Source of the DNA: Candidatus Moraniibacteriota bacterium
GTDB taxonomy: Bacteria > Patescibacteriota > Minisyncoccia > Moranbacterales > UBA2206
Reading direction: 5' to 3'
DNA length: 64,000 bases
Assembly: GCA_049303795.1 (NCBI GenBank)
Contig: JBAQNM010000004.1
Location: forward strand, 8,623-72,622
In this document: one piece after another, positions 1 through 64,000 of the stretch
How the letters are laid out: every line of letters begins with the position of its first letter
Position numbering within the stretch: position 1 is the first letter of the stretch
Position numbers and translations under genes: made by a program
Notes under the pieces: generated by a model
The model's input: the letters and a program-made list of their open reading frames with translations, nothing else
Told to the model about the DNA's origin: nothing
Databases searched by the model: none

Positions 1-375
1 AATTTCCTTGTTCAAAAGAAAACTTTCCATCACCGGCAGATCCCACCAAAGCTGATTTTTTTGTCCCATCAATAGCGCAAACTGTTTTTTATATTCATTT
101 TTCTTTTCCCACGGATCAAATCCCATCACACTTATTTCTCCACTGGTTGACTTGATTATCCCGGAAAGCATTTTTAGCGTCGTAGTTTTTCCTGCGCCAT
201 TTGGTCCAAGAAATCCCACGAACTCCCCTTCTTCAATTTCAAAACTAACATCCTGAACCGCCTCTATTTTTATAATATTAGGTTTGAATAAACTTTTTAT
301 CCCCGCCCAAATTCCCGGATCTTTCTTACTGGAAAAATAGGTCTTATTTAAATTTTTAATTGAGATAATTGACAT
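1..375 (-). CDS. ABC transporter ATP-binding protein (partial; continues beyond the window start)
   Basis: Reverse-strand translation from the ATG at 375 gives MSIISIKNLNKTYFSSKKDPGIWAGIK...GEFVGFLGPNGAGKTTTLKMLSGI with a Walker A motif (GPNGAGKTT). It lies downstream of two permease genes. Confidence 0.85.
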   Translation of the reverse strand, partial: MSIISIKNLNKTYFSSKKDPGIWAGIKSLFKPNIIKIEAVQDVSFEIEEGEFVGFLGPNGAGKTTTLKMLSGIIKSTSGEISVMGFDPWEKKNEYKKQFALLMGQKNQLWWDLPVMESFLLNKEI

Positions 376-396
376 TTTATTTAAAAAAATTATTAA

Positions 397-1209
397 TTAA
401 CTGCTGGCACTAGAATATTTACTTAGTCCAAACTTCCAAACTTTTCTGGCAAGCCAAAAAAATATTATTGCTACTAAAAAAGATTCACTGACTAGTTGCC
501 ATTGGAAACCACGCGCCAAAATTTTTGCCGGGACAGTGGCAATAAATGCCAAGGGAAAAATAAAAGAAAAAATAAAATGCATGATTTTTCCATTGAAAAT
601 ATCTGTGGGATATTGAGATACTCGCACAACCGTATCTGCTACATGAAATCCGCCTGATTCAATCGTCCAAAATTTTATAGAAGTTAACATAACTGAAATG
701 CTGTAAATTATAATAAAAGCATTAAAAACTAAAATTAAATACCAAAAAATATTCAAAATAAATCCCCAGCCAAAATTTCCCAAATGACTGAGCGCAAAAA
801 TAATCACGCCAAGTCCTGTTACAATTCTCACCGCATCTTCCAAATCTCCACGATAAACTGAAACTAGAAACTGGCAATCCATTGGTTTTATAATCAAAGA
901 ATCCAGTGTTCCCATTTTAATGTGCTGACCAAGAATATGGATGAAAGCACAGCTGACCCACATCATACCATCCAAAAGCAAAACTGTTCCCACCACCAGA
1001 AGAGCTTCGTAATAATTCCAACCATGAATACTCTGAACCCAGCCAAAAATTATTTTAATAAAAAATAAATTGAAAAATAGTTGCAAGAAAACAGCAAAAG
1101 TCATCAGGGAAAAACCAAAGCGATATGCCACCCGCTCAACGAAGTTTATCTTTTTAAAAAGAATAAAAATCTTAAAATATTTTTTAATCTTAAGCGCCTT
1201 GTCCTTCAT
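397..1209 (-). CDS. ABC-2 type transporter permease
   Basis: 270-aa polytopic hydrophobic protein immediately upstream of the ABC ATPase. It overlaps the upstream permease gene, consistent with an operon. Confidence 0.6.
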   Translation of the reverse strand: MKDKALKIKKYFKIFILFKKINFVERVAYRFGFSLMTFAVFLQLFFNLFFIKIIFGWVQSIHGWNYYEALLVVGTVLLLDGMMWVSCAFIHILGQHIKMGTLDSLIIKPMDCQFLVSVYRGDLEDAVRIVTGLGVIIFALSHLGNFGWGFILNIFWYLILVFNAFIIIYSISVMLTSIKFWTIESGGFHVADTVVRVSQYPTDIFNGKIMHFIFSFIFPLAFIATVPAKILARGFQWQLVSESFLVAIIFFWLARKVWKFGLSKYSSASS

Positions 1210-1981
1210 ATTTTTCCAAACCTTTTTTAAAAATAAAATTAGCCAAAAATCCTAGTATCAAAATCCAAATTAAGACCGGAATAAAAATCCGTAAATTCAA
1301 CTCCATCTTTCCACTCCAAATGGCAATGGGAAACCAAGTGATAAATCTAAATGGCAGAAAATTATTAATACTAGAAATTATTTTTGGCAAAAGATCCAGT
1401 GGCATAATATTCCCCGCCAGAAAAAACATAATCATCCGCACAAGAAAATTAAATCCCCTGACGTCACCCAGCCAAAAAGTGGCCAAACCGACTATATAGA
1501 AAAATAAAACAAAAATTATAAAGGCTAAAAAAATTGAAAGAATAAAAAAACCAAGCTTAACAAAATCCAAACTGCCATCAAAAAAATTAGTGCTGAATAA
1601 AATTATAGGCACCATAACAATAAAAGAAATAAGCAGATTCAAAAAAGACTTTCCCGCTACAATCCAAAACGTTGACCAAAAATAATTTATTGGCTTCAGA
1701 ATGAAGTTGGTAATATTTCCAAGTCTAATCTCATCACCAATTCTCCAAGCTACATCCACGCCTTGAATTACAAAAGAAATAATAGCCGAAAGAATATAAT
1801 AACTAATAAGCCCATTTAGTGAATATCCCCCAACCTGATTCCCTTCGGCGTAGATAGCTTTCCAAAGAAAAATAAAAACAAACAGCGAAATTGCCTGTGA
1901 AACAATAAGCATGAAAATATGCGAGCGATACATCAACGCTTCAGAAATAGAATTTTTGAAAAATAATAGGTATTTATACAT
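1190..1981 (-). CDS. ABC-2 type transporter permease
   Basis: 263-aa protein with multiple predicted TM helices. First gene of a permease-permease-ATPase operon. Confidence 0.6.
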   Translation of the reverse strand: MYKYLLFFKNSISEALMYRSHIFMLIVSQAISLFVFIFLWKAIYAEGNQVGGYSLNGLISYYILSAIISFVIQGVDVAWRIGDEIRLGNITNFILKPINYFWSTFWIVAGKSFLNLLISFIVMVPIILFSTNFFDGSLDFVKLGFFILSIFLAFIIFVLFFYIVGLATFWLGDVRGFNFLVRMIMFFLAGNIMPLDLLPKIISSINNFLPFRFITWFPIAIWSGKMELNLRIFIPVLIWILILGFLANFIFKKGLEKYEGQGA

Positions 1982-2069
1982 ATAGAAATTTTAGCTTTTC
2001 AGGTTAACATTCAATTTTTCCAATTTTAACATTTTTAGAGCTAGATGGCGAATTCATTCATAAAAAAGC

Positions 2070-2098
2070 TTGACATTATCTGAGTTATGTTGTAGTAT
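2070..2098 (+). promoter_or_regulatory. sigma70-like promoter (TTGACA-17 nt-TAGTAT)
   Basis: TTGACA at 2070-2075, a 17-nt spacer, then TAGTAT at 2093-2098. It lies upstream of the epimerase gene in the divergent intergenic region. Confidence 0.5.
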
Positions 2099-2216
2099 CT
2101 CCTGTTAATTAAAAAAGTTATAACTAAAATGAATTAGGCGGAATTATTATAAGCTATGCCTTATTTTAAGCATTTTATAGCAATAATCAATATTAAATAA
2201 ATCATATAATACCATT

Positions 2217-3230
2217 ATGAATTCTAGCATAAAAAACATTTTAGTAACTGGCAGTTCCGGCATGATTGGAACAGCGCTCGTGCAAGCACTTCAAAAAAAG
2301 GGCTATGGTGTCTATGGTTTTGATATAAAAGAACCAGCTATTTATAGTGATTTCAAATATAAAGTTGTTGACCTTACTAAACCTGTAGAGGAATCTTTTG
2401 GTGTAAATATAGATTTGGTCATTCATCTTGCTGCCCACGCCAGAGTATATGAACTTGTTATTGATCCAGCAAAAGCACTTGAAAATGCGACTATGGTTCA
2501 TAATATCTTTGAATGGTGCCGAAAAAATGAAGTTAAAAGATTTTTATTTGCTTCATCAAGAGAAACATATGGAGATCAAACAGAATTGCCCGTCAAGGAA
2601 AGTGTTGCCAATCAACGTTTTTCAAAAAGCAACTACACGGCTGGAAAGATTTTTGGCGAAGCTTATTGCTATTCATATAGCCATTGTTACAATATGCAAT
2701 GCAAAATAATGCGTCTTTCTAATGTTTATGGAAAATATGATTTCTCTGATAGATTTATTCCAAAAATAATTAACCAATTTATCAACGATCAAGATGTCAC
2801 TATATATGGAGAAAACAAAACCCTAGATTTCACCTATCTTGATGATTGTGTTAATGGAATTTGCCTACTTATAAATAAATATGATGTATCTGCTTTTTTA
2901 GAATACAATATTGCTTCAGGCACACAATCCAGCTTAATTGATGTCGCTCAAAAAATAAAAGACCTACTCGATTCAAAAGCAGAAATTAAAGTTGGTGAAA
3001 ATCTCACTGGTGAGGTTTTTAATTATCAAGCGGATATTTCTCGCATGAAAAACATAGGCTATGCACCAAAAATATCAGTTGAAGATGGAATAGAAAAATC
3101 GCTTGGCTATTATAGTGAATATTTCGCACCAAAAAAGAGCCTTGCCTCTCTTGCTATTGAACAATTAAAAATAGAATCGGAAAAATTAGGAACAGAATTT
3201 TCAGAATCGCTTTGTCCGGCTTTGGATTAA
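2217..3230 (+). CDS. NAD-dependent epimerase/dehydratase (SDR family, UDP-sugar epimerase-like)
   Basis: N-terminal Rossmann motif GSSGMIGTALV. Catalytic YxxxK (YTAGK). 337 aa. Confidence 0.85.
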   Translation: MNSSIKNILVTGSSGMIGTALVQALQKKGYGVYGFDIKEPAIYSDFKYKVVDLTKPVEESFGVNIDLVIHLAAHARVYELVIDPAKALENATMVHNIFEWCRKNEVKRFLFASSRETYGDQTELPVKESVANQRFSKSNYTAGKIFGEAYCYSYSHCYNMQCKIMRLSNVYGKYDFSDRFIPKIINQFINDQDVTIYGENKTLDFTYLDDCVNGICLLINKYDVSAFLEYNIASGTQSSLIDVAQKIKDLLDSKAEIKVGENLTGEVFNYQADISRMKNIGYAPKISVEDGIEKSLGYYSEYFAPKKSLASLAIEQLKIESEKLGTEFSESLCPALD

Positions 3231-3260
3231 TTTTTGAAAATGATAGTATTTTAGAAACAA

Positions 3261-3292
3261 AAAAACAGCGGTCAGATGACTGTTGTTTTTTT
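3261..3292 (+). terminator. rho-independent terminator
   Basis: Stem cagcggtca / tgactgttg (with G-U wobbles), loop gat, followed by a T7 run. Sits just after the epimerase stop. Confidence 0.6.
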
Positions 3293-3340
3293 GTTTAATT
3301 ATTAATCCCTTTCTTAATGTGGAAAAATGTGAAAAAAAAC

Positions 3341-3370
3341 TTGACAAAATACAGATAATCGTATTATTAT
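3341..3370 (+). promoter_or_regulatory. candidate promoter (TTGACA ... TATTAT)
   Basis: TTGACA at 3341-3346 and an AT-rich -10 (TATTAT/ATTATT) 15-18 nt downstream. Spacer length is ambiguous. Confidence 0.3.
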
Positions 3371-3521
3371 TTAATGTTATTTTATCGGCCATTTTATGGA
3401 TCGATTTATAACGGTTCATTTACAAATTATAGAATAAAAAGACTCAGAAAGGAGGGTTCTAGCTCAAAATTTTAGAGTGTCTGAAAACACAATTTTAACT
3501 TAATGAATCAGGAGGAAAAAG

Positions 3522-4253
3522 ATGGACAAAGACGATCCACGCTTTAAAAAATGGGAGACTATTTTCAAATGGGGCCTTGGATTTGGCGGTGCAATTGCCA
3601 TTTCCCAGGTAGCACTGTTGGCCATTCAAGGAATTCTTGGTCTGGTTGTAGCTATTGGTCTTGGAGAGACCATTATACAACTTGCGCCTGTTTTTTCCTT
3701 AAAATTGGCCAATTGGAAAATCAAACTTCTGACCGCTGAGGTTGAAGCCAATCCGATTGAGACATTAATCGGGTTGAAAATTGAAAAGGACCGTGAGTAT
3801 GGGCAAGCCGGTCAAGATATTGTCGCCTTTGAAACGGAAGTAAGAAACTTCCATGATGAGGTTGCAACGTTTGAGGGGCAGTTTCCCGAAGAAGCAGCTG
3901 CTTATAGAGACATCTACAAAAAAATGAGTAGTGGACTCGATGACATGAAAAAGCGCCAAGCTGAAGCTGCAACGAAACTTGATGCATTAAGCAAGACTAT
4001 CGAAAAAGCAAAGGCCATATACAAAATGTCCTTAGCGGCTGAACGAGTGACGCAACTTTCCAAGCCGGCAGAAGCAATCGTGTTTGCCGACATCAAGGAA
4101 AGGATTGCTTTTGACACAGTAAGGACGCAGTTAAATCATTCATTCGCGTCGCTAAACAATGCCGTTAACCTTCGACGAGAGATTCGCCCAAAAGCTTTTC
4201 CTCTCGGAGGAGAAAAAACCGCAGGACTTATCGAATCAAAGGAGGCCGTATGA
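3522..4253 (+). CDS. Hypothetical membrane-anchored coiled-coil protein
   Basis: AGGAGG Shine-Dalgarno 7 nt upstream. N-terminal hydrophobic segments (GLGFGGAIAISQVALLAIQGILGLVVAIGLG) followed by a charged, alanine-rich helical region. Noticeably higher GC than neighbouring genes. Confidence 0.6.
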   Translation: MDKDDPRFKKWETIFKWGLGFGGAIAISQVALLAIQGILGLVVAIGLGETIIQLAPVFSLKLANWKIKLLTAEVEANPIETLIGLKIEKDREYGQAGQDIVAFETEVRNFHDEVATFEGQFPEEAAAYRDIYKKMSSGLDDMKKRQAEAATKLDALSKTIEKAKAIYKMSLAAERVTQLSKPAEAIVFADIKERIAFDTVRTQLNHSFASLNNAVNLRREIRPKAFPLGGEKTAGLIESKEAV

Positions 4254-4399
4254 AATTCAGAATTATAGCATCAATTTTACTCATTGCTGCAACCTTAACC
4301 GGCTACTGGCTTTTTTACAGCAGTGATCAGACAACTGACAAGCCGGAAACGCAACAAATCGAAGAAACCACCCACAAATCACCTTTCATAACGAACTAA
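4250..4399 (+). CDS. Small membrane protein (49 aa), translationally coupled
   Basis: The ATG overlaps the upstream TGA stop (ATGA). MKFRIIASILLIAATLTGYWLFYSSDQTTDKPETQQIEETTHKSPFITN has one TM helix. Absent from the ORF track because it is under 60 aa. Confidence 0.4.
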   Translation: MKFRIIASILLIAATLTGYWLFYSSDQTTDKPETQQIEETTHKSPFITN

Positions 4400-4414
4400 A
4401 AAAAGGAGCAACTC

Positions 4415-5497
4415 ATGAAAAAAATGAATCGTTTGTTTTGGGCTATCGCATGTGTTTTTGGAATATTTTTTTCAAGCCCGGTATTTTCTGAGGAAGGCAA
4501 GGCTCCGGCCTCCTGCCCCAAAGAAAAAATCGCTGTGGCAACAGGAATTTCAACCGGAACATATTCAAAAATGTTTCAATCAGTCGCCAATCTGCCGGAA
4601 CTGAGCGACATCGTTTGTGAATACACGCAAACAAGTGGCGGCTATGACAACGTCCTGCTCTTGATGGATCGAAAGGTTGATGCAGGCATCGTTCAGGCCG
4701 ATGTGTTCGACTTCCTGAACAAAACCAATCCGGATATCAGGAAGAACTTAAGAAGCCTTTTTGCCATGCATGGAAGCTCCATGCACATCTTTGTTCTGAA
4801 AAATGGAACGGAGTGTAAAACGGTGACTCCTGGAAAAATTCGAATGCTGGATAAAACCGTAACATCGATTGTAAAAATCGAAAACCTTCGAGATCTCAAG
4901 GGTCTCAAAGTCGCCGCGCTCAGCAGTGCAGTTGTTACGGGAACTGAGGTGAGCGATCTGTTAAAGCTCAATCTCGACATTGTCGAGACAACAAAAGATG
5001 GTGGCTTTGAAAAGCTGAAAAATGGCGAGGTATATGCATTCCTGGCCATGGGCGGCAAGCCGATCGATTGGATTGATAAGGTTGATGCGAACATTTTCAC
5101 ATTAGCCAATGTCGATTCGACAGACATTCAAGCCCTGGGGTCTCCCTTCTACAATACCAAATTGCAGTATAAAAAATTCGGCGCTATCGGCACCAACGCC
5201 ATAACGGCGAGAAACGACTTTGTCGTCTGGGATTATAAAGGGAAAAAATCCGCCCTGCTTTCAAAAATTTATGATACTGTTTTTGAAAATCTGGCGGACG
5301 TCAAAGAGGACATGAGTTCTCATCCATGCTGGCAGGAAATAACCGAGGAAAATATTACCGACGTTTTCTGGCAGAAATATGAGCCGCCGGCCACCAATAA
5401 GTCAAAGCGGGAAAAGGTTGAATCAGAATCGACTTCTGAGCAACCATCCTCAGAAATGGTTATCACTCCTGCTGTAAAAAAACACCGCGGAAAATAA
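4415..5497 (+). CDS. Secreted periplasmic solute-binding protein, TAXI/PhnD-like fold (orphan; no permease nearby)
   Basis: AAGGAG Shine-Dalgarno 7 nt upstream. Signal peptide MKKMNRLFWAIACVFGIFFSSPVFSEEG. The motif KIAVATGISTGTYSKMF...TSGGYDNVLLLMDRKVDAGIVQADV resembles TAXI-family TRAP solute receptors. Confidence 0.5.
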   Translation: MKKMNRLFWAIACVFGIFFSSPVFSEEGKAPASCPKEKIAVATGISTGTYSKMFQSVANLPELSDIVCEYTQTSGGYDNVLLLMDRKVDAGIVQADVFDFLNKTNPDIRKNLRSLFAMHGSSMHIFVLKNGTECKTVTPGKIRMLDKTVTSIVKIENLRDLKGLKVAALSSAVVTGTEVSDLLKLNLDIVETTKDGGFEKLKNGEVYAFLAMGGKPIDWIDKVDANIFTLANVDSTDIQALGSPFYNTKLQYKKFGAIGTNAITARNDFVVWDYKGKKSALLSKIYDTVFENLADVKEDMSSHPCWQEITEENITDVFWQKYEPPATNKSKREKVESESTSEQPSSEMVITPAVKKHRGK

Positions 5498-5526
5498 TCT
5501 CATTTTCCGAAAAAAGTTAAACCAGT

Positions 5527-5563
5527 CCATCACTATGCGAAGCGTAGTGGTGGGCTTTTTTTA
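5527..5563 (+). terminator. rho-independent terminator
   Basis: Stem ccatcacta / tagtggtgg, loop tgcgaagcg, then gcttttttt. Follows the stop of the solute-binding protein gene. Confidence 0.55.
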
Positions 5564-5603
5564 TAAAAAAGCCATTTCAGAGAAATGACTTAACTATGGG
5601 ACA

Positions 5604-5636
5604 ATCGGTCTGCTCGATAAAAAATGTAGTGTGCGG
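5604..5636 (+). repeat. 33-bp perfect direct repeat, copy 1 (atcggtctgctcgataaaaaatgtagtgtgcgg)
   Basis: Identical 33-mer recurs at 8075-8107. Confidence 0.9.
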
Positions 5637-5873
5637 CGGATTCTGAAAGAAGCTCGAACTTTCTTTGAAAAGCAGGCTTGAATTTCTCCGCTCCGCTTCC
5701 GCCCGCAAACTTTGAAGAAGTTTGCGTTCCAAAACAGAAAAATTTTCTCTACTTTTCGGATTTTGTATGCGCGCCGATTTTTTCAAAAAAATGAAAAGGA
5801 AATTTTTCTGGTTTTGGAGTTCGCATAGCGAACGGCGGAAAACGGAACCTCAATAAATAAGTACTGATTATAT

Positions 5874-6629
5874 TTATTTTACTGGCTTCCCTATATCCCA
5901 TAACGCCTTATAAAAAATTCGCATGGTATCGGCATATGATTTGCTTTCAATAACAAAGCTGTAATTTTCTTCTAATGGAGCAAATGAAGCAACGACATCA
6001 TCATAAATTAAAAGTGAATTATTTAGTTTCATGCCTAGTGGCAATTCTCGTGCTTCGCGATTTGTAGGTTTCAGTGTTTCCGTCGCAAAATAGCGATGCG
6101 TGCTTTTTTGTCCATGATTTCTCAGAACTTTACTTTTGATGCCTCTCCTTCCTGCTTTTTCAATATACTGCTCAATAAACTGTTTGCCTAAAATATCCGT
6201 GGCAGCTTTATGAGCAATTGTCCAAAAGACTTCTTTTCCCCTAGCTTCCAATGCATTTAGCCAGATTCTTTTCATGCCCTCCTTACCGCGATAATATTTG
6301 AAATTAGTGGAAAACTTTTCTGCTTCAAATATTTTTTTAAGCTGTGGTAATGATTCATTTAATGCATCCTGGTTTCTTTTTTGTATTTCCCCTAAAACAT
6401 CCGGGCTCTCAGCGATATAAATTATTTTTTTACCTTTTTGCGTCTGACTTACTAACCCCAACTGAATTAACTTCTCTAAAAAATTATACACTGTCGTTCT
6501 TTTCACCTTGGCTTTGCTGGAAATTTCTTGCACCGACCCACTGCCTAATTCCAAACAAGCTAAATAAATTTTAGCTTCCTTGTCAGAAAAACCCAAATTT
6601 TTTACAAAAACGACAGCACTCTGATCCAT
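5874..6629 (-). CDS. TrmB-family HTH transcriptional regulator
   Basis: N-terminal winged-helix LGFSDKEAKIYLACLELGSGSVQEISSKAKVKRTTVYNFLEKLIQLGLV. A paralog lies at 42636-43439. Confidence 0.7.
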   Translation of the reverse strand: MDQSAVVFVKNLGFSDKEAKIYLACLELGSGSVQEISSKAKVKRTTVYNFLEKLIQLGLVSQTQKGKKIIYIAESPDVLGEIQKRNQDALNESLPQLKKIFEAEKFSTNFKYYRGKEGMKRIWLNALEARGKEVFWTIAHKAATDILGKQFIEQYIEKAGRRGIKSKVLRNHGQKSTHRYFATETLKPTNREARELPLGMKLNNSLLIYDDVVASFAPLEENYSFVIESKSYADTMRIFYKALWDIGKPVK

Positions 6630-6762
6630 AAAATAATCTATTTAATTTTGTCTATATTATAGACAAATAGTATTGAATTTGTCAAGTTTCCTGCTATACT
6701 AAACAACCATTGCAACATCGTTGTTAGTGGCAAGTTCGTTAAAATCTAAATGGAGGTTATTT

Positions 6763-7695
6763 ATGAATGATAAAAATAAAAGATTTATTTACACTCGAGG
6801 ATTTCTTCTCCCAGATGATCAGAGCACAATTATGAGCGAATCATCACTTTCTCCAGATTTTATTGCTAAATATCGTGAGGGAAAATTTAATCAATCTACT
6901 AATGATATTCCCTTTAATGTCGGCGATATTTTTAACGAAACAAAAAAGATTCTCAAAGAAATTCATGGCAAACCGCTTACCGTAGATCCGATTCCTGCAG
7001 TTTTCACTGGCGATAATTTTATTATGGCAAGAAAGCTGTTTGATCTTCGTCCTGCGTTTTCACCTGGTGCTGAAATACTAAAAGAGATTTGCGAAAATAA
7101 ATGGGCAGAAAATGGCAAAAATCGGTGGCGAACATACTGCGAACACTTGGAAGAAGATGAAAAAGAAGAAATGATTCATGATAATTTTGTCAGAAAAGTC
7201 ATTTTTTCAAATTGGCCACGCGGGTGGTATCTTTATGATGCCACTGATTTAAGAAAAGAGCGTGCTATTCTTTCTGACAAAGAACATCCTACTCACGACA
7301 AACTCGCACCTCTCATCGCAGAATTAAGAAGAACAAAAGAGGTTGGCGGATACGACAACACTCCGCCAAGCACGCGCAAATCTCTTTTTATAAACGCTGA
7401 ATGGCCAAAAGTCTTAGCCGGACAAGAGGCAATTTTGCCGTTCCTAAAAACTGGAGTGGGATCCATCCTTTCCTATTCCGCATTCTATATGATAGGGCAT
7501 ATGTACGACAAAAATTTGTTACATACATATGCAACTACTTACTTTGCTGAAATTACACGAGGACTTTTTGGTATCTGGCGACGCTCATCAATCGCTCCGT
7601 GTAAGTATCATCGCATGGAGATTAGGCAATCGGCGACAGATTCTCTTCGTCCAGTAGGAATATGTCGCACATTTTGGGGTTGGAGGACGTTGTAA
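6763..7695 (+). CDS. Hypothetical protein (310 aa, no recognisable domain)
   Basis: Start chosen at ATG 6763 with a GGAGG Shine-Dalgarno 6 nt upstream; the track's TTG at 6721 is in frame. No motifs recognised. Confidence 0.6.
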   Translation: MNDKNKRFIYTRGFLLPDDQSTIMSESSLSPDFIAKYREGKFNQSTNDIPFNVGDIFNETKKILKEIHGKPLTVDPIPAVFTGDNFIMARKLFDLRPAFSPGAEILKEICENKWAENGKNRWRTYCEHLEEDEKEEMIHDNFVRKVIFSNWPRGWYLYDATDLRKERAILSDKEHPTHDKLAPLIAELRRTKEVGGYDNTPPSTRKSLFINAEWPKVLAGQEAILPFLKTGVGSILSYSAFYMIGHMYDKNLLHTYATTYFAEITRGLFGIWRRSSIAPCKYHRMEIRQSATDSLRPVGICRTFWGWRTL

Positions 7696-7700
7696 ACAAA

Positions 7701-7736
7701 GAGGCTCAGTAGAAAATCACTGAGCCTTTATTATTT
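7701..7736. terminator. hairpin terminator (bidirectional) between convergent genes
   Basis: Stem aggctcagt / actgagcct, loop agaaaatc, with T/A-rich flanks. Confidence 0.6.
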
Positions 7737-7760
7737 AACTTTTTTATTAATAAACATTAT

Positions 7761-7958
7761 TCACTTTGATAGCTCATAAGCCGAAATTCCTAAGGCTTTT
7801 GCAATTTTTTCAATATTTAAAAGCGTGGGATTTCTTTTGTCATTTTCAATCCCGCTAATGTAAGCTCTATGCACATCTAATTTTCGGGAAATATCTCCTT
7901 GCGATATTCCTTTTTGAGTTCTGATTCTCTTTAAATTGTTGCTCGGTTTAGCAGAAAT
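7761..7958 (-). CDS. XRE-family (Cro/C1-type) HTH regulator; start codon unresolved
   Basis: Reverse translation gives ...NNLKRIRTQKGISQGDISRKLDVHRAYISGIENDKRNPTLLNIEKIAKALGISAYELSK*. No in-frame ATG/GTG/TTG precedes the HTH. The ATG at 7998 is in another frame, separated by a T5 run at 7961-7965. Confidence 0.55.
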   Translation of the reverse strand: MSAKPSNNLKRIRTQKGISQGDISRKLDVHRAYISGIENDKRNPTLLNIEKIAKALGISAYELSK

Positions 7959-8074
7959 TGTTTTTGCTTCTATTGGCGGTTTTAGTGTTTTTGATCATTT
8001 AGTTCGGGTGTCCTATTCTCCTTCGGATTTTTAGACTTTGCGATTTTTTGCAAAATGGCCTAAAATTGAGGCTC

Positions 8075-8107
8075 ATCGGTCTGCTCGATAAAAAATGTAG
8101 TGTGCGG
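8075..8107 (+). repeat. 33-bp perfect direct repeat, copy 2, overlapping the last 3 nt of tRNA-Asp
   Basis: Identical to 5604-5636. It abuts and overlaps the 3' end of tRNA-Asp at 8105-8107. Confidence 0.9.
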
Positions 8108-8178
8108 GGACGGCCGGACTCGAACCGGTGACCTACTGCGTGACAGGCAGTCGCTCTAACCAACTGAGCTACGCCCCC
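8105..8178 (-). tRNA. tRNA-Asp (GTC)
   Basis: Cloverleaf GGGGGCG..GCCTGTCACGC..GGTTCGAGTCC..CGTCCCCG. Anticodon loop CTGTCAC. No encoded CCA. Confidence 0.85.
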
Positions 8179-8207
8179 GTGTGAATATTTTATTTTAAAT
8201 CAATTCG

Positions 8208-8282
8208 TAGCAGGGGTGGGGATCGAACCCACGAACCTCAACGTTATGAGTGTTGCGCTCTAACCAACTGAGCTACCCTGCC
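8208..8282 (-). tRNA. tRNA-Met (CAT), elongator-type (or tRNA-Ile2)
   Basis: GGCAGGGTAGCTCAGTTGGTTAGAGC..CTCATAA..GGGTTCGATCCCCAC..CCCTGCTA. Closely resembles an elongator tRNA-Met. G1-U72 pair. Confidence 0.7.
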
Positions 8283-8329
8283 AACATAACAAACGACTCA
8301 CTGCGTTTTATGCTTATTATAAGTTTTTG

Positions 8330-8402
8330 TTGCGGGGGCAGGACTCGAACCTGCAACCTTGTGGTTATGAGCCACACGAGCTGCCAATTGCTCCACCCCG
8401 CT
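8330..8402 (-). tRNA. tRNA-fMet (CAT), initiator-like
   Basis: AGCGGGGTGGAGCAATTGGCAGCTCGTGTGGCTCATAACCACA..GGTTCGAGTCC..CCCCGCAA is near-identical in layout to E. coli initiator tRNA. It has A11:U24 and A73, and an unpaired A1xA72. Confidence 0.7.
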
Positions 8403-8422
8403 ATTTTTAATGACTATTTAGC

Positions 8423-8451
8423 ATTCTAGATGAGAAAAACACATTCGTCAA
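8423..8451 (-). promoter_or_regulatory. sigma70-like promoter for the tRNA cluster (TTGACG-17-TAGAAT on minus strand)
   Basis: Reverse complement reads TTGACGaatgtgtttttctcatcTAGAAT, about 20 nt upstream of tRNA-fMet. Confidence 0.45.
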
Positions 8452-8468
8452 TAAACTATCCTAGTTTG

Positions 8469-9005
8469 CTAATCTATCACCTGAAAATACTGCAAAAATT
8501 TTTCAAAATCGGCAATTGTCTTTTGCGCTTCTTCTTTGGTTAATATGAAGCTTTCATCATGAATTATGCGATTACGCACCTCATGTGCCCGCCTCAAATC
8601 TTCAATATTTTCAATTTGCCCAGGAGTAATCCCGTCCAAGCGCTCGCCAAAATTTTCTCCCTTATAGCCCATTCTTGTAATCAAATCATCGATAATATTA
8701 TCACCTTCAATAATTGCCACTTTATATTCAGACTGATTATTGCTTTTGAGTCGCGCCTTCACTTTATTCCATTTTGCTATTAACTTTCCTTTTTTAGTGA
8801 TCATCTCAGGAGGAACATTTATCCCAAGCACTGTATCACGCAAATCACCACCAAAAGGACGTTGCTTAATTAATAAAGCTAAATCAAAAAGTAGCACAAG
8901 AACATAGATAATCAAAAAATATTTTATCAATGCAAAAGTCAGCGAAGAAAGAAATAATTTCTTAACGATAGCTAGCATTGAAAATGCATCTCCTATTCCA
9001 TTCAT
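8469..9005 (-). CDS. Hypothetical membrane protein
   Basis: 178-aa ORF with an N-terminal hydrophobic helix, at the tail of the ligA-gatCA operon. Confidence 0.5.
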   Translation of the reverse strand: MNGIGDAFSMLAIVKKLFLSSLTFALIKYFLIIYVLVLLFDLALLIKQRPFGGDLRDTVLGINVPPEMITKKGKLIAKWNKVKARLKSNNQSEYKVAIIEGDNIIDDLITRMGYKGENFGERLDGITPGQIENIEDLRRAHEVRNRIIHDESFILTKEEAQKTIADFEKFLQYFQVID

Positions 9006-9010
9006 ATTAT

Positions 9011-10465
9011 TTATTTATTTATTTCATAAGCATGCGCAGCGCGCAAAACATTTTCCTCATCAAACCATCTTCCCATAAGCTGAAATCCCAGTGGCAACTT
9101 TTTACCATCAACTTCTACTTCTGGCCCTGGAACAGAAATAGTAGGTATTCCAGCAACATTTGAAATTACAGTGAAGATATCCGCCAAATACATTTCGAGC
9201 GGGTCATCAGTCTTTTCTCCTAATTTAAATGCCGGCGTCGGAGTTGTAGGAGTTAGGATTAAATCCACCTCATTAAAAGCTTTTTCAAAATCATTCTTAA
9301 TAAGCGTTCTTACTTTTTGCGCTTTCAAATAATATGCATCGTAATATCCAGCGGAAAGCGCATAAGTTCCAAGCATTATTCTTCGCTTCACCTCAGCGCC
9401 CAATCCATATTGACGAGAATCCAAATAGGTTTCTAATAATTTTTTAGGCATACTATTGGCCTCCATATGGGAATCTTTTTCATCATTAATAGACATCCCG
9501 TATTTTATACCATCATATTTTGCCAAATTGGAACTGATTTCTGAAAAGTTAATTATGTAATAAACAGGCAAAGAATACTTAGCATATGGAAGTTCAATTT
9601 CTTTTATCTCCGCGCCTAATTCCCTATATTTTTCAATTACCTTTTCGACAGATTCTTTTACGTCTGATCGCAAGGCTTCCAAATATTCTTTCACAATTCC
9701 AATTTTTAGTCCCTTAACTTCTCCGGTTAGAAAACTAATATAATCCTTATCTGAGCTATGCGCAGTAGTCGCATCCATTCTATCCTGACCGGCAATAACA
9801 CTAAGGACTATCGCGGCATCTTCGACCGTTTTCGAAATTACACCGACTTGTTCCAGGCTAGAAGCAGCGGGCAAAACGCCATAGCGTGAAACTCTACCAT
9901 AAGTAGGTTTCAATCCAACCACGCCACAAAAAGCTGCGGGTTGTCTAGTTGAACCACCAGTATCTGTTCCGAGTGTCCACGCTGCCATATCCGCAGCAAT
10001 TGCAGCAGCTGATCCACCGGAAGTTCCGCCAGGAACTCTTTCCAAATCACGCGGATTTCTAGTCGGACCATAGGCACTATTTTCAGTGCTTGATCCCATT
10101 GCAAATTCATCACAATTAGTCTTGCCCAAAAACACAGCGCCTGATTCTTTTAATTTCTTAATAACTGTTGCGTCATATGGCGCGATATAGTTATCAAGAA
10201 TTTTAGATCCTCCTGTAGTTCTTACTCCTTGAATACAGATAAGATCTTTGATTCCGCCCGGAATTCCTTCAAGCATTCCAATTTCTTTACCATTTCTAAT
10301 TTTTTCATCTATCTTTCTTGCCTGCGCCAAAGCCAACTCTTTCGTGATAGTCAAAAAAGCATTAATGTTCTCGTTTTCTTTTTCAATTCGCGCCAAATAC
10401 CCTTCCGTCAATTTTTCCGAAGTAGTCTCTCCATTAATTAATTTTTCGTGTAACTCCTTGAGCAT
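9011..10465 (-). CDS. gatA: Glutamyl-tRNA(Gln) amidotransferase subunit A
   Basis: Amidase signature region GGSSGGSAAAIAA. 484 aa. Confidence 0.95.
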   Translation of the reverse strand: MLKELHEKLINGETTSEKLTEGYLARIEKENENINAFLTITKELALAQARKIDEKIRNGKEIGMLEGIPGGIKDLICIQGVRTTGGSKILDNYIAPYDATVIKKLKESGAVFLGKTNCDEFAMGSSTENSAYGPTRNPRDLERVPGGTSGGSAAAIAADMAAWTLGTDTGGSTRQPAAFCGVVGLKPTYGRVSRYGVLPAASSLEQVGVISKTVEDAAIVLSVIAGQDRMDATTAHSSDKDYISFLTGEVKGLKIGIVKEYLEALRSDVKESVEKVIEKYRELGAEIKEIELPYAKYSLPVYYIINFSEISSNLAKYDGIKYGMSINDEKDSHMEANSMPKKLLETYLDSRQYGLGAEVKRRIMLGTYALSAGYYDAYYLKAQKVRTLIKNDFEKAFNEVDLILTPTTPTPAFKLGEKTDDPLEMYLADIFTVISNVAGIPTISVPGPEVEVDGKKLPLGFQLMGRWFDEENVLRAAHAYEINK

Positions 10466-10486
10466 AGCTATTTTAAAAATTGCAAA

Positions 10487-10768
10487 TTACATAACACTGC
10501 GCACTTTCAGATAATCATTTTTTTCTTCTGGGAAAAGCTTGATCAAATCTTTCTTTTCTTCAAAATTCAAAACATTATCTTCCCTCGAAACATTTATACT
10601 TCCGCTCACTCTGGCAGTGGGAGAAACATCAGTAATATCTACTTCTTCTAATTGTTTGACCCAATCCAAAACAGCTGAAAGATCATGAGAAAATTTTTCC
10701 AAGTCTTTTTCAGTGACGCCAATTCTTGCCAAGCTGGCAATATGCTTTGTTTCTTCAATTGATAACAT
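10487..10768 (-). CDS. gatC: Asp/Glu-tRNA amidotransferase subunit C
   Basis: 93-aa acidic protein immediately upstream of gatA. Confidence 0.85.
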   Translation of the reverse strand: MLSIEETKHIASLARIGVTEKDLEKFSHDLSAVLDWVKQLEEVDITDVSPTARVSGSINVSREDNVLNFEEKKDLIKLFPEEKNDYLKVRSVM

Positions 10769-10773
10769 AGAAT

Positions 10774-12927
<2,154 letters not shown>

Positions 12928-12937
12928 TCAATAACGC

Positions 12938-14710
12938 TTAACAACAATAGCGACTATCCCCACCACTACAACCAGAGGTGCAACTTCCACAAACAGAGCC
13001 AGGACATAACATCAATCCACAAGTTGTAGGACTATAGCAATTACCACAAGTCGGTGTACACTTACCAAAAGTAGAGCAACTATTTTGAATACAACAAGTT
13101 TCAGATGCATTCGGATGATAACCAGCACTACAAATCACCTTGCAACTTTTTGTTAAGGTATAATTGCAATCCGTCGCTCCTTTAGTACATGTTGTTCCGC
13201 TTACATTCCAACCACTCATTCCTGTTGTAAGGGCTCCGCAATATTTTATTGAATCAGTTATTATAGGAGAAGGACAGGGACGAGAACAACAACGAGATTT
13301 TGTTAAGACATTGCCTGGGGTTGGAATCCTTGGTGGTAATGTTGGAGGATAGAGAGGATTTGGTATTTCACCACCATTCATATCAACATCAATATCATGA
13401 GTTAAAGTCCAAACAGAACTGTTAATACCTTGGTCTTTATCAACATCGTTAGGAGGGCAACCTGTGCAATAACCAACTGTACGACGTGGCTTTGTGCAAC
13501 TAGCTCCAGACAAACAATTTACAGCTTTACCAACACCACAAAAACCGACTCCTCCATTGACACCATCACCTGAGTTATTTCCTGAAGGATATTCTTCAAC
13601 CTTACTAATAACAGAGCCTCTATAGTTATCACCATCAAGATATCCGTGATAATTACCTGTGCATGTTTGCAAACAACAAGTCTTTGCAGCATTAGATACC
13701 CATTCTGGACCCATACAAGACAAACAATGAGAACCATTGCAACAATTATGTGTCCCTCCATATGCGCCAGCCCCGTCAACGCTTCCAAAAATACAGCCAA
13801 GTCCAGACAAGGAGCTTCCTCCAGTACAGTCCGCACTGCCCTCTATTTGAATTGCATCATTAGGATCATAATGATAGAGTGAATCCAATTTAAAGGGGGT
13901 GCTGTTTCTTGCTTTGATAGCAAAAAAGTATTTTTCATTATACTGGCCACCAGTTGTTGCAGTTCCAGGCAATTCAGGATCACCACTTTCAATCAAACGA
14001 GTTTGATTTCTAGTGAAAAAAGAATTGACTGGTGCAGTTCTTTGCAATACTCTTATCCAACCATATTCTCCCGCATTAGCTCCATTTTCCAAAGATCCAG
14101 TGTCATTGTTTCCTGATGACATTCTAACTTCATAATTTACCACTCCGCCGGGAACAGTAGCCTGATTATCATTCACCCTAACAAGCATCTCGCATCTATT
14201 CCACGAGCAACTACCACCACCACCGCATTTCGTAACTGTCAAGCTACCATTAGTGAGCATTCCATCGACTCTATCTGAAACCGGGGCATAGACTGATCGA
14301 GTAACACCTTGATCCGTCACATCAGACTGAGAATTGAAAATGGTTGTTACTTTGTCTGTGCCAGCTGGAGCGGTTGTCCCATCACCTTTAAAACATTGGA
14401 CTCCCGAGCAAAAGCTAGTGGCAAGAGTATTTTCAGGAATTTGATTGTCTGCATAACCGGCATCAGTCCCACTGTCCAATTCATTCAATTTACTCAAAAA
14501 ACCTTCCACAGTTTGATCTGACTGTTGGTATGTAGTATAGCCTTTTTTGGAATCAGTAGTGAGTTGAATACCTTGTAAGGTTCGACTTATAATTGCCAGG
14601 GCAATCGCCGAAATCATTAAAAAAACAATCATAACACCAATAAGCAGTGAGCCCTTCCCTCTAATAAATAGTCCTTTTCTGGATTTTTTTTTGTTTATCT
14701 TTTTATTCAT
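12938..14710 (-). CDS. Large cysteine-rich surface protein with a PilX_N-like N-terminal anchor (candidate pilus-tip/adhesin protein)
   Basis: N-terminus KGLFIRGKGSLLIGVMIVFLMISAIALAI resembles PilX/pseudopilin anchors. 590 aa with about 40 Cys concentrated in the C-terminal half. Last gene of the pil operon. Confidence 0.65.
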   Translation of the reverse strand: MNKKINKKKSRKGLFIRGKGSLLIGVMIVFLMISAIALAIISRTLQGIQLTTDSKKGYTTYQQSDQTVEGFLSKLNELDSGTDAGYADNQIPENTLATSFCSGVQCFKGDGTTAPAGTDKVTTIFNSQSDVTDQGVTRSVYAPVSDRVDGMLTNGSLTVTKCGGGGSCSWNRCEMLVRVNDNQATVPGGVVNYEVRMSSGNNDTGSLENGANAGEYGWIRVLQRTAPVNSFFTRNQTRLIESGDPELPGTATTGGQYNEKYFFAIKARNSTPFKLDSLYHYDPNDAIQIEGSADCTGGSSLSGLGCIFGSVDGAGAYGGTHNCCNGSHCLSCMGPEWVSNAAKTCCLQTCTGNYHGYLDGDNYRGSVISKVEEYPSGNNSGDGVNGGVGFCGVGKAVNCLSGASCTKPRRTVGYCTGCPPNDVDKDQGINSSVWTLTHDIDVDMNGGEIPNPLYPPTLPPRIPTPGNVLTKSRCCSRPCPSPIITDSIKYCGALTTGMSGWNVSGTTCTKGATDCNYTLTKSCKVICSAGYHPNASETCCIQNSCSTFGKCTPTCGNCYSPTTCGLMLCPGSVCGSCTSGCSGGDSRYCC

Positions 14711-14735
14711 TTTATAAAAAATTATTTTTTATCTT

Positions 14736-15230
14736 TTATTTATAGCCGCTACGCATAGAGGTGGTTGTTTGAACAGATGTTCTAATTCCACCGCTTGGAT
14801 TGGTTTTTGAAATAACAACTGTAATCAGTGGTATCTGAGCTGCATTTACAACATAAAATTGACCGTTAACGCCACTGGCAATTATCTGTCCATTTCTTTC
14901 CAAATTACCACCAACAAAATTATAAGTAACGTTTACTGCTGCGCCGGAGTTTTCTTTCAAGGCAATACTATTTCTGACGCCATTAGTAGTTGGCGTAAGC
15001 GTATTGCTCATACGAATATCTTTAGAAACATAGTTCAATGCCAAAGAAAGTTCTTCATTATTCGCCTGATATTTCTTAAGACTTAAGCTACCTTTTAAAT
15101 AGGCACCAGAAACTGCCACGCTTGCGAGAATAGTAATGGAAAAAATAGCCATACCAAAAAGCAACTCTACAAGACTTAATCCTCGCCTGTTAGTATGTAA
15201 CCATTTTTTATTTTTTATTATTTGTTTCAT
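14736..15230 (-). CDS. Type IV minor pilin / pseudopilin
   Basis: Prepilin motif RRGLSLVELLFGMAIFSI (G|LSLVE, Glu at +5). Confidence 0.75.
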   Translation of the reverse strand: MKQIIKNKKWLHTNRRGLSLVELLFGMAIFSITILASVAVSGAYLKGSLSLKKYQANNEELSLALNYVSKDIRMSNTLTPTTNGVRNSIALKENSGAAVNVTYNFVGGNLERNGQIIASGVNGQFYVVNAAQIPLITVVISKTNPSGGIRTSVQTTTSMRSGYK

Positions 15231-15242
15231 TTATTTTTTTGA

Positions 15243-15752
15243 TTAATTGGCATTGGCCCAAGCAGATAAAGTATCAGTCACCACAATTGTTGTGTCTGCT
15301 GCTGCTCCAACAGGTCTCCATGTTACAGTACTTGTGATGGTTCGATCATCCCCGGCAACAGCAATTTGAATTCTTCGTGAAAACTTCGTAGCCGTTCCGC
15401 CAGCCGCATAAGAATAAAAACCAGTGGCTGTTACATTAAGTTTTCTTGTACACAAGGCAGTGCCATCGCTTCCTCCTAAATAATCGCGACAATAATTTCC
15501 TGCAGCTGGAAAAGGCAAATCAAAAGCTTTTCGTGGTGCTTTCCAATTATTATCACGAACATTACGCACAAGCTCAACTCCTTCCTGCGCCAGATTGGCA
15601 GCGATCACATAGTCACGCTTACTAAATTCTGCTCGATACATTAAAGCTAAAATATTTATAAAAACTATCAACGCCACGCCTATAATGAAAATAGCAAAAG
15701 CGGCTTCGATCATAATAAATCCTGACTTTTTTTGTTTTTTTGTTTTTCGCAT
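15243..15752 (-). CDS. Type IV minor pilin / pseudopilin
   Basis: Prepilin motif KSGFIMIEAAFAIFIIG. Confidence 0.7.
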   Translation of the reverse strand: MRKTKKQKKSGFIMIEAAFAIFIIGVALIVFINILALMYRAEFSKRDYVIAANLAQEGVELVRNVRDNNWKAPRKAFDLPFPAAGNYCRDYLGGSDGTALCTRKLNVTATGFYSYAAGGTATKFSRRIQIAVAGDDRTITSTVTWRPVGAAADTTIVVTDTLSAWANAN

Positions 15753-15763
15753 TTTTTAAAATA

Positions 15764-16183
15764 TTAATTGCAAACAGCATTATAAGGAGTAACATTTACC
15801 ACTCTGGAATCAGTGCTGGTTGGTGAAGAGCAAGTGATCACTCCGCTTACATTGCCTATACCGCTAGGAGCCGTATATGTGAAAGGACCAGCGCCGGAAC
15901 ATGTAACTACTCCTCGGAATGTATATGATTCAGAAACGCCCCCACTGATAACAACAACCGTTCCTCCGTTTACAGTCACGGTTACTACTTTATATTTACC
16001 TGAAATGGTATAATTTCTAGCTTTGTTGATTATTCCAGCCACCTGAGTGCATGCATTATGAATGTCAGATGCTTTTTTTCCCTTGCCTAGCAAGCCCCAA
16101 GAAGCCGCTGTTATAATCCCAACAATTGCAACGACTGCAAGAATTTCTATAAGACTGAAAGCTTTTATTTTTTTCTTTAACAT
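15764..16183 (-). CDS. Type IV minor pilin (Ala at the -1 cleavage position)
   Basis: KAFSLIEILAVVAIVGII prepilin-like N-terminus. Confidence 0.65.
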   Translation of the reverse strand: MLKKKIKAFSLIEILAVVAIVGIITAASWGLLGKGKKASDIHNACTQVAGIINKARNYTISGKYKVVTVTVNGGTVVVISGGVSESYTFRGVVTCSGAGPFTYTAPSGIGNVSGVITCSSPTSTDSRVVNVTPYNAVCN

Positions 16184-16192
16184 AAAAAATTA

Positions 16193-16984
16193 TTAAAAAA
16201 GAGAAAGATACCAGTTGGCTATTGAATTATAATAAAAAATTGTGACAATCGTTCCCAAGACTAGAAATGGCGCGAAAGGAACCTGACTACTCATTTTTTT
16301 CTGCTTAATTATTATTAAAATTATACCATAAATTGCACCAATAGCAAAAGCTAAAAATAATCCCAAAAGAATTTCCGGCCAACCAAGAATAAGCCCAAGT
16401 AAAATAACCAGATAAACATCACCCATACCCATCCATTTTTCTTTAGAAAAAAAAGACAACAAAAAGAAGAAAATAAATGCCACAAAAGAACCTATTAAGC
16501 CGGAAAAAGTCAGACTATTAAAAATATTGCCATCGAAAGTAGACCATTCCAAATCAATCAAGAGATTACAAAAAACAGCCAAAATAACCGTTATCCAAAG
16601 TATAATACTGGGAATTTCCATATACAAAAAATCATACACCAAAATGACGATCAAAGCCGAAACGACGGTCAAATAATAAAAAGTAATAAACCATGTCTCC
16701 GTATCAGTTAGCACAAAAAACTTCAAACTCAAAAGAGCAAAAACAATTCCGGTTCCCAATTCGACGATTGGATAGATCCAAGAAATTTTTGTTTTGCAAT
16801 CGCGACATTTAAACCGAAGAAGAATGAAACTTATAACCGGAATATTGTCATACCAACGAATTTGTTTTTTGCATTTCGGACAATATGAACGCCCCATCAA
16901 TGTCTCCGCTAGATTAATTCGATAAACAACAACATTGAGAAAACTACCAATAATTAGTCCTAAAATGAAGAAAATTATTAGCAT
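16193..16984 (-). CDS. pilD: Prepilin peptidase (A24 family)
   Basis: N-terminal CPKC...CRDC zinc-binding domain, polytopic membrane protein. Confidence 0.9.
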   Translation of the reverse strand: MLIIFFILGLIIGSFLNVVVYRINLAETLMGRSYCPKCKKQIRWYDNIPVISFILLRFKCRDCKTKISWIYPIVELGTGIVFALLSLKFFVLTDTETWFITFYYLTVVSALIVILVYDFLYMEIPSIILWITVILAVFCNLLIDLEWSTFDGNIFNSLTFSGLIGSFVAFIFFFLLSFFSKEKWMGMGDVYLVILLGLILGWPEILLGLFLAFAIGAIYGIILIIIKQKKMSSQVPFAPFLVLGTIVTIFYYNSIANWYLSLF

Positions 16985-17080
16985 AGATTTGAAATATTTT
17001 TAATTAATTTTAATTTATTTTATTCTAACATAAAAAGAATAAACTAGCAAAAAGACTTGGGCCTATTCATTAATTTTAGC

Positions 17081-17437
17081 TTACTCATTTTTTATGTTTA
17101 AAATCTTTTTTGAATATAAAATTTTAATTTTAAAATACAAAATTTCAAGTACATATATCAGAAAATTAGAAACCAGAAAAATCGTCAGAACTGAAAAAAT
17201 GAAGTTGCTAATCAAAAATTCAGTTTGTGCTGACGCCCTTTCAAGACTGAATTTTTGATAGTATTTTATTGGATCATAATCATTAAAATTTTGTTTAACA
17301 AAACCAAATGGATAGCCAAAATAAACATCTCCATTTTTATTTGACGGATCGGATTTTTGAATAACAGTAACCGAAAAAAGCACAATTATTATGCTAAATA
17401 CGAATACAATAGCTTTTTTTATAAAATAATTATTCAT
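17081..17437 (-). CDS. Hypothetical small membrane protein
   Basis: 118-aa ORF with two hydrophobic helices, embedded in the pil operon. Confidence 0.4.
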   Translation of the reverse strand: MNNYFIKKAIVFVFSIIIVLFSVTVIQKSDPSNKNGDVYFGYPFGFVKQNFNDYDPIKYYQKFSLERASAQTEFLISNFIFSVLTIFLVSNFLIYVLEILYFKIKILYSKKILNIKNE

Positions 17438-17524
17438 GAATTAAGCAAGTTTATGATAACCTTGAAAAAACATAGCCCTCACAAAAAAATATGCAAGGGC
17501 TATGCGGAAAACTAACACAAAAAA

Positions 17525-17920
17525 CTATAAACAGTCAGTTGAGTTATTAAATGCGACAGCACCAACAAACACACCGCTTTCCGTTACATTGACATCACAA
17601 GCGAGCGCTGCTGTAGTAGAGCCAAAAGCTTTAATATTTTGAGCTGTTATTGTAAATGTTCCTCCTGATGCAGCGCATGTATTAGCTCCAAGAGCCATCC
17701 AGTCAACATTTCCGGTATCAGTTGGAAGAACCAAAGCACCAGCATCGCATTGCATGACAAGTCCAGCCACACCACCACTGACTTCACCTATAAAAGCTGA
17801 CCTATTCGCCTTACCTCTTGCCCCACTCAAACTCACCAACACGATTGAAGCAAGAATACCAATAATCGCGATAACGATCAAAAGCTCAATCAAAGTGAAA
17901 CCTTTTTTCATATTATTCAT
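17525..17920 (-). CDS. pilA: Type IV major pilin
   Basis: KKGFTLIELLIVIAIIGILASIV is the canonical class III signal and N-methyl-Phe pilin N-terminus. C-terminal Cys pair. Confidence 0.9.
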   Translation of the reverse strand: MNNMKKGFTLIELLIVIAIIGILASIVLVSLSGARGKANRSAFIGEVSGGVAGLVMQCDAGALVLPTDTGNVDWMALGANTCAASGGTFTITAQNIKAFGSTTAALACDVNVTESGVFVGAVAFNNSTDCL

Positions 17921-17980
17921 TTAATTTCACCCCCCTTCCCTTCTTTTTTTATTTTCATTTTTGTCTTATTTCTAAAATAA

Positions 17981-18403
17981 TTATAAACAATCAGTATCAT
18001 TATTAAACGCTACTCCGCTAATAAAAATTCCACTTTCAGTGACATCAACAGCGCATAATCCTGCTGTTGTTATATTTCCAAAAGCTTTTACATTGTTTGC
18101 TGTTACATTAAATGTCCCAGTCGCTTCAGCGCAAGTACTTGCAGTAACTGCTGTCCAATTAACATTCCCCGTGCTAGTTGGAAGTCCGGTGCCATCCGTG
18201 AGTAGACCACCGTCATCACACAAACTCACAAGTCCAGCCACTGCCCCACCAACCTCTCCCACAAAAGCCGATCTATTCGCTTTGCCTCTGGCTCCACTCA
18301 AACTCACCAACACGATAGAAGCAAGGATACCGATAATCGCGATAACGATTAAAAGTTCAATAAGCGTAAAACCTTTTTTATTGTTTGTTTTTTTTATTTT
18401 CAT
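17981..18403 (-). CDS. pilA: Type IV major pilin, tandem paralog
   Basis: KKGFTLIELLIVIAIIGILASIVLVSLSGARGKANRSAF is identical to the neighbour over the N-terminal ~40 aa and conserved at the C-terminus (...NNDTDCL). Confidence 0.9.
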   Translation of the reverse strand: MKIKKTNNKKGFTLIELLIVIAIIGILASIVLVSLSGARGKANRSAFVGEVGGAVAGLVSLCDDGGLLTDGTGLPTSTGNVNWTAVTASTCAEATGTFNVTANNVKAFGNITTAGLCAVDVTESGIFISGVAFNNDTDCL

Positions 18404-18509
18404 TTTTTCACCTAACTTTCTAGTTTTATTCGCATCTACTACAAAATATCTGCGAAATTTTAATATTTATTTTTATATCAAACTGCTGATAATCTCAAAG
18501 AATAATTTT

Positions 18510-19733
18510 CTACTGAATTTGCCCGGCAATATTATAAATTGGCATTAGAACTCCAACCGCCAAAAAGCCCACACCGATTCCGAGCATAATCATCATTAAG
18601 GGTTCAATCAGTGTTGTCATGTTCTTGGCCATCAAATCAACTTCCTGAGAATAAAATTTATCAATATGTCCCAAGACTGCGTCGACTTGACCTGAATCTT
18701 CTCCAATTTTGATCATATGCGAAACCATTGGAGGCATTAGTTCGCTTTTCTTCAAGCTATCACTCATATTTCCGCCCATCTTAACATTTTCCGCAGTCCT
18801 TAATAATAACTCTTCATATTGAGAATTTCCCACAACGCTGCTGACAATTTTTAGTGCTTTTATGATGGGAATTCCACCAACCAAAAGCACTGCCAGATTT
18901 TCGGCAAATCGAGTAATATAAACGTAGCGAAACATCACTCCAACTATAGGCAAATTTAATTTTGCTTCATCCCATTCTTTCTTTCCCTCTGGGGTGCTGA
19001 GATAATACCAAATTCCACCAATGGCTCCAAAAATAAGTAGAATTGCAGCCCACCAATATTTAGTCATAAAATCCCCCATTAGCATCAATACTGTTGTATA
19101 CCAAGGTACAGTTGCATTCATATCTCTTATCATAACCGACAATTTTGGAATAATTAAAGTAATAACTAAAAATCCTATCACAATAAAAACGACCACGACG
19201 ATACAGGGATAAATTAAGGCTGATTTAATTTTACTAGTCAATGTATAATTTTTTTCAATATTATCCGCCACATATTCGACCGACTTTCTCAAATTTCCGG
19301 AGGATTCGCCAGATCTGATCACACTAATAGAAAGCTCAGAAAAAACCTCCTTATCCTTAGCTAGTGCATCAGAAAGCGTCATCCCGTCCTCAATATCTCT
19401 GATTGCATCAGCTAAAATCCGCTTGAAATATAAATTACTAGTTTGTTCACTGACTGCTACAAGCGCTGTAACAATTGGCACACGGGCTTCGATAAGAATT
19501 GCCAGTTGTCGGAAGAAAATCACCAATTCTTTTTCAGTAACTCGATCAAAATATTTTAGAAAAACCGTTTTTATTGAGCTTTCATTTGCCTCCGTAATAT
19601 GAATCGGAAAAAGATCATTTTTTTGCAAGATCGCCGCAACCATTTCTCTGCTTACAGCATTCATTGAACTCTCTTTGATTTCACCGGTTTTTGTTTTTGC
19701 TTTAAAATTAAATTTCATATTTTTTTCTAACAA
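18510..19733 (-). CDS. pilC: Type IV pilus platform protein (GspF family)
   Basis: 407 aa with two GspF-like repeats and three TM segments. Confidence 0.9.
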   Translation of the reverse strand: MLEKNMKFNFKAKTKTGEIKESSMNAVSREMVAAILQKNDLFPIHITEANESSIKTVFLKYFDRVTEKELVIFFRQLAILIEARVPIVTALVAVSEQTSNLYFKRILADAIRDIEDGMTLSDALAKDKEVFSELSISVIRSGESSGNLRKSVEYVADNIEKNYTLTSKIKSALIYPCIVVVVFIVIGFLVITLIIPKLSVMIRDMNATVPWYTTVLMLMGDFMTKYWWAAILLIFGAIGGIWYYLSTPEGKKEWDEAKLNLPIVGVMFRYVYITRFAENLAVLLVGGIPIIKALKIVSSVVGNSQYEELLLRTAENVKMGGNMSDSLKKSELMPPMVSHMIKIGEDSGQVDAVLGHIDKFYSQEVDLMAKNMTTLIEPLMMIMLGIGVGFLAVGVLMPIYNIAGQIQ

Positions 19734-19773
19734 ACTTTTTTATTATTTTTAGTCTAACACACTTTTTGAAAAA

Positions 19774-20847
19774 TTAATATCGCAAAATAGTTTCAAAGTT
19801 TTTTCGATCACTGGAATAGGCTTGCGCAACTTCTAGTGAAATCAAACCTCTCCGTACTAAATCAGCTAATGATTTGTCCATTGTTATCATTCCTTCGCCA
19901 GATCCAGTCTCAATCACATTAGCAATTTGATAACTTTTATTTTCTCTAATCAAATTTTCGACGGCATGATTCTTAATCATTAATTCAACAGCAGGGACTC
20001 TTCCTTCTTTATCAATTCTCGGAATTAATCTTTGAGAAACAACTGCCAAAAGCACATTAGCTAATTGGGATCTGATTTGATTTTGTTGATGAGCTGGAAA
20101 AACATCCACGATTCTATCAATTGTTTGAGCTGCATCATTTGTATGCAATGTACCAAAAATCAGATGACCTGTTTCTGCCGCAGTTATAGCTGCACTGATT
20201 GTGTCTAGATCACGCATTTCACCAATCAAAATTACATTGGCATCTTCACGAAAAACCGCTTTTAAAGCTGACTGAAAAGATTCTGTATCTTGATAAACTT
20301 CTCTTTGATTGATTATTGAACGATCTTGCTCGTAAACATACTCAATTGGCTCTTCGATTGTTACAATATGCTTCTCCTCTCTATGATTTATTTCATTAAT
20401 CAACGCTGCCAGAGTTGTTGATTTCCCATGTCCAACCGGACCAACCATTAAAAGTAGCCCCTGAGAAACTTTAGTAAAATCATACAAAATATCCGGCATG
20501 TTCAATTCTTCCAATGTTTTTATTTCTTTGGAAATTAAGCGAAATGCAATACTGGTATAGCCTTGCTGAAAAAAAGCGTTAACACGAAAACGCACTTTGT
20601 CTTCAAGGTTATAGGAAAAATCAACTTGACCATCTTTTTCCATTTTCTTTTTTCTTTCCTCATCCAAAATAACTTCAAAGATTTCATGCGTATCATTTGG
20701 CGTTAAAATTGAATCTTGATTCAGAGGATAGAGTTTTCCATCAATTCGATAGGTTGGATAACGCCCAACAACAAGATGCAAATCTGAGGCACCTCTCTGA
20801 GCCGCTATCCTCAAAAGGTTTTTTATTTTTTGTTCAGTTCTTAACAT
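19774..20847 (-). CDS. pilT: Twitching-motility retraction ATPase
   Basis: Walker A GPVGHGKSTTLAA, with Asp and His boxes. 357 aa. Confidence 0.9.
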   Translation of the reverse strand: MLRTEQKIKNLLRIAAQRGASDLHLVVGRYPTYRIDGKLYPLNQDSILTPNDTHEIFEVILDEERKKKMEKDGQVDFSYNLEDKVRFRVNAFFQQGYTSIAFRLISKEIKTLEELNMPDILYDFTKVSQGLLLMVGPVGHGKSTTLAALINEINHREEKHIVTIEEPIEYVYEQDRSIINQREVYQDTESFQSALKAVFREDANVILIGEMRDLDTISAAITAAETGHLIFGTLHTNDAAQTIDRIVDVFPAHQQNQIRSQLANVLLAVVSQRLIPRIDKEGRVPAVELMIKNHAVENLIRENKSYQIANVIETGSGEGMITMDKSLADLVRRGLISLEVAQAYSSDRKNFETILRY

Positions 20848-20869
20848 AGTAGGATATTAAATTTGTTTT

Positions 20870-21253
20870 TTATTTTTTTAGATATTGAGCGATTTTTTCC
20901 AGGACCTCAGAAGGAGTAAAGTGTGATTTAATCAGATAATCATTGGCGCCCAAACCTAAACCTCTATCCACATCATCCTTTTGACTTAAATTAGTGAGTA
21001 ATACGACGGGAATATTTTTTAAACGCTCATCCTTTTTAATTTCCGCCAACATTTCTAATCCATCCATATATGGCATTAGAATATCCAGAAGCATTAGATC
21101 TGGAATATTATTATCATCCTTTAACTTTTCCAATCCTTCTATCCCATTACCTGCCGATATAACTGAAAAACCTTCTTGCGCTAACTTAGTATGATAAATA
21201 TCCATAACGAAAGTATCATCCTCAACAATCATTATTTTTTTCTTTTGTTCCAT
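20870..21253 (-). CDS. Standalone response-regulator receiver (CheY-like, PilH/PilG-like)
   Basis: MIVEDD...DLMLLDILMPYMDG...LKNIPVVLLT...K REC-domain hallmarks, with no output domain. Confidence 0.8.
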   Translation of the reverse strand: MEQKKKIMIVEDDTFVMDIYHTKLAQEGFSVISAGNGIEGLEKLKDDNNIPDLMLLDILMPYMDGLEMLAEIKKDERLKNIPVVLLTNLSQKDDVDRGLGLGANDYLIKSHFTPSEVLEKIAQYLKK

Positions 21254-21289
21254 AAAATTGAATAAATAATTAACTTAAAAAAAACGTGA

Positions 21290-22921
21290 CTAGCCAGTAT
21301 CTTCTGCTAGAGAAAAATTACATTCGGTCACACGCTCCACTTCTTCTATTGTAGTCAATCCCTTGAGTATTTTCAAGACCCCATCTTGTTCAATCGATAA
21401 AATACCAGAATTATCTCTTATTTTTTTTATCAAATCTTCATTTCCATGTTTTTCAATAATAATATTTCTCATTTCTTCTGTAATTAAAACTGCTTCATAA
21501 ATAGCTACGCGACCCTTAAGTCCTGTCCCATTGCAAGCCTCACAACCCTCACCATGATAAAATTTAATTCCATCAGTAATATCAACTCCTTGATTAGCCA
21601 ATTCTTCTTTCGAAATATTCTCGATCTTTTTTGCTACTAAACCACTTATAATAGGAGAAACTGTCCTTTCTTTTTTGCATTTCTCACAAATTCTACGTAC
21701 CAATCTTTGAGCAATCACCAAGCGAAGTGATGATGTCAATAAAAATGGTTCAATTCCCATATCAATCATACGAGGAATGGCCCCAATAGCTGTATTGGTA
21801 TGTAAAGTGGAAAACATTAAATGACCCGTAAGAGCAGCATGTACAGAGAGTTCTGCTGTCTCGGCATCTCGGATTTCTCCCACCATAATTACATTAGGAT
21901 CTTGACGTAGCACGGTACGCAATCCTGAAGCAAAAGTATAGCCAATTTCTGGTCGTATTTGACTTTGATTCATACCTTCAATAAAATACTCAACTGGATC
22001 TTCCAGTGTAATAATATTGCGATCCTCACTGTTTAATATTTTTAAGAGGGTGTAGAGTGTTGTTGATTTTCCACTGCCGGTTGGTCCAGTGAGTAAAATC
22101 ATCCCGAAAGTTTCTTTGATCGCTGATTTTATATCTTCTAAAGCTCTGCCAGCAAGTCCCAACATATCGACGCTACTTGTCCCGGTATCTTTATCCAAAA
22201 TTCTCATTACAACTTTTTCCCCGCTAACTACTGGTAAGGATGAAACACGAAAGTCAATATCCTTGCCTTTAAAATTAAGTCTAAAACGACCATCTTGAGG
22301 TTTTCTTTTTTCATCTATCTTTAGGTTTGCCAAAATTTTTATACGCGAAACAACTGCCGGACCAAGTTCAAGAGGAAAAATAAGGCTAACATGGAGCATT
22401 CCATCCACGCGAAAACGCACACGATAGTCTTTATCCATTGGTTCAACATGAATATCACTTGCCTTTCCCTCCACAGCGTGGCTAATCAACACCTCGACTA
22501 ATTTAGCCACAGGAGCGTCTTTCAAGTTCTCCATTTCACTCAATTTGTCATTTTTTTTCGCATCCTTCTCCGCCTTCTCATTTTTAGTGTTTTCGTCTTT
22601 AAAAGACTCGATAGCTTGATTTAAAGCTTCATTAGCCTCATCATAATGAGAAAAAAGTTCTAAAAATATTTTTTCCGAAACAATGTATGGTTCAACTTGC
22701 ATACTCTCCTTATCTGAAATAAAGCCCAAAACATTCAAGGCTTCTACATTCTCAGGATCAATCATGGCAACTTTTATTACCTTGTCCGTTTTTTCGAAAG
22801 CCATCATTTTATGCCTATCAGAAACCTCTTTCGGTATAATATTAACGACAGAACCAGGAATATTACGAGGTGCTTCTAATAAACTATTCACATTTTTTTC
22901 ATCGCTGATTCCGTCTTGCAT
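21290..22921 (-). CDS. pilB: Type IV pilus assembly ATPase (GspE family)
   Basis: Walker A GPTGSGKSTTL and C-terminal tetracysteine CEKC...CEAC. 543 aa. Confidence 0.9.
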   Translation of the reverse strand: MQDGISDEKNVNSLLEAPRNIPGSVVNIIPKEVSDRHKMMAFEKTDKVIKVAMIDPENVEALNVLGFISDKESMQVEPYIVSEKIFLELFSHYDEANEALNQAIESFKDENTKNEKAEKDAKKNDKLSEMENLKDAPVAKLVEVLISHAVEGKASDIHVEPMDKDYRVRFRVDGMLHVSLIFPLELGPAVVSRIKILANLKIDEKRKPQDGRFRLNFKGKDIDFRVSSLPVVSGEKVVMRILDKDTGTSSVDMLGLAGRALEDIKSAIKETFGMILLTGPTGSGKSTTLYTLLKILNSEDRNIITLEDPVEYFIEGMNQSQIRPEIGYTFASGLRTVLRQDPNVIMVGEIRDAETAELSVHAALTGHLMFSTLHTNTAIGAIPRMIDMGIEPFLLTSSLRLVIAQRLVRRICEKCKKERTVSPIISGLVAKKIENISKEELANQGVDITDGIKFYHGEGCEACNGTGLKGRVAIYEAVLITEEMRNIIIEKHGNEDLIKKIRDNSGILSIEQDGVLKILKGLTTIEEVERVTECNFSLAEDTG

Positions 22922-22929
22922 AGTTTTAT

Positions 22930-23760
22930 TTAGTTAGCTAGAAAAAATGGGTTGCTCTTACCACTATTTCCCGGTAACACGTTATTCAGCTCAATACTTT
23001 TATTCTTATCAATTTCCGCAATAACATCTTTACTGAAAACTCCATCAAAGAAAAAGTCGGTATTAATATCTTTTTCTTCAACTCTATAGTTATCAGCAAG
23101 GTAATTAAACTCTAATTCAGCAATCATTTGCAAGCTATCACTTAAACTTTCATCTTCCTTTTTTGTTGTTTTTATTTCCAAGCTAGAAACCTTGTTGAAT
23201 CTTTTAACTTTACTAAGACTATCTAAAAGGGCCATTTCATCAGCATATGTACCAAGCACAGACACTTTAGCAATAACCTTACGCGGATTAACCACATCGA
23301 AAGGCAACTTAGCTTCTGAATTTAAGACTGCAGCATTTTCAACATCAGGAGAAGTGCCTGCGGCTATCGCTGCCAAAGAAGAATCCACCTGATCAACAAC
23401 TTCCACGACAGGTGCAATCTCGACAGGCACATCCGATAAAGAAATATTCAAAACAGCCAAATTGTTTTTAATCGCTATTGAATTAATATTTTCAAAAATC
23501 TTCTCATCTTCTTTATCTGCTGGTATATAACTAAGAAGAGTATTTTTCCCGCTGACATCGGCATCCAAATCACTCGCCAATTTTTTTACATTATCATATC
23601 GATCACTCAACTTCTCTGATAATCGCTTCTGTTCTTTTAGTTTTTGATATTTTTCCTTAACACCATCAACTCCATTTGTATATGCGGGATAAACAGTCCA
23701 AATGAAAAAAGCTGCAGCTATGACTAATAATGACGGGGCTAATAATAATTTTATTTTCAT
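22930..23760 (-). CDS. PilO-like inner-membrane pilus assembly protein
   Basis: N-terminal TM helix plus coiled-coil. Sits between pilN-like and pilB. Confidence 0.55.
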   Translation of the reverse strand: MKIKLLLAPSLLVIAAAFFIWTVYPAYTNGVDGVKEKYQKLKEQKRLSEKLSDRYDNVKKLASDLDADVSGKNTLLSYIPADKEDEKIFENINSIAIKNNLAVLNISLSDVPVEIAPVVEVVDQVDSSLAAIAAGTSPDVENAAVLNSEAKLPFDVVNPRKVIAKVSVLGTYADEMALLDSLSKVKRFNKVSSLEIKTTKKEDESLSDSLQMIAELEFNYLADNYRVEEKDINTDFFFDGVFSKDVIAEIDKNKSIELNNVLPGNSGKSNPFFLAN

Positions 23761-23766
23761 ATATTT

Positions 23767-24282
23767 TTATTTAATTGCTAGGATAATTGAAAAATTAATA
23801 GTACCCTTTAATAGGTCCAGTTTAGTTTCTCCAGATGAAACAGAGGAAAAATAGTCAGAACTTTTAAATCCCATAATCTGCTTAGCTATCGCTTCATAAT
23901 TATTAGCATAACAATCAAGAGTTATTGTGCGGCTAACTTCATCATACTTATATGAATCAACATATGTACCGTCATTAATAGTAGCTGCTACCGCATTAAG
24001 ATCTTGATTCATATTTCGTTCTTCACCAATCAAACTATTCGCAACAAGCAATCTATTTTGAAAACCCATTACCTTTCTTGCTTCCTCTCCAGTTACGAAG
24101 TTTGAGCGTTGACTATCGAATTGCGTAGCAAAACTATCAATATTTTTTTGCAAATATTTTCCATAAAATATTAACCCGAAATAAACCAAAATAACTAGCA
24201 GTAATACTGCTGCTAATTTCAAGGTTCCTGCGCCAATTATACTCTCCCTCCTTTGTGTTGTGGCTAAATTTAAATTATCCAT
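23767..24282 (-). CDS. PilN-like pilus assembly protein
   Basis: Short cytoplasmic N-terminus, single TM (LKLAAVLLLVILVYFGLIFYG) and a periplasmic domain. Follows pilM. Confidence 0.6.
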   Translation of the reverse strand: MDNLNLATTQRRESIIGAGTLKLAAVLLLVILVYFGLIFYGKYLQKNIDSFATQFDSQRSNFVTGEEARKVMGFQNRLLVANSLIGEERNMNQDLNAVAATINDGTYVDSYKYDEVSRTITLDCYANNYEAIAKQIMGFKSSDYFSSVSSGETKLDLLKGTINFSIILAIK

Positions 24283-24303
24283 CTTTTTATTTTAATAATT
24301 ATT

Positions 24304-25437
24304 TTAATTTGCTTTTTCTTTTAAATATTCATCAACGCCACCGATTGCCGATCCAATACAAATTGAAAACTTTGATCGGATATCTGAAATTATTGGCTCC
24401 AAAACAGGATCATACTTAATTTTACTAAGCGGGTTACCAATCATTGTTTTTATTTTTAATTTATCAGAAAAATAATCAGAAATACCCACCATGCTAGCTG
24501 TTCCACCAGAAAGAATAATGGCATCTATTTTTTTCTCATCATTATCTTTGGTATATGCTTTTATTATTCTACTAACCTCTCCTGTTATTGTTTCTAGTGC
24601 AAAAAAACTAATTGGAGAATTTTGTTCAAAAAAGTTTTTTTCAGAAGTTTTAAGCTCTGAAGCTCTTTCATTGTCGATCCCCATACCTTTAGCAATCGTT
24701 TTTGTTATATCAAGCCCACCGGCATTAATTGTCCTGTTTACCTTAATAATCCCCCTTTCTACCAATATGGCGTTACAAATATTCGCACCAATATCAACTA
24801 TCACAAAACTTCCTGGATCATTCCCGATTAGGGCGCGAACGATTGGAAATGTTTCCAAATTAATAGCTCTCAGATTTAGTCCGGCAGTTTTAATTAAATT
24901 TTCATACTTCATCACCTTTTCCTTTGATGCAACAATAAGAAGAACCTGAAGCATAACATCATTGCCTGTTTTTTCATCTTCTTCTTTTTTTAAAACATCG
25001 TCATTCAAATTAACAACTGGGACATTTTTTGACACCTGCTTTTTTCCAATAACTTCCCAATTAATAACCACGTCATCTAAGGATGTTGGGATGTGCTTTT
25101 GCGCCTCAAATCTGATAGCTTGCTCCATATCATCGCTAGCTATTTCTGGAAAATCTATAAGCATAATCAGACCGCTGAAAGACGGCAAGGAAATATACAC
25201 GTTCTTTCCTTTAATATTAGCTTTTTTCAATATCTTTTTTAATAAGCGTGGCAAGGCAGCGTAAAAATATTCGGAATTCACATCCCCTTTTCCTGACATA
25301 CTTTCACCTAAAGACATCCATGCATAATTAGAGAGCACGGGACTGCCATTAACAACTTTCAACTCAACAACCTTAACAGAAGAAGTTCCAATATCAACTC
25401 CTATAAATGTATCATTTCCAAAAATTGACTCAAACAT
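24304..25437 (-). CDS. pilM: Type IV pilus assembly ATPase-like actin-fold protein
   Basis: IGVDIGTSSVKVVEL actin-like phosphate-1 motif. 377 aa. Confidence 0.85.
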   Translation of the reverse strand: MFESIFGNDTFIGVDIGTSSVKVVELKVVNGSPVLSNYAWMSLGESMSGKGDVNSEYFYAALPRLLKKILKKANIKGKNVYISLPSFSGLIMLIDFPEIASDDMEQAIRFEAQKHIPTSLDDVVINWEVIGKKQVSKNVPVVNLNDDVLKKEEDEKTGNDVMLQVLLIVASKEKVMKYENLIKTAGLNLRAINLETFPIVRALIGNDPGSFVIVDIGANICNAILVERGIIKVNRTINAGGLDITKTIAKGMGIDNERASELKTSEKNFFEQNSPISFFALETITGEVSRIIKAYTKDNDEKKIDAIILSGGTASMVGISDYFSDKLKIKTMIGNPLSKIKYDPVLEPIISDIRSKFSICIGSAIGGVDEYLKEKAN

Positions 25438-25477
25438 TAAATTATTTTTTAGTTTCTATTTTAATAAATATATTATA

Positions 25478-25498
25478 GCATGTTTTGATAAAACATGT
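25478..25498. promoter_or_regulatory. Inverted repeat (catgtttt-gat-aaaacatg), candidate operator upstream of pilM
   Basis: Perfect 8-bp arms with a 3-nt spacer, about 45 nt upstream of the pilM start, in the divergent pilM/clpC intergenic region. Confidence 0.35.
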
Positions 25499-25605
25499 AA
25501 ATATTCTTTCAAGTCATTACATAAACACTTTTTTTCACAATCATTCCCTACTCATATTAGCACAAAGATACGAGACCTCAAATAGCTCATTTAAAAAAAT
25601 TTAAG

Positions 25606-25634
25606 TTGACATTTCTGCTTTTTAAAAATAGACT
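25606..25634 (+). promoter_or_regulatory. sigma70-like promoter for clpC (TTGACA-17-TAGACT)
   Basis: TTGACA at 25606-25611, a 17-nt spacer, then TAGACT at 25629-25634. Confidence 0.45.
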
Positions 25635-25670
25635 ATTAATTGATATATAAACTACTTTTAATTTAATAAT

Positions 25671-28151
25671 ATGTCCACACCAGATAATACTTTTCTAGAT
25701 TATAAAACTACTAGTCAAAAAATGACCACGCATGCTAAGAATGCTCTCTCTGAGGCTTTTAGGATTGCAAAAAAAGCCCAAGTATCGGAAATTACTGATC
25801 TGCATTTATTTTTCGCTATCTATTTGGAAACGGGCAGTCTTGGCTCTAATATTTTAAAAGAATTTGGTATTGAAGATAAGCATTTTAAAAATTTCCCAGA
25901 ACTCGGAGCGCCAAAAAATAGCGCGTCAAGAAATATCACGCCAATATTATCGCCATTGTTAAAATCTATTTTAGTTAAGGCTTATGCTATCGCCAAAAAT
26001 TTTGGATACCCCTATGTTGGAACCGAACATCTAGTTTATGCTATTTTAGAAAAACCAGAAAAATCAATCAGGGAGATTTTAACGACCGTAGGCTGGAAAA
26101 AAAATCATCCGCCTATACAGTTAATCAATGATCCGGCTATTTTGGATATAGTTAAAATGCTTGATTTTCCTGTTCTAACTATGAAAAAAAGTGAGCAAAA
26201 AAATAATCCCAATTTAGCCAAATACTGCGTCGATTTAAATGAAAAAACTAAAAAGCGAAAAGAAGTAATTATTGGCAGAGAAAGTGAGCTTAAAAGGATT
26301 ATTAATATACTTGGCCGAAAAAATAAAAATAACCCCCTCCTAATAGGGCCACCAGGCATTGGCAAGACAGCTATTATTTCACAGCTAGCGCACTTAATTA
26401 ACACTGATGCTATTCCTCCATTTCTTTTAGGTAAGAAGATTTTCAATTTAGATGTTGCCGCGCTCATAGCTGGAACCGGTTTTCGTGGAGAATTCGAATC
26501 GCGTCTCAAAAATATTCTCAACGAAATTGCCAATGATAAAAATATCATTCTTTTTATTGATGAAATTCATAATATCATTGGAGCAGGAAATATTTCCGGC
26601 AGTCTTGATTTGGCCAATATCCTCAAGCCGGCTCTTTCTAGCGGTGAAATTCAAATCATTGGTGCTACGACGCAATCAGAACATAAAAGACATTTTGAAA
26701 AAGATTCCGCACTTGATCGTCGCTTTCAACCAATCCACATCAACGAACCAAATACAGCTGAAACAAAAACTATTCTTTCCGGCATAAAAACTCAATATGA
26801 AAATTTTCATAACGTTATGATTTCTGAAAAAATAATCGATTTAATTGTTGAGTTAAGTGACCACTATCTAAAAGATCGTTTTTTTCCAGATAAAGCCATC
26901 GATGTCCTAGATGAAGCTGCCGCTAATCTTCGTGCTAAAAATGAGCTATCCCTTAATGCAAAAAAGATTCGCACATTAGAAAAAAAACTCAACGAATTAT
27001 TTTGGCAGAAAGAAGCTTTGCTTAGTGAGCAAAATTTTCAAAAAGCACTCGAGCTTAAAGATCAGGAAGATCTATTGAAAGAGCAGATTAAAAAATTTAA
27101 AACTAACAAGGAAGTTGAAAAAAAACGCCCTCTAACTGAAGACGACATAACAGAAACAGTGGCCCATATCTCTCATATTCCAAAAAGCAAGCTGGCCCAG
27201 GAAAAAAACTCTAAAATCGAAAATGTAAAAAATATTCTCTCAAATAAAATCATCGGGCAAGATGAGGCAGTTGAAAAAATATCGAGTGTGCTTATTCGTT
27301 CTCAATTTGGCTTGGGTAGTTTCGATCGCCCACTTGGCTCCTTTCTTTTTCTTGGTCCCAGCGGAACAGGCAAAACGCTTACTGCACAAATCCTAGCTCA
27401 AGAATTTTTCGGCTCATCTGCTAATGGGAGACAAGCTTTAATCCGTATCGATATGAGCGAATTCATGGAGCGTCACAGCATTTCGGGACTAATTGGCTCT
27501 CCTGCTGGCTATATTGGTTTTGGTGAAGGAGGAAGATTAACTGAAAAAGTGCGTCGCCAGCCACATTCAGTTGTGCTTTTTGATGAAATAGAAAAAGCCC
27601 ATCCAGATGTTTTTAATCTACTCCTGCAAATACTTGAAGATGGGATTCTAACCGATGCCAGCGGACTTGAAGTTAATTTTAAAAATACTATTATTATCCT
27701 CACTTCCAATATTGATGTTTCTGATATAACACTTTCGCGAAAACTAGGGTTTAAGGAAAATGACAATCTTGAATTGACCGATAGAGATCAAAAAGAAAGC
27801 ATACTGATGGATAAGTTAAGTGATAAAATAAAACCGGAAATTTTAAATCGTCTAGATCACTTAGTTGTTTTTAACGCCCTAAAGAAAAAAGATCTGGAAA
27901 AAATAACAGAACTAGAATTAGAAAAACTAAAAAATCGACTAGAAAAGCAAAATTTAAAAATAACTTTCTCTAAAAAAATATTCTCTTTCATTGCTGAAAA
28001 AAGCTTCAATGATAAATTCGGCGCAAGACTGATTCGCAGAAATATTCAAAAACTAATTGAAGAAAAAATTGCTAAACTAATTATGCAAGACGCATTTAGA
28101 AATAATGCCTTAAATATTTCAGTAAAGAATAATGAAATAATTTTAAAATAA
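25671..28151 (+). CDS. clpC: AAA+ chaperone ATPase ClpC/ClpB family
   Basis: Two nucleotide-binding domains (GPPGIGKTAI; GPSGTGKT), Clp N-domain repeats and a short coiled-coil linker. 826 aa. Confidence 0.9.
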   Translation: MSTPDNTFLDYKTTSQKMTTHAKNALSEAFRIAKKAQVSEITDLHLFFAIYLETGSLGSNILKEFGIEDKHFKNFPELGAPKNSASRNITPILSPLLKSILVKAYAIAKNFGYPYVGTEHLVYAILEKPEKSIREILTTVGWKKNHPPIQLINDPAILDIVKMLDFPVLTMKKSEQKNNPNLAKYCVDLNEKTKKRKEVIIGRESELKRIINILGRKNKNNPLLIGPPGIGKTAIISQLAHLINTDAIPPFLLGKKIFNLDVAALIAGTGFRGEFESRLKNILNEIANDKNIILFIDEIHNIIGAGNISGSLDLANILKPALSSGEIQIIGATTQSEHKRHFEKDSALDRRFQPIHINEPNTAETKTILSGIKTQYENFHNVMISEKIIDLIVELSDHYLKDRFFPDKAIDVLDEAAANLRAKNELSLNAKKIRTLEKKLNELFWQKEALLSEQNFQKALELKDQEDLLKEQIKKFKTNKEVEKKRPLTEDDITETVAHISHIPKSKLAQEKNSKIENVKNILSNKIIGQDEAVEKISSVLIRSQFGLGSFDRPLGSFLFLGPSGTGKTLTAQILAQEFFGSSANGRQALIRIDMSEFMERHSISGLIGSPAGYIGFGEGGRLTEKVRRQPHSVVLFDEIEKAHPDVFNLLLQILEDGILTDASGLEVNFKNTIIILTSNIDVSDITLSRKLGFKENDNLELTDRDQKESILMDKLSDKIKPEILNRLDHLVVFNALKKKDLEKITELELEKLKNRLEKQNLKITFSKKIFSFIAEKSFNDKFGARLIRRNIQKLIEEKIAKLIMQDAFRNNALNISVKNNEIILK

Positions 28152-28200
28152 AATCATAAAAAGCTTAGCAAAATACACGCAAAAAACAAATGCTTTCGTT

Positions 28201-28917
28201 TTAGATACACTCTTCCCAATTTCTTGCCTTCTTTGCCAAAAAGAAAATACTTGGCTCTGTGCCGAATGCGTAAAAAAAATAGAGCTGCTTTCTTTCCAAC
28301 TTTGTCCATATTGTGAAAAAGAAATCACCCAAAATGGCTGCGTTTGCAAAAAATGTGAGATTAAAAATTTGAAAGATAATTCCCTGCCAGCGCTTGATTG
28401 CCTACTTTGTGCCACAGAATATCAATCTATTTCCAAGCTGGTTCATCTATTTAAATATAATTTTGTTTCTGATTTAGGAGAACCTTTAGGAAATATAATC
28501 ACTCGTATAATTTTGAAAAACACCCTACCACTTCCTGATTTGATTATTCCTATTCCTATCCATAAACGCAAACTAAAATGGCGTGGTTTTAATCAAGCCG
28601 AGATTCTCGCCCAAGTTGTCAGTCAAAATCTGAAAGCAGCTTCTGAAATTCCTATTCGCACCGATCTGATTTATCGTAAAAAACACACCAAAGCCCAAAT
28701 GGAAATAAAAACCTACCAAGAAAGATTAAATAATTTATTTAATGCTTTTACTTTATTTGAAAACACACAAAAAATCATCAATGGGAAAAACATACTTTTA
28801 ATTGATGATATTACCACAACCGGAACGACTCTATTTGAATGTGCTAAGATTCTTAAATCCGCTGGAGCAAAAACTGTTAATGGTGCAATTATTGCAAGAC
28901 AAAAAATAAATTCATAG
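28201..28917 (+). CDS. comF: ComF-family phosphoribosyltransferase (competence protein F-like); start unresolved
   Basis: N-terminal zinc ribbon (CLLC...CAEC...CPYC...CKKC) and PRTase motif ILLIDDITTTGTT. No canonical in-frame start. The ATG at 28190 is out of frame across a T4 run at 28199-28202. Confidence 0.7.
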   Translation, partial: LDTLFPISCLLCQKENTWLCAECVKKIELLSFQLCPYCEKEITQNGCVCKKCEIKNLKDNSLPALDCLLCATEYQSISKLVHLFKYNFVSDLGEPLGNIITRIILKNTLPLPDLIIPIPIHKRKLKWRGFNQAEILAQVVSQNLKAASEIPIRTDLIYRKKHTKAQMEIKTYQERLNNLFNAFTLFENTQKIINGKNILLIDDITTTGTTLFECAKILKSAGAKTVNGAIIARQKINS

Positions 28918-28931
28918 TCAATATTATTTAG

Positions 28932-29002
28932 TCGGGCTGCTGAGAATCGAACTCAGTCTACATCCACCCCATGGACGCGTACTACCGGTATACTACAGCC
29001 CG
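28932..29002 (-). tRNA. tRNA-Pro (GGG)
   Basis: CGGGCTGTAGTAT..ATGGGGT..TTCGATT..CAGCCCGA. Confidence 0.8.
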
Positions 29003-29126
29003 CGGAAGTACTTTTATTTTTGCTGGATCCAGAAGTTTTTTATAAGACATGACATGCAGCTTAAACCTATTCGTTCCTGTAAATCTACCTTGATATAGTT
29101 ATCCATGCTTTATAATATAGTAAATG

Positions 29127-29213
29127 CGGAGAGAGTGAGATTCGAACTCACGGTACCTTTTACAGTACGACAGTTTTCAAGACTGTTGCCTTAAACCACT
29201 CGGCCATCTCTCC
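29127..29213 (-). tRNA. tRNA-Ser (TGA)
   Basis: GGAGAGATGGCCGAGTGGTTTAAGGC..CTTGAAA.. with a long variable arm, then GAGTTCGAATCTCAC..TCTCTCCG. Confidence 0.85.
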
Positions 29214-29235
29214 AAAATTAAAAACTTCAAATACA

Positions 29236-29365
29236 TGCAGAGAGGCAGGGATTCGGTCACGCATAAGTTTTCTTGCGAAAATTTGCTCGACCCCGACTCG
29301 CGCCTTCGCGCTCCGTCTTTCGAATCCCTCCACAAGCCAAATCGTTGATTTGCTCCTCTCCTTAT
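29236..29365 (-). other. tRNA-Ser-like structured remnant / candidate small RNA
   Basis: The minus strand begins GGAGAGG and ends GAATCCCTGCCTCTCT (tRNA-Ser-like ends). Internally it has an 11-bp inverted repeat GGAGGGATTCG/CGAATCCCTGCC and GC-rich hairpins. It is GC-richer than its surroundings. Confidence 0.3.
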
Positions 29366-29380
29366 TCACTTTGTTCACGG

Positions 29381-29467
29381 CGGAGAGGCAGGGATTCGAA
29401 CCCTGGAACCCGATTAAAGGTTAACACGTTAGCAGTGTGCCGCTTTCGACCACTCAGCCACCTCTCC
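29381..29467 (-). tRNA. tRNA-Ser (GCT)
   Basis: GGAGAGGTGGCTGAGTGGTCGAAAGC..CTGCTAA.. with a long variable arm, then GGGTTCGAATCCCTG..CCTCTCCG. Confidence 0.85.
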
Positions 29468-29581
29468 AAAAATAACATATAAATACTAACAGCTAGCGCT
29501 AGACTTGTAAACCCTTGAAATATTTTGTTAAATTCAGTTTAATATGTTAATATTATATTAAATTAAATTAACTTCAAAAAA

Positions 29582-30163
29582 ATGTATATTGAAAGAGTTA
29601 AAAAGTCGGACGAAAACGAAAATGAACTGCTTCTTGAAAAAGATTGGGAAAATCCAACGCTCCTAGAAACATCACAAGAAGAATTAATTGAAGAGTATTC
29701 TCGCGACACAATAATGCATTGGGAAGCACCCGAATTTGAAATGCTTGAAAAAAACAAGAAACGCCTAGCCTATGCTGCTTTGATTCTTTTGGGGATAATT
29801 GGCTATGCTTCTTTTACAAATAATCCGATTCCGGCAATCGTTTTTGTGCTTATTGGAATTGTTGCCTATATGAACTCTCAAAAAGCTCCTCGTCATTTAA
29901 ATTTCAGGATAATCCCTGAGGGAATAATTGCCGGTAAAGAATTATATGAATTTGATAATATGCATTCTTTTTGGATCTTTTATGATCCTCAGTATAAAAA
30001 AATAATCAGTCTTCACACTAAAAGCTACCTCTCACCATTCGTTCATATTCCAATTCATAATCAAGATCCTGTAGCAATTCGCAAAATTTTACTCCGCCAT
30101 ATACCAGAAATGAAACAAGATCATAATTTCGCTGAAATAGTGGAAAGGTTTTTTGGAATATAA
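29582..30163 (+). CDS. Hypothetical membrane protein
   Basis: 193 aa with an acidic N-terminus and two TM helices (LAYAALILLGIIGYASF; PIPAIVFVLIGIVAYM). Confidence 0.55.
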   Translation: MYIERVKKSDENENELLLEKDWENPTLLETSQEELIEEYSRDTIMHWEAPEFEMLEKNKKRLAYAALILLGIIGYASFTNNPIPAIVFVLIGIVAYMNSQKAPRHLNFRIIPEGIIAGKELYEFDNMHSFWIFYDPQYKKIISLHTKSYLSPFVHIPIHNQDPVAIRKILLRHIPEMKQDHNFAEIVERFFGI

Positions 30164-30252
30164 ATTAAAAGTCAGTCCTTACGGAAATATATTTAAAAAT
30201 ATTTATTTAGTTGCAAAATCAATTCTTGTATGCTAGAAATACAGAGTTAACT

Positions 30253-30325
30253 GTCTTCGTAGCTCAGTGGATAGAGCGTCTGGTTGCGGTCCAGAAGGTC
30301 GCAGGTTCGATTCCTGCCGAGGACA
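30253..30325 (+). tRNA. tRNA-Arg (GCG)
   Basis: GTCTTCGTAGCTCAGTGGATAGAGCG TCTGG TTGCGGT CCAGA..GGTTCGATTCC..CGAGGACA. Confidence 0.75.
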
Positions 30326-30350
30326 CAAAAAAGTTAATAATTTAAAAAAA

Positions 30351-30434
30351 ATGAATAAAACCAAAAAGCTACTGCTACTGGCGATTCTCGCAATGCTAGC
30401 GCCAAATGTTTGCTTGGCCAAGCTTAATGGATAA
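30351..30434 (+). CDS. 27-aa signal-peptide-like mini-ORF (MNKTKKLLLLAILAMLAPNVCLAKLNG)
   Basis: In frame with the downstream 248-aa ORF but separated from it by a TAA at 30432-30434. Confidence 0.25.
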   Translation: MNKTKKLLLLAILAMLAPNVCLAKLNG

Positions 30435-30452
30435 AATGCAGACAAAGTGAAA

Positions 30453-31193
30453 ATGAATCTCTATTTCAAACGCTCTCCTGTATGGAAAGATTATGTAAAA
30501 GCCCTTGAGCAGAGAACGAATTCTGATGGAGTGCTGGAAGCTGAAAATGTTTTGGAAGGCTGGTATAAAATAAAAATTGACGAAGATGAACAAGAAAGTG
30601 ATCAGAGCATAGCAGTTAAATTAAAGGTGCTTACAATAAAAGGCCAATATGTCGAGAACGCTAAGGTCAAATTATACACAAAAATTGGAGATACAAAATA
30701 TTTTATAAAAGAAGTTGATACTGATGAGGAAGGATACATTGAAAGTGAGGGATTACTTTCTGGTCACGAATACTACATAGAAGTTAACCCGGGAAAATAT
30801 GATCTTAGAAATTTCAATAGAATTATGAACCAACCTCGCATCAAGGTAAAAGCCAAGAAAATTGGAGAAAACAAAGAAGGTGAAAATTGGCTTCAAGGAC
30901 TCTATGCTCAAACTGACGAAAACCAAACCTTGGATGCAGGCAAGATTCAAGAAGGAACCTATAAATTCAGTCTTCGATATGGGGATATTTTACCAAAGGG
31001 ATTTTTCAATGTTAAAGCGCAAGTATTGGATACTGATGCACAGAAAATCAAAAAGCCAACGAAACTTAACTTCTACGCCTACCCTAATAATGTAAAAACT
31101 TTTGCCGGAGAAATGACCACGACTAAAGATGGAAGTATCTTATTACCAAAACTCATACCGAACATGGTATATAGCTTTTCCATTAAAAAATAG
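30453..31193 (+). CDS. Hypothetical acidic protein
   Basis: Start taken at ATG 30453; the track uses GTG 30447. No recognisable domain. Confidence 0.55.
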   Translation: MNLYFKRSPVWKDYVKALEQRTNSDGVLEAENVLEGWYKIKIDEDEQESDQSIAVKLKVLTIKGQYVENAKVKLYTKIGDTKYFIKEVDTDEEGYIESEGLLSGHEYYIEVNPGKYDLRNFNRIMNQPRIKVKAKKIGENKEGENWLQGLYAQTDENQTLDAGKIQEGTYKFSLRYGDILPKGFFNVKAQVLDTDAQKIKKPTKLNFYAYPNNVKTFAGEMTTTKDGSILLPKLIPNMVYSFSIKK

Positions 31194-31220
31194 AAACTTT
31201 TTTAGCCACAAAAAATACTA

Positions 31221-31251
31221 AACCAGCAACCTAATAAGCGCTGGTTTTTTA
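31221..31251 (+). terminator. rho-independent terminator
   Basis: Stem accagc / gctggt followed by a T6 run. Confidence 0.6.
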
Positions 31252-31304
31252 TTGGAATTGAATAGTCTCCTTAATTTTGCTATGCTTAATTTAAGATTAA
31301 TTTT

Positions 31305-33389
31305 ATGCTAAATATAAACCTTCCCCTAACATCAGTTCCCCGCATTACACCAAAATATGCCAAGGCGCTGGAAAAACTTGGGCTTTTGACTATTCGGGAT
31401 TTTTTGCAATATTTCCCTTTTCGCTATGACGATTTTTCTAAAAATATCCAACTATCAGATGAATATATCGGTGAAATTGTAACCATTTGCGGAAAAATAG
31501 TCAGCACAAAACTGAATCGAATTTTCAAACGTAAGCTGACTATCGCTGAAGTTATTTGCGAAGATGAGAATGGCACACTGCTCAAAGCTACTTGGTTCAA
31601 TCAACCTTTCATTATCGAAAATTTAGCCGTTGGCTCTGTAGTTCGTCTTTCTGGCAAGCTTGATTTGAAAGGAAAATATTATACACTCTCCGCTCCTGCT
31701 TGGGAAAAAGCTTCGCGAGAAGAAACTAACACGGGACGACTGGTGCCAATTTATAGCGAAACTCCCGGCATCACCTCCAAATGGATTCGTTGGCAAATGA
31801 AAACATTGATTGATACAGGCAAACAATTGCCAGACTATGTACCAACTGATTTACGTAAAAAATTACATCTTTACTCTCTTTTTTCCGCACTGGGACAAAT
31901 TCACTTTCCTGAAGATTTAGAAAAACTTCAAATCGCCCAAAAAACTTTCGCTTTTCGTGAAATTTTTTTAATGCAATTAAAGTCCTTGCAGGTTAAACAT
32001 GATTGGGAGATTAATCATGCAATAGAATTTAAATTTGATACAAAATTAATTGAAGATTTCACAAACAACCTGCCTTTTTCCTTGACCAATGCTCAAAAAA
32101 AAGCCTCTCTTGAAATTCTATATGATCTGGAAAAAAAATGCCCAATGAATCGTCTGCTCAATGGCGACGTTGGCGCCGGAAAAACAATTGTCGCTGCAAT
32201 TTCCGCACTGGAAGTGATTAGCAAAAAACATCAAGTGGCAATTCTGGCCCCAACAGAAGTATTGGCCAAGCAACATTTTGAAAGTCTTTGCAAGCTGTTC
32301 AAAAAATATAACTTTAAAATTGCGCTAGTAACCGGGTCTTATAAAATTATAAATGCCGAGGAATCCACAAGAAAGAATGTGCTAGAAAAAATCCACTCCG
32401 GCGAAATCAATCTCATTATCGGCACGCACGCCATAATTCAAAAGGATGTTAAGTTTAAAAATTTAGCCCTGGTTATTATCGATGAACAACATCGCTTTGG
32501 AGTGATGCAACGAGCGATGCTTTTGCAAGAAGCAATGGATTTGAAGGATGGGGAAATAAAAACCATTCCTCATCTACTCACAATGACTGCCACACCAATT
32601 CCGCGCACATTGGCCATCGCTTTTTTTGGCAGTCTCGATTTGTCTATTCTCGATGAAATGCCTAAAAACAGAAAATCTATTATCACTAAAATTGTCGTGC
32701 CTGAACAAAGAAATCAAGTTTATAATTTTATGCGTTCTGAAATCACAGCCGGTCGTCAAGTTTTCGTTATTTTTCCACTTGTAAATGAATCAGAAAAATT
32801 AACCGAGGTAAAAGCCGCGACAGCAGAATATAAAAAATTAATTGAAATATTTCCTCAATATAAAATCGGCCTTATGCATGGAAAATTAAAACCCAAAGAC
32901 AAGGAGCAAGTCATGCAAGACTTTAAAGATAAAAAAACTTGGATTCTTGTTTCCACGTCAGTTGTCGAGGTGGGCATTGATATTCCCAACGCCACAATTA
33001 TGATTATTGAAAATGCTGATCGCTTTGGACTGGCGCAATTACACCAATTTCGTGGTCGCGTCGGACGCGGAGAAAATCAATCCTATTGTTTTCTCTTTAC
33101 TGAGTCAACCAATCAGACCTCACTAGAACGATTAATAGCGCTGGAGAAGAGTAATGATGGCTTTGAGCTATCGCAAAAAGATTTAGACTCACGAGGACCA
33201 GGACAACTTCTAGGAAGGGTTCAATCCGGACTTTCGGATATTGCCATGAAAAATTTGAGTAATTTAAAATTAATTAAAATCGCTCGCGCTGAAGCGGAGA
33301 ATATTCTGCGTGCTGATCCGAAATTAAAAAAGCACCCGCTCCTAGCTGATGCTCTTAAGATTTTTTCGGAAAAAATTCATTTGGAATAA
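31305..33389 (+). CDS. recG: ATP-dependent DNA helicase RecG
   Basis: Wedge domain plus helicase motifs GDVGAGKT, DEQHRFGV and QFRGRVGRG. 694 aa. Confidence 0.95.
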   Translation: MLNINLPLTSVPRITPKYAKALEKLGLLTIRDFLQYFPFRYDDFSKNIQLSDEYIGEIVTICGKIVSTKLNRIFKRKLTIAEVICEDENGTLLKATWFNQPFIIENLAVGSVVRLSGKLDLKGKYYTLSAPAWEKASREETNTGRLVPIYSETPGITSKWIRWQMKTLIDTGKQLPDYVPTDLRKKLHLYSLFSALGQIHFPEDLEKLQIAQKTFAFREIFLMQLKSLQVKHDWEINHAIEFKFDTKLIEDFTNNLPFSLTNAQKKASLEILYDLEKKCPMNRLLNGDVGAGKTIVAAISALEVISKKHQVAILAPTEVLAKQHFESLCKLFKKYNFKIALVTGSYKIINAEESTRKNVLEKIHSGEINLIIGTHAIIQKDVKFKNLALVIIDEQHRFGVMQRAMLLQEAMDLKDGEIKTIPHLLTMTATPIPRTLAIAFFGSLDLSILDEMPKNRKSIITKIVVPEQRNQVYNFMRSEITAGRQVFVIFPLVNESEKLTEVKAATAEYKKLIEIFPQYKIGLMHGKLKPKDKEQVMQDFKDKKTWILVSTSVVEVGIDIPNATIMIIENADRFGLAQLHQFRGRVGRGENQSYCFLFTESTNQTSLERLIALEKSNDGFELSQKDLDSRGPGQLLGRVQSGLSDIAMKNLSNLKLIKIARAEAENILRADPKLKKHPLLADALKIFSEKIHLE

Positions 33390-33424
33390 AATAAAAAAGT
33401 CACTTGGCGAAACCATATAGCTTC

Positions 33425-34588
33425 TTATATTTTTGATTTTTTATAATTCGCAATCGCTTCTCGATATAATTCCAACATCCTATTCGCGCAAACCGAACTG
33501 GTAAATTTCATTTTCGCAATTCGAGCAGAAGTCTCACTAAATTTTTCTCGTAAATCTTTGTCATTGATTAATTTCAAAACTGCGTCTTCAAATTCTTGCT
33601 CATTTTCGGAAACTAAAAATCCATTACCCTTATTCAAAACTAAGCTATTTATACCAGTCGCATTTAGTGCAACAATTGGCAGTCTCATATACATCGCCTC
33701 CGTGATAATCATGCCTTGTGTTTCTGATTTTGAGCCATAAACAAAAATATCCGCAGCAGCAAAATAATTCTTAATTTCCTCTCTTTTTACTTCACCACAA
33801 AAAATGACTTTTTCTGAAATATTTTCCTTAGCGCAAAATTCTTTAAGTTTTAACATCAGATATCCGTCACTTACAACTAAAAATTTAACATTTTCTTTTT
33901 TCAAAATATTCTTAACTGACCGAAATACAAACTCAACATTTTTTTCCGAAGTTAGCCGAGACACCATAAGCAGAACTATTTCATCGTCTTTTATATTATA
34001 TTTTTCCCTAATCTTATTCCTATCAGAATCAACAAACTCCTCTTCCAGAACGCCCGATGCAATTGGCACTATATTTTTATTTTTTACTCCCCACTTTCTG
34101 AGTATTGGAATTATTGAATCGGTTGGCACGATAACTACATCCGATTTGTTTGCAAAATCAACCGCTTTTTTGATTATATAATTTGCAGAAATCTTTGGCG
34201 GAATAAATGGCACGAAATTGGTGTATTGGTCATAGAGCGTATGCCAAGTGAAAATCAAGGGAATTTTTTTTCTCCTCGCCCATTTCATTGCCACGCTTCC
34301 CAAAAGATTTGGATGCTGAGCATGAATAACATCGAGATCTAATTTTTTTATCACTCGACGGATTTTCCATGAATAGGGAATCGCCAAAGGAAATCTAAAT
34401 TTAATTTCAATATCAATTGATGGATAGCGAAAAACATTGGAATCACTATCTATGTAACCCTTCCAAAAGGGAGCAAAAATAAAAACCTCATTTCCCTGCT
34501 TTTCCAATCCACTCCGAAATGTTTCGATCGACCGCGTCACGCCATAAGGATTTGGCAAATAATTATTAGTAAAGATTCCGATTTTCAT
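33425..34588 (-). CDS. Glycosyltransferase family 4 (GT-B, group 1)
   Basis: C-terminal E..G...TEAMYMRLPIVALNATG motif typical of GT4 enzymes. Confidence 0.85.
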   Translation of the reverse strand: MKIGIFTNNYLPNPYGVTRSIETFRSGLEKQGNEVFIFAPFWKGYIDSDSNVFRYPSIDIEIKFRFPLAIPYSWKIRRVIKKLDLDVIHAQHPNLLGSVAMKWARRKKIPLIFTWHTLYDQYTNFVPFIPPKISANYIIKKAVDFANKSDVVIVPTDSIIPILRKWGVKNKNIVPIASGVLEEEFVDSDRNKIREKYNIKDDEIVLLMVSRLTSEKNVEFVFRSVKNILKKENVKFLVVSDGYLMLKLKEFCAKENISEKVIFCGEVKREEIKNYFAAADIFVYGSKSETQGMIITEAMYMRLPIVALNATGINSLVLNKGNGFLVSENEQEFEDAVLKLINDKDLREKFSETSARIAKMKFTSSVCANRMLELYREAIANYKKSKI

Positions 34589-35410
34589 TTAATTTTTATT
34601 TATAAAATTCAAAATATCTTGGAATATATGCTCGTTTTTAATATCAGAGATAAAGGTGTGATAAGCGCGATGGATATATCTTTTTTCTTTGACTTTTGAG
34701 CCTATTTTCCTATGAATTTTTTTCAAACTATTTTTTGCAATAATATGATCGCTAGCTGATTGAAGAATATAACAAGGTTGTTTTACTTTTGATAATTCTT
34801 TTCTCGAAATTTTAATAAATTTAAAAGTCTCTAAGGCACTTTTTATCGGATAGACCTGATAAGAAATTAATCTGGTTATAGTAGAAGAAGAACCAAATGT
34901 TGGTGGATAAAACTTTTTATTGTATTTTTTAAATAAATTAATTATTCTAACAACCGGCACAATAATGCTTTCAAATTTTATTTTATACGGCATTGCCATA
35001 AGAACAATACCTGAAATTTTCGGCTTATTCTTGGCAAGCATTACAGCAAGATTTGCACCAATAGATGTTCCCGCCACATAAACTTCTTGATGATTTTTTT
35101 CCAATTCCTCATAAGCTTTTGCAACATCAAAAAGCCATTCTTCCCATTTAACGTTTTCTAGATCCGTTGAAACAGTTCCATGCCCGCGAAGAAGTGGTCC
35201 CATGACCGTATAGCCATTTTCATTTAAGTATTTTCCCAGACGTCTAACTTCATACGGCACAGATGTCCAGCCATGAATAAGTAAAACGGCCTTTCCGTTT
35301 GTACCAGAAAAATAAAAAGGCTCTTTTGATAGGCCCTGCTCTTCTTTATACAGAACTTTCGGATCAGTAAAAAGAACACTCTTAAATTTATGATATATCC
35401 TTTTAACCAT
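34589..35410 (-). CDS. Alpha/beta-hydrolase (esterase/lipase-like)
   Basis: GTSIGANLAV nucleophile elbow (GxSxG). Abuts the glycosyltransferase start. Confidence 0.75.
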   Translation of the reverse strand: MVKRIYHKFKSVLFTDPKVLYKEEQGLSKEPFYFSGTNGKAVLLIHGWTSVPYEVRRLGKYLNENGYTVMGPLLRGHGTVSTDLENVKWEEWLFDVAKAYEELEKNHQEVYVAGTSIGANLAVMLAKNKPKISGIVLMAMPYKIKFESIIVPVVRIINLFKKYNKKFYPPTFGSSSTITRLISYQVYPIKSALETFKFIKISRKELSKVKQPCYILQSASDHIIAKNSLKKIHRKIGSKVKEKRYIHRAYHTFISDIKNEHIFQDILNFINKN

Positions 35411-35451
35411 ATATCATATCTTACTACGAAGAACTTTTTTAGTAAAATCAT

Positions 35452-35486
35452 AAAAAAAGCTTGCATACCCTCCGAGTATACAAGCT
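35452..35486 (-). terminator. rho-independent terminator
   Basis: Hairpin agcttgcata / tatacaagct. On the minus strand it is followed by a U7 run. Downstream of the metallophosphoesterase gene. Confidence 0.55.
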
Positions 35487-35510
35487 ATATAATGCCTAAT
35501 TTTAAGTCTG

Positions 35511-36494
35511 TTATTTATATTTTTCTATCTTAATATTTCCATCATCAAATACTTCTAAAATGAGAAAACCGCCTCCAATTCCGAACATCCCTGTCGGCGC
35601 TGGAATGAGAATTGCTCCCAATTCTTCGATAATTTTGGGAATATTCTTTCGAGAACGAAAATATTTTCCCAATTCCCGAACAATTCGCATGCTTCTTCCA
35701 GAGAAAAACCAAAAAATGATATCTAAAATTATTCGAGGAAAAATCAACCACCAGGTATTGAAAATTTTTATCATGAGTTTGGCAAAAAAGAGATTGACAC
35801 TTGAATGATAATGCCCATACAGAATCTCCTTAATTTTTTCCCGATTTGAACGAATTACATCGAGCAGATTTTTATCCATCAATGAATCGGGATCATGAAT
35901 AAATATAATAACTGGTTCGACAGAATTTTTTATGTCTTGTCGCATCTTTTTCATAAAACTTTTTTTCATCCTCCCGATATTGAAATCCTTGGCCTCTTTT
36001 TCTGTGAATAGATAAGGAACAAAAATAAACTTTAGCCCTTCAGCAACAAAAGAATAATACAACTCCTTCCTCCCGGCCAGACAAAGAAAGTTTCTGATGC
36101 TCGCCCTGGAAATTCCTCCCTGTTCGTCAGTTGACAGTGGTAGAATATAACCGCTTTCGTGATTGCCTAGGTTCAGTTTCAGTTTAGTCCCAAGATCATT
36201 TTCCAGATCAGATAGGACCGTTTTTGCCATCGCCAAGTCTCGTTCAGTTGCCAAGCCACGTTCAGTGGCGCTAGCCTCCATTAAATCACCATTGGAGATT
36301 CCCAGAGAAATACCCTCCTCTCTTATTGTTTTTTTCATTTTTTCGAAAAGTTTTTTTTCTTTGTTTTGCAGAAAAACTGCAAAAAATTGAATTACCATTT
36401 CGATAATATTCCTTTTTTGGGTCAGAAATTTTTCTGCCTTAAAAGGCGCAATATGAAGGTCGGAAAGAAATATCTTCATTTTAGTTTTCATCAT
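35511..36494 (-). CDS. Metallophosphoesterase (calcineurin-like) with a C-terminal membrane segment
   Basis: DLH...GDLME...GNHE motifs. Confidence 0.65.
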   Translation of the reverse strand: MMKTKMKIFLSDLHIAPFKAEKFLTQKRNIIEMVIQFFAVFLQNKEKKLFEKMKKTIREEGISLGISNGDLMEASATERGLATERDLAMAKTVLSDLENDLGTKLKLNLGNHESGYILPLSTDEQGGISRASIRNFLCLAGRKELYYSFVAEGLKFIFVPYLFTEKEAKDFNIGRMKKSFMKKMRQDIKNSVEPVIIFIHDPDSLMDKNLLDVIRSNREKIKEILYGHYHSSVNLFFAKLMIKIFNTWWLIFPRIILDIIFWFFSGRSMRIVRELGKYFRSRKNIPKIIEELGAILIPAPTGMFGIGGGFLILEVFDDGNIKIEKYK

Positions 36495-36641
36495 AAACTC
36501 CCCTCTTTCTTTTAAGTGTTTTATATGAAAAATTCTATTCTCTTGTTAATGACCTAGTGACTTACAATTCTATAACAAAACATGTTAAAAGTCAACCGGT
36601 CATATGCCGGAAAAAAAGATGCTCCTATATTAAAAATATTC

Positions 36642-37328
36642 CTAGCTTTTAAGTTTTTCCTCGTTATTTCCGTTTTTCTCCAAAAGTTTTTTCGATTGAT
36701 AGCTTTTATAAATATTTACCCCGACAAAAGTGGCGATTGCCCCACTAAAAATCACCCAGCCAATCCATTTAATATAAACCTGAATTTCTCGCCAAAGATA
36801 ACCATAAAAATATCCCATTGCCACCAAAAATCCACTCCAAATTATTCCACCCAGAAAAGAATATTTTACAAATTTCTTGAAGTCCATTTTCACAATTCCC
36901 GCGGCTGTGAAAGTTGCCCAACAAAGTCCAGTGGTCGATTTAACTGCAAGTATTGTTTTTCCTCCATGACGTCCAAAATATTTTTCCATTTTCAAAACTA
37001 AGTTTTCCGTGATACCAATATATTTTCCCACTCTTCTTACAAATCCCATTCCATACTTATAGCCTAAACCGTAAAGAATAATATCCCCGCTCATATCGCC
37101 AATTACAGAAAGAATTAACACTACGAAAATATTGAAAGCTCCAAGCGATGCCAGCATTGCTGCAATAATTGTCACCACCGGGCCTTCAATAATCATAAGG
37201 GGAAGCATTATCGCATAACCATAATGTGATAGAAATTGAAAAATTTGTTGTCCTGTCTGATCAAACATACTTTTTTTAAACTTTATTAAGGCTTCGTTAA
37301 TAATATCATAAATACAAAGACAACTCAA
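36642..37328 (-). CDS. DedA/SNARE-associated family membrane protein
   Basis: Conserved DedA core ...GDMSGDIILYGLGYKYG. Confidence 0.85.
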   Translation of the reverse strand: MSCLCIYDIINEALIKFKKSMFDQTGQQIFQFLSHYGYAIMLPLMIIEGPVVTIIAAMLASLGAFNIFVVLILSVIGDMSGDIILYGLGYKYGMGFVRRVGKYIGITENLVLKMEKYFGRHGGKTILAVKSTTGLCWATFTAAGIVKMDFKKFVKYSFLGGIIWSGFLVAMGYFYGYLWREIQVYIKWIGWVIFSGAIATFVGVNIYKSYQSKKLLEKNGNNEEKLKS

Positions 37329-37446
37329 ACATAACTAAAAATTATTCTACTAAATGTAATACTTTTAAAAATAACAAAAAACCAGTACTACGGAATAGCT
37401 AGCTGGCTTTTTATTTTTCTAAAAGATCTTTTACTGTTATTAGCTT

Positions 37447-38460
37447 CTACCAACCCTCAACATTAAAATCAATTGGCTGAATAGTGAAAGCTGCTCCCGA
37501 CATAATAAATTCACTTTTAATTTTATCAGCTTTAGTTCTTAGAGAAGAAAATTCGTCATGCATCTGGGAAAAATAATCCGCCACTATTCCATTCGCTTTT
37601 TCTGTGGCATTAGCAACTGCTTCCCAATTTTTAACATCCGGGGATATTTCTTTTAGTTTTTTCAAATCTTCTTTTTCTAGAGCATTAATAAGCTCTCCAT
37701 ATTGTTCAGATTTAATCTTCAACTCATCGATAGGTTTTTTATAGTCAGCCAAACCATCAGGAGTTTCAAGCGTGTTATAGAGAGCTATTTCTTTATCAAG
37801 AGTATCCTTTAGAGCTTTAAAATAACCAATCAACCCCTCAAGACTCTCAGGTACAGTCTTAAATTTATTACTAAAAGCTTCGTCTTCCTTAATAAGCGCT
37901 ACAGTTATTTTTGCGTCATCAAGAATAAATTTTGTATAAGTATCATATTTTCTTGTTATTTTTTCCGCATCAGTGAAATAACTCTTAACTAAATAATTTA
38001 GAGCATCAACTTTTGCATTACTCTTTATCTGTGATGCGTCTTGCTGCATTTTAGAGATATTAACAGCCACTTCTCCTGATTTTGTTTTTTCCACATTGAA
38101 CTTTTCCACCACTAAATCTTTATTTTCTTCACTGTCGTATTTTTTAATAAGATCTGTTTCTGTTGAAAGTCCATTAATTGCATTGACGGAATCACTAAAT
38201 ATTCTTCGCTCATCCTGAATATATATTTTCGCCTGCTTTTCTTCCGCTTTTTTATTCCAATATGCATAGCCAGCAAAAGCGCCGCCGCCGATCAAAATCA
38301 AAAGGATGCAACCAATAATTATTTTCCATAAAATACCTCCTTTATTTTTAAGTACTTTATCATGAGAATACCCACACTTTTTGCAGAAAGAATTCTGCGT
38401 TGAGTTCAGTTCGCCACAACTTGGACATTGCCACGTTTGATCATCCATTTTTTCATTCAT
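37447..38460 (-). CDS. Zinc-ribbon / single-pass membrane protein with an extracytoplasmic helical domain
   Basis: N-terminal WQCPSCG...CKKCG zinc ribbon, then a TM helix (ILWKIIIGCILLILIGGGAFAGYAYW), then a K/E-rich helical region. Confidence 0.6.
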   Translation of the reverse strand: MNEKMDDQTWQCPSCGELNSTQNSFCKKCGYSHDKVLKNKGGILWKIIIGCILLILIGGGAFAGYAYWNKKAEEKQAKIYIQDERRIFSDSVNAINGLSTETDLIKKYDSEENKDLVVEKFNVEKTKSGEVAVNISKMQQDASQIKSNAKVDALNYLVKSYFTDAEKITRKYDTYTKFILDDAKITVALIKEDEAFSNKFKTVPESLEGLIGYFKALKDTLDKEIALYNTLETPDGLADYKKPIDELKIKSEQYGELINALEKEDLKKLKEISPDVKNWEAVANATEKANGIVADYFSQMHDEFSSLRTKADKIKSEFIMSGAAFTIQPIDFNVEGW

Positions 38461-38485
38461 TTTTTTGTTTTTATTTATTATTAAA

Positions 38486-39682
38486 TTATTTTTTATTTAT
38501 TATAGGCAGAATTCCTTCCGATCTAGCACCAGTAACTCGAACTAAATTATAGGCGACTGGTGTTTTTTTATCCTGGATTAATTTCCAATTCTTAGTTGCG
38601 ATTTCAACAGCCTTTATCGGAGAGCCACTAAGGGCAGTAGATTCGATGAAAATAAATTTATCGCTATTATATCCCAACTCAATCCCAGGCCAAACATGAT
38701 TATCTGTAAAAACTAGCACCGGATCAAAACCAAGATTCTCAAGCGCTGCTGTCATGAGTAGTGATAGGTCTATGCAAATACCACTTTTTGTAGAAATGAC
38801 CTGAGCAGGATCTCTTAGCTTTTGCATTTCTAATCCGTTATAGCTAAATGGTGATGCAATATATCGTATCTCATAATCAACACTCATCGCCTTAAAAATA
38901 GCTTCCACTTGAGCTTTTGCACCTTTTTCATCGCCAGCCATATATCCAAGCATTGCGTCTTTGGGACCACCAAATTCAGCTACATATTTCGCTGCAGCAT
39001 GGACAAGCTCAACAACAGATGGATCATCCTTATCAACTAATTTCAACACGTTTTGGGTATTATTCTTGCCATTTTTTTTCCAAATTATTTCATGAATTGA
39101 ATTGAAAAAAATATCACTTTCATTGCTAAGCAAAACTTTTTCACCAGTGGAATTTATTTGAAAAACTACTATTTTTAGCTTAGTCGATTGGGCTGCCTGA
39201 CTCAATTTTCCATATCCAGCATTCGAAAAAGAAGCACCCAGATCAAGCTGTTTAGTTTCCGGTTGAATGGAAACAGTTTCAATTTTTTTATCAGTAATAC
39301 CCTCTGCTTCCAATTCTATTCTCAATTGGGTATTTTGTTGACTGGAAACTCTTAGCGTACCTAGAATATTTTTATCATCTGCAATAAGAGGCATTGTTTT
39401 ATTTACAGGACTCCATTCTAAACCGACAGCTGATTGCTGATTAATGAATGCGTCTAATTCATTTTGCTTTCTTTCAATTTCTCTATTGCTACGATAAAAA
39501 CTCCAGCTGATAATTATTGCCGATACTATTAAAATAAAAAGAACGATGGAAATATTTCTTTTTGATTTAAAGAAAAAAATAATTCTATTTGTGAACTTCT
39601 CATCTTGAAGTCCGCTTCCGCAGGATGGACAATGTTTCCATTGAAAAATATCAACTTCCTTGCCACATTGATTACAGTTCAT
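38486..39682 (-). CDS. Zinc-ribbon membrane protein with a C-terminal transglutaminase-like cysteine-protease domain
   Basis: N-terminal CNQCG...CPSCG zinc ribbon and a TM helix. C-terminal SGICIDLSLLMTAALENLGF...NHVW matches a transglutaminase-like Cys/His core. Confidence 0.65.
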   Translation of the reverse strand: MNCNQCGKEVDIFQWKHCPSCGSGLQDEKFTNRIIFFFKSKRNISIVLFILIVSAIIISWSFYRSNREIERKQNELDAFINQQSAVGLEWSPVNKTMPLIADDKNILGTLRVSSQQNTQLRIELEAEGITDKKIETVSIQPETKQLDLGASFSNAGYGKLSQAAQSTKLKIVVFQINSTGEKVLLSNESDIFFNSIHEIIWKKNGKNNTQNVLKLVDKDDPSVVELVHAAAKYVAEFGGPKDAMLGYMAGDEKGAKAQVEAIFKAMSVDYEIRYIASPFSYNGLEMQKLRDPAQVISTKSGICIDLSLLMTAALENLGFDPVLVFTDNHVWPGIELGYNSDKFIFIESTALSGSPIKAVEIATKNWKLIQDKKTPVAYNLVRVTGARSEGILPIINKK

Positions 39683-40016
39683 TAAAGAGCTTTATATTTT
39701 TTATTTTTTCCACAAAACTACTAAGCCAGTCAGCACCAACTACTGGATTAATTTCATTTTCTTGTTTTTTGAATATATCTTTTTTTTGCAGATCAATTGC
39801 AATATCTCTGGCCATTTCAACATCATTCAAGCTAGAGGGTGTCTCCTGAACAACATAGCCAAATTTTTTTTCAGCAATCTCGTTAGCAATAGGAGTGCAA
39901 ATTTCTATCATTTCCTGCTCATCAGGATTTACAGCATAAACATTATTAGAAATAAAAAAGACTGGCAATGCAATAAGTACCAAGACTAATAAATATGTGC
40001 TTAAAGTTTTTTTCAT
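39672..40016 (-). CDS. Small secreted protein
   Basis: Signal peptide MKKTLSTYLLVLVLIALPVFFISNNVYA. Overlaps the start of the downstream gene. Confidence 0.5.
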   Translation of the reverse strand: MKKTLSTYLLVLVLIALPVFFISNNVYAVNPDEQEMIEICTPIANEIAEKKFGYVVQETPSSLNDVEMARDIAIDLQKKDIFKKQENEINPVVGADWLSSFVEKIKNIKLFNEL

Positions 40017-40178
40017 GAAAGATTGATTTAAAAAAATTAATTCCCCTCTTGTTTAATTTTATCATACTAAATATTTACAAAAAAAGCAATTTTACAACCC
40101 GAAACAATCCAGCTGTTGATTTATTTTTATTTACATGTTACTATCTTTTTGAAATAGATATTCGCTATTTTTTTTATT

Positions 40179-40250
40179 GGCCTCATCGTCTATCGGTTAG
40201 GACATCAGGTTTTCATCCTGAAAAGAGGGGTCCGACTCCCCTTGAGGCTA
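40179..40250 (+). tRNA. tRNA-Glu (TTC)
   Basis: GGCCTCATCGTCTATCGGTTAGGACATCAGGTTTTCATCCTGA..AGGGGTCCGACTCCCCT TGAGGCTA. Confidence 0.8.
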
Positions 40251-40365
40251 CGATTTCGAGACTTTCCGAAATTGTTGCGGTTTTTTCTCTTTTTATGCTT
40301 TTGGCCGTCCTTGACCCAAACCACCCATTCGCGGACGGCAATAAGGAACTCCCAAGGCAACTTAC

Positions 40366-41535
40366 CTATATTTTTTTGAAAGCTTGTTCAAAATCTTTAA
40401 TAACATCGTCTATATTTTCAAACCCAACGGAATATCTCAACAAATTTCCTTTAATATCTCGCTTGTCTGCCTCAATCCTGTTTTTATAAAAAGTAAGTAT
40501 GGCATGTTGTTCTATTAAACTTTGTGACCCGCCAAAATTAGTTGCGATATATGGAATTTTTAGCGCATCTATAAACTTGCTAGTATTTTTCTCAGATGCT
40601 TTCAACGAAAAAGTTATCACTCCTCCATAGCCACTCATTTGCTTTTTGGCTAAAATAAAGTCTGGATGCGATTTCAGACCAGGATACCAAACTTTTTCAA
40701 TTTTTGGATTATTTTCAAGATATCGAGCTATTGTTAAGCCGTTTTTATTATGTACTTCCATTCTTATAGCTAATGTTTGCAAGCTTCTTAGCAAAAGATA
40801 CGAAGTGTGGGGGTCAATTATTCCTCCAAATATATCCCGATAGTGCTGAATTTTTTCAATGAGCTTAGATCTTCCAGCTATAACTCCTGCAAATAAATCA
40901 TGATGTCCTCCTAGATATTTTGTGGCACTATGCAAAACTATGTCCGCGCCAAATTCAATAGGACGCAAATTCATAGGCGTAGCGAAAGTTGAATCTACTA
41001 TTGTGATTATTCCTCGCTTTTTTGCAAAGGTAGTTAGGAGTTTTAAATCAATGATTCTCAGAAATGGATTTGTCGGAATTTCCGAAAAAAACAAAATGGT
41101 ATTCTTCTTGATATACTTTTTAATATTTGCAAAATCATTAATGGGTATTTGAGTAGCTTCTATTGAAAATTTGGGAAGAATCTTATCGAAAAATTTTTTT
41201 GTATTTCGGTAGCAATCATCAGTATATAAAATATGTTGGTTTTTATTAACCAAAGATAAGATGGTCGTTGTTATCGCGCTCATACCAGAAGAAAAAAGCA
41301 ATGCTCTGTCAGCATTTTCCAGTTCTGCAATTTTTTCCTCAACGGCACTTTGAGTAGGACAACCATATCTTCCATATTTTATGCCCTTGATTTTGCCTTG
41401 ATAAAAATCTTTTATTTGCTTGGTATTTTCAAAATAATAAGCCGCCGTTTGTTCCAGTGGAATCGTAACGGATCTATTTTGTCTTTTTCTATCCCTTTCG
41501 CCACTATGAACGGCTTTTGATTCTATTTTTTTCAT
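40366..41535 (-). CDS. Cys/Met-metabolism PLP-dependent enzyme (cystathionine gamma-synthase / beta-lyase / methionine gamma-lyase family)
   Basis: PLP-lysine region DIVLHSATKYLGGHHDLFAGVI. 389 aa. Confidence 0.85.
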   Translation of the reverse strand: MKKIESKAVHSGERDRKRQNRSVTIPLEQTAAYYFENTKQIKDFYQGKIKGIKYGRYGCPTQSAVEEKIAELENADRALLFSSGMSAITTTILSLVNKNQHILYTDDCYRNTKKFFDKILPKFSIEATQIPINDFANIKKYIKKNTILFFSEIPTNPFLRIIDLKLLTTFAKKRGIITIVDSTFATPMNLRPIEFGADIVLHSATKYLGGHHDLFAGVIAGRSKLIEKIQHYRDIFGGIIDPHTSYLLLRSLQTLAIRMEVHNKNGLTIARYLENNPKIEKVWYPGLKSHPDFILAKKQMSGYGGVITFSLKASEKNTSKFIDALKIPYIATNFGGSQSLIEQHAILTFYKNRIEADKRDIKGNLLRYSVGFENIDDVIKDFEQAFKKI

Positions 41536-42505
41536 TTTGTTCTTCAGTAAATCTTATAAATTCATGATATTTTGGGTGTCGTAAAATACACCTTGAAAAC
41601 CCATATTTTTTATAGAAATCATTAACTGATTTTAAAACTTTTTTTCCAATTCCCTCTATGCTATTAAAAATATCGCCATATAAATTTTGAGTTTCTAGCG
41701 CATAAGCGCAAGTCAAAATTTTTCCATCTGAGCCGATGCTTATGCCGTTTTTCATATAAGAACATTCGCGTCCTTCCACTAATGTGCCTAGTGGATAACT
41801 CACATCTTTATCAATGATTATATTTTTAACCTTGTTATATTTTTTATTATTCTTAGAGGCTGAGCCGATATCAATCGGTTTATTGACGACAAACACAATG
41901 TCGTCGCCACAAAATTTTTTTATTTTTTCTATCTGTTTATAGTTTTCATTATTTAAAACAAGATTAATAGCTAGGGAGACAACAGTTGATTTATGATAAG
42001 AATAAATATTATTGGTATAAATTTTTCTGATCACTTTTATATTTTTAATTAAATTTTTGTAAGCGCCTTTCTTATTAACATAGTGATTATATTTTTCTTC
42101 TTCGAAAGAATCCATATTTATAATCAGACTGGCATTATTTTGCGCAAGAAATTTGGCAAGTTTTTCATTTATTACACTGCCATTAGTAAAAATGTAGGGT
42201 ATCAGTTTATTTTTATTAGCAAATTTTACAATCGCACGAAAATTTTTATTAATGACTGGCTCACCCTCGCCAGCAATTACTAAAACTTTTGCGCCGACTT
42301 TTTGTAACCTTAAAATAGATTCTTTAATTTTAGTAAGTGATAAGTTGCCGAGGTTATATTCCCTAAAACGATTACAGCACTTAAGACACTGATAATTACA
42401 CTCAAACGGCAGGTTGAGCATAATATAGTCAATCTCACTTTTTATAAATTTGCTGCCTGCCAGATGTAAATATTGAGCAGAGCCCCTTAAAATTAATTTT
42501 TGCAT
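41504..42505 (-). CDS. Radical SAM enzyme
   Basis: CNYQCLKC (CX3CX2C) cluster near the N-terminus and extra C-terminal Cys residues. Its 3' end overlaps the PLP enzyme gene by 32 nt. Confidence 0.8.
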   Translation of the reverse strand: MQKLILRGSAQYLHLAGSKFIKSEIDYIMLNLPFECNYQCLKCCNRFREYNLGNLSLTKIKESILRLQKVGAKVLVIAGEGEPVINKNFRAIVKFANKNKLIPYIFTNGSVINEKLAKFLAQNNASLIINMDSFEEEKYNHYVNKKGAYKNLIKNIKVIRKIYTNNIYSYHKSTVVSLAINLVLNNENYKQIEKIKKFCGDDIVFVVNKPIDIGSASKNNKKYNKVKNIIIDKDVSYPLGTLVEGRECSYMKNGISIGSDGKILTCAYALETQNLYGDIFNSIEGIGKKVLKSVNDFYKKYGFSRCILRHPKYHEFIRFTEEQNEKNRIKSRS

Positions 42506-42635
42506 ATTTGTAATTTGATAATATTTTTAACTTGACCTTGACAATGTAGTATAGATGAGTATAATAAAATTGTAAATCTGTCGTCGCTAACCGACAAATA
42601 AATACATTTTCTGCTAATTATTACTTTTTGAAAAT

Positions 42636-43439
42636 ATGCTTGATAAAATTCTTGAGGAAATCGGACTTTCCGAAAACTCCATACGAATTTATATGCGACT
42701 CTTGGAAGGCTCATCATTTTCGGCCAGACAACTTGCTGAAAATCTCAATATTCCTCGCCCATCCGTTTATGACAATCTAAAAATCCTTATGAATAAAGGG
42801 TTGGTTGTTGAACATGACAAAGAAAATAAAAAAATATTTACGGCTGATGATGTTAAAAATTTACCGCAATTAATAAAATCTAAAAGAGAAACGCTAGAAG
42901 AATTTGAAACTGAAATCAAGAAAATACTTCCATTACTTACTAAACAGACCAAAAATATTGAACCAAAAATCAAATTTTATTCAGGTGCAGAGGGAATCAG
43001 GCAAGTCTTAAGAGATATGCTATGGTATGAAAACATCGAAACACTCACCATGTGGCCAATCAGCGAAATGGTTGAAGTTTTGGGCAAGGATTATTTGGCC
43101 GATCTAAACCGCAGGAGGATAAGACGAAATATATCCATCAAGGGCATCTGGCCTGAAGATAAGGCGGTAAAATTAAAGGAGCACCCGTTTTTGGGTGTAG
43201 GCAAAAAACATCTACGAGAATTGCGACTAGCTCCAAAAAATATGATTTGGAATATGAGCTACTGGTTGTATGATGACAAAGTTGCTTTTATTTCCTCAAG
43301 ACAAGAAGGCTTTGGATTTGTTATTCATAGCAAAGATTTTTCTGAACTTATCAGAACTCAATTTGAAGTCATTTGGAAGATTTCTAAAACTATAAAGCCA
43401 CAGTCAAAATACACGGATAAATTTCTTGAAACAATATAA
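42636..43439 (+). CDS. TrmB-family HTH transcriptional regulator
   Basis: N-terminal winged-helix LSENSIRIYMRLLEGSSFSARQLAENLNIPRPSVYDNLKILMNKGLV. Divergent from the radical-SAM/PLP pair. Confidence 0.7.
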   Translation: MLDKILEEIGLSENSIRIYMRLLEGSSFSARQLAENLNIPRPSVYDNLKILMNKGLVVEHDKENKKIFTADDVKNLPQLIKSKRETLEEFETEIKKILPLLTKQTKNIEPKIKFYSGAEGIRQVLRDMLWYENIETLTMWPISEMVEVLGKDYLADLNRRRIRRNISIKGIWPEDKAVKLKEHPFLGVGKKHLRELRLAPKNMIWNMSYWLYDDKVAFISSRQEGFGFVIHSKDFSELIRTQFEVIWKISKTIKPQSKYTDKFLETI

Positions 43440-43549
43440 ATAAAAAAAATAATTTTGGAGCATTGCAAATTATTTAAAGTGTTTTATTATCTTTTGCAAT
43501 TATTGATCATTTCCTCTAGAATTGACATATAATTTTTGAAAATCTTATT

Positions 43550-44620
43550 ATGTTAGTTTTAGGCATTGAAACATCTTGCGATGAAACAGCTGCTGCAATA
43601 ATCGAAACAAAAAAAGACAAAATGACTCTTTTGTCGAATATTGTTTCGTCTCAAATAGAGCTACATGCAAAATGGGGTGGAGTTGTGCCAAATTTAGCAG
43701 CGCGTGAACACTTAAAAAATATTCTTCCTGTGATCAATGAAACGCTTGAAAAGGCACAAAAAAAACCAGCAGAAATTGACCTTATCGCGATAACAAATGG
43801 ACCAGGATTAATTCCTGCGCTTTTGATTGGCACGACAACTGCTAAAACAATCAGCTATCTCTGGCAAAAACCACTGATTGGCATCCATCATATTGAAGGT
43901 CATATTTATGCTAATTTCATAAATAACAATACTGCCAAAGATGTAAAGTTTCCCGTTCTATGCTTAGTTGTTTCCGGCGGACACACTCAGCTAGTTTTAA
44001 TGAAAAAGCATTTGACTTATGAAATTATTGGTCAAACCTTAGATGATGCCGTTGGAGAGGCATTTGATAAGGTGGCACGTATTTTAGGCTTAGGATATCC
44101 AGGTGGACCGCTTGTTTCCAAGATTGCTGATGAGTATGGGTTGAAAAAAAGTAAGTTCAAAATTAAACTTCCTCGTCCTATGCTTAGATCTGCCAATTTT
44201 GATTTTTCGTTTTCTGGCATCAAAACTGCAGTACTTTATACAGTTAAAAAAAATCAGAAAAAATTAAACAACCCTGATTTTATTGCTGAAATGTGTCTAG
44301 AATTTCAAACTGCTGTCTGTGAAGTTCTAATCCACAAAACAATTAACGCAGCAAAAAAATACAAACCAAAAACAATCATGCTGGCTGGCGGTGTGAGCGC
44401 CAATAGCTACCTAAGAAAAAATTTAGCTATTGCCGTTGAAAAAGATTTAAATAATGTTTTCTATGCTATTCCTGATCGAGCTTATAGTATCGATAATGCT
44501 GCTATGATCGCCATAGCTGGATATTATCGTTGGAACAAAATGCATATTAAAAATAAAAAGAATCTATCAGCTAACTGGATTAGTCTTGAAGCTAATGCTA
44601 ATTTAAAATTAAAAAACTAA
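43550..44620 (+). CDS. tsaD: tRNA N6-adenosine threonylcarbamoyltransferase
   Basis: MLVLGIETSCDETAAAI Kae1/TsaD N-terminus with HxxH-type metal site. Confidence 0.9.
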   Translation: MLVLGIETSCDETAAAIIETKKDKMTLLSNIVSSQIELHAKWGGVVPNLAAREHLKNILPVINETLEKAQKKPAEIDLIAITNGPGLIPALLIGTTTAKTISYLWQKPLIGIHHIEGHIYANFINNNTAKDVKFPVLCLVVSGGHTQLVLMKKHLTYEIIGQTLDDAVGEAFDKVARILGLGYPGGPLVSKIADEYGLKKSKFKIKLPRPMLRSANFDFSFSGIKTAVLYTVKKNQKKLNNPDFIAEMCLEFQTAVCEVLIHKTINAAKKYKPKTIMLAGGVSANSYLRKNLAIAVEKDLNNVFYAIPDRAYSIDNAAMIAIAGYYRWNKMHIKNKKNLSANWISLEANANLKLKN

Positions 44621-44623
44621 ACT

Positions 44624-45073
44624 ATGATCATTCAAGCATTTTTCGAAGGAATCATTGCTGCGCTTGGCGCTTTAGTACTGGAGTTGTCAGTCTTAGCAAT
44701 ATTCAATCTAAATTCGGCAGAAAGCTCATTAATCACTCTTTTTATTTGTGTAATACTTGAAGAGATAATGAAATATGCCATAATCTATAATCATTATTTA
44801 AAATCAAAATATAGAGAAAAAATTATTTATAGTGCTATATTTATTGGACTAGGCTTTTCTGCAATGGAATTATTTCTTAAACAGCTTGATTACCAAAAAA
44901 CAATTACCCTGCCGATACTTGGAATTTTTCTTATTCATATAATAACCTCAAGCATTGTTGGTTTTTTTCTCTGGAAAAAATGCAACCAAACAACTATAAC
45001 TGCCACAATATTAATCATCCTAAATGCTCTAATACATTTCTTCTATAATTTTATAATTTTAAACTATTCATAA
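44624..45073 (+). CDS. Hypothetical polytopic membrane protein
   Basis: 149 aa with four hydrophobic helices. Confidence 0.5.
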   Translation: MIIQAFFEGIIAALGALVLELSVLAIFNLNSAESSLITLFICVILEEIMKYAIIYNHYLKSKYREKIIYSAIFIGLGFSAMELFLKQLDYQKTITLPILGIFLIHIITSSIVGFFLWKKCNQTTITATILIILNALIHFFYNFIILNYS

Positions 45074-45169
45074 TTGAAAAAATTTCTATCCTTAAAAAGG
45101 CCGGTTTTTGACATAATTATCAATTTTCTTAATAAAATAAGCTTTTAAAAAAATAAAGACCAAATTAAC

Positions 45170-45197
45170 TTGCCAAATGCGTGCAATCCAGTATAAT
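45170..45197 (+). promoter_or_regulatory. sigma70-like promoter for hsp20 (TTGCCA-16-TATAAT)
   Basis: TTGCCA at 45170-45175 and TATAAT at 45192-45197. Confidence 0.5.
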
Positions 45198-45231
45198 TTA
45201 GATAAGGCATTATAATAAATAAATTTGAACT

Positions 45232-45780
45232 ATGACAAAAATAAAAAAATCTTTCCTAGAAAGACTAACTGGCGCTAGGACAATTGAAACAGATGTTTAC
45301 AGATCTGAAGCCTCTGTTTCACCAAACATTGATTTTTTCGATGACCATTTTCAAGAAAGAGAAACGGAAATAGCAACGAATACCACCCCTCATCATTTTT
45401 CCAGAATACAAGAGGAGGAAGTGCAATCCACTGGCCTAGATGATAATAATGAGGGACAATTAACGATTGACGTTTATCAAACAGACACCGAGGTCGTTAT
45501 TAAATCTACAATCGCTGGTGTAAAACCAGAAGATTTGGATGTTAACATCAACAACGACATGCTTACTATTCGTGGCGAAAGAAAAAATGATGAACAAGTT
45601 TTAGAAGAAAATTATTATTACCAAGAATGTTATTGGGGATCATTTTCCCGCTCTGTTATCTTGCCAGTCGATGTTCTTGCTGATAAAATCGAAGCTTCAA
45701 TGAAAAATGGAATTCTCACTGTACGCATGCCAAAGGCGGTTAATAATAGAACTAAAAAAATTCAAGTACGGGGCTTCTAA
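45232..45780 (+). CDS. Small heat-shock protein (Hsp20/alpha-crystallin)
   Basis: Alpha-crystallin domain ...LTIDVYQTDTEVVIKSTIAGVKPEDLDVNINNDMLTIRGERK. Confidence 0.9.
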   Translation: MTKIKKSFLERLTGARTIETDVYRSEASVSPNIDFFDDHFQERETEIATNTTPHHFSRIQEEEVQSTGLDDNNEGQLTIDVYQTDTEVVIKSTIAGVKPEDLDVNINNDMLTIRGERKNDEQVLEENYYYQECYWGSFSRSVILPVDVLADKIEASMKNGILTVRMPKAVNNRTKKIQVRGF

Positions 45781-45889
45781 AAAATTACTTTTGTGTCTAG
45801 TTTTTCTAGGCTCCTGTTTAAAAAATCATACCGATTAATATTTCCCTGTTAAATCTGATGACTAAGTTATTTTTTAAACAAGCCATAAA

Positions 45890-45916
45890 CCTCGCCGGCT
45901 TGTTGCGGGGTTTTTA
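45890..45916 (+). terminator. candidate rho-independent terminator
   Basis: Stem cctcgc / gcgggg (one G-U), loop cggcttgtt, then a T5 run. Confidence 0.45.
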
Positions 45917-45967
45917 TTTCAATGTCACTTATTTAAGAAATATTCCGTTCCGCATATATACATTATT

Positions 45968-47275
45968 ATGAGAAATCTAATTTACTGCTTTATTTTATTT
46001 ATCAGTTTTTTTTCTTATATACCTGCCGTTCTCGCAGAAGATTTAGACTTGGGTTTTTTTATTGAAAATGATCTAAACAATAAATTAACCACAGACCTAA
46101 CGGTAAAGGTAAATGATGAAAATTATATAATAGCACAAGCAGAATTGCAAAACTGGTTGATGGAAAAAAATTTTTTAAACTTTGAAAAAGGCTACAATTC
46201 TGAAATAGAAAATAATAATTTTTGCTTGTATAAAAAATCTCTCATTTGTAATCTTTTTTTTAGCGCTTTAAAGCAAAATCACTTACGCAAAAAAATTTTT
46301 ATACAGCTAAACAAAGATTCGCTTAAGCAATCTATTGCTGATCTTGCTCTAAAGACCAATGAAGATCCAGTTGACGCCCGACTGAAAATTATAGATGGTA
46401 AGGTTTCTACTTTTTCTCTAAGTGAAAACGGCCTCGCTCTAGATGAAAATAAAAGTGCGGAAAAAATAATCGACTACCTCAAAAATAAAGGAGAGCCCAC
46501 TTTAATTGAATTGCCTTATCAAGAAATAAATCCAACAGTTGTCACGAGCAATGCTGATGAAATTAAAATTGATACTCTTATCGGAGAAGGACGTTCTAAT
46601 TTTAGAGGTTCACCAAAAAATCGAATTTTCAATATTAAAGTTGCCACTGAACGTTTTAACGGAATATTAATCAAGCCAGGAGAAGATTTTTCTTTTGTCC
46701 GTGTCTTAGGTGAAGTAGATGGCGAGCATGGTTATTTGCCAGAGCTAGTGATTAAAAAAGATAAAACTGAACCTGAATTTGGTGGTGGTATTTGTCAAGT
46801 ATCCACAACGGCTTTTCGTGCCGCCATTTATTCCGGACTAAAAATTACTTCCCGTCAAAATCATGCCTATCCGGTTAGTTATTATAACCCTCAGGGTATG
46901 GATTCAACTATTTATGTGCCCCGTCCGGACTTAAGGTTTAAAAATGATACCCCTGGCTACATATTAATTCAAACAAAAATTGAGGGAACAGAATTAATCT
47001 TCCAATTCTATGGCACATCAGATGGTCGAAAAACAAAAGTAATCGGACCGACTATACTAGAAAAAAATCCTGATGGCTCGATGAAGACCACCTTTACCCA
47101 AGAAATCTATGATAAAGATGATAATTTAATCCGAGAAGCTGTTTTCAATAGCAGCTATGATTCGCCTAGTAAATATCCTCATCCCGGATCTTCAACTGAT
47201 CTTCTTAGTAAAAAACCGAAAAATTGGTCTGATCGAGAATGGAAGATTTATAGAAAAGAGCATAATATGCCCTAA
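45968..47275 (+). CDS. VanW-family protein
   Basis: VanW core ...GEHGYLPELVI...GGGICQVSTTAFRAAIYSGL. N-terminal signal/anchor. Confidence 0.8.
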   Translation: MRNLIYCFILFISFFSYIPAVLAEDLDLGFFIENDLNNKLTTDLTVKVNDENYIIAQAELQNWLMEKNFLNFEKGYNSEIENNNFCLYKKSLICNLFFSALKQNHLRKKIFIQLNKDSLKQSIADLALKTNEDPVDARLKIIDGKVSTFSLSENGLALDENKSAEKIIDYLKNKGEPTLIELPYQEINPTVVTSNADEIKIDTLIGEGRSNFRGSPKNRIFNIKVATERFNGILIKPGEDFSFVRVLGEVDGEHGYLPELVIKKDKTEPEFGGGICQVSTTAFRAAIYSGLKITSRQNHAYPVSYYNPQGMDSTIYVPRPDLRFKNDTPGYILIQTKIEGTELIFQFYGTSDGRKTKVIGPTILEKNPDGSMKTTFTQEIYDKDDNLIREAVFNSSYDSPSKYPHPGSSTDLLSKKPKNWSDREWKIYRKEHNMP

Positions 47276-47280
47276 AAAGA

Positions 47281-47309
47281 TTGACTTACTTATGTATCTT
47301 TGATAGTAT
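47281..47309 (+). promoter_or_regulatory. sigma70-like promoter for the tRNA cluster (TTGACT-17-TAGTAT)
   Basis: TTGACT at 47281-47286, a 17-nt spacer, then TAGTAT at 47304-47309, about 27 nt upstream of the first tRNA. Confidence 0.5.
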
Positions 47310-47335
47310 AAACAAGTTATTTTGAAATAAAAACT

Positions 47336-47408
47336 GCGCCGGTAGCTCAGTGGATAGAGCAGTAGCCTTCTAAGCTATTGGTCGCAGGTTCGATTCCTGC
47401 CCGGCGCA
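47336..47408 (+). tRNA. tRNA-Arg (TCT)
   Basis: GCGCCGGTAGCTCAGTGGATAGAGCAGTAGCCTTCTAAGCTAT..GGTTCGATTCC..CCGGCGCA. Confidence 0.85.
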
Positions 47409-47425
47409 CATTAGTTCTAAAAAAA

Positions 47426-47501
47426 GCACCCATAGCTCAGTTGGTAGAGCAGTTGCCTCTTAAGCAAATGGTCCCAGGTTCAAATCCTGGTGGGTGCACC
47501 A
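47426..47501 (+). tRNA. tRNA-Lys (CTT), with genomically encoded CCA
   Basis: GCACCCATAGCTCAGTTGGTAGAGCAGTTGCCTCTTAAGCAAA..GGTTCAAATCC..TGGGTGCACCA. It is the only tRNA in the window with an encoded CCA. Confidence 0.85.
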
Positions 47502-47520
47502 GAATTAAAAATTTACACAT

Positions 47521-47592
47521 GGTGGCTATAGTTCAATGGTAGAACACTGGTTTGTGGTACCAGTTACAAGGGTCCGATTCCCTTTAGCCACC
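47521..47592 (+). tRNA. tRNA-His (GTG) with encoded G-1
   Basis: G-GTGGCTA...CTGGTTTGTGGTACCAG...GGGTCCGATTCCC..TAGCCAC-C. Eight-bp acceptor stem with G-1 paired to C73. Confidence 0.8.
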
Positions 47593-47607
47593 CCCGAAAA
47601 AAATAAT

Positions 47608-47681
47608 GCCTCCTTAGCTCAGCGGATTAGAGCGTCTGGCTTCGGACCAGAAGGTCGTAGGTTCGAATCCTGCAGGGGGCA
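47608..47681 (+). tRNA. tRNA-Arg (TCG)
   Basis: GCCTCCTTAGCTCAGCGGATTAGAGCGTCTGGCTTCGGACCAGA..GGTTCGAATCC..AGGGGGCA. Confidence 0.8.
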
Positions 47682-47977
47682 CATTGATGAACATCAAGGA
47701 ATTCTGAGGGTTCCTTAAAGGGCGTTTTCAGCTCTATTAAAACATTTTTTCCATCAACTAGTCGGTTCGAACTTACTTTTTTAATGATATACAGAGCAAT
47801 ACAGAGAAATTGTTTCTTTTGTAGAGACCGAAAGTTTATTGAAGAAAAAGAAAAAGAAAAAATAAATCACATAACTTTGCTTTTAGATAGTTTGGATTTA
47901 ATTTTCATTTAAAAAGACCAACGGTAATTTCTACCCTTGGCCTTTATATTCTTGATTCAATCGAATTTTAAACCCGT

Positions 47978-48469
47978 TTATTTTTTATGCTTCTCATAAA
48001 ATGCATCAATAAATTGAAAAACATTTTTTCTCATGCCGGGAATATCCGTTAAATCAATAAACTGCTGGAGTTGGTGAGCACATTCCATCCTTTGTTTGTA
48101 TCCAAAATTGTGAAAGAGGAATTCATTAAATTCGTCTATCTTAGCATTGAATTCGGCACTTTCCTTGTGGTTTTTTTCTACTGCTATTTTGGCTTCCTTT
48201 TCTTGCCTGTGGAGGTTTTCAATATATTCTTTTTCCGACCGTTGCCAGAGTTCTCTTTTCATATCTTTGGTCATCCATGGCGTTTTCCGCTTTTGAATCC
48301 GTAAGTTTTTTTGGTATATTTCATCCACTTCAAAATGCATTAGGGTTTTAAAAAAATAACTGAAAGGCCGGTGATTGAGTGCAAAGCTCAAAAGCTTAGC
48401 GCAGATTATCCAGTACGCTTGCCAAATAATAATTTTAAACTTAATAATTTTCATACTTTGTGAATTCAT
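47978..48469 (-). CDS. Hypothetical protein
   Basis: Start set at ATG 48469 (MNSQSMKII...) with an AAGGAG Shine-Dalgarno 7 nt upstream; the track's longer ORF starts at 48520. Basic, helical, no recognised domain. Confidence 0.5.
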   Translation of the reverse strand: MNSQSMKIIKFKIIIWQAYWIICAKLLSFALNHRPFSYFFKTLMHFEVDEIYQKNLRIQKRKTPWMTKDMKRELWQRSEKEYIENLHRQEKEAKIAVEKNHKESAEFNAKIDEFNEFLFHNFGYKQRMECAHQLQQFIDLTDIPGMRKNVFQFIDAFYEKHKK

Positions 48470-48649
48470 GCCCTGCTCCTTCTTTTTAGGTTTGATTGGA
48501 AACAACAATGAAAAGAACAATTAACAACTTGAAATTCTAGTATATACTGTTGATTCTGTCAATTCGGTGGGGGGGAGAGGGGAAATGAGTCACACAACGG
48601 GCATTCTTGCGACACTCCTAAGGATTAAGAAAAAATCCCGAAGTGTTGA

Positions 48650-48853
48650 GTGATATTTCAAGGCGTGTTTGGGAAAATAAAAGAAATCGCGTTGGAAGCA
48701 GTAAATCATGACGACCTGGCCCTTCAATATGCGGCGGAAAGATATCAGAGTAATATAGATGTGGTGCTGGAAGCTATCAAGCAGAATCCGCTCGCAATCG
48801 AATATGCTTCCAAGGAGATTAAAAATTCACTTAGAAAAGTTTTGGGGATATAA
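48650..48853 (+). pseudogene. Fragment of a DUF4116-like repeat protein (67-aa ORF)
   Basis: ...LEAVNHDDLALQYAAERYQSNIDVVLEAIKQNPLAIEYASKEIK resembles two DUF4116-type repeats (vLeAvkqn..ALeyAs). GC-richer than its context and preceded by a G-rich tract. Confidence 0.35.
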
Positions 48854-49035
48854 AAAATTCCTGCTTTAAGTTTAAGGATGAAGTAATTATGTTTAAATAT
48901 ATATTCTTAATGATATTCTGATAAGATTTCGAATATCTGTCGAATATCCCTTTTCTTTAGCCTGGATTTTTTCTCTTTTTGATAATCAGGCAAGTTTCCC
49001 TCTCTTCGAATTACTGCCCGAGGAGGGGCACGAAA

Positions 49036-49075
49036 AGAAAAAAGACTAGTACTTGCGAAACTTAGTCTTTTTTGT
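49036..49075 (-). terminator. hairpin terminator downstream of the second pilus-like cluster
   Basis: Stem agacta / tagtct with A-run and T-run flanks, 25 nt past the stop of the last minus-strand gene. Confidence 0.5.
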
Positions 49076-49100
49076 TTTTATCAAATACCACTCCTATTTA

Positions 49101-49421
49101 TCACTTTAAATTAAAAATGTCCGGAACATCTTTTATTTCTTCTTGATATTTATATTCTCGTGTTTGCTTTTTATCTATAATAATTTTAAATTTATCCAAA
49201 TCGAAAGTTACTTCGTTGTTTTTTGTTTTAGCATATTCACTCTTTTTAACTTCACTCCAGTGAGGTTTATAGGCATAGTCATACCAAACATAAAAACAAT
49301 AGCCCGCTAAAAACAAAAACAATAAAAAAACAAACAGTTTCATCTGCGCAACAAAAAATAGCGATACTTGATTAAAAAAATATTGAGAGAGCACTTTGTT
49401 TTTAATATTTTTTATTTTCAT
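49101..49421 (-). CDS. Hypothetical small membrane protein (pilus-cluster associated)
   Basis: 106 aa with a single TM helix. Last gene of the cluster. Confidence 0.45.
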   Translation of the reverse strand: MKIKNIKNKVLSQYFFNQVSLFFVAQMKLFVFLLFLFLAGYCFYVWYDYAYKPHWSEVKKSEYAKTKNNEVTFDLDKFKIIIDKKQTREYKYQEEIKDVPDIFNLK

Positions 49422-49423
49422 AT

Positions 49424-50122
49424 TTATTTAGTGTAAACAATAACCGTCAGAGAACTTTTCAAGACAAAATTGTCTTTCTGTGATGATTCATCTTGATTAG
49501 AATTTTTAGGAACACGAAAAATATCACCTACCTTCAATTCATCGCCTAATGATTCAGCTTTATCTTCTAAATCTTTCTTAACATTAAGCGCTATAATATT
49601 AACGTAATTCTGACTATTCTCTAATTTATGTACAAAATTTAAAAGCTTGGGATAATCACCGGTCAAATTAATTTGCATAGAAAAATAATTTCGATAAGTT
49701 AATTTTTCTTCCAGACTCTTTTCAACTTCTTTTCCTTTACTTGATAAACTTTTACTACTAACTTTCGTATTTACTTTTGTATTTCCATTACTATCAATCA
49801 TTTCAATTGTAATCTCATTCCCCGTATTTTCAGCTAACTTTTCAATATACTCAATAAAACCAACATTCTCACTAACATTTAGTATGGAATTAATAGCATC
49901 TTTGTTTTTTTCAAATTCAGCATTAATCTCCTCCATTTGTGGAATTTTCTCAATTTTTTGTTTTTCCAGACTATTATCGATGATTTTCTCTTGAATTTTA
50001 TCAGCTCGACTTTGAATATTTTTAAACAATAAAGTTGTCACAAAATAAAATAGTGGGATTGCAAATACAATAAATACGAAGATATAAACTAAGCTTTTAT
50101 ATTTTTTATAAAAATTTTTCAT
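49424..50122 (-). CDS. PilO-like assembly protein
   Basis: N-terminal TM helix plus coiled-coil, directly downstream of the PilM-PilN fusion. Confidence 0.5.
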   Translation of the reverse strand: MKNFYKKYKSLVYIFVFIVFAIPLFYFVTTLLFKNIQSRADKIQEKIIDNSLEKQKIEKIPQMEEINAEFEKNKDAINSILNVSENVGFIEYIEKLAENTGNEITIEMIDSNGNTKVNTKVSSKSLSSKGKEVEKSLEEKLTYRNYFSMQINLTGDYPKLLNFVHKLENSQNYVNIIALNVKKDLEDKAESLGDELKVGDIFRVPKNSNQDESSQKDNFVLKSSLTVIVYTK

Positions 50123-51747
50123 TCTTGTTTACTATTAAGACATTCCTCTTTTATAGTTAAATCCATCTGAAAATTAACATTGTCTTTTGAAGCCAAGTTG
50201 GATATTGGCAAATTGACTTGAGAAAAACAACCTAGCTGTTCTAATTTCCCTTTAAAAGAAACCATGGATTCTCTTGTTTTCGCATGACCTGCTAAGTATA
50301 AAGAGAGATTTTTCGTAGCAAAATCAGTTATCTCAACTTCTTCAGTTGCAGCAGAAGCTAATTCGGAAAGCATTCGAGACCAATATAGCTGATCCCTATC
50401 AATTGTAATAATTTTCTCAAGATCAGAATTTATACCTGAAAATTTATCTTCATAATATTTAATCATTTCGTACTGAGTGCCACTCGATTGACTCATGCTT
50501 GAATCAGAAATTGTTGCTAAATTTAAATTTAATAAATTTCCAATACTAAATAAAAAAGAAAAAAAACAAAGCACAATAAAAGAAATTATTAATTCCCACC
50601 CCAAAACCAATTTAAATCTCTTAGCCCGAGCAAGTGCTTCTTTTTTATTTTTTGGCAAAAGATTTATCCCCTGTCCTTCAAAATCTTTATACATTGCCAA
50701 ACCTACTGCTGTAGAAAATTGAGTAGACCTATCTTTATTGATAATTGGCAAGTTATTTCCAAAATCAAGATTAACCCAAGGATCGCCGATACTAACCTCT
50801 TTAGCTAATCTTTTTGTCAAATAGGACAACAAACCTTTTAGATTTGATCCACCACCACAAATAATAATCTTTTTTATTTTTGCTCCGACTTCGCCATTAA
50901 TGCTTTGATAGAAATCAATTGATTTTTCAATCTCCATTGCAAGACTTTCCAAATATGATTGCATTGAGTTTAAGATTGAACTTTCTTTATTGACTTGCCC
51001 TAGGCCTTGAGAAAGCTTAATTTTTTCCGCATCCTTATTGTCTATTCCTAGACTTTTTGCAATTGCATCAGTTACGCCTTCTGAAGAAAAAGGAATACTG
51101 GATGTGAAGAAAGGAATTCCATCTTGGGCAACAATAAAATTAGTAATTTTTGATCCCAAATCAACAATCAGTGAAGCGCTTTTTAATTTATTTTTATTCT
51201 GAATAAGACTCCTAATCGCAGCAATAGATTCTGACTCTAATGCAACCACTTCGAGATTTGCCAATTCTAAAACTTCTAAAATATCATCTGCTATGTCACG
51301 AGAAACCGCAACAGTCAAAATACTTAATTTGTTATCTTTATTACCAATTAAGCGCCAATCGTAGTAAATTTGATCGATAGAAAGGGGAATACTCGCTTCA
51401 ATTTCCCATTTTATAGCTTCTTCAATTTCTGATTTTTCCATATGAGGGATCGTGATGATTCTCAGAAAAATCTTTGATTCAGGTAACGAGCATATCGCTT
51501 TTTTAGTATTAATTTTTTTAGGACCGGCACTGTTGATAGCTTTTTTTATAAGTTCAGCAACTCTCTTCTTATCCAAAATACGTCCATCCGCAAAATAATC
51601 GTTAGGAATATCTACCAAGGAATAAGCTCTAATATAATCGCTAGCATTTCTTTTTTCTAATTGCAAAACCTTAAAAGAGAGCTCGCTGAGATCTATCCCG
51701 ACATATCTGTCTTCAAAATTAATTATTTTTTTATTTAAAAAATTCAT
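50119..51747 (-). CDS. PilM-PilN fusion protein
   Basis: N-terminal actin-like PilM (YVGIDLSELSFKVLQL...), a TM helix (LVLGWELIISFIVLCFFSFLF), then a PilN-like C-terminal domain. 542 aa. Confidence 0.7.
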   Translation of the reverse strand: MNFLNKKIINFEDRYVGIDLSELSFKVLQLEKRNASDYIRAYSLVDIPNDYFADGRILDKKRVAELIKKAINSAGPKKINTKKAICSLPESKIFLRIITIPHMEKSEIEEAIKWEIEASIPLSIDQIYYDWRLIGNKDNKLSILTVAVSRDIADDILEVLELANLEVVALESESIAAIRSLIQNKNKLKSASLIVDLGSKITNFIVAQDGIPFFTSSIPFSSEGVTDAIAKSLGIDNKDAEKIKLSQGLGQVNKESSILNSMQSYLESLAMEIEKSIDFYQSINGEVGAKIKKIIICGGGSNLKGLLSYLTKRLAKEVSIGDPWVNLDFGNNLPIINKDRSTQFSTAVGLAMYKDFEGQGINLLPKNKKEALARAKRFKLVLGWELIISFIVLCFFSFLFSIGNLLNLNLATISDSSMSQSSGTQYEMIKYYEDKFSGINSDLEKIITIDRDQLYWSRMLSELASAATEEVEITDFATKNLSLYLAGHAKTRESMVSFKGKLEQLGCFSQVNLPISNLASKDNVNFQMDLTIKEECLNSKQE

Positions 51748-51801
51748 AATGTTATTATACCATAAGTTCTAGGATTTATCCTATTTTTTATTTAAATAAA
51801 A

Positions 51802-53340
51802 TTATAATTCTTCCCAAAGATCAATTGCATACTCCGTTCCAGTTGGAAAATAGGGCGGCGGACAATAGAGTAAGTTATTATCATAATTATAAAGTCGAAC
51901 AGCAAAGCCACTATTACCGTGTTGAAAATATGGTTGCAGATAAGAAGCAATTGCTCCATTAAAGACTAGCGACGTCTTTCCGCTAAATCCATTATCATTT
52001 ATACCAACTGTCCCTAGTTGCGCTAAAATAGCGGCGTCAACTACATATTGGTCCGGACAAGTACCCAAAACTCTAACGTCACGCTCAGCAATTAAGCCAA
52101 GCGAGTTGTCACAATTATAAGCAACATAACGAATATTACTATTAGTTGTTCCAATATAAATATCAGAGGAAGCGCCCCTGGCTACGACGGTTATTCTTTT
52201 ATTATTGACTGTACCATCTAGCCATATGCTATTATCAACAAAAATTACTCCGTTATTTATAATAGAATAGTTATCCAAACTAACACATTTTCCTCTACTC
52301 TGCCTATTTGATTGTATATAAGGACAAGATGAGAAAATACAACATGAAGATGTGGTACAAGTATTTCCATTGGTTCCACTATAAGATCCAGAAGCGCCAC
52401 TGACAATTCCATCAAAAGAGCTTATTACGTGAGTGTTAGAATTGGCCGAATTCACTTTGCATACATCATAAGTTCCATTGCTTTTTATTATTATCCTCCT
52501 TCCTTGTCCGGAATTATCAAAATAACGTCCAGAGCCAGATATAGCTTTGTTATACATATTAGTAAGATTAGCTGAAACTCCAGTGAAACTGACCTCGGAA
52601 ATAGGAAATTCTCTTCCGCCCATAAAAACATCTGGCCGTTCAGGAATAGTACCATCTGGCCAAGGATACGCCGGCGCATGAGCATCTGCTGGATTTACGG
52701 TTGTGTGAACTCCAAACTCTTGACTGTTTCCTCCCCATGTCGGATCGTTAAATCTTGGCAAAAGTGAACTAACCGTGTTATGCGCTAAGCCATCAAAACG
52801 AATGCCATCATTAGAATGCACTTTCCCATACACCTCAGCTTCACTACCAAAATTCATAAAGCTATTAGATAAGAATGAATACTCACTCCAGGAAGGTCTT
52901 CTAAATCTCACCTTAACAGTTCTTTTCATATCAGGAAATTTATTCGACCAGCCAGTTGATTCAACATTAATTATTGTAGAACCAATAGCCGGAGGTTCTA
53001 TGGAGAGTTGATATGCGCCCATGCTATTATAATACTCCACCGGATCAGGAGAAAAACCCATAGGCCCGCCAGTTTCCAAAAAAGAATTAATTTCTAAAGC
53101 AGTCTTGCCAGAAGTTTCATGAGCAAGATACCATCTGTAATAATATATTCCTGCTTCTGCAATTTGAAAAGCCTTTTCTTTTTCAACACGATTAATGCTA
53201 AATTTAATTTGTGAAGTAATGTACCCGAGCATAGAAACTAGTATTATCGTAACTACCGTCATAATGACAAGCACATAAGCTAATGTCGATCCGCGTTGCT
53301 TTTTAAAGCATGCTTCTTTTTTATTCAATACCTGTTTCAT
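51802..53340 (-). CDS. PilX_N-domain large pseudopilin-like protein
   Basis: N-terminus QRGSTLAYVLVIMTVVTIILVSMLGYI is PilX_N-like and lacks Glu5. Large Gly/Ser/Asn-rich beta-type C-terminal region. 512 aa. Confidence 0.6.
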   Translation of the reverse strand: MKQVLNKKEACFKKQRGSTLAYVLVIMTVVTIILVSMLGYITSQIKFSINRVEKEKAFQIAEAGIYYYRWYLAHETSGKTALEINSFLETGGPMGFSPDPVEYYNSMGAYQLSIEPPAIGSTIINVESTGWSNKFPDMKRTVKVRFRRPSWSEYSFLSNSFMNFGSEAEVYGKVHSNDGIRFDGLAHNTVSSLLPRFNDPTWGGNSQEFGVHTTVNPADAHAPAYPWPDGTIPERPDVFMGGREFPISEVSFTGVSANLTNMYNKAISGSGRYFDNSGQGRRIIIKSNGTYDVCKVNSANSNTHVISSFDGIVSGASGSYSGTNGNTCTTSSCCIFSSCPYIQSNRQSRGKCVSLDNYSIINNGVIFVDNSIWLDGTVNNKRITVVARGASSDIYIGTTNSNIRYVAYNCDNSLGLIAERDVRVLGTCPDQYVVDAAILAQLGTVGINDNGFSGKTSLVFNGAIASYLQPYFQHGNSGFAVRLYNYDNNLLYCPPPYFPTGTEYAIDLWEEL

Positions 53341-53403
53341 TTTTTATTTTTTTAATGTTATAAAATTATATACCTAAAATATGATACTTTCTTGATATTA
53401 TCC

Positions 53404-54081
53404 TTAGTGAATTCTGTCATAATCATTTAGGTTTCGCATTTCAACAAATGATTGCATTTCAATATTATCAGGAGCCCGATTAGGGTCAATATTTATTTTA
53501 AGATTAATCTTTATTAGACGAATATTGGTAATATTGGCTGGCGTTGTTAATGGAAGTTGAGAAGGAGCGCCAGCGTAGTTTCCATCATAATAATAGAAAA
53601 TTGGCTCACTTTCTGTATTTACAATTCTATTCGCAATAACAATAGTCTCCTCATCACCTCCAGGATAAGTTTTAGGCATTGTCATTGTTGGCTCGGTAAC
53701 ACCCATCAAAATATTTTGACCATCCTTATATATATGTAACCTTTCAGTTATTCCATCACGATTATAATCCGAATAGACGACGAAATCATTATCATCCGCT
53801 GATTCAATTGGATAGGAACCACTATCAGACTGTCTGGCACTCCTCAAATAACCTCCTATCATATTAACTCCTCGAGAAACTGCCATAGAAGATTGTCCCA
53901 TCTCTAGAGTATATGCATTATTTTTCCAGGTATTCATAAAAAGTAAGGTGAAACCTTCCATACCTATGGCAAAAATAGCAATAGCCACTAATGTTTCAAC
54001 TAGAGTCAAGCCTTTCCTGCTAATTCTTTCTCTAGAACTAGCAATTATTTTTTTTTGTTTGTTTAAAATTTCTTTTTTCAT
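53404..54081 (-). CDS. Type IV minor pilin / pseudopilin
   Basis: RKGLTLVETLVAIAIFAIG prepilin motif. The start overlaps the upstream stop (TAATG). Confidence 0.7.
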   Translation of the reverse strand: MKKEILNKQKKIIASSRERISRKGLTLVETLVAIAIFAIGMEGFTLLFMNTWKNNAYTLEMGQSSMAVSRGVNMIGGYLRSARQSDSGSYPIESADDNDFVVYSDYNRDGITERLHIYKDGQNILMGVTEPTMTMPKTYPGGDEETIVIANRIVNTESEPIFYYYDGNYAGAPSQLPLTTPANITNIRLIKINLKINIDPNRAPDNIEMQSFVEMRNLNDYDRIH

Positions 54082-55457
54082 TATATTACGGGCTGCAATC
54101 TTACAACTTCCAATTTAAGACTATCAACCTCAATTGCAACATCAACCTCTTTATCTAAAAATCCATCAGCTGTAACTTTTATATGATAGGTTTCAGGTAA
54201 AAATGGATCGGCCGAATCTGGAAAAAAAACTTTTCCATCACTGTCAGTTATTAGATCTTTTTCATAGCCCAGAGTGACATTGGTTAGTTTAACATTTGCT
54301 CCAGAAATAGTTGAGTCATCGGTATCACTAATTATTGTAGCCAAAAGAGCAGTTACTGTTTTGCTCGCTAGTTTCACTTCAACAGATAAAGTTCCGTCTG
54401 AGGATAATAATAGAAATGGCGTAGTTTCAGCTGTATTAATTATTTCGTAATCATCAGCTGTTGAACCTATTAAAGAAAGGTTATACTCTCCAGGACTGAC
54501 TGAGCTGAGTACTTCTTTACCACTAGAATCAGTTGTAATATCGTCATCAAAACTATAAACTGGAGTAAAGGGATCGATTGCCATATTGCCAAGTTTTCTG
54601 CCTCCAGTAAGATGAAAGTTGGCATTGGAAATCGCTTCATTAAGATAGTTAACACTAGAAATTTCGATATTGGCTAATTTATTTTGAACAATATCTTTTA
54701 CATTCATTGAACCAGTCACAACCGAAGCATGAATATCAACCGGGGTATAGAGGTTTTCAGGATAAGGAGGCATGGTCATGACTGTTTCGTAGCCTGATTT
54801 TGTTATAGCAAGTTGATATTTCTGGATGGAATCAGTTACATTACTACCCATAAAAGTTACATTACCTGAAGCGTCTGTCATGCCATAGGTATTAATCCCT
54901 GTATCTGGGTTATATATTTGCACCTTGGCATCGGAAATGCCAGCTCCACCTGGCTGATTACTAAAAATATTGACAGAAAGAATCCCATCTCCAATATGAG
55001 GCACCTCTTTGCCTGGAGGAACAAAACGCGAAACCAATTCAACTTTGCTGCTATTTTCTCCGCTACCCCATGAAACAGTCACGGTGACTTTTTTATAGTC
55101 CTCAAACCAAACCGTATCGGCAAAAGCAATCCCATCAAAAGGATCATCCACATACACTACATCGATGTGCACATTATAATGACTAGCATTTTCTGATACA
55201 TTCTCATCCTGAGGAATATTTCCTTCAATAGCGCCCCCGCTAGTACCAATATCATCATATTTAAGATTACGTATAATTTCTATTTTTTCATTAGCAATCG
55301 CAAGGGCACCAAGTCTATTTTTTGAGTCTTGAATATAGCGAATGCCCACAGATAAAACAGAATAGAATGTTACTGTGATTAGGGAAAAAATAAACAAAAC
55401 GGTCAACGCCTCGATCAACAAAAAACCTTTTTTATCAACAGATTGGCTTGATTTCAT
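54081..55457 (-). CDS. Large minor pilin (PilV-like)
   Basis: KKGFLLIEALTVLFIFSLI prepilin motif. 458 aa with beta-rich, carboxypeptidase-regulatory-like repeats. Confidence 0.7.
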   Translation of the reverse strand: MKSSQSVDKKGFLLIEALTVLFIFSLITVTFYSVLSVGIRYIQDSKNRLGALAIANEKIEIIRNLKYDDIGTSGGAIEGNIPQDENVSENASHYNVHIDVVYVDDPFDGIAFADTVWFEDYKKVTVTVSWGSGENSSKVELVSRFVPPGKEVPHIGDGILSVNIFSNQPGGAGISDAKVQIYNPDTGINTYGMTDASGNVTFMGSNVTDSIQKYQLAITKSGYETVMTMPPYPENLYTPVDIHASVVTGSMNVKDIVQNKLANIEISSVNYLNEAISNANFHLTGGRKLGNMAIDPFTPVYSFDDDITTDSSGKEVLSSVSPGEYNLSLIGSTADDYEIINTAETTPFLLLSSDGTLSVEVKLASKTVTALLATIISDTDDSTISGANVKLTNVTLGYEKDLITDSDGKVFFPDSADPFLPETYHIKVTADGFLDKEVDVAIEVDSLKLEVVRLQPVI

Positions 55458-55462
55458 TTTTT

Positions 55463-56683
55463 TTATTTAATATTATCCATTATGCTATACATTGGCTGAA
55501 GCATGGAAACAGCAAAAAAACCAACTGCACCTCCAATAAACACCATCAGAACAGGCTCGATAATCGATGACATGTTTTTTGAAATTTGGCTAATCTCATC
55601 TTCGTAAAATTCAGCTAGCTTCAAAAGCACGCTTTCAGTTTTTCCAGTTTCTTCTCCTACTTGAATCATTTGCACCATCAGCACGGGGAAAATCTTAGCT
55701 TTTTTTTCAATAATATTACTCAGTGCTACTCCTTTTTGCACCTCTTCAGCACTCTCATTGAGAGCATCCTTATAATAATAATTAGTTAACGTATCAGCGA
55801 CAATTTTAAGCGATGCAACTACAGGTACACCACTTCGAAGAAGTGAACTATAGATTCTGGCAAACCTTGCACAATTGTTTTTTATAACCAAATTGCTAAC
55901 AAGCGGGATATTAATAAGAGTGAAGGCTAAAGTTTTTTTTCCCATTTTTGTGGTAAGGAAAAATTTAAGAAAAATCCCACCAAATACAAAAATGATAAGC
56001 AAAATTATATAATGATTTCTGATTGTATCGCTAAGTAAAATAAGAAACTTAGTTGAAGCGGGAAGATCAACATTCATATCCTTAAATACTCCCATCATCT
56101 TAGGAAGGATATAGGTTAACATTAGAACGCCAATTGCAATCATCACAACAATAATGACTGCTGGATAGATTAGAGCGCCTTTAATTTTACTGTTTAACTC
56201 ATGCTCTTTTTCCAATTGAATTGCTAGTATTCCTAGAATTTCTTCCAAATTTCCACTCGTCTCTCCTACTCTAATCATATTAACAAAAAGATCGCCGAAG
56301 ATTGATGGGTACCTCGCAAGTCCATCAGCAAAAGTAACACCGGCTTGAATATCCTCAAAAATATTATTTAAAATTTTCTGAAACTTTTTATTTTTGGTCT
56401 GTGTAGAGATATTTTTTACTGCTCGTGAAATTGGTAGACCAGAGGAAATCATCACACTCAAATTACGCGTAAACATCAATTTGTCTTTAAGTGAAATGCT
56501 GGAAAAACGATCCATAAACCTCACGCTCACCTTATTCTCTTTTTCTTCTTCAAGCTCCTTAAAGGAGGTCAACATGAATCCATCCGCCCTAAGTTGAGCA
56601 GCTAAATCCCTTTCATTACTAATATCCACTTCTCCAGTTTTTAATTCTCCTGAATAATTTTTAGCGCTATAGAATGCTCTCAT
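55463..56683 (-). CDS. pilC: Type IV pilus/T2SS platform protein (GspF family), second copy
   Basis: 406 aa with two GspF repeats and three TM segments. Confidence 0.9.
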   Translation of the reverse strand: MRAFYSAKNYSGELKTGEVDISNERDLAAQLRADGFMLTSFKELEEEKENKVSVRFMDRFSSISLKDKLMFTRNLSVMISSGLPISRAVKNISTQTKNKKFQKILNNIFEDIQAGVTFADGLARYPSIFGDLFVNMIRVGETSGNLEEILGILAIQLEKEHELNSKIKGALIYPAVIIVVMIAIGVLMLTYILPKMMGVFKDMNVDLPASTKFLILLSDTIRNHYIILLIIFVFGGIFLKFFLTTKMGKKTLAFTLINIPLVSNLVIKNNCARFARIYSSLLRSGVPVVASLKIVADTLTNYYYKDALNESAEEVQKGVALSNIIEKKAKIFPVLMVQMIQVGEETGKTESVLLKLAEFYEDEISQISKNMSSIIEPVLMVFIGGAVGFFAVSMLQPMYSIMDNIK

Positions 56684-56739
56684 AATTTTTATTTTTGTTA
56701 AACAAGATGACCACTAAGATTTATAACCAAATTTATACG

Positions 56740-58485
56740 CTATTCTTTTGTTACTCTTAATATTTCCTCGACTGTTGTTATTCCTTGAATACACTTTAAA
56801 AATCCATCTTCAACCATTGTCAACATGCCACCCTCTCTAGCTTCAACTTCCAATTCATGAGCCGAGGCTCTTTGTGAAATCATCTGACGAATTTTTTCAT
56901 TTATTTCTAAAACTTCATAAATACCATTTCTTCCATGGTAGCCCTCATTGCATTGTTCACAGCCCTTAGCCTTGAACAATTTTACATCTTCCCATTTGTC
57001 TTTCACTTTCAATTGATTTTTCAAAATAGCGCTTTTTTTAATTTGTTCCAAAATTTTATCCATATCATAATTCTTTTTAAGCACATCTATTTCTTTTTTA
57101 GTCATCTTATATTCAACCGCACAATCATGACAAACCTTACGTACTAAGCGCTGGGCGATAATAACATTAGTGGTTGAAGCAACTAAGAATGGCTCTGCGC
57201 CCATATCCAAAAGTCGCGGCAAAGTTCCTGCTGCGCTGTTAGTATGAAGCGTTGAAAGAACAAGATGTCCGGTCATTGCGGCTTGAATGGCCATTTCCAT
57301 TGTTTCCTTATCTCTAATTTCACCCACCATAATTATATCGGGATCTTGACGGAGTAAAGCACGTAAACCTGCTGCAAAAGTTAAGCCTACTTTTGGATAA
57401 ATTTGAGTTTGATTAATTCTTGGCATTCTATATTCTACTGGATCCTCCACTGTGCTGATATTAACATCCGAGGTGTTTAAAATATCCATAATTGTATAAA
57501 GTGTAGTGGTTTTACCGCTTCCAGTTGGTCCAGTTACCAAAATCATTCCATTTGGTTTTCGAATTTCATAATGTACCGCCTCCAATGCCTTGCCAGAAAA
57601 TCCCATTGACTCTAAGGTTAGCCCCTTTGAAGACTCATCCAGGAGACGCATTACTATTTTTTCCCCATCAAAAATTGGTAAAATGCTTACTCGAAAAGAC
57701 ATTTTAGTACCATCTCTTTCGATCTTAAAACGCCCATCCTGAGGGATACGATGCTCATCTAATTTCAAATTGGATAAAACTTTTATTCTTGCCGTTATTC
57801 CATCTTTTACCTGTTTAGGGAGTGTCATCGCTTCGTGGAGTATTCCGTCAATACGATATCTTACGCGAATTTCTTTTTCATCCGGTTCAATATGAATATC
57901 AGAAGCACCTTGGATTATTGCATGTTTAATTAAAGTATCGACGATACGAATTATCGGTAAACCCTGAGCAATTTCTTCTAAATCTTCCGAATTTTCTGAA
58001 TCCGCAATTTCAGAAACATTTTTATCAATCATGTCCCCAAATTCAGCCTTTAAACTCTTTCCGTATTGCCTAAGCACTGCTTCAATACTCTCTTCGGAAG
58101 TTATACAAATAACGATACGCAATCCAGTTTTTTTGCGAATAAAATCAACTGTTTGGATATCTTCGGGATTAAGCATCGCGATTTTTAGCTCTGCTCCATT
58201 TTTTTCAAAGGCAACAATTTTGTATTTTTTAGCAATAGGCTCTGGAACTAGCTGCAAAATATCCGACTCAATCGTTTCTTTTTGCAAATCGACAAAAGGA
58301 ACGCCTAAAATATAAGCATACAATTTGCGTAGTCGCATTTCATCAATTAATTTTTTACCCAAAATAACATCTCCCAGTTTTTTTGACTGATCTTTAGCTT
58401 CCTGAAAAGAGACTTCCAAATCTTTTTCCTCAATCATTCCAGCATCTTTGATGAAATCTCTTAGTTGTTCATTACTTATTCGCAT
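56740..58485 (-). CDS. pilB: Type IV pilus/T2SS assembly ATPase (GspE family), second copy
   Basis: GSPII_E N-terminal domain, Walker A GPTGSGKTTTL and tetracysteine CHDC...CEQC. 581 aa. Confidence 0.9.
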   Translation of the reverse strand: MRISNEQLRDFIKDAGMIEEKDLEVSFQEAKDQSKKLGDVILGKKLIDEMRLRKLYAYILGVPFVDLQKETIESDILQLVPEPIAKKYKIVAFEKNGAELKIAMLNPEDIQTVDFIRKKTGLRIVICITSEESIEAVLRQYGKSLKAEFGDMIDKNVSEIADSENSEDLEEIAQGLPIIRIVDTLIKHAIIQGASDIHIEPDEKEIRVRYRIDGILHEAMTLPKQVKDGITARIKVLSNLKLDEHRIPQDGRFKIERDGTKMSFRVSILPIFDGEKIVMRLLDESSKGLTLESMGFSGKALEAVHYEIRKPNGMILVTGPTGSGKTTTLYTIMDILNTSDVNISTVEDPVEYRMPRINQTQIYPKVGLTFAAGLRALLRQDPDIIMVGEIRDKETMEMAIQAAMTGHLVLSTLHTNSAAGTLPRLLDMGAEPFLVASTTNVIIAQRLVRKVCHDCAVEYKMTKKEIDVLKKNYDMDKILEQIKKSAILKNQLKVKDKWEDVKLFKAKGCEQCNEGYHGRNGIYEVLEINEKIRQMISQRASAHELEVEAREGGMLTMVEDGFLKCIQGITTVEEILRVTKE

Positions 58486-58546
58486 TTAATATTTATTTTA
58501 TTTTTATTCTTTTATATTTCGAATTATACCACAAAAAATTAAAAAT

Positions 58547-58580
58547 TAAAAACAACCCTGAATATCTAGGGTTGTTTTTA
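58547..58580 (-). terminator. rho-independent terminator after groEL
   Basis: Perfect stem acaaccct / agggttgt, loop gaatatct, with A-run and T-run flanks. Confidence 0.7.
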
Positions 58581-58600
58581 TATTCAAAGCTTATTCAATT

Positions 58601-60268
58601 CTACATCATCCCCCCCATACCTCCCATACCAGGCATTCCCCCGCCATGATCATGTTCTTTTTTTTCCGGCTTATCGGCTATTGCCACTTGCGATGTAAGA
58701 AAAATGGAAGCAACACTAACAGCATTTTCCAGCGCCATTCTGGTGACTTTCATCGGATCGATAATACCAGCTTTTAACATATCGGAAACAAACTCTCCAC
58801 AATTTGCATCAAAACCATAATTTAATCCTTTATTTTTTATTATTTCATACACAACAACACCAGGATCTTTTTGTCCGCCATTAGCTACAATTTGCTTAGC
58901 AGGCTCTTCCATGGATTTTAAGAGCATTTTATAGCCAACATTGTACTCCAAATTATTCTCATTGAGTTTATTGCTAGCGTTAATCTTGGCCAACAAGCTC
59001 GTTGCTACCCGTAAAAGAGCTACCCCTCCACCAGCTACAATACCCTCTTCATAAGCTGCTCGCGTTGCTGCTAAGGCATCCTCCATTTTATGTTTCATAT
59101 AGGTCAACTCTGTTTCTGTTGCAGCGCCAACTTTAATCACGGCCACGCCTCCAGAAATTTTTGCTAAACGTTTTTGCATTTTTTCCTTATCCCACTTGCT
59201 TTCACTTCCTGCTAGCTGTTTTTTGATTTGCCCAATGCGCATTTCGATTTCCTTTTTTTTACCTTTGCCTCCCACAATAGTTGTATTGTCTTTTGTGGAA
59301 ATCACCTTACTTGCTTGCCCAAGCATAGAAAGCTCCGCCGCTTCCAACTTCATACCAGTTTCTTCTGAAATAACTTTTCCTCCAGTGATAGTAGCAATAT
59401 CCTCCAGCATTGCCTTTTTATTATCACCAAATTCCGGTGCTTTAATAGCTAGGATATTTAGAATTCCCCGAAGCTTATTAACGACTAATGTAGTCAAGGC
59501 CTCGCCATCAATATCCTCGGCAATTATAACAATATCTTTCTTTCCGCTTGCTGTAATCTTTTCTAAAATCGGTAAAATCTCCGCTACAGCAGAAATCTTT
59601 TTATCCGTTATAATAATTAAAGCGTCTTTTAATTCTGCTCTTAATGATTCGCTGTTTGTAATCATATAAGGAGAGATGTAGCCCTTATCAAAATTCATCC
59701 CCTCCACAATTTCTTTTTCCAATCCAAATGTCTGTGATTCTTCAACTGTAATCACGCCATCCTTGCCCACCTCAGAAATAACTTCAGAAATCATACGTCC
59801 CATCTCAGCACTCTCCGCTGAGATAGTGGCTACTTGAGCAATTTCTTCTTTTGAGCTGATCGCCTTGGAAATCTTTTTAAGTTCTGCTACAGCATCATTT
59901 TTAGCGTCTTCAATTCCTCGTCTGATACTAATCGGATTCATGCCTGTGGCAACTAGTCGAGATCCATCGCGCACAATTGCTTGGGCTAATATTGTAGCTG
60001 TAGTAGTTCCATCTCCAGCGTTATCATTGGTTTTATTTGCAACTTCTTTAATTAAGTCAGCACCGATATTTTCAAATTTATCTTCTAGGTCAATTTCTTT
60101 GGCAATGGAAACGCCATCGTTAGTAATAACTGGGCTACCAAAACCCCTATCCATAATCACATTCCGTCCACGTGGTCCAATCGTTGTCTTAACTGCATCA
60201 GCAACTTTGTCGATTCCAGTTTTAATTTTTTGTCTCGCCTCCTCATCAAACATAATAATCTTACTCAT
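58601..60268 (-). CDS. groL: Chaperonin GroEL (60 kDa)
   Basis: AAKDVKF-type N-terminus (MSKIIMFDEEAR...), GDGTTTATILA motif and a C-terminal GGM repeat tail. 555 aa. Confidence 0.97.
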   Translation of the reverse strand: MSKIIMFDEEARQKIKTGIDKVADAVKTTIGPRGRNVIMDRGFGSPVITNDGVSIAKEIDLEDKFENIGADLIKEVANKTNDNAGDGTTTATILAQAIVRDGSRLVATGMNPISIRRGIEDAKNDAVAELKKISKAISSKEEIAQVATISAESAEMGRMISEVISEVGKDGVITVEESQTFGLEKEIVEGMNFDKGYISPYMITNSESLRAELKDALIIITDKKISAVAEILPILEKITASGKKDIVIIAEDIDGEALTTLVVNKLRGILNILAIKAPEFGDNKKAMLEDIATITGGKVISEETGMKLEAAELSMLGQASKVISTKDNTTIVGGKGKKKEIEMRIGQIKKQLAGSESKWDKEKMQKRLAKISGGVAVIKVGAATETELTYMKHKMEDALAATRAAYEEGIVAGGGVALLRVATSLLAKINASNKLNENNLEYNVGYKMLLKSMEEPAKQIVANGGQKDPGVVVYEIIKNKGLNYGFDANCGEFVSDMLKAGIIDPMKVTRMALENAVSVASIFLTSQVAIADKPEKKEHDHGGGMPGMGGMGGMM

Positions 60269-60300
60269 ATTTTTAGTTTTAAAAAAAATTAATAATTACT

Positions 60301-60327
60301 TTAGCAGTCTTATTCATTGAGTGCTAA
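60301..60327 (-). promoter_or_regulatory. CIRCE operator (HrcA box) upstream of groEL
   Basis: TTAGCAGTC-N9-GAGTGCTAA versus the consensus TTAGCACTC-N9-GAGTGCTAA (one mismatch). Starts 33 nt upstream of the groEL start. Confidence 0.75.
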
Positions 60328-60383
60328 CATACTCTATTTTTGCAAAATTTTAAAAATCCGTCAAGTGGGCTAAATTGAGGCTT

Positions 60384-61307
60384 TTATTTTATTCTTTCTA
60401 GCCTTTTTTGAAACTCATCAAAAATTCTCGGACCTTGTGGGTCGGGTAAAAACACAAGTGAATTATCATCAGCTACAATCAAGCTTCCCGCTTTTTTTGT
60501 ACGTGGATCAGCAACCACTCGACTCACTTGCCAACTTTTTAATTTACTCTCTATAAATTCAAAGCCAAAAATTGATTCGCCTATTTTTCTAATCTGTCTC
60601 GAAAAATAACTGTCTTTAATTATTTTTAGATTTTCTATTTGATCAAAAGTATAATTTTCATGATAATTTTTTATCCAAAAATTCGCCTTTTGAAACATCC
60701 TAAAGTACTCAAACCCAAAAATAGGCACAATAAAAGAATACTCTGATGAAGCAAATAAATCTTGCATGTCAATTTCCAGTGAATTTGTGGTAACAAAATA
60801 ATTCAAGCAAATACGATTGGTAATTTTTTGACCATAACGCCTCATACCTAAAAGGTGAGTTACTATTGTTACCAAAAGCCTGCCAGTAAAAATATGCTTT
60901 TTTTTCAAAACAATCAATAAATCAAGATCACTTTTTCTTTCGGTATTTTTCATAGCGATTCTGCCAGTTACAGCAATCATCCGCACAAAAGGAACCGCTC
61001 GTAGTAACCAAACAGCCCTTCTGACTAGTTTAATTTTTTTTTCTGCTATTTTATTTCTTTCAATGCGCTGAGAAACTAAATTTTTCCGACCAGCTAAAAA
61101 ATAATACCCATTATAGCTTTCGACTTTTTTCTTTAATTCCCCCATTTCCAAGCAACTAACAACATCTAAAAGTGTATTTTTCTCATCCATTATTTCATGA
61201 TCTTTTGTAATCAGATATTTCCAAATCTCAAAAACAGTTAATGGATAATCCAAAACATCATAATAACAAATAGTAACAAGAATATTTTGGGTTAATTTTT
61301 CTGACAT
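60384..61307 (-). CDS. Hypothetical protein with a nucleotidyltransferase-like motif
   Basis: GRIAMKNTERKSDLDLLIV resembles the Pol-beta-type NTase G[SG]x9DxD motif. 307 aa. Confidence 0.45.
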   Translation of the reverse strand: MSEKLTQNILVTICYYDVLDYPLTVFEIWKYLITKDHEIMDEKNTLLDVVSCLEMGELKKKVESYNGYYFLAGRKNLVSQRIERNKIAEKKIKLVRRAVWLLRAVPFVRMIAVTGRIAMKNTERKSDLDLLIVLKKKHIFTGRLLVTIVTHLLGMRRYGQKITNRICLNYFVTTNSLEIDMQDLFASSEYSFIVPIFGFEYFRMFQKANFWIKNYHENYTFDQIENLKIIKDSYFSRQIRKIGESIFGFEFIESKLKSWQVSRVVADPRTKKAGSLIVADDNSLVFLPDPQGPRIFDEFQKRLERIK

Positions 61308-61312
61308 ATTTT

Positions 61313-64000
61313 TTACAAATATTTTCCAGTCCAGCTTCTTTTGTGGTTTTTTAAATCAGCGGGGACGCCCTCAAAAACTATTTCTCCTCCACCATTGCCT
61401 CCTTCCGGACCAAGATCAATAACCCAGTCTGAATTTTTGATTACATCTAAATTATGCTCAACGACAAGTACCGTGTTTCCTTTATTTACCAATGCATCTA
61501 AAACATCTAGTAATTTACGAATATCTTCGAAATGAAGCCCGATTGTTGGTTCATCAAGAATGTATAAAGTATCTCCGGTGGAGCGACGAGAAAGCTCGGT
61601 AGCCAATTTTATGCGTTGTGCCTCTCCGCCAGAAAGATCCAGCGCGCTTTGGCCCAATTTTAAATATCCCAATCCGACTTTTTCTAGTGTAGCCAATTTT
61701 TCTGTTATCAATTTAGAACTCTTAAAAAAAGCCAGGGCATAGCTAACACTCATATCCAAAACTTGCGCTATATTAACGCCATGATATTCAATGTCCAATG
61801 TCCCTTGATTATATTTCGTTCCGCCACACGACTCACATTTAATATAAACGTCGGGCAAGAGATGCATCTCGATTTTCTTTTGTCCCTCTCCCTGACAATC
61901 CTCGCAACGCCCACCTTTCATGTTAAAACTAAAACGGCTAGCATCATAACCTCGTGTCTTTGCTTCTTCAACTTCAGAAAATAATTCTCGAATAAGTGAA
62001 AAAACTCCTGTATAGGTTGCCGCATTTGATCTTGGTGTTCGCCCAATCGGCGCCTGATCAATACTAATAACCTTATTAATATTTTCAATACCGCTAATTT
62101 TTTTGTGGCATCCCGGCGTTTCTTTCGCTCTAAAAAAATGCTTGGCAAGTGCTTTTGCCAGAATATCTAAAACCAAAGTCGATTTTCCCGATCCGGAAAC
62201 ACCTGTAACTGAAATAAACTTCCCTAAAGGAAAATCAATGTCAACATTTTTCAAATTGTGCTCGCTAGCGCCTTGAATTTTTATAAATTTTCCCGTGCCT
62301 TTTCTTATTTTCTTTTTTTGCACAACCTTTCTTTTGCCATTTAAGTATTGAGCTGTCAGTGTGTTGGATTTCAAAAGTTTCTTAAGATCTCCAGAAAAAA
62401 TCACCTCCCCACCATACTCTCCCGCACCCGGACCCATATCAATAATCCAATCAGCCGCACGAATAATTGCTTCATCATGCTCAACAGCAATTAAAGAATT
62501 ACCCGCTTCGCAAAGTTCATTTATTGTGCCGATTAATTTTTCCGTATCACGATTATGCAGGCCAATTGACGGTTCATCCAAAACATAAGTGATTCCGGAA
62601 AGTTCCGATCCGATTTGTGTTGCCAAGCGAATTCTTTGCCCTTCTCCACCAGAAATAGAATTAGTTCCCCGCGAAAGCGCCAAATATTCCAAACCAACAT
62701 TTCTAAGAGCGCCAACTCGCACTTTCATTTCCTTGATTAGTGGAGCAGTTACATTTTTCTTAGCAGTATATTGATTTGTTTTTTCTAGTTCTTCTAAAAA
62801 ATTGTCAAACTCATCCAAAGATAAATCCACTATTTGGTCAATTGATTTATCCAAAACAAGCACAGACAAATATTCACTTTTTAGTCTTTTTCCCAAGCAT
62901 AAAGGACAAGTTTTCTCAATCACATATTTTTCTATTTCACTCTTTAGATAATTAGAATTTAATTCTTCATATTTTCTCTTCATTGATGGAATAATACCTT
63001 CAAAAACAATTTTAGGATCATTCGATCCATAGAGCACAATATTTAGATGTTCGCGACTGATTTTTTTAACCGGAATATTAACAGAAAAACCATATTTTTC
63101 TCCTAACATCTCCAAGATATTATTTCCACTAGAGAGCACTGACGATCGTCCTCCTGATTTATTCCAAGATAAAATAGCTCCTTCAGCCAGAGTTAAATTT
63201 TTATTAGGAATAAGCAAATCTTCATCTATATCTTTAACAACACCGAGACCGGAGCAATATTGACAAGCCCCTTCGGGACTATTAAAGGAAAAATTTTTTG
63301 GCATAATATCGCTCACTTCAAAAAAACATTTCTTGCAAACAAAGTCGCGATTATACAGCTTCTCTGTTTCATTATCTTGGACAACTATTGCCATGCCCTT
63401 TCCCAATTTAAAAGCAGTCTCAATTGAATCCAAAATTCTTTCTTGATCAGGAGTTTTTTTATTAAACACTAACCGATCAACCACTATTTCCAAGTTGGCA
63501 CTATCCTCTAACTCTTTTTGCTCTAAGGCTTCTGCTAATAAAATTATTTTTCCATTTACTCTCAAACGCGCATAGCCTAGCTGTTTGATACTTTTCAATC
63601 TCTCCTTAAAATTCTTTTCTTTATTATTTATTTTTGCCAAAATAGCAATATTTGTTTTGTCTGGAAAATTTAAAATATCCGCCAAAACCTCAGTGTTGCT
63701 AATTTTTTCCAAAGGCGTTTTACAATGCGGACAATGCGGCGTGCCAATTTTAGCAAACAAAACTCGCAGATAATCATAGATTTCTGTAAGTGTTCCCACC
63801 GTTGAGCGTGAAGACCGTCCGATACTTTTTTGATCAATAGAAATGGTTGGCGTTAAGTTTTCGATTCTATCAACATCTGGCTTGGCAGAAATATCAAGAA
63901 ATTGCGTCGCATAACTCGACATACCCTCTAAATAGCGCCGATTACCTTCGGCATAAATTGCATCAAAAGCCAGAGACGACTTACCTGAGCCGGAAAGTCC
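61313..64000 (-). CDS. uvrA: Excinuclease ABC subunit A (N-terminus lies beyond the window end)
   Basis: The reading frame stays open to the window edge, encoding GLSGSGKSSLAFDAIYAEGNRRYLEGMSSYATQFL... with two ABC ATPase modules and zinc fingers. The track's ATG at 63922 is internal. Confidence 0.95.
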   Translation of the reverse strand, partial: GLSGSGKSSLAFDAIYAEGNRRYLEGMSSYATQFLDISAKPDVDRIENLTPTISIDQKSIGRSSRSTVGTLTEIYDYLRVLFAKIGTPHCPHCKTPLEKISNTEVLADILNFPDKTNIAILAKINNKEKNFKERLKSIKQLGYARLRVNGKIILLAEALEQKELEDSANLEIVVDRLVFNKKTPDQERILDSIETAFKLGKGMAIVVQDNETEKLYNRDFVCKKCFFEVSDIMPKNFSFNSPEGACQYCSGLGVVKDIDEDLLIPNKNLTLAEGAILSWNKSGGRSSVLSSGNNILEMLGEKYGFSVNIPVKKISREHLNIVLYGSNDPKIVFEGIIPSMKRKYEELNSNYLKSEIEKYVIEKTCPLCLGKRLKSEYLSVLVLDKSIDQIVDLSLDEFDNFLEELEKTNQYTAKKNVTAPLIKEMKVRVGALRNVGLEYLALSRGTNSISGGEGQRIRLATQIGSELSGITYVLDEPSIGLHNRDTEKLIGTINELCEAGNSLIAVEHDEAIIRAADWIIDMGPGAGEYGGEVIFSGDLKKLLKSNTLTAQYLNGKRKVVQKKKIRKGTGKFIKIQGASEHNLKNVDIDFPLGKFISVTGVSGSGKSTLVLDILAKALAKHFFRAKETPGCHKKISGIENINKVISIDQAPIGRTPRSNAATYTGVFSLIRELFSEVEEAKTRGYDASRFSFNMKGGRCEDCQGEGQKKIEMHLLPDVYIKCESCGGTKYNQGTLDIEYHGVNIAQVLDMSVSYALAFFKSSKLITEKLATLEKVGLGYLKLGQSALDLSGGEAQRIKLATELSRRSTGDTLYILDEPTIGLHFEDIRKLLDVLDALVNKGNTVLVVEHNLDVIKNSDWVIDLGPEGGNGGGEIVFEGVPADLKNHKRSWTGKYL

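What the first reader, a model, noticed from the sequence alone, without database searches (positions are those of the whole stretch)
5604..8107. Perfect 33-bp direct repeats bracket a 2.5-kb segment that ends at the 3' end of tRNA-Asp: candidate att sites of a degraded integrated element
The 33-mer atcggtctgctcgataaaaaatgtagtgtgcgg occurs exactly twice, at 5604-5636 and 8075-8107. The second copy overlaps the last 3 nt of the minus-strand tRNA-Asp and runs into its 3' flank, the classic position of an attL/attR pair from tRNA-targeted integration.

The bracketed DNA carries only regulators (a TrmB-like HTH and an XRE HTH with a broken start) plus a 310-aa protein of unknown function. There is no integrase, which suggests a decayed or satellite element.

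Between copy 1 and the TrmB gene lies about 240 nt of non-coding DNA. It contains three perfect hairpins, including gcaaactt-tgaag-aagtttgc and gttcgc-atag-gcgaac.
Basis: seen in the sequence. Interest (0 to 1): 0.65.

Follow-up and report, generated by a model that had tools for sequence, protein, structure and literature searches.

The report
Conserved tRNA-trailer motif brackets a gene insert
A 33-base sequence that sits unchanged right after tRNA genes in several distantly related Moraniibacteriota occurs twice here, bracketing a 2.5-kb integrase-less gene block, and it most likely acts as a recombination site where small gene blocks are added or lost next to tRNA-Asp.

Summary
The 33-mer (R) occurs exactly twice, at 5604-5636 and 8075-8107. 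The second copy abuts the 3' end of tRNA-Asp and overlaps it by 3 nt.

R is more than an insertion scar. Its 32-nt body is invariant in five other Candidatus Moraniibacteriota genomes, single-copy in each. It always starts right after the discriminator base of a tRNA (Asp, Ser-TGA, Ser-GGA). It always forms the 5' strand of a hairpin that precedes a terminator. The closest relatives lack it, so its distribution is patchy.

The bracketed 2.47 kb holds a TrmB-like regulator, an orphan 310-aa protein and a 5'-truncated XRE. It has no recombinase and ordinary composition. The compositional outlier is its left neighbour (3400-5603).

Two near-identical MAGs carry a junction that joins the right end of the block across R to a 94% variant of its left end. 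k-mer breakpoints in four sequencing runs point to the same junction. This is the joint expected for a tandem or circular form.

Best reading (about 0.5): a decayed, integrase-less (CIME-like) unit in a composite island at tRNA-Asp, recombining at R through an unidentified trans-acting enzyme. No empty site was found. An RNA role for R is not excluded.

The parts
5604..5636 (-). R1, the distal copy of the 33-nt motif R. On the minus strand it lies at the 3' end of the TrmB-NC transcription unit and has no complementary 3' arm.
   Evidence: Exact match. The fold shows no partner strand. A minus-strand terminator follows 12 nt later.
8075..8107 (-). R2, the tRNA-proximal copy of R. It begins (minus strand) right after the discriminator G73 of tRNA-Asp and is the 5' strand of the long trailer hairpin.
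   Evidence: The same register is seen in L016, L017, L018, L019 and L021.
8105..8178 (-). tRNA-Asp(GTC).
   Evidence: ARAGORN. Rfam RF00005, 66 bits.
8207..8402 (-). Two tRNA-Met(CAT) genes upstream in the same operon. A promoter-like site lies at 8451-8423(-).
7975..8074 (-). 3' strand of the long (rod-type) trailer hairpin. It is 88-90% conserved with L017 and L018. Its own terminator is broken at about 7970-7975, where XRE sequence begins. The 9 nt next to R differ at 4 positions from the L007/L015/L017/L018 version.
7761..7973 (-). XRE/HTH_3 fragment resembling R-M controller (C) proteins. It has no canonical start codon, and its 5' end is fused to the trailer.
   Evidence: Pfam HTH_3 on the called product. 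PADLOC Control_protein 1e-17.
7700..7729 (.). Bidirectional terminator hairpin between p310 and XRE.
6763..7695 (+). p310, an orphan 310-aa protein. It is a divergent member of a rare ~300-aa CPR family of unknown function.
5874..6629 (-). TrmB-like winged-helix regulator (251 aa) with a perfect sigma-70-type promoter at 6685-6656(-).
5637..5873 (.). NC, a 237-nt non-coding, strongly self-complementary region (two perfect hairpins and one long imperfect hairpin inside an outer stem). A 94% variant, NC', follows R in L007 and L015.
5569..5591 (-). Minus-strand terminator-like hairpin 12 nt after R1. It is a candidate for the original terminator of the tRNA operon before the insertion.
3400..5603 (+). 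E0, the compositionally foreign left neighbour. It holds p243 (3522-4253), p49 (4250-4399) and p360 (4415-5497), and its + strand terminator is at 5524-5556.
   Evidence: GC 0.43 against 0.35, and tetranucleotide distance at the 98th percentile. PHROG 27316 (2e-37) and PHROG 6856 (9e-16).

Best explanation
R is a conserved 33-bp site that lies directly 3' of certain tRNA genes in Candidatus Moraniibacteriota. It is the invariant strand of a trailer hairpin, and it serves as the joint at which small gene blocks are inserted, stacked and lost.

In this genome the order is tRNA-Asp, R2, E1 (2,438 bp between the two copies), R1, E0. E1 holds the trailer 3' strand, a truncated XRE, p310, TrmB and NC. 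E1 is a decayed unit without a recombinase, comparable to a cis-mobilizable element (CIME). E1 and E0 together form a composite island.

Shown:
- The two exact copies with sharp borders.
- The conservation, register and hairpin context of R in other species.
- The patchy distribution of R.
- The absence of a recombinase in 70 kb.
- The extra trailer'-R-NC' junction in sister strains.

Inferred:
- Recombination occurs within R.
- It is catalysed in trans by a site-specific recombinase encoded elsewhere or now lost.
- Before insertion the tRNA operon ended as tRNA-Asp, R, then the terminator at 5591-5569.
For: 1. Two exact 33-nt copies sit 2,471 bp apart with abrupt loss of similarity on all four sides, and no other copy exists in 64 kb.

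2. In two other MAGs of the same species (99.9% identical) the contig reads XRE, trailer', R, NC'. The right end of E1 is joined across R to a 94% variant of its left end. That is the joint expected of a tandem second unit or a circular relative. Contig ends fit k=31 graph branches created by that junction. Four Logan contigs end at 5632. Two start at 5769, which is 30 nt before the first NC/NC' difference. The sister MAG's tRNA-Asp contig stops at 8109, the edge of R.

3. The 4 SNPs between strains all lie within 9 nt of R's left border, and the window's version breaks two pairs of the trailer helix. This marks R2 as a recombinant joint.

4. R is invariant (32 of 32) in L016, L017, L018 and L019, and has one mismatch in L021, although ligA and gatA are only 64-70% identical. 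It is absent after tRNA-Asp in the much closer L023 (ligA 93%) and in L025 (74%). Patchy distribution with identical sequence indicates horizontal spread or recognition by a sequence-specific protein.

5. The non-tRNA side of R is accessory DNA in every genome examined. The same tRNA-Asp flank holds large serine recombinase genes or remnants (L017/L022, L018, L023) or a defence island ending in a tyrosine integrase (L025).

6. An otherwise unassigned minus-strand terminator follows R1 by 12 nt, while the trailer terminator next to R2 is destroyed. This fits splitting of an original tRNA-R-terminator unit.

7. The CIME concept and tandem accretion at att sites at the 3' end of the target gene are established (PMC5704250).
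Against: - No recombinase gene lies in E1, in the 64-kb window or in 5.6 kb further left.
- No empty site (p360-R-tRNA-Asp) was recovered from any assembly.
- E1 is compositionally ordinary.
- TrmB shows the same level of divergence from other Moraniibacteriota homologues as core genes do, and those homologues sit in non-R contexts.
- The trailer/XRE border looks like an illegitimate deletion, not a clean element end.
- Invariance of R in genomes with only one copy, and its hairpin partner that varies through G.U-compatible changes on the tRNA strand, could equally reflect an RNA function.
- The linkage of NC' to this locus rests on short-read metagenome assemblies. It could instead reflect a second locus that shares the roughly 130-nt trailer+R repeat.
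Confidence: 0.5

Rival explanations
1. R is primarily an RNA element. It is the conserved 5' strand and loop of a structured 3' trailer (a 3'-ETS-like small RNA or processing/stability hairpin) co-transcribed with tRNAs. Under this view R1 is a second, partial instance at the 3' end of the TrmB-NC transcript. The two-copy arrangement then comes from ordinary rearrangement, not from site-specific integration.
For: - R always lies on the tRNA strand, starts right after the discriminator and is followed by a rho-independent terminator.
- It forms a hairpin in all six complete trailers. The 3' arm differs between species while keeping pairing, through A/G opposite U, which works only on this strand.
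- The long trailer is 88-90% conserved between species whose proteins are 56-69% identical, and it has 2 compensatory pairs.
- R1 is also followed by a terminator on the same strand.
Against: - No Rfam family matches.
- R1 lacks any 3' arm, so it cannot make the hairpin, yet it is 33/33 identical.
- A purely structural RNA would let both arms covary, whereas R is invariant.
- R is absent from the closest relatives, so it is not a general tRNA-processing requirement.
- This reading does not explain the trailer'-R-NC' joint or the SNP cluster at R's edge.
- Covariation support is thin: 3-4 sequences per type, and most pairs are invariant.
Confidence: 0.25
2. The duplication is a by-product of homologous or illegitimate recombination, such as slipped or template-switch events at palindromic DNA, between two pre-existing R-containing loci. 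No dedicated recombinase is involved and the block is not mobile.
For: - The region is rich in palindromes.
- The NC hairpin loop is inverted between NC and NC', a template-switch signature.
- The XRE/trailer border lies in a terminator hairpin loop.
- No recombinase was found.
Against: - A 33-bp homology is short for RecA-type exchange.
- The same precise R borders recur with five different left partners and five different right partners across genomes. This is more typical of a defined site than of random breakpoints.
Confidence: 0.12
3. R is the chromosome dimer-resolution site (dif), and E1 is an IMEX-type element that uses the host XerC/D.
For: R is single-copy per genome in four species representatives. 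The element has no integrase and is flanked by direct repeats of about 30 bp. Tandem stacking is possible.
Against: - R lacks the two 11-bp inverted arms around a 6-8-bp spacer that define dif (sequence).
- There is no GC-skew switch at this position. Skew stays negative on both sides except over the +-strand genes at 2-5.5 kb.
- The fixed register against three different tRNAs has no rationale for dif.
- R is absent at this locus in close relatives.
Confidence: 0.03
4. The repeat is an assembly or binning artefact.
For: The source is a short-read metagenome assembly. Contigs in sister assemblies break at R.
Against: An identical arrangement occurs in an independent NCBI MAG (L001/L005/L012, 100% identity over 15-19 kb). 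It also occurs, apart from 4 SNPs, in L007, which spans both copies. A 33-bp repeat is far below the assemblers' final k.
Confidence: 0.02

Closest known systems
CIME (cis-mobilizable element) and tandem accretion of ICE/IME-type islands at att sites at the 3' end of a target gene such as a tRNA gene (PMC5704250)
   Same: The unit is bounded by identical direct repeats next to a tRNA 3' end and has no integration or transfer genes. There is evidence for a second, related unit joined head-to-tail across the same site. The neighbouring block (E0) is compositionally foreign. Relatives carry recombinase-bearing islands at the same tRNA.
   Different: The repeat contains only 3 nt of the tRNA. No cognate integrase or autonomous relative has been identified. 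The unit is very small (2.5 kb) and compositionally native. The host is a CPR bacterium in which conjugative elements are not documented here. The site is invariant across genera even where it is unoccupied.
Integron cassettes with attC sites, and the folded single-strand attP of CTX phage
   Same: Small promoter-poor gene blocks are stacked at one locus. The site is an imperfect hairpin with a bulged base, whose two strands are unequally conserved.
   Different: No IntI or attI is present. The R''/R' (RYYYAAC/GTTRRRY) boxes are absent. R1 has no hairpin partner. The bracketed genes have their own promoters and terminators.
tRNA 3' external transcribed spacer RNAs (for example 3'ETS-leuZ of E. 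coli; from my own knowledge, literature located)
   Same: A short structured RNA is encoded between the last tRNA of an operon and its terminator.
   Different: There is no expression or target evidence. The sequence is invariant across genera, yet absent from the closest relatives, and is duplicated away from any tRNA.
Large-serine-recombinase prophages and islands at tRNA genes
   Same: LSR genes or remnants lie within 0-1.6 kb of the tRNA-Asp 3' end in L017/L022, L018 and L023.
   Different: LSR integration leaves attL and attR sharing only a 2-bp core, not a 33-bp perfect repeat. No LSR is present in the window.

Membership tests
tRNA-targeted integrative element (island or prophage with its own integrase) | Integrase or recombinase gene inside the bracketed DNA | tested here: not met
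   Pfam on all three ORFs. tblastn and phmmer with a CPR tyrosine recombinase, E. coli XerD and three LSR sequences against all ORFs of the window plus 5.6 kb gave no hit with E<0.09.
tRNA-targeted integrative element (island or prophage with its own integrase) | Flanking direct repeats (attL/attR) | tested here: met
   33/33 identity, two copies only, sharp borders.
tRNA-targeted integrative element (island or prophage with its own integrase) | The repeat reproduces a substantial 3' part of the tRNA gene | tested here: not met
   Only 3 nt (C71, C72, G73) overlap. 30 nt are 3' flank.
tRNA-targeted integrative element (island or prophage with its own integrase) | Empty site in close relatives | tested here: inconclusive
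   No p360-R-tRNA-Asp contig appears among 15 conspecific contigs. The nearest other species (L023, ligA 93%) has tRNA-Asp without R. Reads could not be mapped.
tRNA-targeted integrative element (island or prophage with its own integrase) | Compositional discontinuity of the insert | tested here: not met
   E1 has GC 0.367 and a tetranucleotide distance at about the 40th percentile. The outlier is 3400-5603.
CIME / integrase-less att-flanked unit | attL and attR retained, integration and transfer genes lost | tested here: met
CIME / integrase-less att-flanked unit | Tandem accretion with a related element at the same site | tested here: inconclusive
   A trailer'-R-NC' joint occurs in L007 and L015, with matching k-mer breakpoints in four runs. 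The remainder of the second unit was not recovered.
CIME / integrase-less att-flanked unit | A cognate autonomous element or integrase that recognises the same att | not testable with these tools
R is absent from IMG/VR, PLSDB and phage records.
IMEX at dif | 28-bp XerC/XerD dyad site at the replication terminus | tested here: not met
   R has no dyad arms. There is no skew switch.
Integron cassette array | IntI gene, attI, and attC with R''/R' boxes | tested here: not met
   No tyrosine recombinase was found and no GTTRRRY/RYYYAAC boxes occur in R or its partner. Only the imperfect-hairpin property is shared.
Structured tRNA-trailer RNA (3'ETS-type) or any Rfam family | Same-strand position between a tRNA and a terminator | tested here: met
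   This holds in six genomes.
Structured tRNA-trailer RNA (3'ETS-type) or any Rfam family | Conserved secondary structure supported by covariation | tested here: inconclusive
   A hairpin is predicted in all complete trailers, with G.U-compatible variation in the 3' arm. Only 2 of 33 pairs are compensatory in 4 long-type sequences. The short-type alignment is poor.
Structured tRNA-trailer RNA (3'ETS-type) or any Rfam family | Match to a curated RNA family | tested here: not met
   cmscan at E<=1 over 3000-9500 found only the three tRNAs and noise.
Dispersed repeat (REP/MITE/uptake sequence) | Many copies at unrelated loci in one genome | tested here: not met
   Two copies in 64 kb. One copy per genome in four species representatives.

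The most novel reading that the evidence does not exclude
R and its variable partner strand form a new kind of folded, strand-specific recombination site, functionally analogous to integron attC or the CTX-phage attP hairpin. The site is embedded in the 3' trailer of tRNA genes of CPR bacteria. An unrecognised recombinase uses it to stack and exchange small cassettes (E1, E2 and others) next to tRNAs. The cassette's structured NC end and the trailer reconstitute the complete site only in the circular or tandem form.
Probability: 0.1. Interest if true: 0.8.

Novelty: new variant of a known kind. Interest (0 to 1): 0.5.

Why it matters
Mobile-element biology of CPR/Patescibacteria is almost unknown. 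A defined 33-bp site that marks the border between a tRNA and variable DNA in several Moraniibacteriota genera would be a concrete handle. It is polymorphic for gene-block content between 99.9%-identical strains.

The site can be searched for, its junctions can be counted in reads, and a recombinase can be sought by co-occurrence. If R instead proves to be an RNA, it would be an undescribed, unusually invariant tRNA-linked RNA motif. Either result is testable with existing metagenomes and metatranscriptomes.

Tried and rejected
- **dif/IMEX:** rejected. R has no dyad arms and there is no skew switch.
- **Large-serine-recombinase att pair:** rejected. Such sites do not leave 33-bp repeats, and no LSR is in the window.
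- **Integron attC:** rejected as membership (no boxes, no IntI). The analogy is kept only for the novel case.
- **Hammerhead-like reading of CCGAUGAG...GAAA in the trailer loop:** rejected. The core U is replaced, stem II is absent, and there is no Rfam hit.
- **NC as a decayed or intron-containing tRNA:** not supported. It shares GTTCGAG with the tRNA-Asp T-loop, but neither ARAGORN nor Rfam calls it, and the spacing does not fit. The paper on group I introns in Patescibacteria tRNA-Asp/Asn genes (PMC13011429) mentions nothing like R.
- **TrmB as a plasmid Rep:** only weak PHROG hits (1e-3), and its homologues are chromosomal.
- **Second unit via TrmB homologues:** P0096 comes from an unrelated sample.
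- **Left border of E0:** no remnant of R, trailer or NC lies at 3230-3520.
- **R and NC in other collections:** absent from IMG/VR. The whole segment has no match in PLSDB or phage records.
- **Compensatory change between NC and NC':** none. The few substitutions in the long hairpin break pairs.
- **afdb50 fold library:** unavailable.
Full report
**1. Observation**

The 33-mer R (ATCGGTCTGCTCGATAAAAAATGTAGTGTGCGG) is present exactly at 5604-5636 and 8075-8107. No third copy appears with up to 3 mismatches, and none occurred in 100 shuffles. No copy with 22 or more of 33 matches exists elsewhere in the 64 kb, and BLAST finds none.

tRNA-Asp(GTC) is on the minus strand at 8104/8105-8178, preceded in the same operon by two tRNA-Met genes. 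R therefore overlaps only C71, C72 and G73 of the tRNA. The other 30 nt are 3' flank. Similarity stops abruptly on all four sides of the two copies.

The organism is a Candidatus Moraniibacteriota (CPR) MAG lineage. An independent NCBI assembly (GCA_049286985.1) is 100% identical over 15-19 kb, including both copies.

**2. What lies between and beside the copies**

On the minus strand there are two transcription units.

- **Unit 1.** A promoter-like site at 8451-8423 is followed by tRNA-Met, tRNA-Met, tRNA-Asp, R2, a 100-nt conserved trailer (8074-7975), an XRE frame (7973-7761) and the bidirectional terminator at 7727-7702.
- **Unit 2.** A perfect TTGACA-18-TATAAT promoter at 6685-6656 is followed by the TrmB-like gene (6629-5874), the 237-nt non-coding NC region, R1, 12 nt, and a terminator hairpin at 5591-5569.

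p310 (6763-7695, + strand) lies between the two units.

The XRE frame has no ATG, GTG or TTG before its HTH. The only nearby ATG (7998-7996) is out of frame. The frame upstream of 7974 is simply trailer sequence, so the gene is 5'-truncated at a junction. Its closest profile matches are restriction-modification controller proteins, but no R-M genes are present.

p310 is an orphan:
- It is the only member of its 90% cluster among 5.8 billion proteins.
- It has nine remote relatives in 1.8 billion representatives. It is a divergent member of that family and has lost several family motifs.
- It has no Pfam, PDB, PHROG or PADLOC hit.
- One family member sits next to nusG-rplK.

No tyrosine or serine recombinase is detectable in the window or in 5.6 kb further left.

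**3. Composition**

The bracketed DNA (5637-8074) has GC 0.367 against 0.353 for the window, and its tetranucleotide distance is near the 40th percentile. It is ordinary.

The outlier is the left neighbour, 3400-5603 (p243, p49, p360). Its GC is 0.43 (z about +3) and its distance is at the 98th percentile, and its right edge coincides with R1. p243 and p360 match phage protein families of unknown function (PHROG 27316 at 2e-37; PHROG 6856 at 9e-16).

**4. R in other genomes**

This result changes the picture. A scan of one genome per species (GTDB) with the 28-nt core of R found four other genomes, each with a single copy. A scan of JGI metagenomes with a 24-nt core added one more distinct locus.

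In every case R begins immediately after the discriminator base of a tRNA on the tRNA's strand:
- tRNA-Asp in L016, L017 (= L022) and L018.
- tRNA-Ser(TGA) in L019 (= L020).
- tRNA-Ser(GGA) in L021.

Thirty-two nucleotides are invariant in L016-L019 and there is one mismatch in L021. This holds although gatA, ligA and p178 are only 69%, 64-66% and 44-59% identical to the window, and although L018's tRNA-Asp has a different acceptor and T arm.

By contrast, the much closer L023 (ligA 93%, gatC 95%) and L025 (ligA 74%) have the same p178-tRNA-Met-tRNA-Met-tRNA-Asp synteny but no R after tRNA-Asp. R is therefore patchily distributed and sequence-invariant. This combination is not expected of a vertically inherited neutral flank or of a general tRNA-processing signal. 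R is absent from IMG/VR, PLSDB and phage records.

**5. R is one strand of a hairpin**

On the tRNA strand the transcript would read G73|CACACUACAUUUUUUAUCGAGCAGACCGAU.

In the three short trailers (L016, L019, L021), positions 8-24 pair with a downstream arm (...UGCUCGAAAAGAAUG and variants). That arm differs between genomes but keeps pairing, partly through G opposite U. A rho-independent terminator follows.

In the long trailers (window R2, L007, L017, L018), R pairs with a distal strand (GAAUAGGACACCCGAACUAAAUG) to close a rod of about 100 nt. That rod has 33 consensus pairs, 2 of them compensatory. The long trailer is 88-90% identical between species.

The window's copy differs from all the others in the 9 nt next to R and so breaks two pairs. 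Its terminator is cut in the loop, where XRE begins. R1 has no partner strand at all. No Rfam family matches.

**6. Polymorphism at R**

Two other MAGs of the same species (GCA_049305975.1, contig L007; GCA_049296135.1, contig L015) are about 99.9% identical to the window through E1. After the second R they continue not into tRNA-Asp but into NC'. NC' is a 94% variant of NC that is colinear for about 210 nt and then diverges.

The only four substitutions relative to the window lie in the 9 nt left of R. There these contigs match L018 exactly, and match L017 except at one position. L007 contains both NC and NC', so they are paralogous, not allelic. In the same MAG the tRNA-Asp contig (L003) stops at 8109, the edge of R.

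Logan (k=31) contigs give independent support:
- Four contigs from four runs end at 5632. This is the last 31-mer containing the unique base 5602, as expected if a second context shares A+R.
- Two contigs start at 5769, which is 30 nt before the first NC/NC' difference at 5799.

A joint trailer-R-NC is what a head-to-tail tandem of two related units, or a circular relative, would produce. I could not recover the rest of the second unit, and I cannot exclude that NC'-R-trailer' lies at a separate locus.

**7. Context in relatives**

In all genomes the non-tRNA side of R, or of tRNA-Asp, is accessory DNA:
- L017/L022 and L018 have two small genes and a large serine recombinase gene, apparently frameshifted.
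- L023 has a truncated large serine recombinase abutting tRNA-Asp, followed by a type I R-M system.
- L025 has HD, Shedu and HaeIII-type R-M genes ending in a tyrosine integrase.
- L016 has a nuclease-like ORF, L021 a RhuM-like ORF and L020 an APH-like ORF.

The locus is a general insertion hotspot.

TrmB, however, has 72-75% homologues in other Moraniibacteriota in unrelated chromosomal contexts. Nucleotide similarity there covers the gene and its promoter but not NC or R. This cargo gene may be native.

**8. Interpretation**

The best-supported reading (about 0.5) is that R is a defined recombination joint. The window carries a composite island in the order tRNA-Asp, R2, E1, R1, E0.

E1 is a decayed unit without a recombinase, comparable to a CIME. 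Sister strains carry an additional related unit or circle. The terminator 12 nt beyond R1 is plausibly the original end of the tRNA operon. The concept of integrase-less att-flanked remnants and their tandem accretion at att sites at the 3' end of a target gene is established (PMC5704250).

What is shown:
- The repeat and its borders.
- Its cross-species invariance, register and hairpin context.
- Its patchiness.
- The lack of a recombinase.
- The variant joint.

What is inferred:
- That exchange happens within R.
- That a trans-acting enzyme does it.

**9. Rivals**

- **RNA-only role for R (about 0.25).** This is supported by strand, position, hairpin and terminator. It does not explain R1's perfect identity without a partner strand, the invariance of only one strand, the absence from close relatives, or the variant joint. 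The two readings are not exclusive. A recombinase may have adopted a trailer hairpin as its site.
- **Recombinase-independent rearrangement at palindromes (about 0.12).** This is suggested by the inverted loop (TGAAG to CTTCA) of the 9-bp-arm hairpin between NC and NC' and by the break in a terminator loop.
- **dif/IMEX and artefact.** Both are unlikely.

**10. Verdict**

The att-site interpretation is partly supported but needs reframing. This is not a classic tRNA-core att pair around a compositionally foreign island. It is a conserved tRNA-trailer motif that serves as the border and joint of small variable blocks.

Novelty: a new variant of a known kind. Interest: moderate (0.5). The decisive data are junction-spanning reads, long reads, and the remaining contigs of these MAGs.

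Noticed in passing
window 3400-5603: The block p243-p49-p360 is the real compositional outlier (GC 0.43, tetranucleotide distance at the 98th percentile). p243 and p360 match phage protein families of unknown function (PHROG 27316 and 6856). It is probably an older foreign block whose right edge is R1.
   Followed up: partly
window 5706-5728, compared with L007:6690-6712 and L015: The perfect hairpin cgcaaactt-TGAAG-aagtttgcg has its 5-nt loop exactly inverted (CTTCA) in the NC' variant. This is a signature of palindrome flipping or template switching.
   Followed up: partly
L018:1960-2631(-); L023:10797-11474; L024:3093-3770: A 223-aa LAGLIDADG-type ORF lies between tRNA-Asp and tRNA-Met in L018. 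A 225-aa HTH_23 ORF lies between the two tRNA-Met genes in L023 and L024. These look like free-standing homing-endonuclease-like genes occupying tRNA-cluster spacers in Moraniibacteriota.
   Followed up: no
L023:11864-20537; L025:11687-19303: In relatives the same tRNA-Asp flank carries defence islands. L023 has a truncated large serine recombinase overlapping the tRNA 3' end, plus a type I R-M system with RhuM. L025 has HD, Shedu (SduA_C) and a HaeIII-type R-M system, ending in a tyrosine integrase next to lepA.
   Followed up: partly
window 7761-7973(-): The XRE fragment matches restriction-modification controller (C) proteins best (PADLOC 1e-17), although no methylase or nuclease gene is nearby. 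It may be the last remnant of an R-M cassette.
   Followed up: no
window 6763-7695(+), and P0086-P0094: p310 belongs to a rare ~300-aa family with strongly conserved motifs (VDPLP..FTEENL, RGWYLADFT, LERAIEFNAIGNLYD.NRG.FN.WEWF, AGRPL). The family has no Pfam or PDB relative. p310 itself has lost several of the motifs.
   Followed up: partly
window 11700-15600: This is a second tetranucleotide-outlier stretch (distance at the 95th-100th percentile). It covers the 5' part of ligA and the adjacent 590-aa and pilin-like genes.
   Followed up: no
L022:1-1136(+), equivalent to L017:7483-8000: The large serine recombinase gene near R in L017/L022 appears interrupted within its catalytic domain. The ORF restarts at a TTG inside the ...RLSRN... 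motif, with a stop upstream. It may be a pseudogene.
   Followed up: partly
window 8257-8358(-): A sub-threshold Rfam YrlA (Y RNA-like) hit of 32.5 bits (gathering score 69) spans parts of the two tRNA-Met genes. It is most likely a tRNA-like artefact.
   Followed up: no

Follow-up and report, generated by a model that had tools for sequence, protein, structure and literature searches.

We analyzed a 64-kb stretch of DNA (here called the window) from a Candidatus Moraniibacteriota MAG, in which a 310-aa ORF starts with an ATG at position 6763 and ends with a stop codon at 7693 to 7695. Table 1 gives the coordinates of this ORF and of the features around it. As described in the initial annotation, the ORF is framed by a GGAGG ribosome-binding site and a clean hairpin terminator, and it is placed between two genes for HTH regulators, a TrmB-like one upstream and a convergent XRE-type one downstream. 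The three genes together are enclosed by two copies of an exact direct repeat, next to a tRNA. All of these features were recovered in our analysis.

Table 1. Features of the 310-aa ORF and the surrounding islet, in window coordinates.
Feature	Position	Strand	Evidence or remark
Left copy of exact 33-bp direct repeat, distal from tRNA	5604..5636	.	
Left arm of islet, noncoding	5637..5873	.	strongly structured, fold z = -4.25
TrmB-like winged-helix regulator, 251 aa, divergent, upstream of ORF	5874..6629	-	Pfam TrmB
21-nt perfect palindrome TTTGTCTATA-T-TATAGACAAA, candidate operator	6647..6667	.	covers -10 of regulator promoter
Predicted back-to-back promoters in 133-bp intergenic region	6656..6700	.	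consensus scan alone
Ribosome-binding site GGAGG of 310-aa ORF	6752..6756	+	6 nt 5' of ATG
310-aa ORF, divergent homolog of CPR DGR variable-protein family	6763..7695	+	HMMER/profile searches
Family-alignable body, codons 42-257	6886..7533	+	family profile, AF2
W/R/C/H-rich tail at place of family's variable region, codons 258-310	7534..7692	+	profile, AF2
Bidirectional hairpin terminator separating 310-aa ORF from XRE gene	7700..7729	.	scored on both strands
XRE/HTH_3 ORF, convergent, downstream of 310-aa ORF	7761..7973	-	HTH match
Right arm of islet	7968..8074	.	90% identical to arm of an element with different cargo (contig L030)
Right copy of exact 33-bp direct repeat	8075..8107	.	overlaps tRNA-Asp end
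tRNA-Asp(GTC), landmark of insertion site	8105..8178 (Rfam)	-	ARAGORN: 8104-8178

The TrmB-like gene scored 56 bits against Pfam TrmB (cut-off, 25.6; E value, 3e-15), and it shares with the TrmB family the N-terminal winged helix, the only part that was recognizable. However, the sugar-binding C-terminal TrmB domain was not detected in this regulator, and the NCBIfam TrmB equivalogs gave only 17 to 23 bits, with cut-offs of 500 to 650. The protein is probably not a true sugar-sensing TrmB. On the other side, the XRE ORF has no ATG, GTG, or TTG before its HTH (annotators chose an ATA, and the first canonical start leaves 37 aa), and the gene is probably truncated at its 5' end.

The regulator and the 310-aa ORF share their promoter region. 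The predicted minus-strand promoter, that of the regulator, reads TTGACA-18-TATAAT and matches the consensus at 12 of 12 positions, while the plus-strand one, that of the ORF, is TTGAAT-16-TGnTATACT, with an extended -10. The terminator hairpin has 11 pairs and a T-rich tail and scored as a terminator on both strands. Together, the promoters (consensus matches), the palindrome, the ribosome-binding site, and the terminator look like those of a maintained regulated gene, not debris.

The protein had been singled out in the initial annotation as rich in Trp, Arg, His, and Asp. Compared with six native neighbor proteins, this was so for the first three, at about twice the native level (W, 2.6 versus 1.2%; R, 7.1 versus 3.5%; H, 2.6 versus 1.1%), while the excess of Asp was marginal (5.8 versus 4.8%). 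The homolog family described below is itself rich in W (3.0%) and R (7.4%), and the richness of the window protein in these two residues reads as a family trait, with no sign of foreign DNA. In GC3, the ORF (0.312) is equal to gatA (0.299). The ORF is present with identical sequence on six contigs, which come from several samples, and a frameshift or stop was found in none of the six. The 90% cluster of the protein consists of this one sequence only, and no sequence variant was found among 15 billion collected proteins.

The repeat-bounded islet and its tRNA site

The 33-bp repeat had no match in shuffled sequence. The tRNA-Asp gene shares its last 3 nt (Rfam) or 4 nt (ARAGORN) with the right copy, and the repeat lies almost wholly in the tRNA trailer, not inside the tRNA. 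Besides the two regulator genes and the 310-aa ORF, the DNA between the repeats (5637 to 8074) holds no ORF, and no integrase or recombinase was found there. The left arm holds hairpins 3' of the TrmB-like gene and matched no Rfam family and no tRNA (Rfam and ARAGORN). A decayed tRNA beside the left repeat, at 5637 to 5706, was considered and found to be unsupported by ARAGORN or by Rfam, even at E values of up to 10. We also ruled out a foreign base composition, since the GC content of the islet (0.367; window, 0.353 ± 0.024) and the GC3 of the ORF are both native. The two genes directly to the left of the repeat (3522 to 5497) have a deviant GC content of 0.445.

Sequences from other genomes provided a view of the site in different states. 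Two sister MAGs (loci L002 and L005) match the window without any difference from 1489 to 8066 and deviate only at 8067 to 8074. After the right repeat, they carry not the tRNA-Asp but a 94% variant of the left arm (about 5603 to 5821), which indicates a second element in tandem. A circular excised form as the cause of this junction was ruled out, given that the joined arm is just 94% identical. In a JGI contig (L030), a tRNA-Met and a tRNA-Asp are followed by the repeat and by a 105-bp arm at 90% identity to the right arm of the window, and this element has a different cargo, made of a zinc-ribbon protein, a DUF4365/Mrr-like protein, and a large serine recombinase. Between 30 and 32 nt of the repeat thus recur after tRNA genes elsewhere, following tRNA-Asp in this contig and, in a contig of another genus (L029), tRNA-Ser(tga), where the same 32 nt stand directly 3' of the tRNA. 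Because they follow tRNA-Ser in another genus, the repeat must be element-borne. Large serine recombinases are not normally known to leave an identity of 33 bp.

The homology to the L030 arm starts at about position 7968 in a hairpin loop, so that the window keeps half of the hairpin, and the start of the XRE ORF is lost exactly there. Given this breakpoint, we favor the view that the islet is a remnant or passenger that was rearranged and has no recombinase, that is, a putative 2.4-kb remnant of a family of integrative elements at tRNA 3' ends. Like tRNA-site integrative elements, it has flanking direct repeats, one of them abutting the tRNA-Asp 3' end, and arms in common with other elements at this site, with a tandem element in the sister MAGs and a serine-recombinase element in a relative. 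Unlike them, it has no integrase or recombinase, its composition is native, and the repeat lies mostly in the tRNA trailer. The earlier view of the ORF as regulated cargo of a mobile element therefore held in part: there is an insertion whose occupancy varies among close relatives and a promoter beside a regulator gene and a palindrome, but neither a recombinase nor a foreign composition.

The homolog family and its retroelements

In agreement with the initial annotation, which saw no recognizable motif in the 310-aa protein, searches of curated libraries (Pfam, PHROGs, NCBIfam, and PADLOC) and of PDB sequences gave no match, and a word-indexed search of 5.8 billion clusters retrieved only the protein itself. 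However, an exhaustive phmmer search of 1.84 billion representatives returned nine remote homologs with ca. 30% identity and E values from 1e-15 (P0002, the best) to 5e-4. A profile of these nine expanded to 131 proteins of ca. 280 to 310 aa. All named members belong to CPR/Patescibacteria (Saccharibacteria, Parcubacteria, Portnoybacteria, Yanofskybacteria, and Minisyncoccia) and are annotated as hypothetical throughout. None of the 131 has a Pfam domain, two members scanned with PADLOC and NCBIfam had no match, and neither did the whole family or its C-terminal half in profile searches of the PDB. The family is recognizable by motifs of its own: VDPLP..FT, NLRPVFLPGE, RGWYLADFT, NDPLAPII..LR..GKIGKYD.TP.GSRF, and EW, further RLERxIEFNAIGNLYDxNRGKFNMWEWF and L.GG.R..GGLA.V, and a C-terminal AGRPLVSF. 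By these profile matches, the 310-aa protein is no true orphan but a member of a defined family of ca. 130 clusters.

The surroundings of the homologs revealed their nature. Three family genes (P0046, P0009, and P0108; loci L006, L007, and L032) have bAvd and an RVT_1 reverse transcriptase as direct downstream neighbors, and a fourth (P0048; locus L033) has RVT_1 there. Among the 17 loci evaluable for having enough downstream sequence, a cassette of a diversity-generating retroelement (DGR), made of a template repeat (TR) and/or bAvd plus a reverse transcriptase (RT), stands 3' of the family gene in 8 and is absent in 9. In cassette loci, the 3' end of the gene is repeated ca. 430 nt downstream as VR/TR pairs, where VR stands for the variable region of the gene. 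The mismatches between VR and TR fell at TR adenines in 8 of 8 cases in L006, 17 of 17 in L007, and 16 of 16 in L025, and with exceptions in L011 (16 of 18), L017 (17 of 19), and L013 (16 of 27). Such confinement to adenines is the signature of a DGR, with the VR in the gene followed by TR, Avd, and RT. Along the same lines, the seven sequences of one cluster (P0028) differ at 16 columns, all of them inside the last 41 residues, a snapshot of diversification in progress.

The six TRs are well conserved at the DNA level. A profile made from them matched VR-like DNA in all 19 family loci that include the 3' end of the gene (E values, 1e-7 to 1e-34). Loci with no cassette also carry it (E values, 1e-7 to 1e-26). 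The family-type VR or homing-site-like DNA is of the form …CGTCCTCTGGTGAGTTT. On this evidence, we identify the homologs as variable proteins, of the ligand-binding type, of CPR DGRs. These retroelements were reportedly first surveyed in CPR by Paul et al. in 2017. DGRs are commoner in CPR bacteria than in most other bacterial groups, and their "clade 2" targets there typically have no recognizable transmembrane or conserved domain (PMC8144416). VR classes of CPR DGRs were left without an assigned fold (PMC5758913). The homolog family is almost certainly already among the catalogued, unnamed CPR DGR targets.

Membership in this family bears on what the islet gene might be. The initial annotation had proposed a toxin, effector, or enzyme as regulated cargo of a small mobile element, and the repeat-bounded, tRNA-adjacent site with variable occupancy, together with the presence next to the ORF of a regulator gene of its own and of a palindromic candidate operator, would fit such a gene. 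However, there was no catalytic signal and, in Pfam, PHROGs, PADLOC, and NCBIfam, no match to any enzyme, toxin, or defense family, there is no small antitoxin-like partner ORF, and the homologs are DGR variable proteins that usually sit among housekeeping genes, not on islands. We consider cargo of this kind highly unlikely. An association of the homologs with TrmB or XRE regulators or with tRNAs, envisaged in the same annotation, did not materialize: among 23 loci, there was one incidental XRE neighbor, and none of the 21 loci scanned for tRNAs had one within 2 kb of the gene (the nearest was at ca. 2.3 kb). Unlike other family members, the window gene lies in a tRNA-adjacent islet with HTH regulators.

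Conserved body and divergent tail of the window protein

We compared the window protein with a family profile built without it. It scored 92 bits, and residues 42 to 257 aligned to profile positions 44 to 239 of 287, while the last 48 positions of the profile, which correspond to the VR, found no alignment. Over this body, identity to the family averaged 28.7% (maximum, 37.8%), compared to 53.8% within the family, and no other member reaches more than half the divergence of the window protein. Of the 40 strongly conserved body positions, 23 are retained, among them W155, D159, R205, E213, and W214. The residues that changed, many of which are at least 85% conserved across the family, include E236, R237, and N246, and further on, the NRG motif lacks its R and G and the W-E-W motif is gone. 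Its last 53 residues could not be aligned to the family variable region at the protein or the DNA level. The weak matches left in this tail (Y, R, and R-P) fall on scaffold positions of the VR, and no frame-shifted VR was found in the other frames or downstream of the ORF.

The structural models followed the same division. AF2 was confident over most of residues 50 to 250 when run from a 123-sequence alignment, and the pLDDT was below 50 over residues 254 to 310. A single-sequence run was useless (pLDDT of 35). The AF2 model had no match among PDB and BFVD structures.

We then looked in the whole window for the partners that a DGR target would need. The TR profile (nhmmer --max) gave a best E value of 3.6, at an unrelated place. 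An adenine-tolerant scan of both strands for a cognate TR returned only A-rich noise, although the same scan recovered the positive controls (8/8 in L006 and 17/17 in L007). Finally, two CPR DGR RTs and one Avd, used as tblastn queries, gave no match in the window (best E value, 2.9). Together, the lack of VR, TR, homing-site-like DNA, Avd, and RT in the 64 kb and the invariant sequence suggest that the gene is apparently no longer diversified.

It could be argued that the gene is a live DGR target, acted on in trans from beyond the 64-kb window by a retroelement whose TR is unlike the six sampled. For about half of the family, no cassette lies within several kilobases, remote DGR targets are on record (PMC5758913), and residues typical of diversified codons abound in the tail. 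However, the members with no cassette keep VR-like DNA, whereas the window gene has none, and active diversification would be hard to reconcile with the lack of any protein variant in a collection of that size despite six contigs from several samples, or with the two sister MAGs, which have zero substitutions across the gene. Diversification in trans is very improbable.

The opposite possibility is a decaying relic, i.e., a former DGR target with no retroelement, drifting in a degraded element toward a functionless pseudogene. The loss of many residues that at least 85% of the family members share makes loss of function a live alternative: E236, R237, N246, the R and G of NRG, and W-E-W are invariant or nearly so in the family, identity to the family is half of the within-family level, and the C-terminal 57 residues are those with low pLDDT. 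In addition, a start codon is missing from the adjoining XRE gene, as is a recombinase from the islet. Against decay, the ORF is unbroken over 933 nt in DNA of 35% GC, with neither a frameshift nor a stop in the six contigs, its conserved positions are retained in more than half of the cases (23/40), and it comes with a strong, ideally spaced GGAGG, a plausible promoter of the extended -10 type, and a clean terminator. On balance, we regard a relic as unlikely, though it deserves consideration.

A further reading takes the protein as the ancestral form, a pre-DGR scaffold that was never variable and from which the DGR targets arose. It would account for the fact that the body alone is shared, while the window gene has a C-terminal tail and a terminator of its own. 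Nevertheless, it would set a single sequence, in one species, against ca. 130 VR-bearing clusters across five CPR groups, and the weak tail matches coincide with VR scaffold positions. We consider such an ancestor extremely unlikely, and the argument for a derived loss of the VR instead of an ancestral VR-less state is one of distribution, i.e., one VR-less sequence versus ca. 130 VR-bearing clusters.

Proposed origin and role of the window gene

The 310-aa protein is probably a descendant of a DGR variable protein that lost its VR and its retroelement, evolved fast, and was kept as a regulated protein of fixed sequence on a small integrated element. The VR of canonical members comprises the last ca. 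40 codons, which the RT rewrites from the nearby TR with errors at adenines, so that a constant body carries a hypervariable tip for ligand binding. The window copy keeps this body, with its VR replaced or lost, and the protein would still be expressed, now at a fixed sequence. Transcription would start from the promoter back to back with that of the TrmB-like regulator, under a palindromic operator in their common intergenic region, and the TrmB-like gene, the ORF, and the 5'-truncated XRE gene would form the remnant of tRNA-3'-end elements described above. The protein would most likely act as a binder whose specificity is frozen or else have an altered function.

The comparison with known systems places the protein close to the CPR DGR targets ("clade 2," Roux et al. 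2021, PMC8144416; Wu et al. 2018, PMC5758913), to which it is alike over the body. It also shares with them a length of ca. 300 aa, the lack of a signal peptide, transmembrane segment, or known domain, and a restriction to CPR. Unlike them, it has no VR, TR, homing-site-like DNA, nearby Avd or RT, or population variation. The solved DGR variable proteins with a C-type-lectin fold include Mtd of Bordetella phage BPP-1, TvpA, the archaeal AvpA, and Thermus TaqVP (PMC2408619, PMC5006420, PMC6328139). Like these, the canonical relatives of the window protein have a C-terminal VR that ends a few codons before the stop, but no sequence or fold match was obtained. In the canonical relatives, N-M-W-E-W ... 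G-G-x-R ... G-R-P-L-V presumably resembles the FGE-type CLec pattern G-N-V-W-E-W ... R-G-G ... G-F-R, and exactly those motifs are missing from the window protein.

A more elaborate scenario would have a DGR-evolved scaffold escape its retroelement, become frozen with a remodeled tip, and be captured, along with a winged-helix regulator, by a mini tRNA-site element that is still shuffled in the population. As a whole, this chain of events is rather improbable. If it were true, hypermutation-derived binders would spread horizontally in CPR bacteria as regulated modules of fixed specificity, and the constant body, whose confident AF2 model finds no counterpart in the PDB, would represent a new fold and have a function independent of the tip.

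What is new here is the description of a VR-less, islet-borne, regulator-linked derivative of a DGR target and of a tRNA-trailer element family. The result is incremental and mostly clarifying, and it does not overturn current understanding. An apparent ORFan has become a member of a defined family of ca. 130 clusters, and a tRNA-3'-end element family is documented as active in a Moraniibacteriota population. A VR-less relative with its own regulator may also serve as a natural experiment, which suggests that the body may have a function apart from diversification, and a family member with a fixed sequence is easier to express and study.

Template repeats and chromosomal members of the target-protein family

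Among the ca. 130 CPR/Patescibacteria DGR target proteins remotely homologous to the 310-aa protein of the islet, we compared the template repeats (TRs) of six cassettes (L006, L007, L011, L013, L017, and L025), which come from different CPR lineages. Judged from the alignment, the TR DNA is visibly well conserved, while the bodies of the target proteins, in a broader sample of the family, average only ca. 54% identity. Together, the conserved TRs and divergent bodies imply that the scaffold codons of the template and variable repeats are under strong constraint or that cassettes have been exchanged. One of these CPR contigs (L006) carries two DGRs, the second of which has an RT gene (1-934, minus strand), bAvd (933-1283), and a TR-like match (1338-1454) and adjoins a gene whose 461-aa product matches CLIPPER faintly. 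The cassette-less members in two different assemblies (L009 and L034) share the same housekeeping neighborhood, in which the member lies between RecJ and RNase H, and are stable chromosomal genes rather than island cargo.

Positions of the features described (window coordinates unless a locus is named)
Feature	Position	Strand	Remark
Two DGRs on one CPR contig	L006 1-1490 and 6001-8608		ca. 6 kb apart
Promoter and palindrome of the TrmB-like gene	6647-6700		consensus match
XRE ORF	7761-7994	-	complete HTH_3 domain
Noncoding left arm	5600-5875	-	fold versus shuffles
Trailer CACACTACATTTTTTATCGAGCAGACCGA(T)	8075-8104; L029 11361-11392; L030 2741-2774		behind tRNA genes
590-aa cysteine-rich protein	12938-14710	-	L001 gene table
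Two genes	3522-5497	+	immediately left of left repeat

Element ends and tRNA trailers

The sequence CACACTACATTTTTTATCGAGCAGACCGA(T) is the trailer of tRNA-Asp in the window organism as well as in a 90% relative (L030), and it is also found behind tRNA-Ser(tga) in a different genus (L029), where coding DNA is only ca. 66% identical. Given this recurrence behind different tRNAs across genera, the tRNA trailers of these CPR bacteria harbor an element end, or attachment sequence, that is conserved. The L030 element encodes a large serine recombinase; an identity of 33 bp is not the usual leftover of such enzymes. The left arm of the islet folds far better than shuffled sequences (z = -4.25), and comparison with Rfam matched it to no family. 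It contains a hairpin, GCAAACTT-loop-AAGTTTGC (ca. 5701-5721), whose 5-nt loop is inverted in the 94% left-arm variant of the sister MAGs L002 and L005.

Regulators and neighboring genes

The sigma-70 promoter of the TrmB-like gene matches the consensus at 12/12 positions, and a perfect 21-nt palindrome overlaps its -10 element, an unusually clean layout for predicted autoregulation. The XRE ORF retains its whole domain yet lacks a canonical start codon, and its first three codons belong to one half of a hairpin, which L030 carries intact; a rearrangement at ca. 7968 apparently cut off the 5' end of the gene.

The pair of genes beside the left repeat encodes a 243-aa protein matching PHROG 27316 (E value, 2e-37) and a 360-aa TAXI/NMT1-like solute-binding protein (PHROG 6856). 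With a GC content of 0.445 (GC3, 0.41 to 0.49; window mean, 0.353), this pair is probably a separate, younger acquisition. Elsewhere in the window, the 590-aa cysteine-rich protein has an N-terminal TM segment, and its gene is directly upstream of a prepilin peptidase gene and several genes of the pilin-like (N_methyl) type.

Follow-up and report, generated by a model that had tools for sequence, protein, structure and literature searches.

The 64-kb stretch of Candidatus Moraniibacteriota DNA analysed here (hereafter the window) carries a type IV pilus operon whose Pfam annotation reads pilMNO-pilB-REC-pilT-pilC-pilins-pilD-minor pilins, and the gene under study is its last member (12938..14710, minus strand). 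PilM (24304-25437) and PilB (21290-22921) were assigned by Pfam, as were PilN, PilO, a receiver domain, PilT, PilC and two pilins within the same operon. The prepilin peptidase PilD (16193..16984, minus strand; A24_N_bact E 1.7e-32, Peptidase_A24 E 2.8e-11) heads a conserved module in which it is followed by three small minor pilins and then by the target gene. With the arrow marking the putative processing site, the first of these minor pilins (15764..16183, 139 aa, KA↓FSLIE) is weakly GspH/ComGE-like from Pfam, NCBIfam, its N-terminus and synteny; the second (15243..15752, 169 aa, SG↓FIMIE) is weakly PilV/ComGE-like from NCBIfam, its N-terminus and synteny; and the third (14736..15230, 164 aa, RG↓LSLVE) is weakly PpdB/GspJ-like (N_methyl E 9.6e-6; PRK10557 E 1.3e-6; gspJ E 0.015), all three lying on the minus strand and their H/I/J-like labels being weak NCBIfam matches only. 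The N-terminus of the target, next in gene order, reads KG↓SLLIG. An intrinsic terminator (12875..12904, minus strand) with a 10-bp stem, 8-nt loop and U7 tract begins 33 nt beyond the stop codon of the target and ends the pilus transcription unit (dG -16.9 kcal/mol for a stretch of 78 nt, z -2.9); it is followed by a TATAAT and then by what is probably the true ATG of ligA (12858) on the same strand. Annotation and terminator together bear out an earlier note on this DNA, which had placed the gene at the end of the pilus operon. Two separate type IV filament loci lie in the window.

The target open reading frame begins with ATG and encodes 590 aa, identical to a database protein (P0001) annotated as 'hypothetical protein, Candidatus Moraniibacteriota'. 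Where the earlier note had spoken of some 40 cysteines in a sequence rich in Gly, Ser, Thr and Asn, the exact count is 40 (6.8% of residues, against 0.98% across the window's 48 ORFs that reach 150 aa or more and 2.4% in the next Cys-richest of the window's ORFs), and the composition includes 76 G, 57 S, 57 T and 39 N. The Cys motifs quoted there were all found (NCCNGSHCLSCMG, KTCCLQTCTG, RCCSRPCPSP, ...CGSCTSGCSGGDSRYCC and RGKGSLLIGVMIVFLMISAIALAI). Residues 295-590 hold 34 of the 40 cysteines, the final 90 residues are 19% Cys, and the last 45 contain ten.

The structure of the protein was predicted with AF2 from a 35-sequence alignment, giving an overall pLDDT of 80.2 and a pTM of 0.65, an alignment of 4 sequences having given an unusable pLDDT of 31.5. 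At the N-terminus (MNKKINKKKSRKGLFIRGKG↓SLLIGVMIVFLMISAIALAII) a basic leader gives way to a hydrophobic stretch. The leader, MNKKINKKKSRKGLFIRGKG (aa 1-20; 14651..14710, minus strand, as are all features of the target given below), has nine K/R, no D/E and a pI of 12, and ends in Gly at position -1 of a putative prepilin-peptidase site, G↓SLLIG. Residues ~20-42 are the only hydrophobic segment in the protein, and with them begins the long alpha-1 helix, or pilin spine (aa 21-80; 14471..14650), which is modelled as a 60-residue helix of pLDDT 80-94 and in which the motifs R(S/T)xQG and YQxSDxxxE are conserved (AF2, hhalign). Alignments and AF2 then delimit a small pilin head (aa 81-150; 14261..14470) with an IPEN motif, a nearly invariant Cys101/Cys106 pair and strands at 105-107, 126-133 and 136-143 (pLDDT ~90), so that the model displays the lollipop fold, a long N-terminal helix on a beta-sheet head. 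An FN3-like beta-sandwich spacer (aa 151-285; 13856..14260), with the pattern W...E(V/I)R...YxFx(I/V)KAxN...LDSLY, sits between the pilin head and the Cys-rich module. Fold searches of the BFVD viral library returned FN3 matches only, none of them significant, and in the PDB Foldseek found nothing beyond marginal matches to Kir channels (a helix plus an Ig-like sandwich), which we judged coincidental.

The outer module begins with a unique Cys-rich core defined by alignment and AF2 (aa 286-501; 13208..13855), which follows the pattern YNCCNGxxC...W...CxLQxC...GxCG...C...C...PYRxVGYC...W...DVDM...RC(C)xxxCP and is modelled at pLDDT 87-94 except in two low-confidence variable loops (aa ~351-390 and ~441-470). 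Beyond it lie one Cys unit of ~50 aa (aa 502-548; 13067..13207; TC..xC.Y..T..C.(L/V).C..GY...CC...C) and a variable Cys-rich C-terminal tail (aa 549-590; 12941..13066), which ends ...RYCC, has a pLDDT of 36-41, differs in length and sequence among homologues and is missing from P0002. Self-BLASTP found no internal repeats in the target, and the ~50-aa unit was revealed only by a dedicated HMM, which detects a single copy in the target, P0002, P0003 and P0006, two in P0004, P0007 and P0010, three in L008-L010, and four to five in P0008 and P0005. The variation in repeat number for which the earlier note had proposed a search is thus present among relatives, at one to five copies; of the Cys-repeat domains that it had also proposed to search for, EGF and knottin are unmatched, and the module does not consist of repeats alone, the ~50-aa unit standing beside a ~215-aa unique scaffold. 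The module has no match in Pfam (0 families at E of 10 or below), NCBIfam or the PDB (best E 1.1 in a profile search), none of the 35 long relatives matches a Cys-repeat family, and EGF, knottin, furin-like and Myxococcus Cys-rich repeats were rejected as candidates after neither sequence models nor fold comparison matched them. By these searches the module appears to be previously undescribed; the general pilus-tip design is already known. A DGR hypothesis was dropped, as the 64-kb window contains no template repeat that corresponds to any stretch of the gene.

Word-indexed searches with the whole protein or its alignment gave just 4 proteins, low-complexity Cys/Gly words having probably swamped the candidate list, and the family was defined by an exhaustive profile search of 1.84 billion proteins, which gave 77 representatives. 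Many of these are a base of ~270 aa alone (pilin head and FN3-like domain); in about 25 the Cys-rich module follows this base, and two bear Fib_succ_major in its place. The order PilD-minor1-minor2-minor3-target is kept in all eight distinct related loci with upstream sequence; in L002, L006 and L012 this module is detached from pilMNOBTC with its order intact, and in three distant relatives the gene is each time the fourth behind three small pilin-like genes. The gene for minor pilin 3, the predicted partner of the target in a tip complex, adjoins every homologue on the upstream side. Homologues therefore always lie in pilus or minor-pilin cassettes, which disposes of the earlier note's reservation that none might ever be found there. 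No gene of the locus diverges faster than the target, which shares 48.5% identity with its L001 orthologue against 96% for PilT, 94% for LigA, 92% for PilC, 85% for PilD and 65-74% for the minor pilins; within the family the base is 61-73% identical and the Cys module just 32-36%.

Taken together, these features make it reasonably likely that the protein is a modular tip minor pilin of a retractile type IV pilus, with the Cys module as its adhesive end, and, with similar confidence from sequence and gene order, that it is the fourth core minor pilin, in the PilX/GspK position. PilD, encoded four genes upstream, would remove the basic, Gly-ending leader, and the hydrophobic alpha-1 helix would dock with the trio of small minor pilins whose genes directly precede this one; the priming complex so formed would come to sit at the pilus tip. 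Since it lacks Glu5, the target would be the top-most subunit of this complex, as has been argued for GspK. Past the pilin head and the FN3-like spacer, a disulfide module of ~300 residues would be displayed, in which a rigid Cys/Gly/aromatic scaffold carries variable loops; this would form the distal, ligand-binding part of the pilus, whose ligand is probably a structure on the surface of a partner cell or substrate, and PilT-driven retraction could then pull the cell onto its target. A role as a host-contact adhesin would accord with an episymbiotic lifestyle, which this Moraniibacteriota organism may follow. We put forward more tentatively, as possible rather than probable, that the module is a new disulfide-stapled fold which determines the partner specificity of a CPR pilus through its hypervariable loops and copy-variable Cys unit.

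The module might instead be purely structural, a rigid cap or spacer, resistant to proteases and shear, in a tip or priming minor pilin, which would stabilise the tip complex or control pilus assembly and retraction and bind no ligand. Dense disulfide bonding would supply the rigidity, the abundance of base-only relatives means that the core function of the family needs no module, and in other systems it is the core minor pilins that prime assembly (background in PMC11623550). However, the fastest divergence in the locus is unexpected for a mere cap, and so are the exchange for Fib_succ_major and the variation in repeat number, all of them typical of surface-recognition modules; we consider a purely structural role rather unlikely.

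PilX_N (PF14341), T2SSK and N_methyl (PF07963) gave no match to the target at E of 10 or below, and the family profile aligns with the N-terminus of the window's bona fide PilX_N protein at E 2.5e-4 with a probability of only 43% (hhalign). The want of an N_methyl or PilX_N match would suit a protein that is no pilus subunit but is held by an uncleaved signal anchor, as a membrane-tethered surface protein (an adhesin or envelope component) whose only tie to the pilus genes is co-transcription. Against this, PilX_N does match members of the family, namely four of 37 base-only relatives (best E 9.2e-6), with P0046 scoring 21.9 bits, under the cut-off of 25.5. The basic leader, Gly-1 and the missing Glu5 are likewise family-wide: among full-length relatives with a readable N-terminus, Gly-1 is kept, and the +5 residue, Gly in the target, is G or A in nearly all and never E. 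In the operon's five remaining pilins Glu5 is present. Moreover, the predicted 60-residue helix is pilin-like and unlike a ~20-residue TM anchor, and the fourth place behind three pilin-like genes is kept despite a differing neighbourhood. A tethered, non-pilus protein is accordingly unlikely, and the PilX/pseudopilin-like anchor proposed in the earlier note can be specified as a class III-like signal with Gly-1 and without Glu5, for which PilX_N finds some relatives. GspK proper was rejected as an identity for the target, as the model has no helical insertion, with beta elements only past residue 100, and T2SSK is unmatched in Pfam. An NCBIfam 'tapirin' match confined to the N-terminal 75 residues (E 0.069) was treated as compositional or helix similarity and not as homology.

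ComZ-type minor pilins bind DNA and carry a large beta-solenoid as an insertion in their pilin module. Were the target to serve natural competence as a DNA receptor at the pilus tip, much as Thermus ComZ or further DNA-binding minor pilins do, a nucleotide-auxotrophic CPR bacterium could capture DNA as PilT retracts the pilus. The target is a large minor pilin within the minor-pilin cassette of a PilT-containing retractile pilus, and ComZ is cited as a modular minor pilin with a part in transformation (PMC8179133); yet the computed pI of the target is acidic, and on that account we weight DNA reception down to an improbable role. A ComZ-type identity was rejected on the acidic pI and on the failure of any PDB sequence or fold to match.

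For the tip minor pilin that we favour, the state of the cysteines was judged from the family, through parity and co-occurrence statistics drawn from related sequences whose Cys counts differ widely. The count is even in all 24 full-length Cys-rich members (range 22 to 76; p=6e-8) and in 62 of 67 sequences family-wide (p=7e-14); among control window ORFs it is even in 13 and odd in 22. Particular cysteines also come and go in pairs: C418 and C475 are both present in six sequences and both missing in seven, C415/C474 co-vary in 25 of 26 and C173/C324 in 30 of 30, and C332 and C346 were gained jointly. Even counts and pairwise gain and loss indicate that the module is disulfide-bonded and extracytoplasmic; there would be roughly 17 disulfides in its ~300 residues and some 20 in the whole protein. 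This agrees with the extracellular disulfide-rich module envisaged in the earlier note, and the intracellular metal-binding enzyme family that it had named as the contrary case found no match in Pfam, NCBIfam or the PDB. Binding of metals (Zn, Fe-S, metallothionein-like) or haem in place of disulfides, which the several CxxC and CC motifs might suggest, is very improbable, given that the even counts are mostly no multiples of four (34, 42, 50, 58, 66), that cysteines are gained and lost pairwise, that the target has only 6 His and no CxxCH, that metal-binding families are unmatched in all three databases, and that topology puts the module outside the cell. A crude motif scan of the 64-kb window, with partial Pfam coverage, found no Dsb/VKOR-type or thioredoxin-like oxidoreductase.

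To our knowledge, genetic evidence on partner recognition by the ultra-small CPR/Patescibacteria has so far come only from a PilX-type minor pilin of Saccharibacteria. At this locus that pilin design recurs in a different lineage, the uncultured Moraniibacteriota, as a base and FN3-like chassis with interchangeable outer modules, one of which is a rare, fast-evolving and heavily disulfide-bonded domain without known relative. As a binding tip the protein would be a candidate host-range determinant and a pull-down handle for the partner. A partner-specifying disulfide-stapled module would give a sequence handle on the host range of uncultured Moraniibacteriota. A binding tip of this kind would also mean that a minimal-genome bacterium folds a 20-disulfide protein extracellularly, and the stapled fold would imply that such a Patescibacterium has an efficient pathway of oxidative folding beyond its cytoplasm.

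Among known systems, the PilY1/PilC tip adhesins of diderm T4aP offer a functional analogy, being large, variable, tip-presented adhesins encoded with minor pilins. PilY1 is not a pilin, and has a Sec signal and a C-terminal beta-propeller (IPR008707); no PilY1-type beta-propeller was found in the target. Peribacteria, which also belong to the CPR, have strain-variable extracellular proteins of very high Cys content with a proposed role in attachment, which differ from the target in averaging 1,655 aa, in being Sec-type exported and in being unlinked to pili (PMC4736985); we detected no homology between the two. The position of the target is that of GspK (T2SS), PilX (Pseudomonas T4aP) and ComGG, likewise fourth, behind minor pilins of the H-, I- and J-like kinds, and the largest of the four, with a leader that ends in Gly and without the conserved Glu5. 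As in the GspK-GspI-GspJ complex (summarised in PMC8179133), the target would be expected to cap its fibre together with I/J-like partners. GspK bears an alpha-domain insertion, whereas the target appends its extra domains C-terminally.

Its architecture is that of the modular pilins, in which a pilin module is combined with one or more C-terminal functional modules that are not peculiar to T4P biology (Raynaud et al. 2021, PMC8179133), here a pilin base followed by an FN3-like domain and a Cys module, in a family that swaps modules. The census of such pilins includes CPR proteins and counts an FN3 (IPR003961) architecture as one of the commonest (PMC8179133). Like the target, PilB (vWA) and PilC (lectin) of Streptococcus sanguinis carry a C-terminally grafted module that is predicted to be tip-exposed (PMC8179133). 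PilB, however, begins with a canonical class III signal peptide, which IPR012902 detects (PMC8179133); the target has no N_methyl match and would therefore have been missed by that census, and its Cys module is not a database-defined domain. The remaining comparison is with PilX1 and PilX2 of the Saccharibacteria (Nanosynbacter lyticus TM7x), which are the largest minor pilins, have signal peptides of a non-canonical type and carry accessory domains C-terminally (PMC11623550); of the two, PilX2 is required for efficient host binding (PMC11623550). By their described domains the accessory parts differ: TM7x has a beta-jelly roll and a 7-bladed propeller where the target has an FN3-like domain and a disulfide-rich module, and the Moraniibacteriota protein is known here from sequence alone. 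The TM7x genome has two separate type IV filament loci, as does the window, and the TM7x proteins share with the target their CPR/Patescibacteria origin, their place as largest minor pilin of the locus, a signal that is not GFxxxE, and a lollipop pilin base with a C-terminal accessory domain in a proposed tip protein.

The open reading frame at 12938..14710 (- strand) begins with ATG and encodes a 590-aa protein containing every motif that the earlier note had quoted; public data include an identical protein, annotated as hypothetical, from a Candidatus Moraniibacteriota MAG, and no Pfam family was matched even at E<=10. Its 40 cysteines (6.8% of residues) compare with a mean of 0.98% over the window's 48 ORFs that reach 150 aa, among which the runner-up has 2.4%. 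Residues 295-590 hold 34 of the 40, and cysteine makes up 19% of the last 90 residues. There is one hydrophobic segment (residues ~20-42) and the processing site reads KG|SLLIG, with Gly at -1 and no Glu at +5. The Lys-rich leader codons contain an A9 homopolymer (window 14684-14692; gene nt 19-27), a possible site of slipped-strand phase variation if it is not just a product of AT-rich Lys codons.

Word-indexed searches returned three homologues only (34-49% identity), and an exhaustive profile search of 1.84 billion representatives recovered 77 relatives at E<=1e-3. Common to all family members is a base of ~250-290 aa, formed by a pilin head and an FN3-like domain; many consist of the base only, about 25 add a Cys-rich C-terminal extension (22-76 cysteines in total), and two, P0046 and P0053, carry Fib_succ_major (PF09603) in its place. 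Conserved in the base are the N-terminus (K/R)G|(S/F)hhhh..., R(S/T)xQG, YQxSDxxxE, IPEN and the cysteine pair C101/C106, with the signature W...E(V/I)R...YxFx(I/V)KAxN...LDSLY in its second half. Glu at +5 occurs in none of the full-length members with a readable N-terminus. Pfam PilX_N is matched by 4 of 37 base-only members and by P0046 (best E 9.2e-6), and the family profile gives an in-register alignment to the N-terminus of the window's bona fide PilX_N protein (E 2.5e-4, probability 43%). The Cys module, aa 286-590 of the target, is spread over about 30 clusters among the 1.84 billion representatives. Most Cys-rich members conserve D(V/I)DM (window 13379-13390, aa 441-444) just before a Pro-rich variable loop, where it may bind a cation or have a structural role.

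Around the target, Pfam identifies a complete type IV pilus operon on the - strand, in which PilM (24304-25437) is followed by PilN and PilO, PilB (21290-22921), PilT (19774-20847), PilC (18510-19733), two tandem canonical major pilins with the site KKG|FTLIELL (17525-17920 and 17981-18403) and PilD (16193-16984). A stand-alone response-regulator receiver-domain gene (20870-21253, - strand) lies between pilB and pilT and is kept at the equivalent place, at 82-92% identity, in the related loci L001 and L011. The major-pilin paralogues are near-identical over their N-terminal ~45 residues (FTLIELLIVIAIIGILASIVLVSLSGARGKANRSAF) and have four cysteines apiece; L011 has one major pilin with eight. 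Directly after them, a strong terminator-like hairpin (14 pairs and a T-run; 17470-17505, - strand) suggests attenuation, parting the highly expressed major pilins from a sub-operon of PilD, minor pilins and target. Between this hairpin and pilD is an unconserved 118-aa ORF (17081-17437, - strand) with an N-terminal hydrophobic segment, which has no family match and is missing at the orthologous position in L001.

Directly upstream of the target, on the same strand, are three small minor pilins with weak NCBIfam matches: minor1 (15764-16183; KA|FSLIE; GspH/ComGE-like), minor2 (15243-15752; SG|FIMIE; PilV-like) and minor3 (14736-15230; RG|LSLVE; PpdB/GspJ-like). A 10-bp stem with an 8-nt loop and U7 (12904-12875, - strand) lies 33 nt past the target stop, followed by TATAAT and the ATG at 12858 that opens ligA (MPKNNNQ), and the target therefore closes the pilus transcription unit. 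A mechanical call starts ligA at GTG 12915 and reads through the hairpin; this start is an artefact, and ATG 12858 is likely the true one. Where the window holds the terminator only, L001 has an AbiEii-type toxin gene pair (L001 12054-13363) inserted between the Cys-rich gene and ligA.

The order PilD, minor1, minor2, minor3, target homologue is kept in every related locus with upstream sequence (L001, L002/L003/L006, L008, L009, L010, L011 and L012), and in L002, L006 and L012 this module stands apart from pilMNOBTC and adjoins priA. Three distant relatives, the base-only P0039, P0053 with its Fib_succ_major domain and P0064 with 76 cysteines, likewise each come fourth, behind three small pilin-like genes. 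Homologues clearly do occur in pilus and minor-pilin cassettes, the lack of which the earlier note had named as grounds for refutation. In several relatives the next genes after the Cys-rich gene are a second, divergent minor-pilin trio that shares 27-38% identity with minor1-3 (L002 11905-13523; L006 9947-11565; L011 9675-11310; L012 10030-11642), which suggests a duplicated cassette.

On two independent sequence tests, parity and paired gain and loss, the cysteines probably form disulfides. The count is even in 24 of 24 full-length Cys-rich members (range 22-76; binomial p=6e-8) and in 62 of 67 across the whole family (p=7e-14); control window ORFs show no even bias (13 even, 22 odd). The second Cys of CxxC (415/418) tracks that of RCC (474/475), both being found in six sequences and neither in seven; presence is concordant for C415/C474 in 25 of 26 sequences and for C173/C324 in 30 of 30, and C332 and C346 both occur in the target and P0002 and are both missing from P0003 and P0004. 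Both tests draw on related sequences, so that the trials are not fully independent. From the C173/C324 pattern, a disulfide may tie the Cys module to the FN3-like domain. Together with few His (six), no CxxCH motif and the N-terminal signal, parity and paired gain and loss place the module outside the cytoplasm and oxidised, as had been proposed. An AF2 model from 35 family sequences is confident (mean pLDDT 80.2, pTM 0.65, 280 residues >=90), with a helix (21-80), a small beta head, a beta-sandwich (about 151-285) and a Cys-rich region of short strands at pLDDT 87-94 outside two variable loops (aa ~351-390 and ~441-470) and the last 45 residues. Foldseek of the model against PDB and BFVD added nothing significant, a profile of the Cys module alone had no match in PDB (best E 1.1), and none of 35 long relatives matched a known Cys-repeat family.

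Against L001, the closest orthologous locus, identity is 96% for PilT, 94% for LigA, 92% for PilC, 89% for PilB and 85% for PilD, 65-74% for the minor pilins and 48.5% for the target, within which identity is 61-73% over the base and drops to 32-36% over the Cys-rich part, where the Cys/Gly/aromatic scaffold is retained. This part comprises a non-repetitive Cys core of ~215 aa and a terminal unit of ~50 aa (HMM consensus TC..xCGxYxxTxxCxLxCxxGY...YPxGxCCxxxCP) whose copy number does vary among relatives, a point the earlier note had raised for checking: the target (aa 502-548), P0002, P0003 and P0006 have a single copy, P0004, P0007 and P0010 have two, the 956-969-aa homologues from L008-L010 have three, and P0008 and P0005 have four to five. 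No DGR template repeat was found within the window. Fast divergence, variable loops on a conserved scaffold, copy-number variation and module swapping together match what one expects of a surface-recognition module.

We propose that the target is a K-position core minor pilin. In GspK/PilX systems the subunit without Glu5 is argued to be top-most in the priming complex (PMC8179133). By analogy, the target would occupy this position with I/J/H-like partners and end up at the fibre tip, where the FN3-like domain would act as spacer and the disulfide-rich module as distal binding surface, so that PilT retraction would draw the cell to the bound object. The observation of the earlier note is confirmed, and its reading, a candidate disulfide-rich tip adhesin, is supported as far as sequence analysis reaches. 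It is unlikely that the Cys module is a purely structural cap, and slightly more doubtful that the target is a membrane-anchored surface protein outside the pilus. A DNA receptor is improbable, the acidic mature protein (pI 5.3) not favouring DNA binding. Metal binding by the cysteines is very improbable, since most of the even counts cannot be divided by four, as Cys4 sites would call for.

The closest precedent for this proposed tip pilin is the pair PilX1 and PilX2 of Saccharibacteria TM7x, the largest minor pilins there, which lack predicted PilD signal peptides and have jelly-roll and propeller C-terminal domains; PilX2 is needed for efficient host binding and not for filament extrusion (PMC11623550). 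The TM7x genome encodes two separate T4P systems (PMC11623550), and the window resembles it in having two type IV filament systems and a large PilX-like protein for each. The second locus (49424-58485, - strand) encodes a PilB-like ATPase (56740-58485), a PilC-like protein (55463-56683), a 458-aa protein with CarboxypepD_reg/SpaA-like domains (54081-55457), a 225-aa N_methyl pilin (53404-54081), a 512-aa protein (51802-53340), a PilM-PilN fusion (50119-51747) and a 232-aa protein, all on the - strand; no PilT was seen in it. The 512-aa protein matches PilX_N above threshold (QRG|STLAYV, no Glu5, 10 Cys) and is related to the target in the N-terminus only. Homology of the target to PilY1, ComZ or GspK proper was rejected on membership tests. 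The target fits the 'modular pilin' concept of Raynaud et al. 2021, whose census, based on IPR012902, included FN3-containing and CPR examples (PMC8179133), although the target has no IPR012902 match. Cys-rich extracellular proteins have been proposed for attachment in CPR genomes, not as pilus subunits (PMC4736985). We read the target as a putative PilX-position modular tip pilin whose disulfide-stapled module is lineage-restricted and a database orphan. For specialists in CPR biology and in type IV pili the finding is, in our view, solid and of use. It does not change the paradigm, since accessory modules displayed at the tip by PilX-like pilins have been described in CPR before; what is new is the module.

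Follow-up and report, generated by a model that had tools for sequence, protein, structure and literature searches.

Described systems close to the element

RtT RNA (rttR; RF00391) is an orphan RNA of Escherichia coli that has been unexplained since 1991. Bosl and Kersten are said to have reported in that year that it is processed from the tyrT transcript and is linked to the stringent response. A link of RtT to the stringent response is also described in bioRxiv 10.1101/2024.07.17.603846. RtT is tied in enterobacteria to a single tRNA (Tyr), and an encoded CCA is part of the RtT unit. In Rfam its closing stem, GGGGAAGGAU...AUCCUUCCCC(CACCACCA), consists of the tRNA-Tyr 3′ end and its complement, and this stem is placed round a GC-rich multi-hairpin core of ~90 nt. 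The E. coli tyrT-tyrV region contains four RtT units, which score 133–138 bits with RF00391 in the same search that we used on the window, i.e., the whole 64,000-nucleotide stretch of DNA analysed here.

Other small RNAs are joined to tRNAs in plant tRNA-snoRNA dicistrons, gammaherpesvirus tRNA-miRNA units and engineered tRNA scaffolds. In these systems, as proposed below for the element in the window, a passenger RNA is joined to a tRNA-like structure and its ends are set by tRNA-processing enzymes. They use a whole tRNA or its fold, whereas the element mimics the acceptor plus T-stem helix only and the passenger replaces the T-loop. tRNA genes are also integration sites for genetic elements; such sites, reportedly treated by Williams in 2002, are said to have attL/attR repeats and a sublocation in the T-loop. 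REP/BIME sequences, Correia elements, MITEs and Rickettsia palindromic elements are short, structured, multi-copy, intergenic, gene-less and patchily distributed, as are the elements described here. Within the CPR, tRNA genes are known to carry group I introns at anticodon position 35/36 (PMC13011429).

A structured element between two tRNA-Ser genes

The AT-rich window carries genes that match MAGs named Candidatus Moraniibacteriota (CPR/Patescibacteria), and a 193-aa neighbour protein is identical to one so named. On the minus strand, an intact tRNA-Ser(GCT) (29379..29467) is followed by a structured element of 124 nt (29361..29238), tRNA-Ser(UGA) (29126..29213) and tRNA-Pro(GGG) (28931–29002), all three tRNAs being found by both ARAGORN and Rfam. 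An earlier note on this DNA had pointed out a GC-rich, tRNA-Ser-like structured segment between the two tRNA-Ser genes. The sequence is as it described, with the difference that its bounds, 29365..29236, are slightly too wide for the structured unit. A consensus scan found a promoter-like site (TTTACA-17-TAGTAT with a TG) at 29483..29511 on the minus strand, upstream of tRNA-Ser(GCT). Judged by this motif, the site is likely the start of a transcript through tRNA-Ser(GCT), the element, tRNA-Ser(UGA) and tRNA-Pro, and a scan of the locus predicted no terminator-like sites between the tRNAs on the minus strand. There are 12 tRNAs in the window, and only one carries the element.

Read on the minus strand, the element has a 7-bp acceptor-like stem, a hairpin (hp1) and a 9-bp T-stem-like stem, which enclose two GC-rich hairpins. 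On either side of the core stands a copy of the 3′ end of the local tRNA, one antisense and one sense. The sense arm, CGAATCCCTGCCTCTCTGC (29237..29255), was found in a repeat search and is a direct repeat of the tRNA-Ser(GCT) 3′ end from C56. Read as 29255..29237, it is identical at 18/19 positions to the last 19 nt of that tRNA (29398..29380), which lie 143 nt away; 124 nt separate the two repeats. The arm includes the acceptor 3′ strand (29239–29245) and the discriminator G (29238). The 16-mer CGAATCCCTGCCTCTC occurs exactly twice in the window, vs. 0.16 occurrences expected by chance. The ends do derive from tRNA-Ser(GCT), in line with the earlier note.

The antisense arm is split in two by hp1. 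Its outer part, GGAGAGG (29355..29361), is the antisense of the tRNA acceptor 3′ strand and is kept in L011 and L041, two further loci of the family. It pairs with CCUCUCU (29245..29239), the first pair being G-U. The fold then gives hp1 (29332..29353), a 9-position hairpin (GCAA.AUCA / UUUG.CUUGU). The T part of the arm, AGGGAUUCG (29321..29329), is the reverse complement of T-loop nt 56–60 and the T-stem 3′ strand, and pairs with 29247–29255 to form P1, the 9-bp stem AGGGAUUCG/CGAAUCCCU. The inverted repeat had been given as 11 bp; its perfect part is the 9 bp of AGGGATTCG/CGAATCCCT, and 11 is reached only as 10/11 across a G-G mismatch. The whole 5′ part of the element (GGAGAGG ... GAGGGAUUCGAA) is the tRNA 3′ end in reverse complement, T-loop bases included, and not a tRNA 5′ half. 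A retained 5′ half would read CAGGG-UUCGAA, without the extra A that is seen in AGGGAUUCG.

Between the arms lies a 65-nt core (29256..29320, minus strand), defined by our model R1 and by covariation. It consists of AAA (29318–29320), the short helix P2 (GAC/GUC, 29315–29317/29295–29297), an internal loop GGA/GA between P2 and hpA, the hairpin hpA (GCGC-GAAG-GCGC, 29300–29311), a GGG junction (29292–29294) and hpB (29256–29291), a 15-bp hairpin with a bulged A and a GCAA loop that ends in GUGAC. The second hairpin quoted earlier, TTTTCTTGCGAAAA, does exist, as the plus-strand reading of the minus-strand UUUUC-GCAA-GAAAA.

The minus-strand fold has an energy of −48.3 kcal/mol (z = −3.1), and 2 of 200 shuffles were as low. 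The plus strand folds with about equal significance, so energy alone gives no choice of strand. The GC content of the element is 0.52–0.54, vs. 0.17–0.36 in nearby spacers and ~33% in the genome. ARAGORN found no tRNA or tmRNA at 29236–29365. An Rfam scan of the element gave no match at the gathering score, and at E ≤ 10 it gave chance-level partial matches only. The interior does sit at the T-loop position, and the acceptor-like and T-stem-like stems are the only tRNA-like parts of the fold. When the window and the variant loci were scanned with Rfam and ARAGORN, ordinary tRNAs were the only matches, and tmRNA, SRP RNA, RNase P RNA, group I/II introns and known small ribozymes were absent. 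Likenesses to SRP RNA, a K-turn, a hammerhead and 5S RNA were considered by eye and rejected. A GNAR-like loop, a GGA/GA loop and a shape with three helices do not suffice for any of them, and the Rfam models gave no support. A coding reading was also rejected: two ORFs of 72 and 52 aa over the element run into the tRNA and are broken in L011.

The same locus in relatives

Two MAG contigs (L001 and L002) have an identical locus. L011 comes from a relative whose neighbour protein is 66% identical, and in it a homologous element likewise separates the two tRNA-Ser genes. There hp1 is a perfect 9-bp hairpin, reached via one-sided changes that improve pairing. At a T-loop position the element has U-A for C-G, as in L011's own tRNA, and the T part of the antisense arm follows the local tRNA accordingly, with UUCG in the window and UUUG in L011 (the tRNA of which reads UUCAAAU). 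A 27-nt AT hairpin is inserted after hpA, and the acceptor 3′ strand is absent. At L016 the core is clamped by GGCAGGGAUUCG/CGAAUCCCUGCC and follows tRNA-Ser(GCT) and a terminator-like hairpin; the acceptor 5′ strand GGAGAGG and hp1 are both absent. Since L011 is without the acceptor 3′ strand and L016 without the acceptor 5′ strand, a complete tRNA-like end is not required.

The element is absent from a related genome (L013), in which tRNA-Ser(GCT) and tRNA-Ser(UGA) are separated by 45 nt, and also from L063 and L009. Thus, being present in L011 and absent from these three, it is conserved but not fixed. A comparison of empty and filled sites (L013 vs. L011; L062, L063) gave no insertion boundaries, since their spacers are not alignable. 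A further contig (L003) is 99.6% identical to the window over 29235–30289, with mismatches scattered in the sense arm from 29254 onward. Downstream of the sense arm the identity is gone and the contig runs into unrelated DNA. The break reflects a rearrangement between copies or, alternatively, a chimeric assembly at the repeat.

A family of conserved cores in Patescibacteria

A 21-base pattern, GAAAGACGGAGCGCGNNGGCGCG, which is common to three copies and was taken from the window core, was searched for in species-representative genomes. It was found at 45 loci. Four of these are chance matches in GC-rich genomes, and the other 41 are in Patescibacteria and span Paceibacterota, Saccharibacteria, Moranii-, Nomura-, Yonath- and Kaiserbacteria. 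A pattern with a variant hpA was found on 104 metagenome contigs. R1 identified 67 and 126 copies in two sets of fetched loci; many are diverged, and often several lie within a few kb. The window copy (29247–29329) scores 90.7 bits with R1, in whose training alignment it was included, and no second copy was found over the 64-kb window.

The core is exactly 65 nt long in ~35 of 40 copies. Its consensus is [arm]..UCG-AAA-GAC-GGA-GCGC-GNNG-GCGC-GA-GUC-GGG-[15-bp hairpin, bulged A, loop AGCA-like]-GUGAC-[arm]. The window copy has all of the core features, i.e., AAAGAC, the GGA/GA loop, hpA, GAGUC-GGG, hpB with its bulged A, and GUGAC. Among 36 genome copies, 93.5% of cells are paired and compensatory changes are seen at 16 of 31 pairs, including 10 of the 15 pairs of hpB. 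Among 114 distinct metagenome copies, which are an independent set, 91.3% of cells are paired (P2 98.5%, hpA 100%, hpB 97.1%) and 29 of 31 pairs have compensatory changes, in an alignment that was fitted to R1 and leans towards its structure. Slid controls of the metagenome set are paired in 31–52%. Run by itself, RNAalifold also predicts P2, hpA and hpB. Conservation is 88–100% at the GGA/GA loop, the GGG junction and the bulged A.

The ratio of G-U to A-C is 45:5 in the core helices, which indicates that the tRNA-sense strand folds; most simply, the core would do so as RNA. In the arm helix P1 the ratio is 17:12, and P1 is paired in only 73–85% of cells. By these values P1 looks less like a selected RNA helix than like a decaying inverted copy at the DNA level. 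Within one genome the copies have diverged, yet their pairs are kept by compensatory changes (L031/L036, L038/L048). They are old copies and not a recent burst.

The element belongs to a large, modular, structured family of the Patescibacteria (CPR) that lodges beside tRNA genes and is absent from Rfam 15. Searches of the literature, by topic as well as by sequence string, gave no description of it. Its 65-nt motif, which has very strong covariation and invariant unpaired bases, occurs hundreds of times in Patescibacteria without having been classified, and these units are extra non-coding content in genomes that are thought to be minimal.

Association with tRNA genes

Of 148 cores, 77 have a same-strand tRNA that ends ≤140 nt upstream. 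ARAGORN assigns the upstream tRNAs to 14 types, i.e., Leu, Ser, Trp, Ile, Lys, Glu, Arg, Tyr, Val, Gly, Thr, Met, Cys and one "tRNA-Stop." A direct repeat of the upstream tRNA's 3′ end stands directly after 38 of the 148 cores (median 19 nt, starting at C56 in the T-loop). Seven cores follow a copy of tRNA nt 1–24, with that tRNA intact downstream (L085, L088), and ~50 have a nested or otherwise different context.

Most often the tRNA comes first and is followed by a terminator-like hairpin, the sequence of which varies, and then by the antisense arm, the core and the sense arm. Elsewhere in the family the antisense arm is a contiguous reverse complement of 16–21 nt of the tRNA 3′ end. The hp1 hairpin of the window is an optional module, AGCAAGC..GCUUGCGU, which is also found in L028, L029, L030, L042, L045, L048 and L060. 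Arms are often short or decayed, and some copies have none. At most other loci the hairpin between the tRNA and the element is followed by a T-run, so that at those loci the element would be reached only by read-through or from a promoter of its own.

Arms are not restricted to the core type of the window. An antisense copy of their own T part was found within 150 nt of 74 of 219 tRNAs in the fetched loci, which are a biased sample, and ~1/3 of the tRNA genes in these biased loci have an arm-and-core unit. A recognised type-1 or type-2 core signature follows the arm at 51 of the 74 loci, the type-2 signature being GGUGUAC...CCUGUAAGG; for the other 23, the presence of a structured core was judged from 10 examples. 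Further core types occur.

Units are found in tandem at L054, L031 and L041, where sense arm, hairpin, antisense arm, core and sense arm alternate, and nested in the loops of other modules at L026 and L046. Matches to the family also fall at contig ends. The match of an antisense arm to its local tRNA may come from templated correction, during replication, of quasi-palindromes. Should a templated mechanism produce the arms, this would be a new form of target-matched insertion.

No recombinase, integrase, transposase, HUH or partner protein gene is recurrent near the ~145 loci, and the recurrent neighbours are housekeeping genes only (MiaA, RecG, IF-2, ParB, ClpC, TrxB). Viral contigs, phage records and plasmid records contained no match to the family.

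A proposed RtT-like passenger RNA

The element and RtT are alike in layout. Both lie in a tRNA operon, on the same strand as the tRNAs and after or between them. Each ends on its 3′ side with a direct repeat of the last ~19 nt of the tRNA and has a complementary 5′ arm that closes a GC-rich multi-hairpin core. RtT and the CPR family are both found in tandem or multiple copies. The likeness does not extend to detectable similarity of sequence or model, as RF00391 has no match in the window and R1 scores ≤6.6 bits on RtT. The minority-type junction of RtT, GGAUGAGAA, resembles the G(G/A)UGAGAAAGAC of a few CPR copies. The CPR core is smaller (65 nt vs. ~90 nt), and where RtT is linked to one tRNA, the CPR family is found with 14 tRNA types. 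Its several cores are interchangeable, some of its modules are optional, and a hairpin usually separates the tRNA from the arm. The element is a variant of the kind of tRNA-linked repeat exemplified by RtT, which thereby gains a structural counterpart in a very distant lineage. The recurrence of the layout at such a distance suggests a general way of attaching passenger RNAs to tRNA genes.

Our best explanation, to which we give about an even chance, is that the element is an RtT-like passenger RNA cassette that shares a transcript with the tRNAs and is probably freed by the enzymes of tRNA processing. It would be transcribed from the promoter of tRNA-Ser(GCT) within a tRNA-Ser/element/tRNA-Ser/tRNA-Pro precursor. 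The closing stem would mimic the tRNA acceptor plus T-stem helix, with the same discriminator, and because it copies these features the enzymes that act on tRNA ends could release the element. RNase P (acting on the next tRNA), RNase Z and the CCA-adding enzyme would excise a stable RNA of ~124 nt and leave the neighbours unharmed. Such excision is described for E. coli RtT RNA, which has the same clamp layout. The "tRNA-derived small RNA" of the earlier note, one of three readings that it offered, comes close to this. The invariant unpaired bases of the core suggest a putative binding site for a trans-acting factor, and if the core binds such a factor it would be a handle on CPR RNA biology.

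The cassette may spread or persist via events at the repeated tRNA 3′ ends, i.e., duplication, recombination and correction of the arms. Such events would account for presence and absence between relatives, for tandem copies and for rearrangements at arm junctions. Some observations do not sit easily with an RtT-like RNA. The pairing of P1 is low and without a G-U bias of the RNA type, and no partner protein was found near the elements. The armless copies and those in 5′ partial tRNA copies (L085, L088) are unexplained by the logic of tRNA processing.

Mobile DNA as an alternative

The main rival is that the unit is a miniature, non-autonomous integrative or mobile DNA element, which we regard as possible but unlikely. 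The unit, made of tRNA 3′ end, hairpin, antisense arm and core, would then correspond to a single turn of a small circle or to a single strand that is folded, and its arms would rebuild a double-stranded site from the T-loop to the 3′ end, as in integron attC or CTX-phage attP. An enzyme encoded elsewhere, a recombinase or an HUH enzyme, would insert the unit at the T-loop, restoring the tRNA and displacing the original 3′ end. Mobility of this kind explains the sense/antisense/sense triple and the arrays of alternating arms, hairpin and core (L054, L031, L041) better than a passenger RNA does. The direct repeats (19–21 nt) extend from the T-loop to the end of the tRNA, like those of tRNA integration sites, which share with the element an intact tRNA and a displaced 3′ fragment. 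Presence and absence that differ between relatives, the many tRNA targets, the rearrangement breakpoint inside the sense arm of L003, matches at contig ends, the nested insertions (L026, L046), the copies inside 5′ partial tRNA copies and a P1 without RNA-type G-U bias are also consistent with a mobile element.

Against this, no gene for an integrase, transposase or HUH enzyme recurs near the ~145 loci, and the viral contigs, phage records and plasmid records were without matches. Within a genome the copies are not near-identical but old and diverged, and compensatory changes are seen among them. The arms match each local tRNA, unlike a fixed attachment site, and the sequence of the hairpin that separates the tRNA from the arm is not conserved. 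The G-U bias of the sense strand in the core fits RNA, although single-stranded DNA is also possible. Compared with integration sites in tRNA genes, the CPR element has ~125 bp between its repeats and is without integrase or cargo. It also has an extra, inverted copy of the site and a folded core with RNA-type covariation.

A related but distinct proposal is that small mobile cassettes of a new kind, with varied cores, colonise tRNA genes via arms templated by the target, with RtT as a distant representative of a general class that had gone unrecognised. We think this improbable, if worth keeping in mind. The sense/antisense pair would rebuild the T-loop-to-3′-end duplex in a folded single strand or would guide an enzyme there. 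By inserting at the T-loop the cassette would leave the tRNA restored, and one mechanism would serve cores of type 1, of type 2 and of other types.

Two further kinds of element were considered and rejected. MITEs or REP-like repeats have fixed terminal inverted repeats and near-identical copies within a genome, whereas the arms here are copied from the local tRNA and vary with it. The paralogues within a genome are diverged with compensatory changes, about half of the CPR copies are strictly associated with a tRNA 3′ end, and the 64-kb window holds a single copy. TIGR-Tas arrays were considered for the two-strand arms and dropped, since the units here are far larger and their arms always match the adjacent tRNA.

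Improbable readings: regulation, self-cleavage and decay

A regulatory RNA for the neighbouring tRNA seems very unlikely. The antisense arm would pair with the 3′ half of tRNA-Ser or its precursor, the sense arm would mask it, and the whole would sense tRNA maturation, folding or the state of the 3′ end. In its favour, complementarity between the antisense arm and the local tRNA reaches 21 nt, the arm tracks the substitutions of that tRNA, the copies are structurally intact over long times, and RtT has its link to the stringent response (bioRxiv 10.1101/2024.07.17.603846). However, the element is absent from close relatives with the same tRNA (L013, L063), it accompanies only 1 of the 12 tRNAs in the window, arms that are short or decayed are frequent, and armless copies exist.

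That the core is a small self-cleaving or self-processing ribozyme, which frees itself from tRNA transcripts, is highly improbable and is a purely structural speculation. It is prompted by the compact fold, which has three helices and invariant bases in its junction and internal loop (GGA/GA, GGG, the bulged A), and by the position in multi-gene RNA precursors. No Rfam ribozyme family matched, even at E ≤ 10. A hammerhead-like core (CUGAUGA) is not visible by eye, the other small ribozymes being covered by the Rfam scans only.

The two other readings of the earlier note, a tRNA-Ser pseudogene disrupted by an insertion (a decaying tRNA-Ser(GCT) duplicate) and a tRNA-Ser with an intervening sequence in the T-loop, are hardly credible and are excluded in spite of the tRNA-like ends and of the group I introns that CPR tRNA genes do carry, since the supposed insertion, which keeps a GC content of 0.52 in a ~33% GC genome, is the conserved and selected part, with covariation, at >140 loci and with 14 tRNA types. 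The D, anticodon and variable arms are lacking, an intact tRNA-Ser(GCT) stands directly upstream, and the 5′ arm AGGGAUUCG is the reverse complement of the tRNA 3′ end. A group I intron of the CPR kind was rejected, as its insertion site at 35/36 (PMC13011429) differs and neither group I nor group II intron models matched. The earlier note had taken a lack of conserved structure, covariation and Rfam hits as the mark of a decaying duplicate. An Rfam match is indeed absent, but the interior is conserved with compensatory changes in many CPR lineages and beside many tRNAs. Units of this family cause contig breaks and can be mistaken for tRNA pseudogenes.

A second core type and the modules around it

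The 65-nt core of the element in the window (type 1) is not the only sequence held between tRNA-derived arms. Another conserved core (type 2), which reads ..GAAGNCC - AU-rich hairpin - GGUGUAC - NGANCCUGUAAGGN.., has tRNA-derived arms in common with the type-1 units and shares arrays with them. It was found in L022, L030, L040, L042, L044, L045, L046, and L058 (L-numbers denote fetched loci and contigs, mostly from CPR genomes and metagenomes), and sometimes sits within a type-1 core, as in the nested copies of L026 and L046. The second core type has no match in Rfam.

Some cores lack arms altogether. In L085, L088, L122, L132, and L137 the core is placed after a hairpin whose loop reads G(U/A)(G/A)GGA, and this hairpin is itself preceded on the 5′ side by a copy of tRNA nucleotides 1-24; the intact gene of the copied tRNA lies 40-200 nt downstream. 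This layout mirrors the 3′-linked arrangement, on the 5′ side of the tRNA.

Other modules flank or interrupt the units. Where an array has no tRNA upstream, a conserved block resembling a promoter, AAAAAGTTCG(N)GCAAAG..TA(T/G)(A/G)AT, lies 60-250 nt before the first module (L020, L022, L044, L046). A small hairpin, AG(U/C)GUACUC(A/G)CG, interrupts the sense (right) arm of many copies directly after CGAA (L070, L076, L080, L086, L089, L018, L037).

Comparison with RtT and with relatives lacking the element

The left-arm junction of the Escherichia coli RtT RNA, GGAUGAGAA (L064, NC_000913.3 1286709-1287500), is like a minority CPR junction, G(G/A)UGAGAAAGAC, seen in L023, L025, L032, L093, and L106. 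The best matches of the core-family model R1 in L064 fall mostly on the RtT copies and are weak (4.5-6.6 bits, non-significant).

Relatives without the element have different tRNA-trailer repeats, GCCTTCGCTAAAGCTTCGGCGGATAAATCCGC, which are in tandem in L063, and GC-rich tandem repeats are present in L009. A small GIY-YIG ORF lies between both tRNA-Ser genes in L009 and L063, and in L063 a 5′ fragment of tRNA-Ser is located upstream of the intact tRNA-Ser gene. The features of these relatives are at L013 1040-1085 and 920-960, L063 700-790, and L009 1800-2080.

Genomic surroundings and assembly

The Logan contig L003 belongs to the same population and matches window positions 29235-30289 with 99.6% identity. 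Its positions 2640-2680 correspond to window 29235-29256, and its sense arm contains CAAATCCCTCTCTCTCCGCA, which looks like the 3′ end of another tRNA-Ser. Downstream of the sense arm, the DNA of L003 is unrelated to the window and carries a sigma-70 gene. Either two copies of the element recombined here, or the assembly is chimeric at the repeat. CPR assemblies seem to be broken by these repeats: many matches lie within approximately 250 nt of a contig end (L018, L023, L024, L026/L057, L037, L043, L054), and L057 and L026 look like two sides of a single broken locus.

The commonest neighbor gene of the element is miaA, encoding tRNA isopentenyltransferase (approximately 19 of the 145 fetched loci). 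Its proximity is probably due to synteny with certain tRNA genes, not to a link in function. Separately, the tRNA-Arg gene at window 30253-30326 (plus strand) has the anticodon GCG instead of the usual bacterial ACG, as it does in all related Moranbacteria loci.
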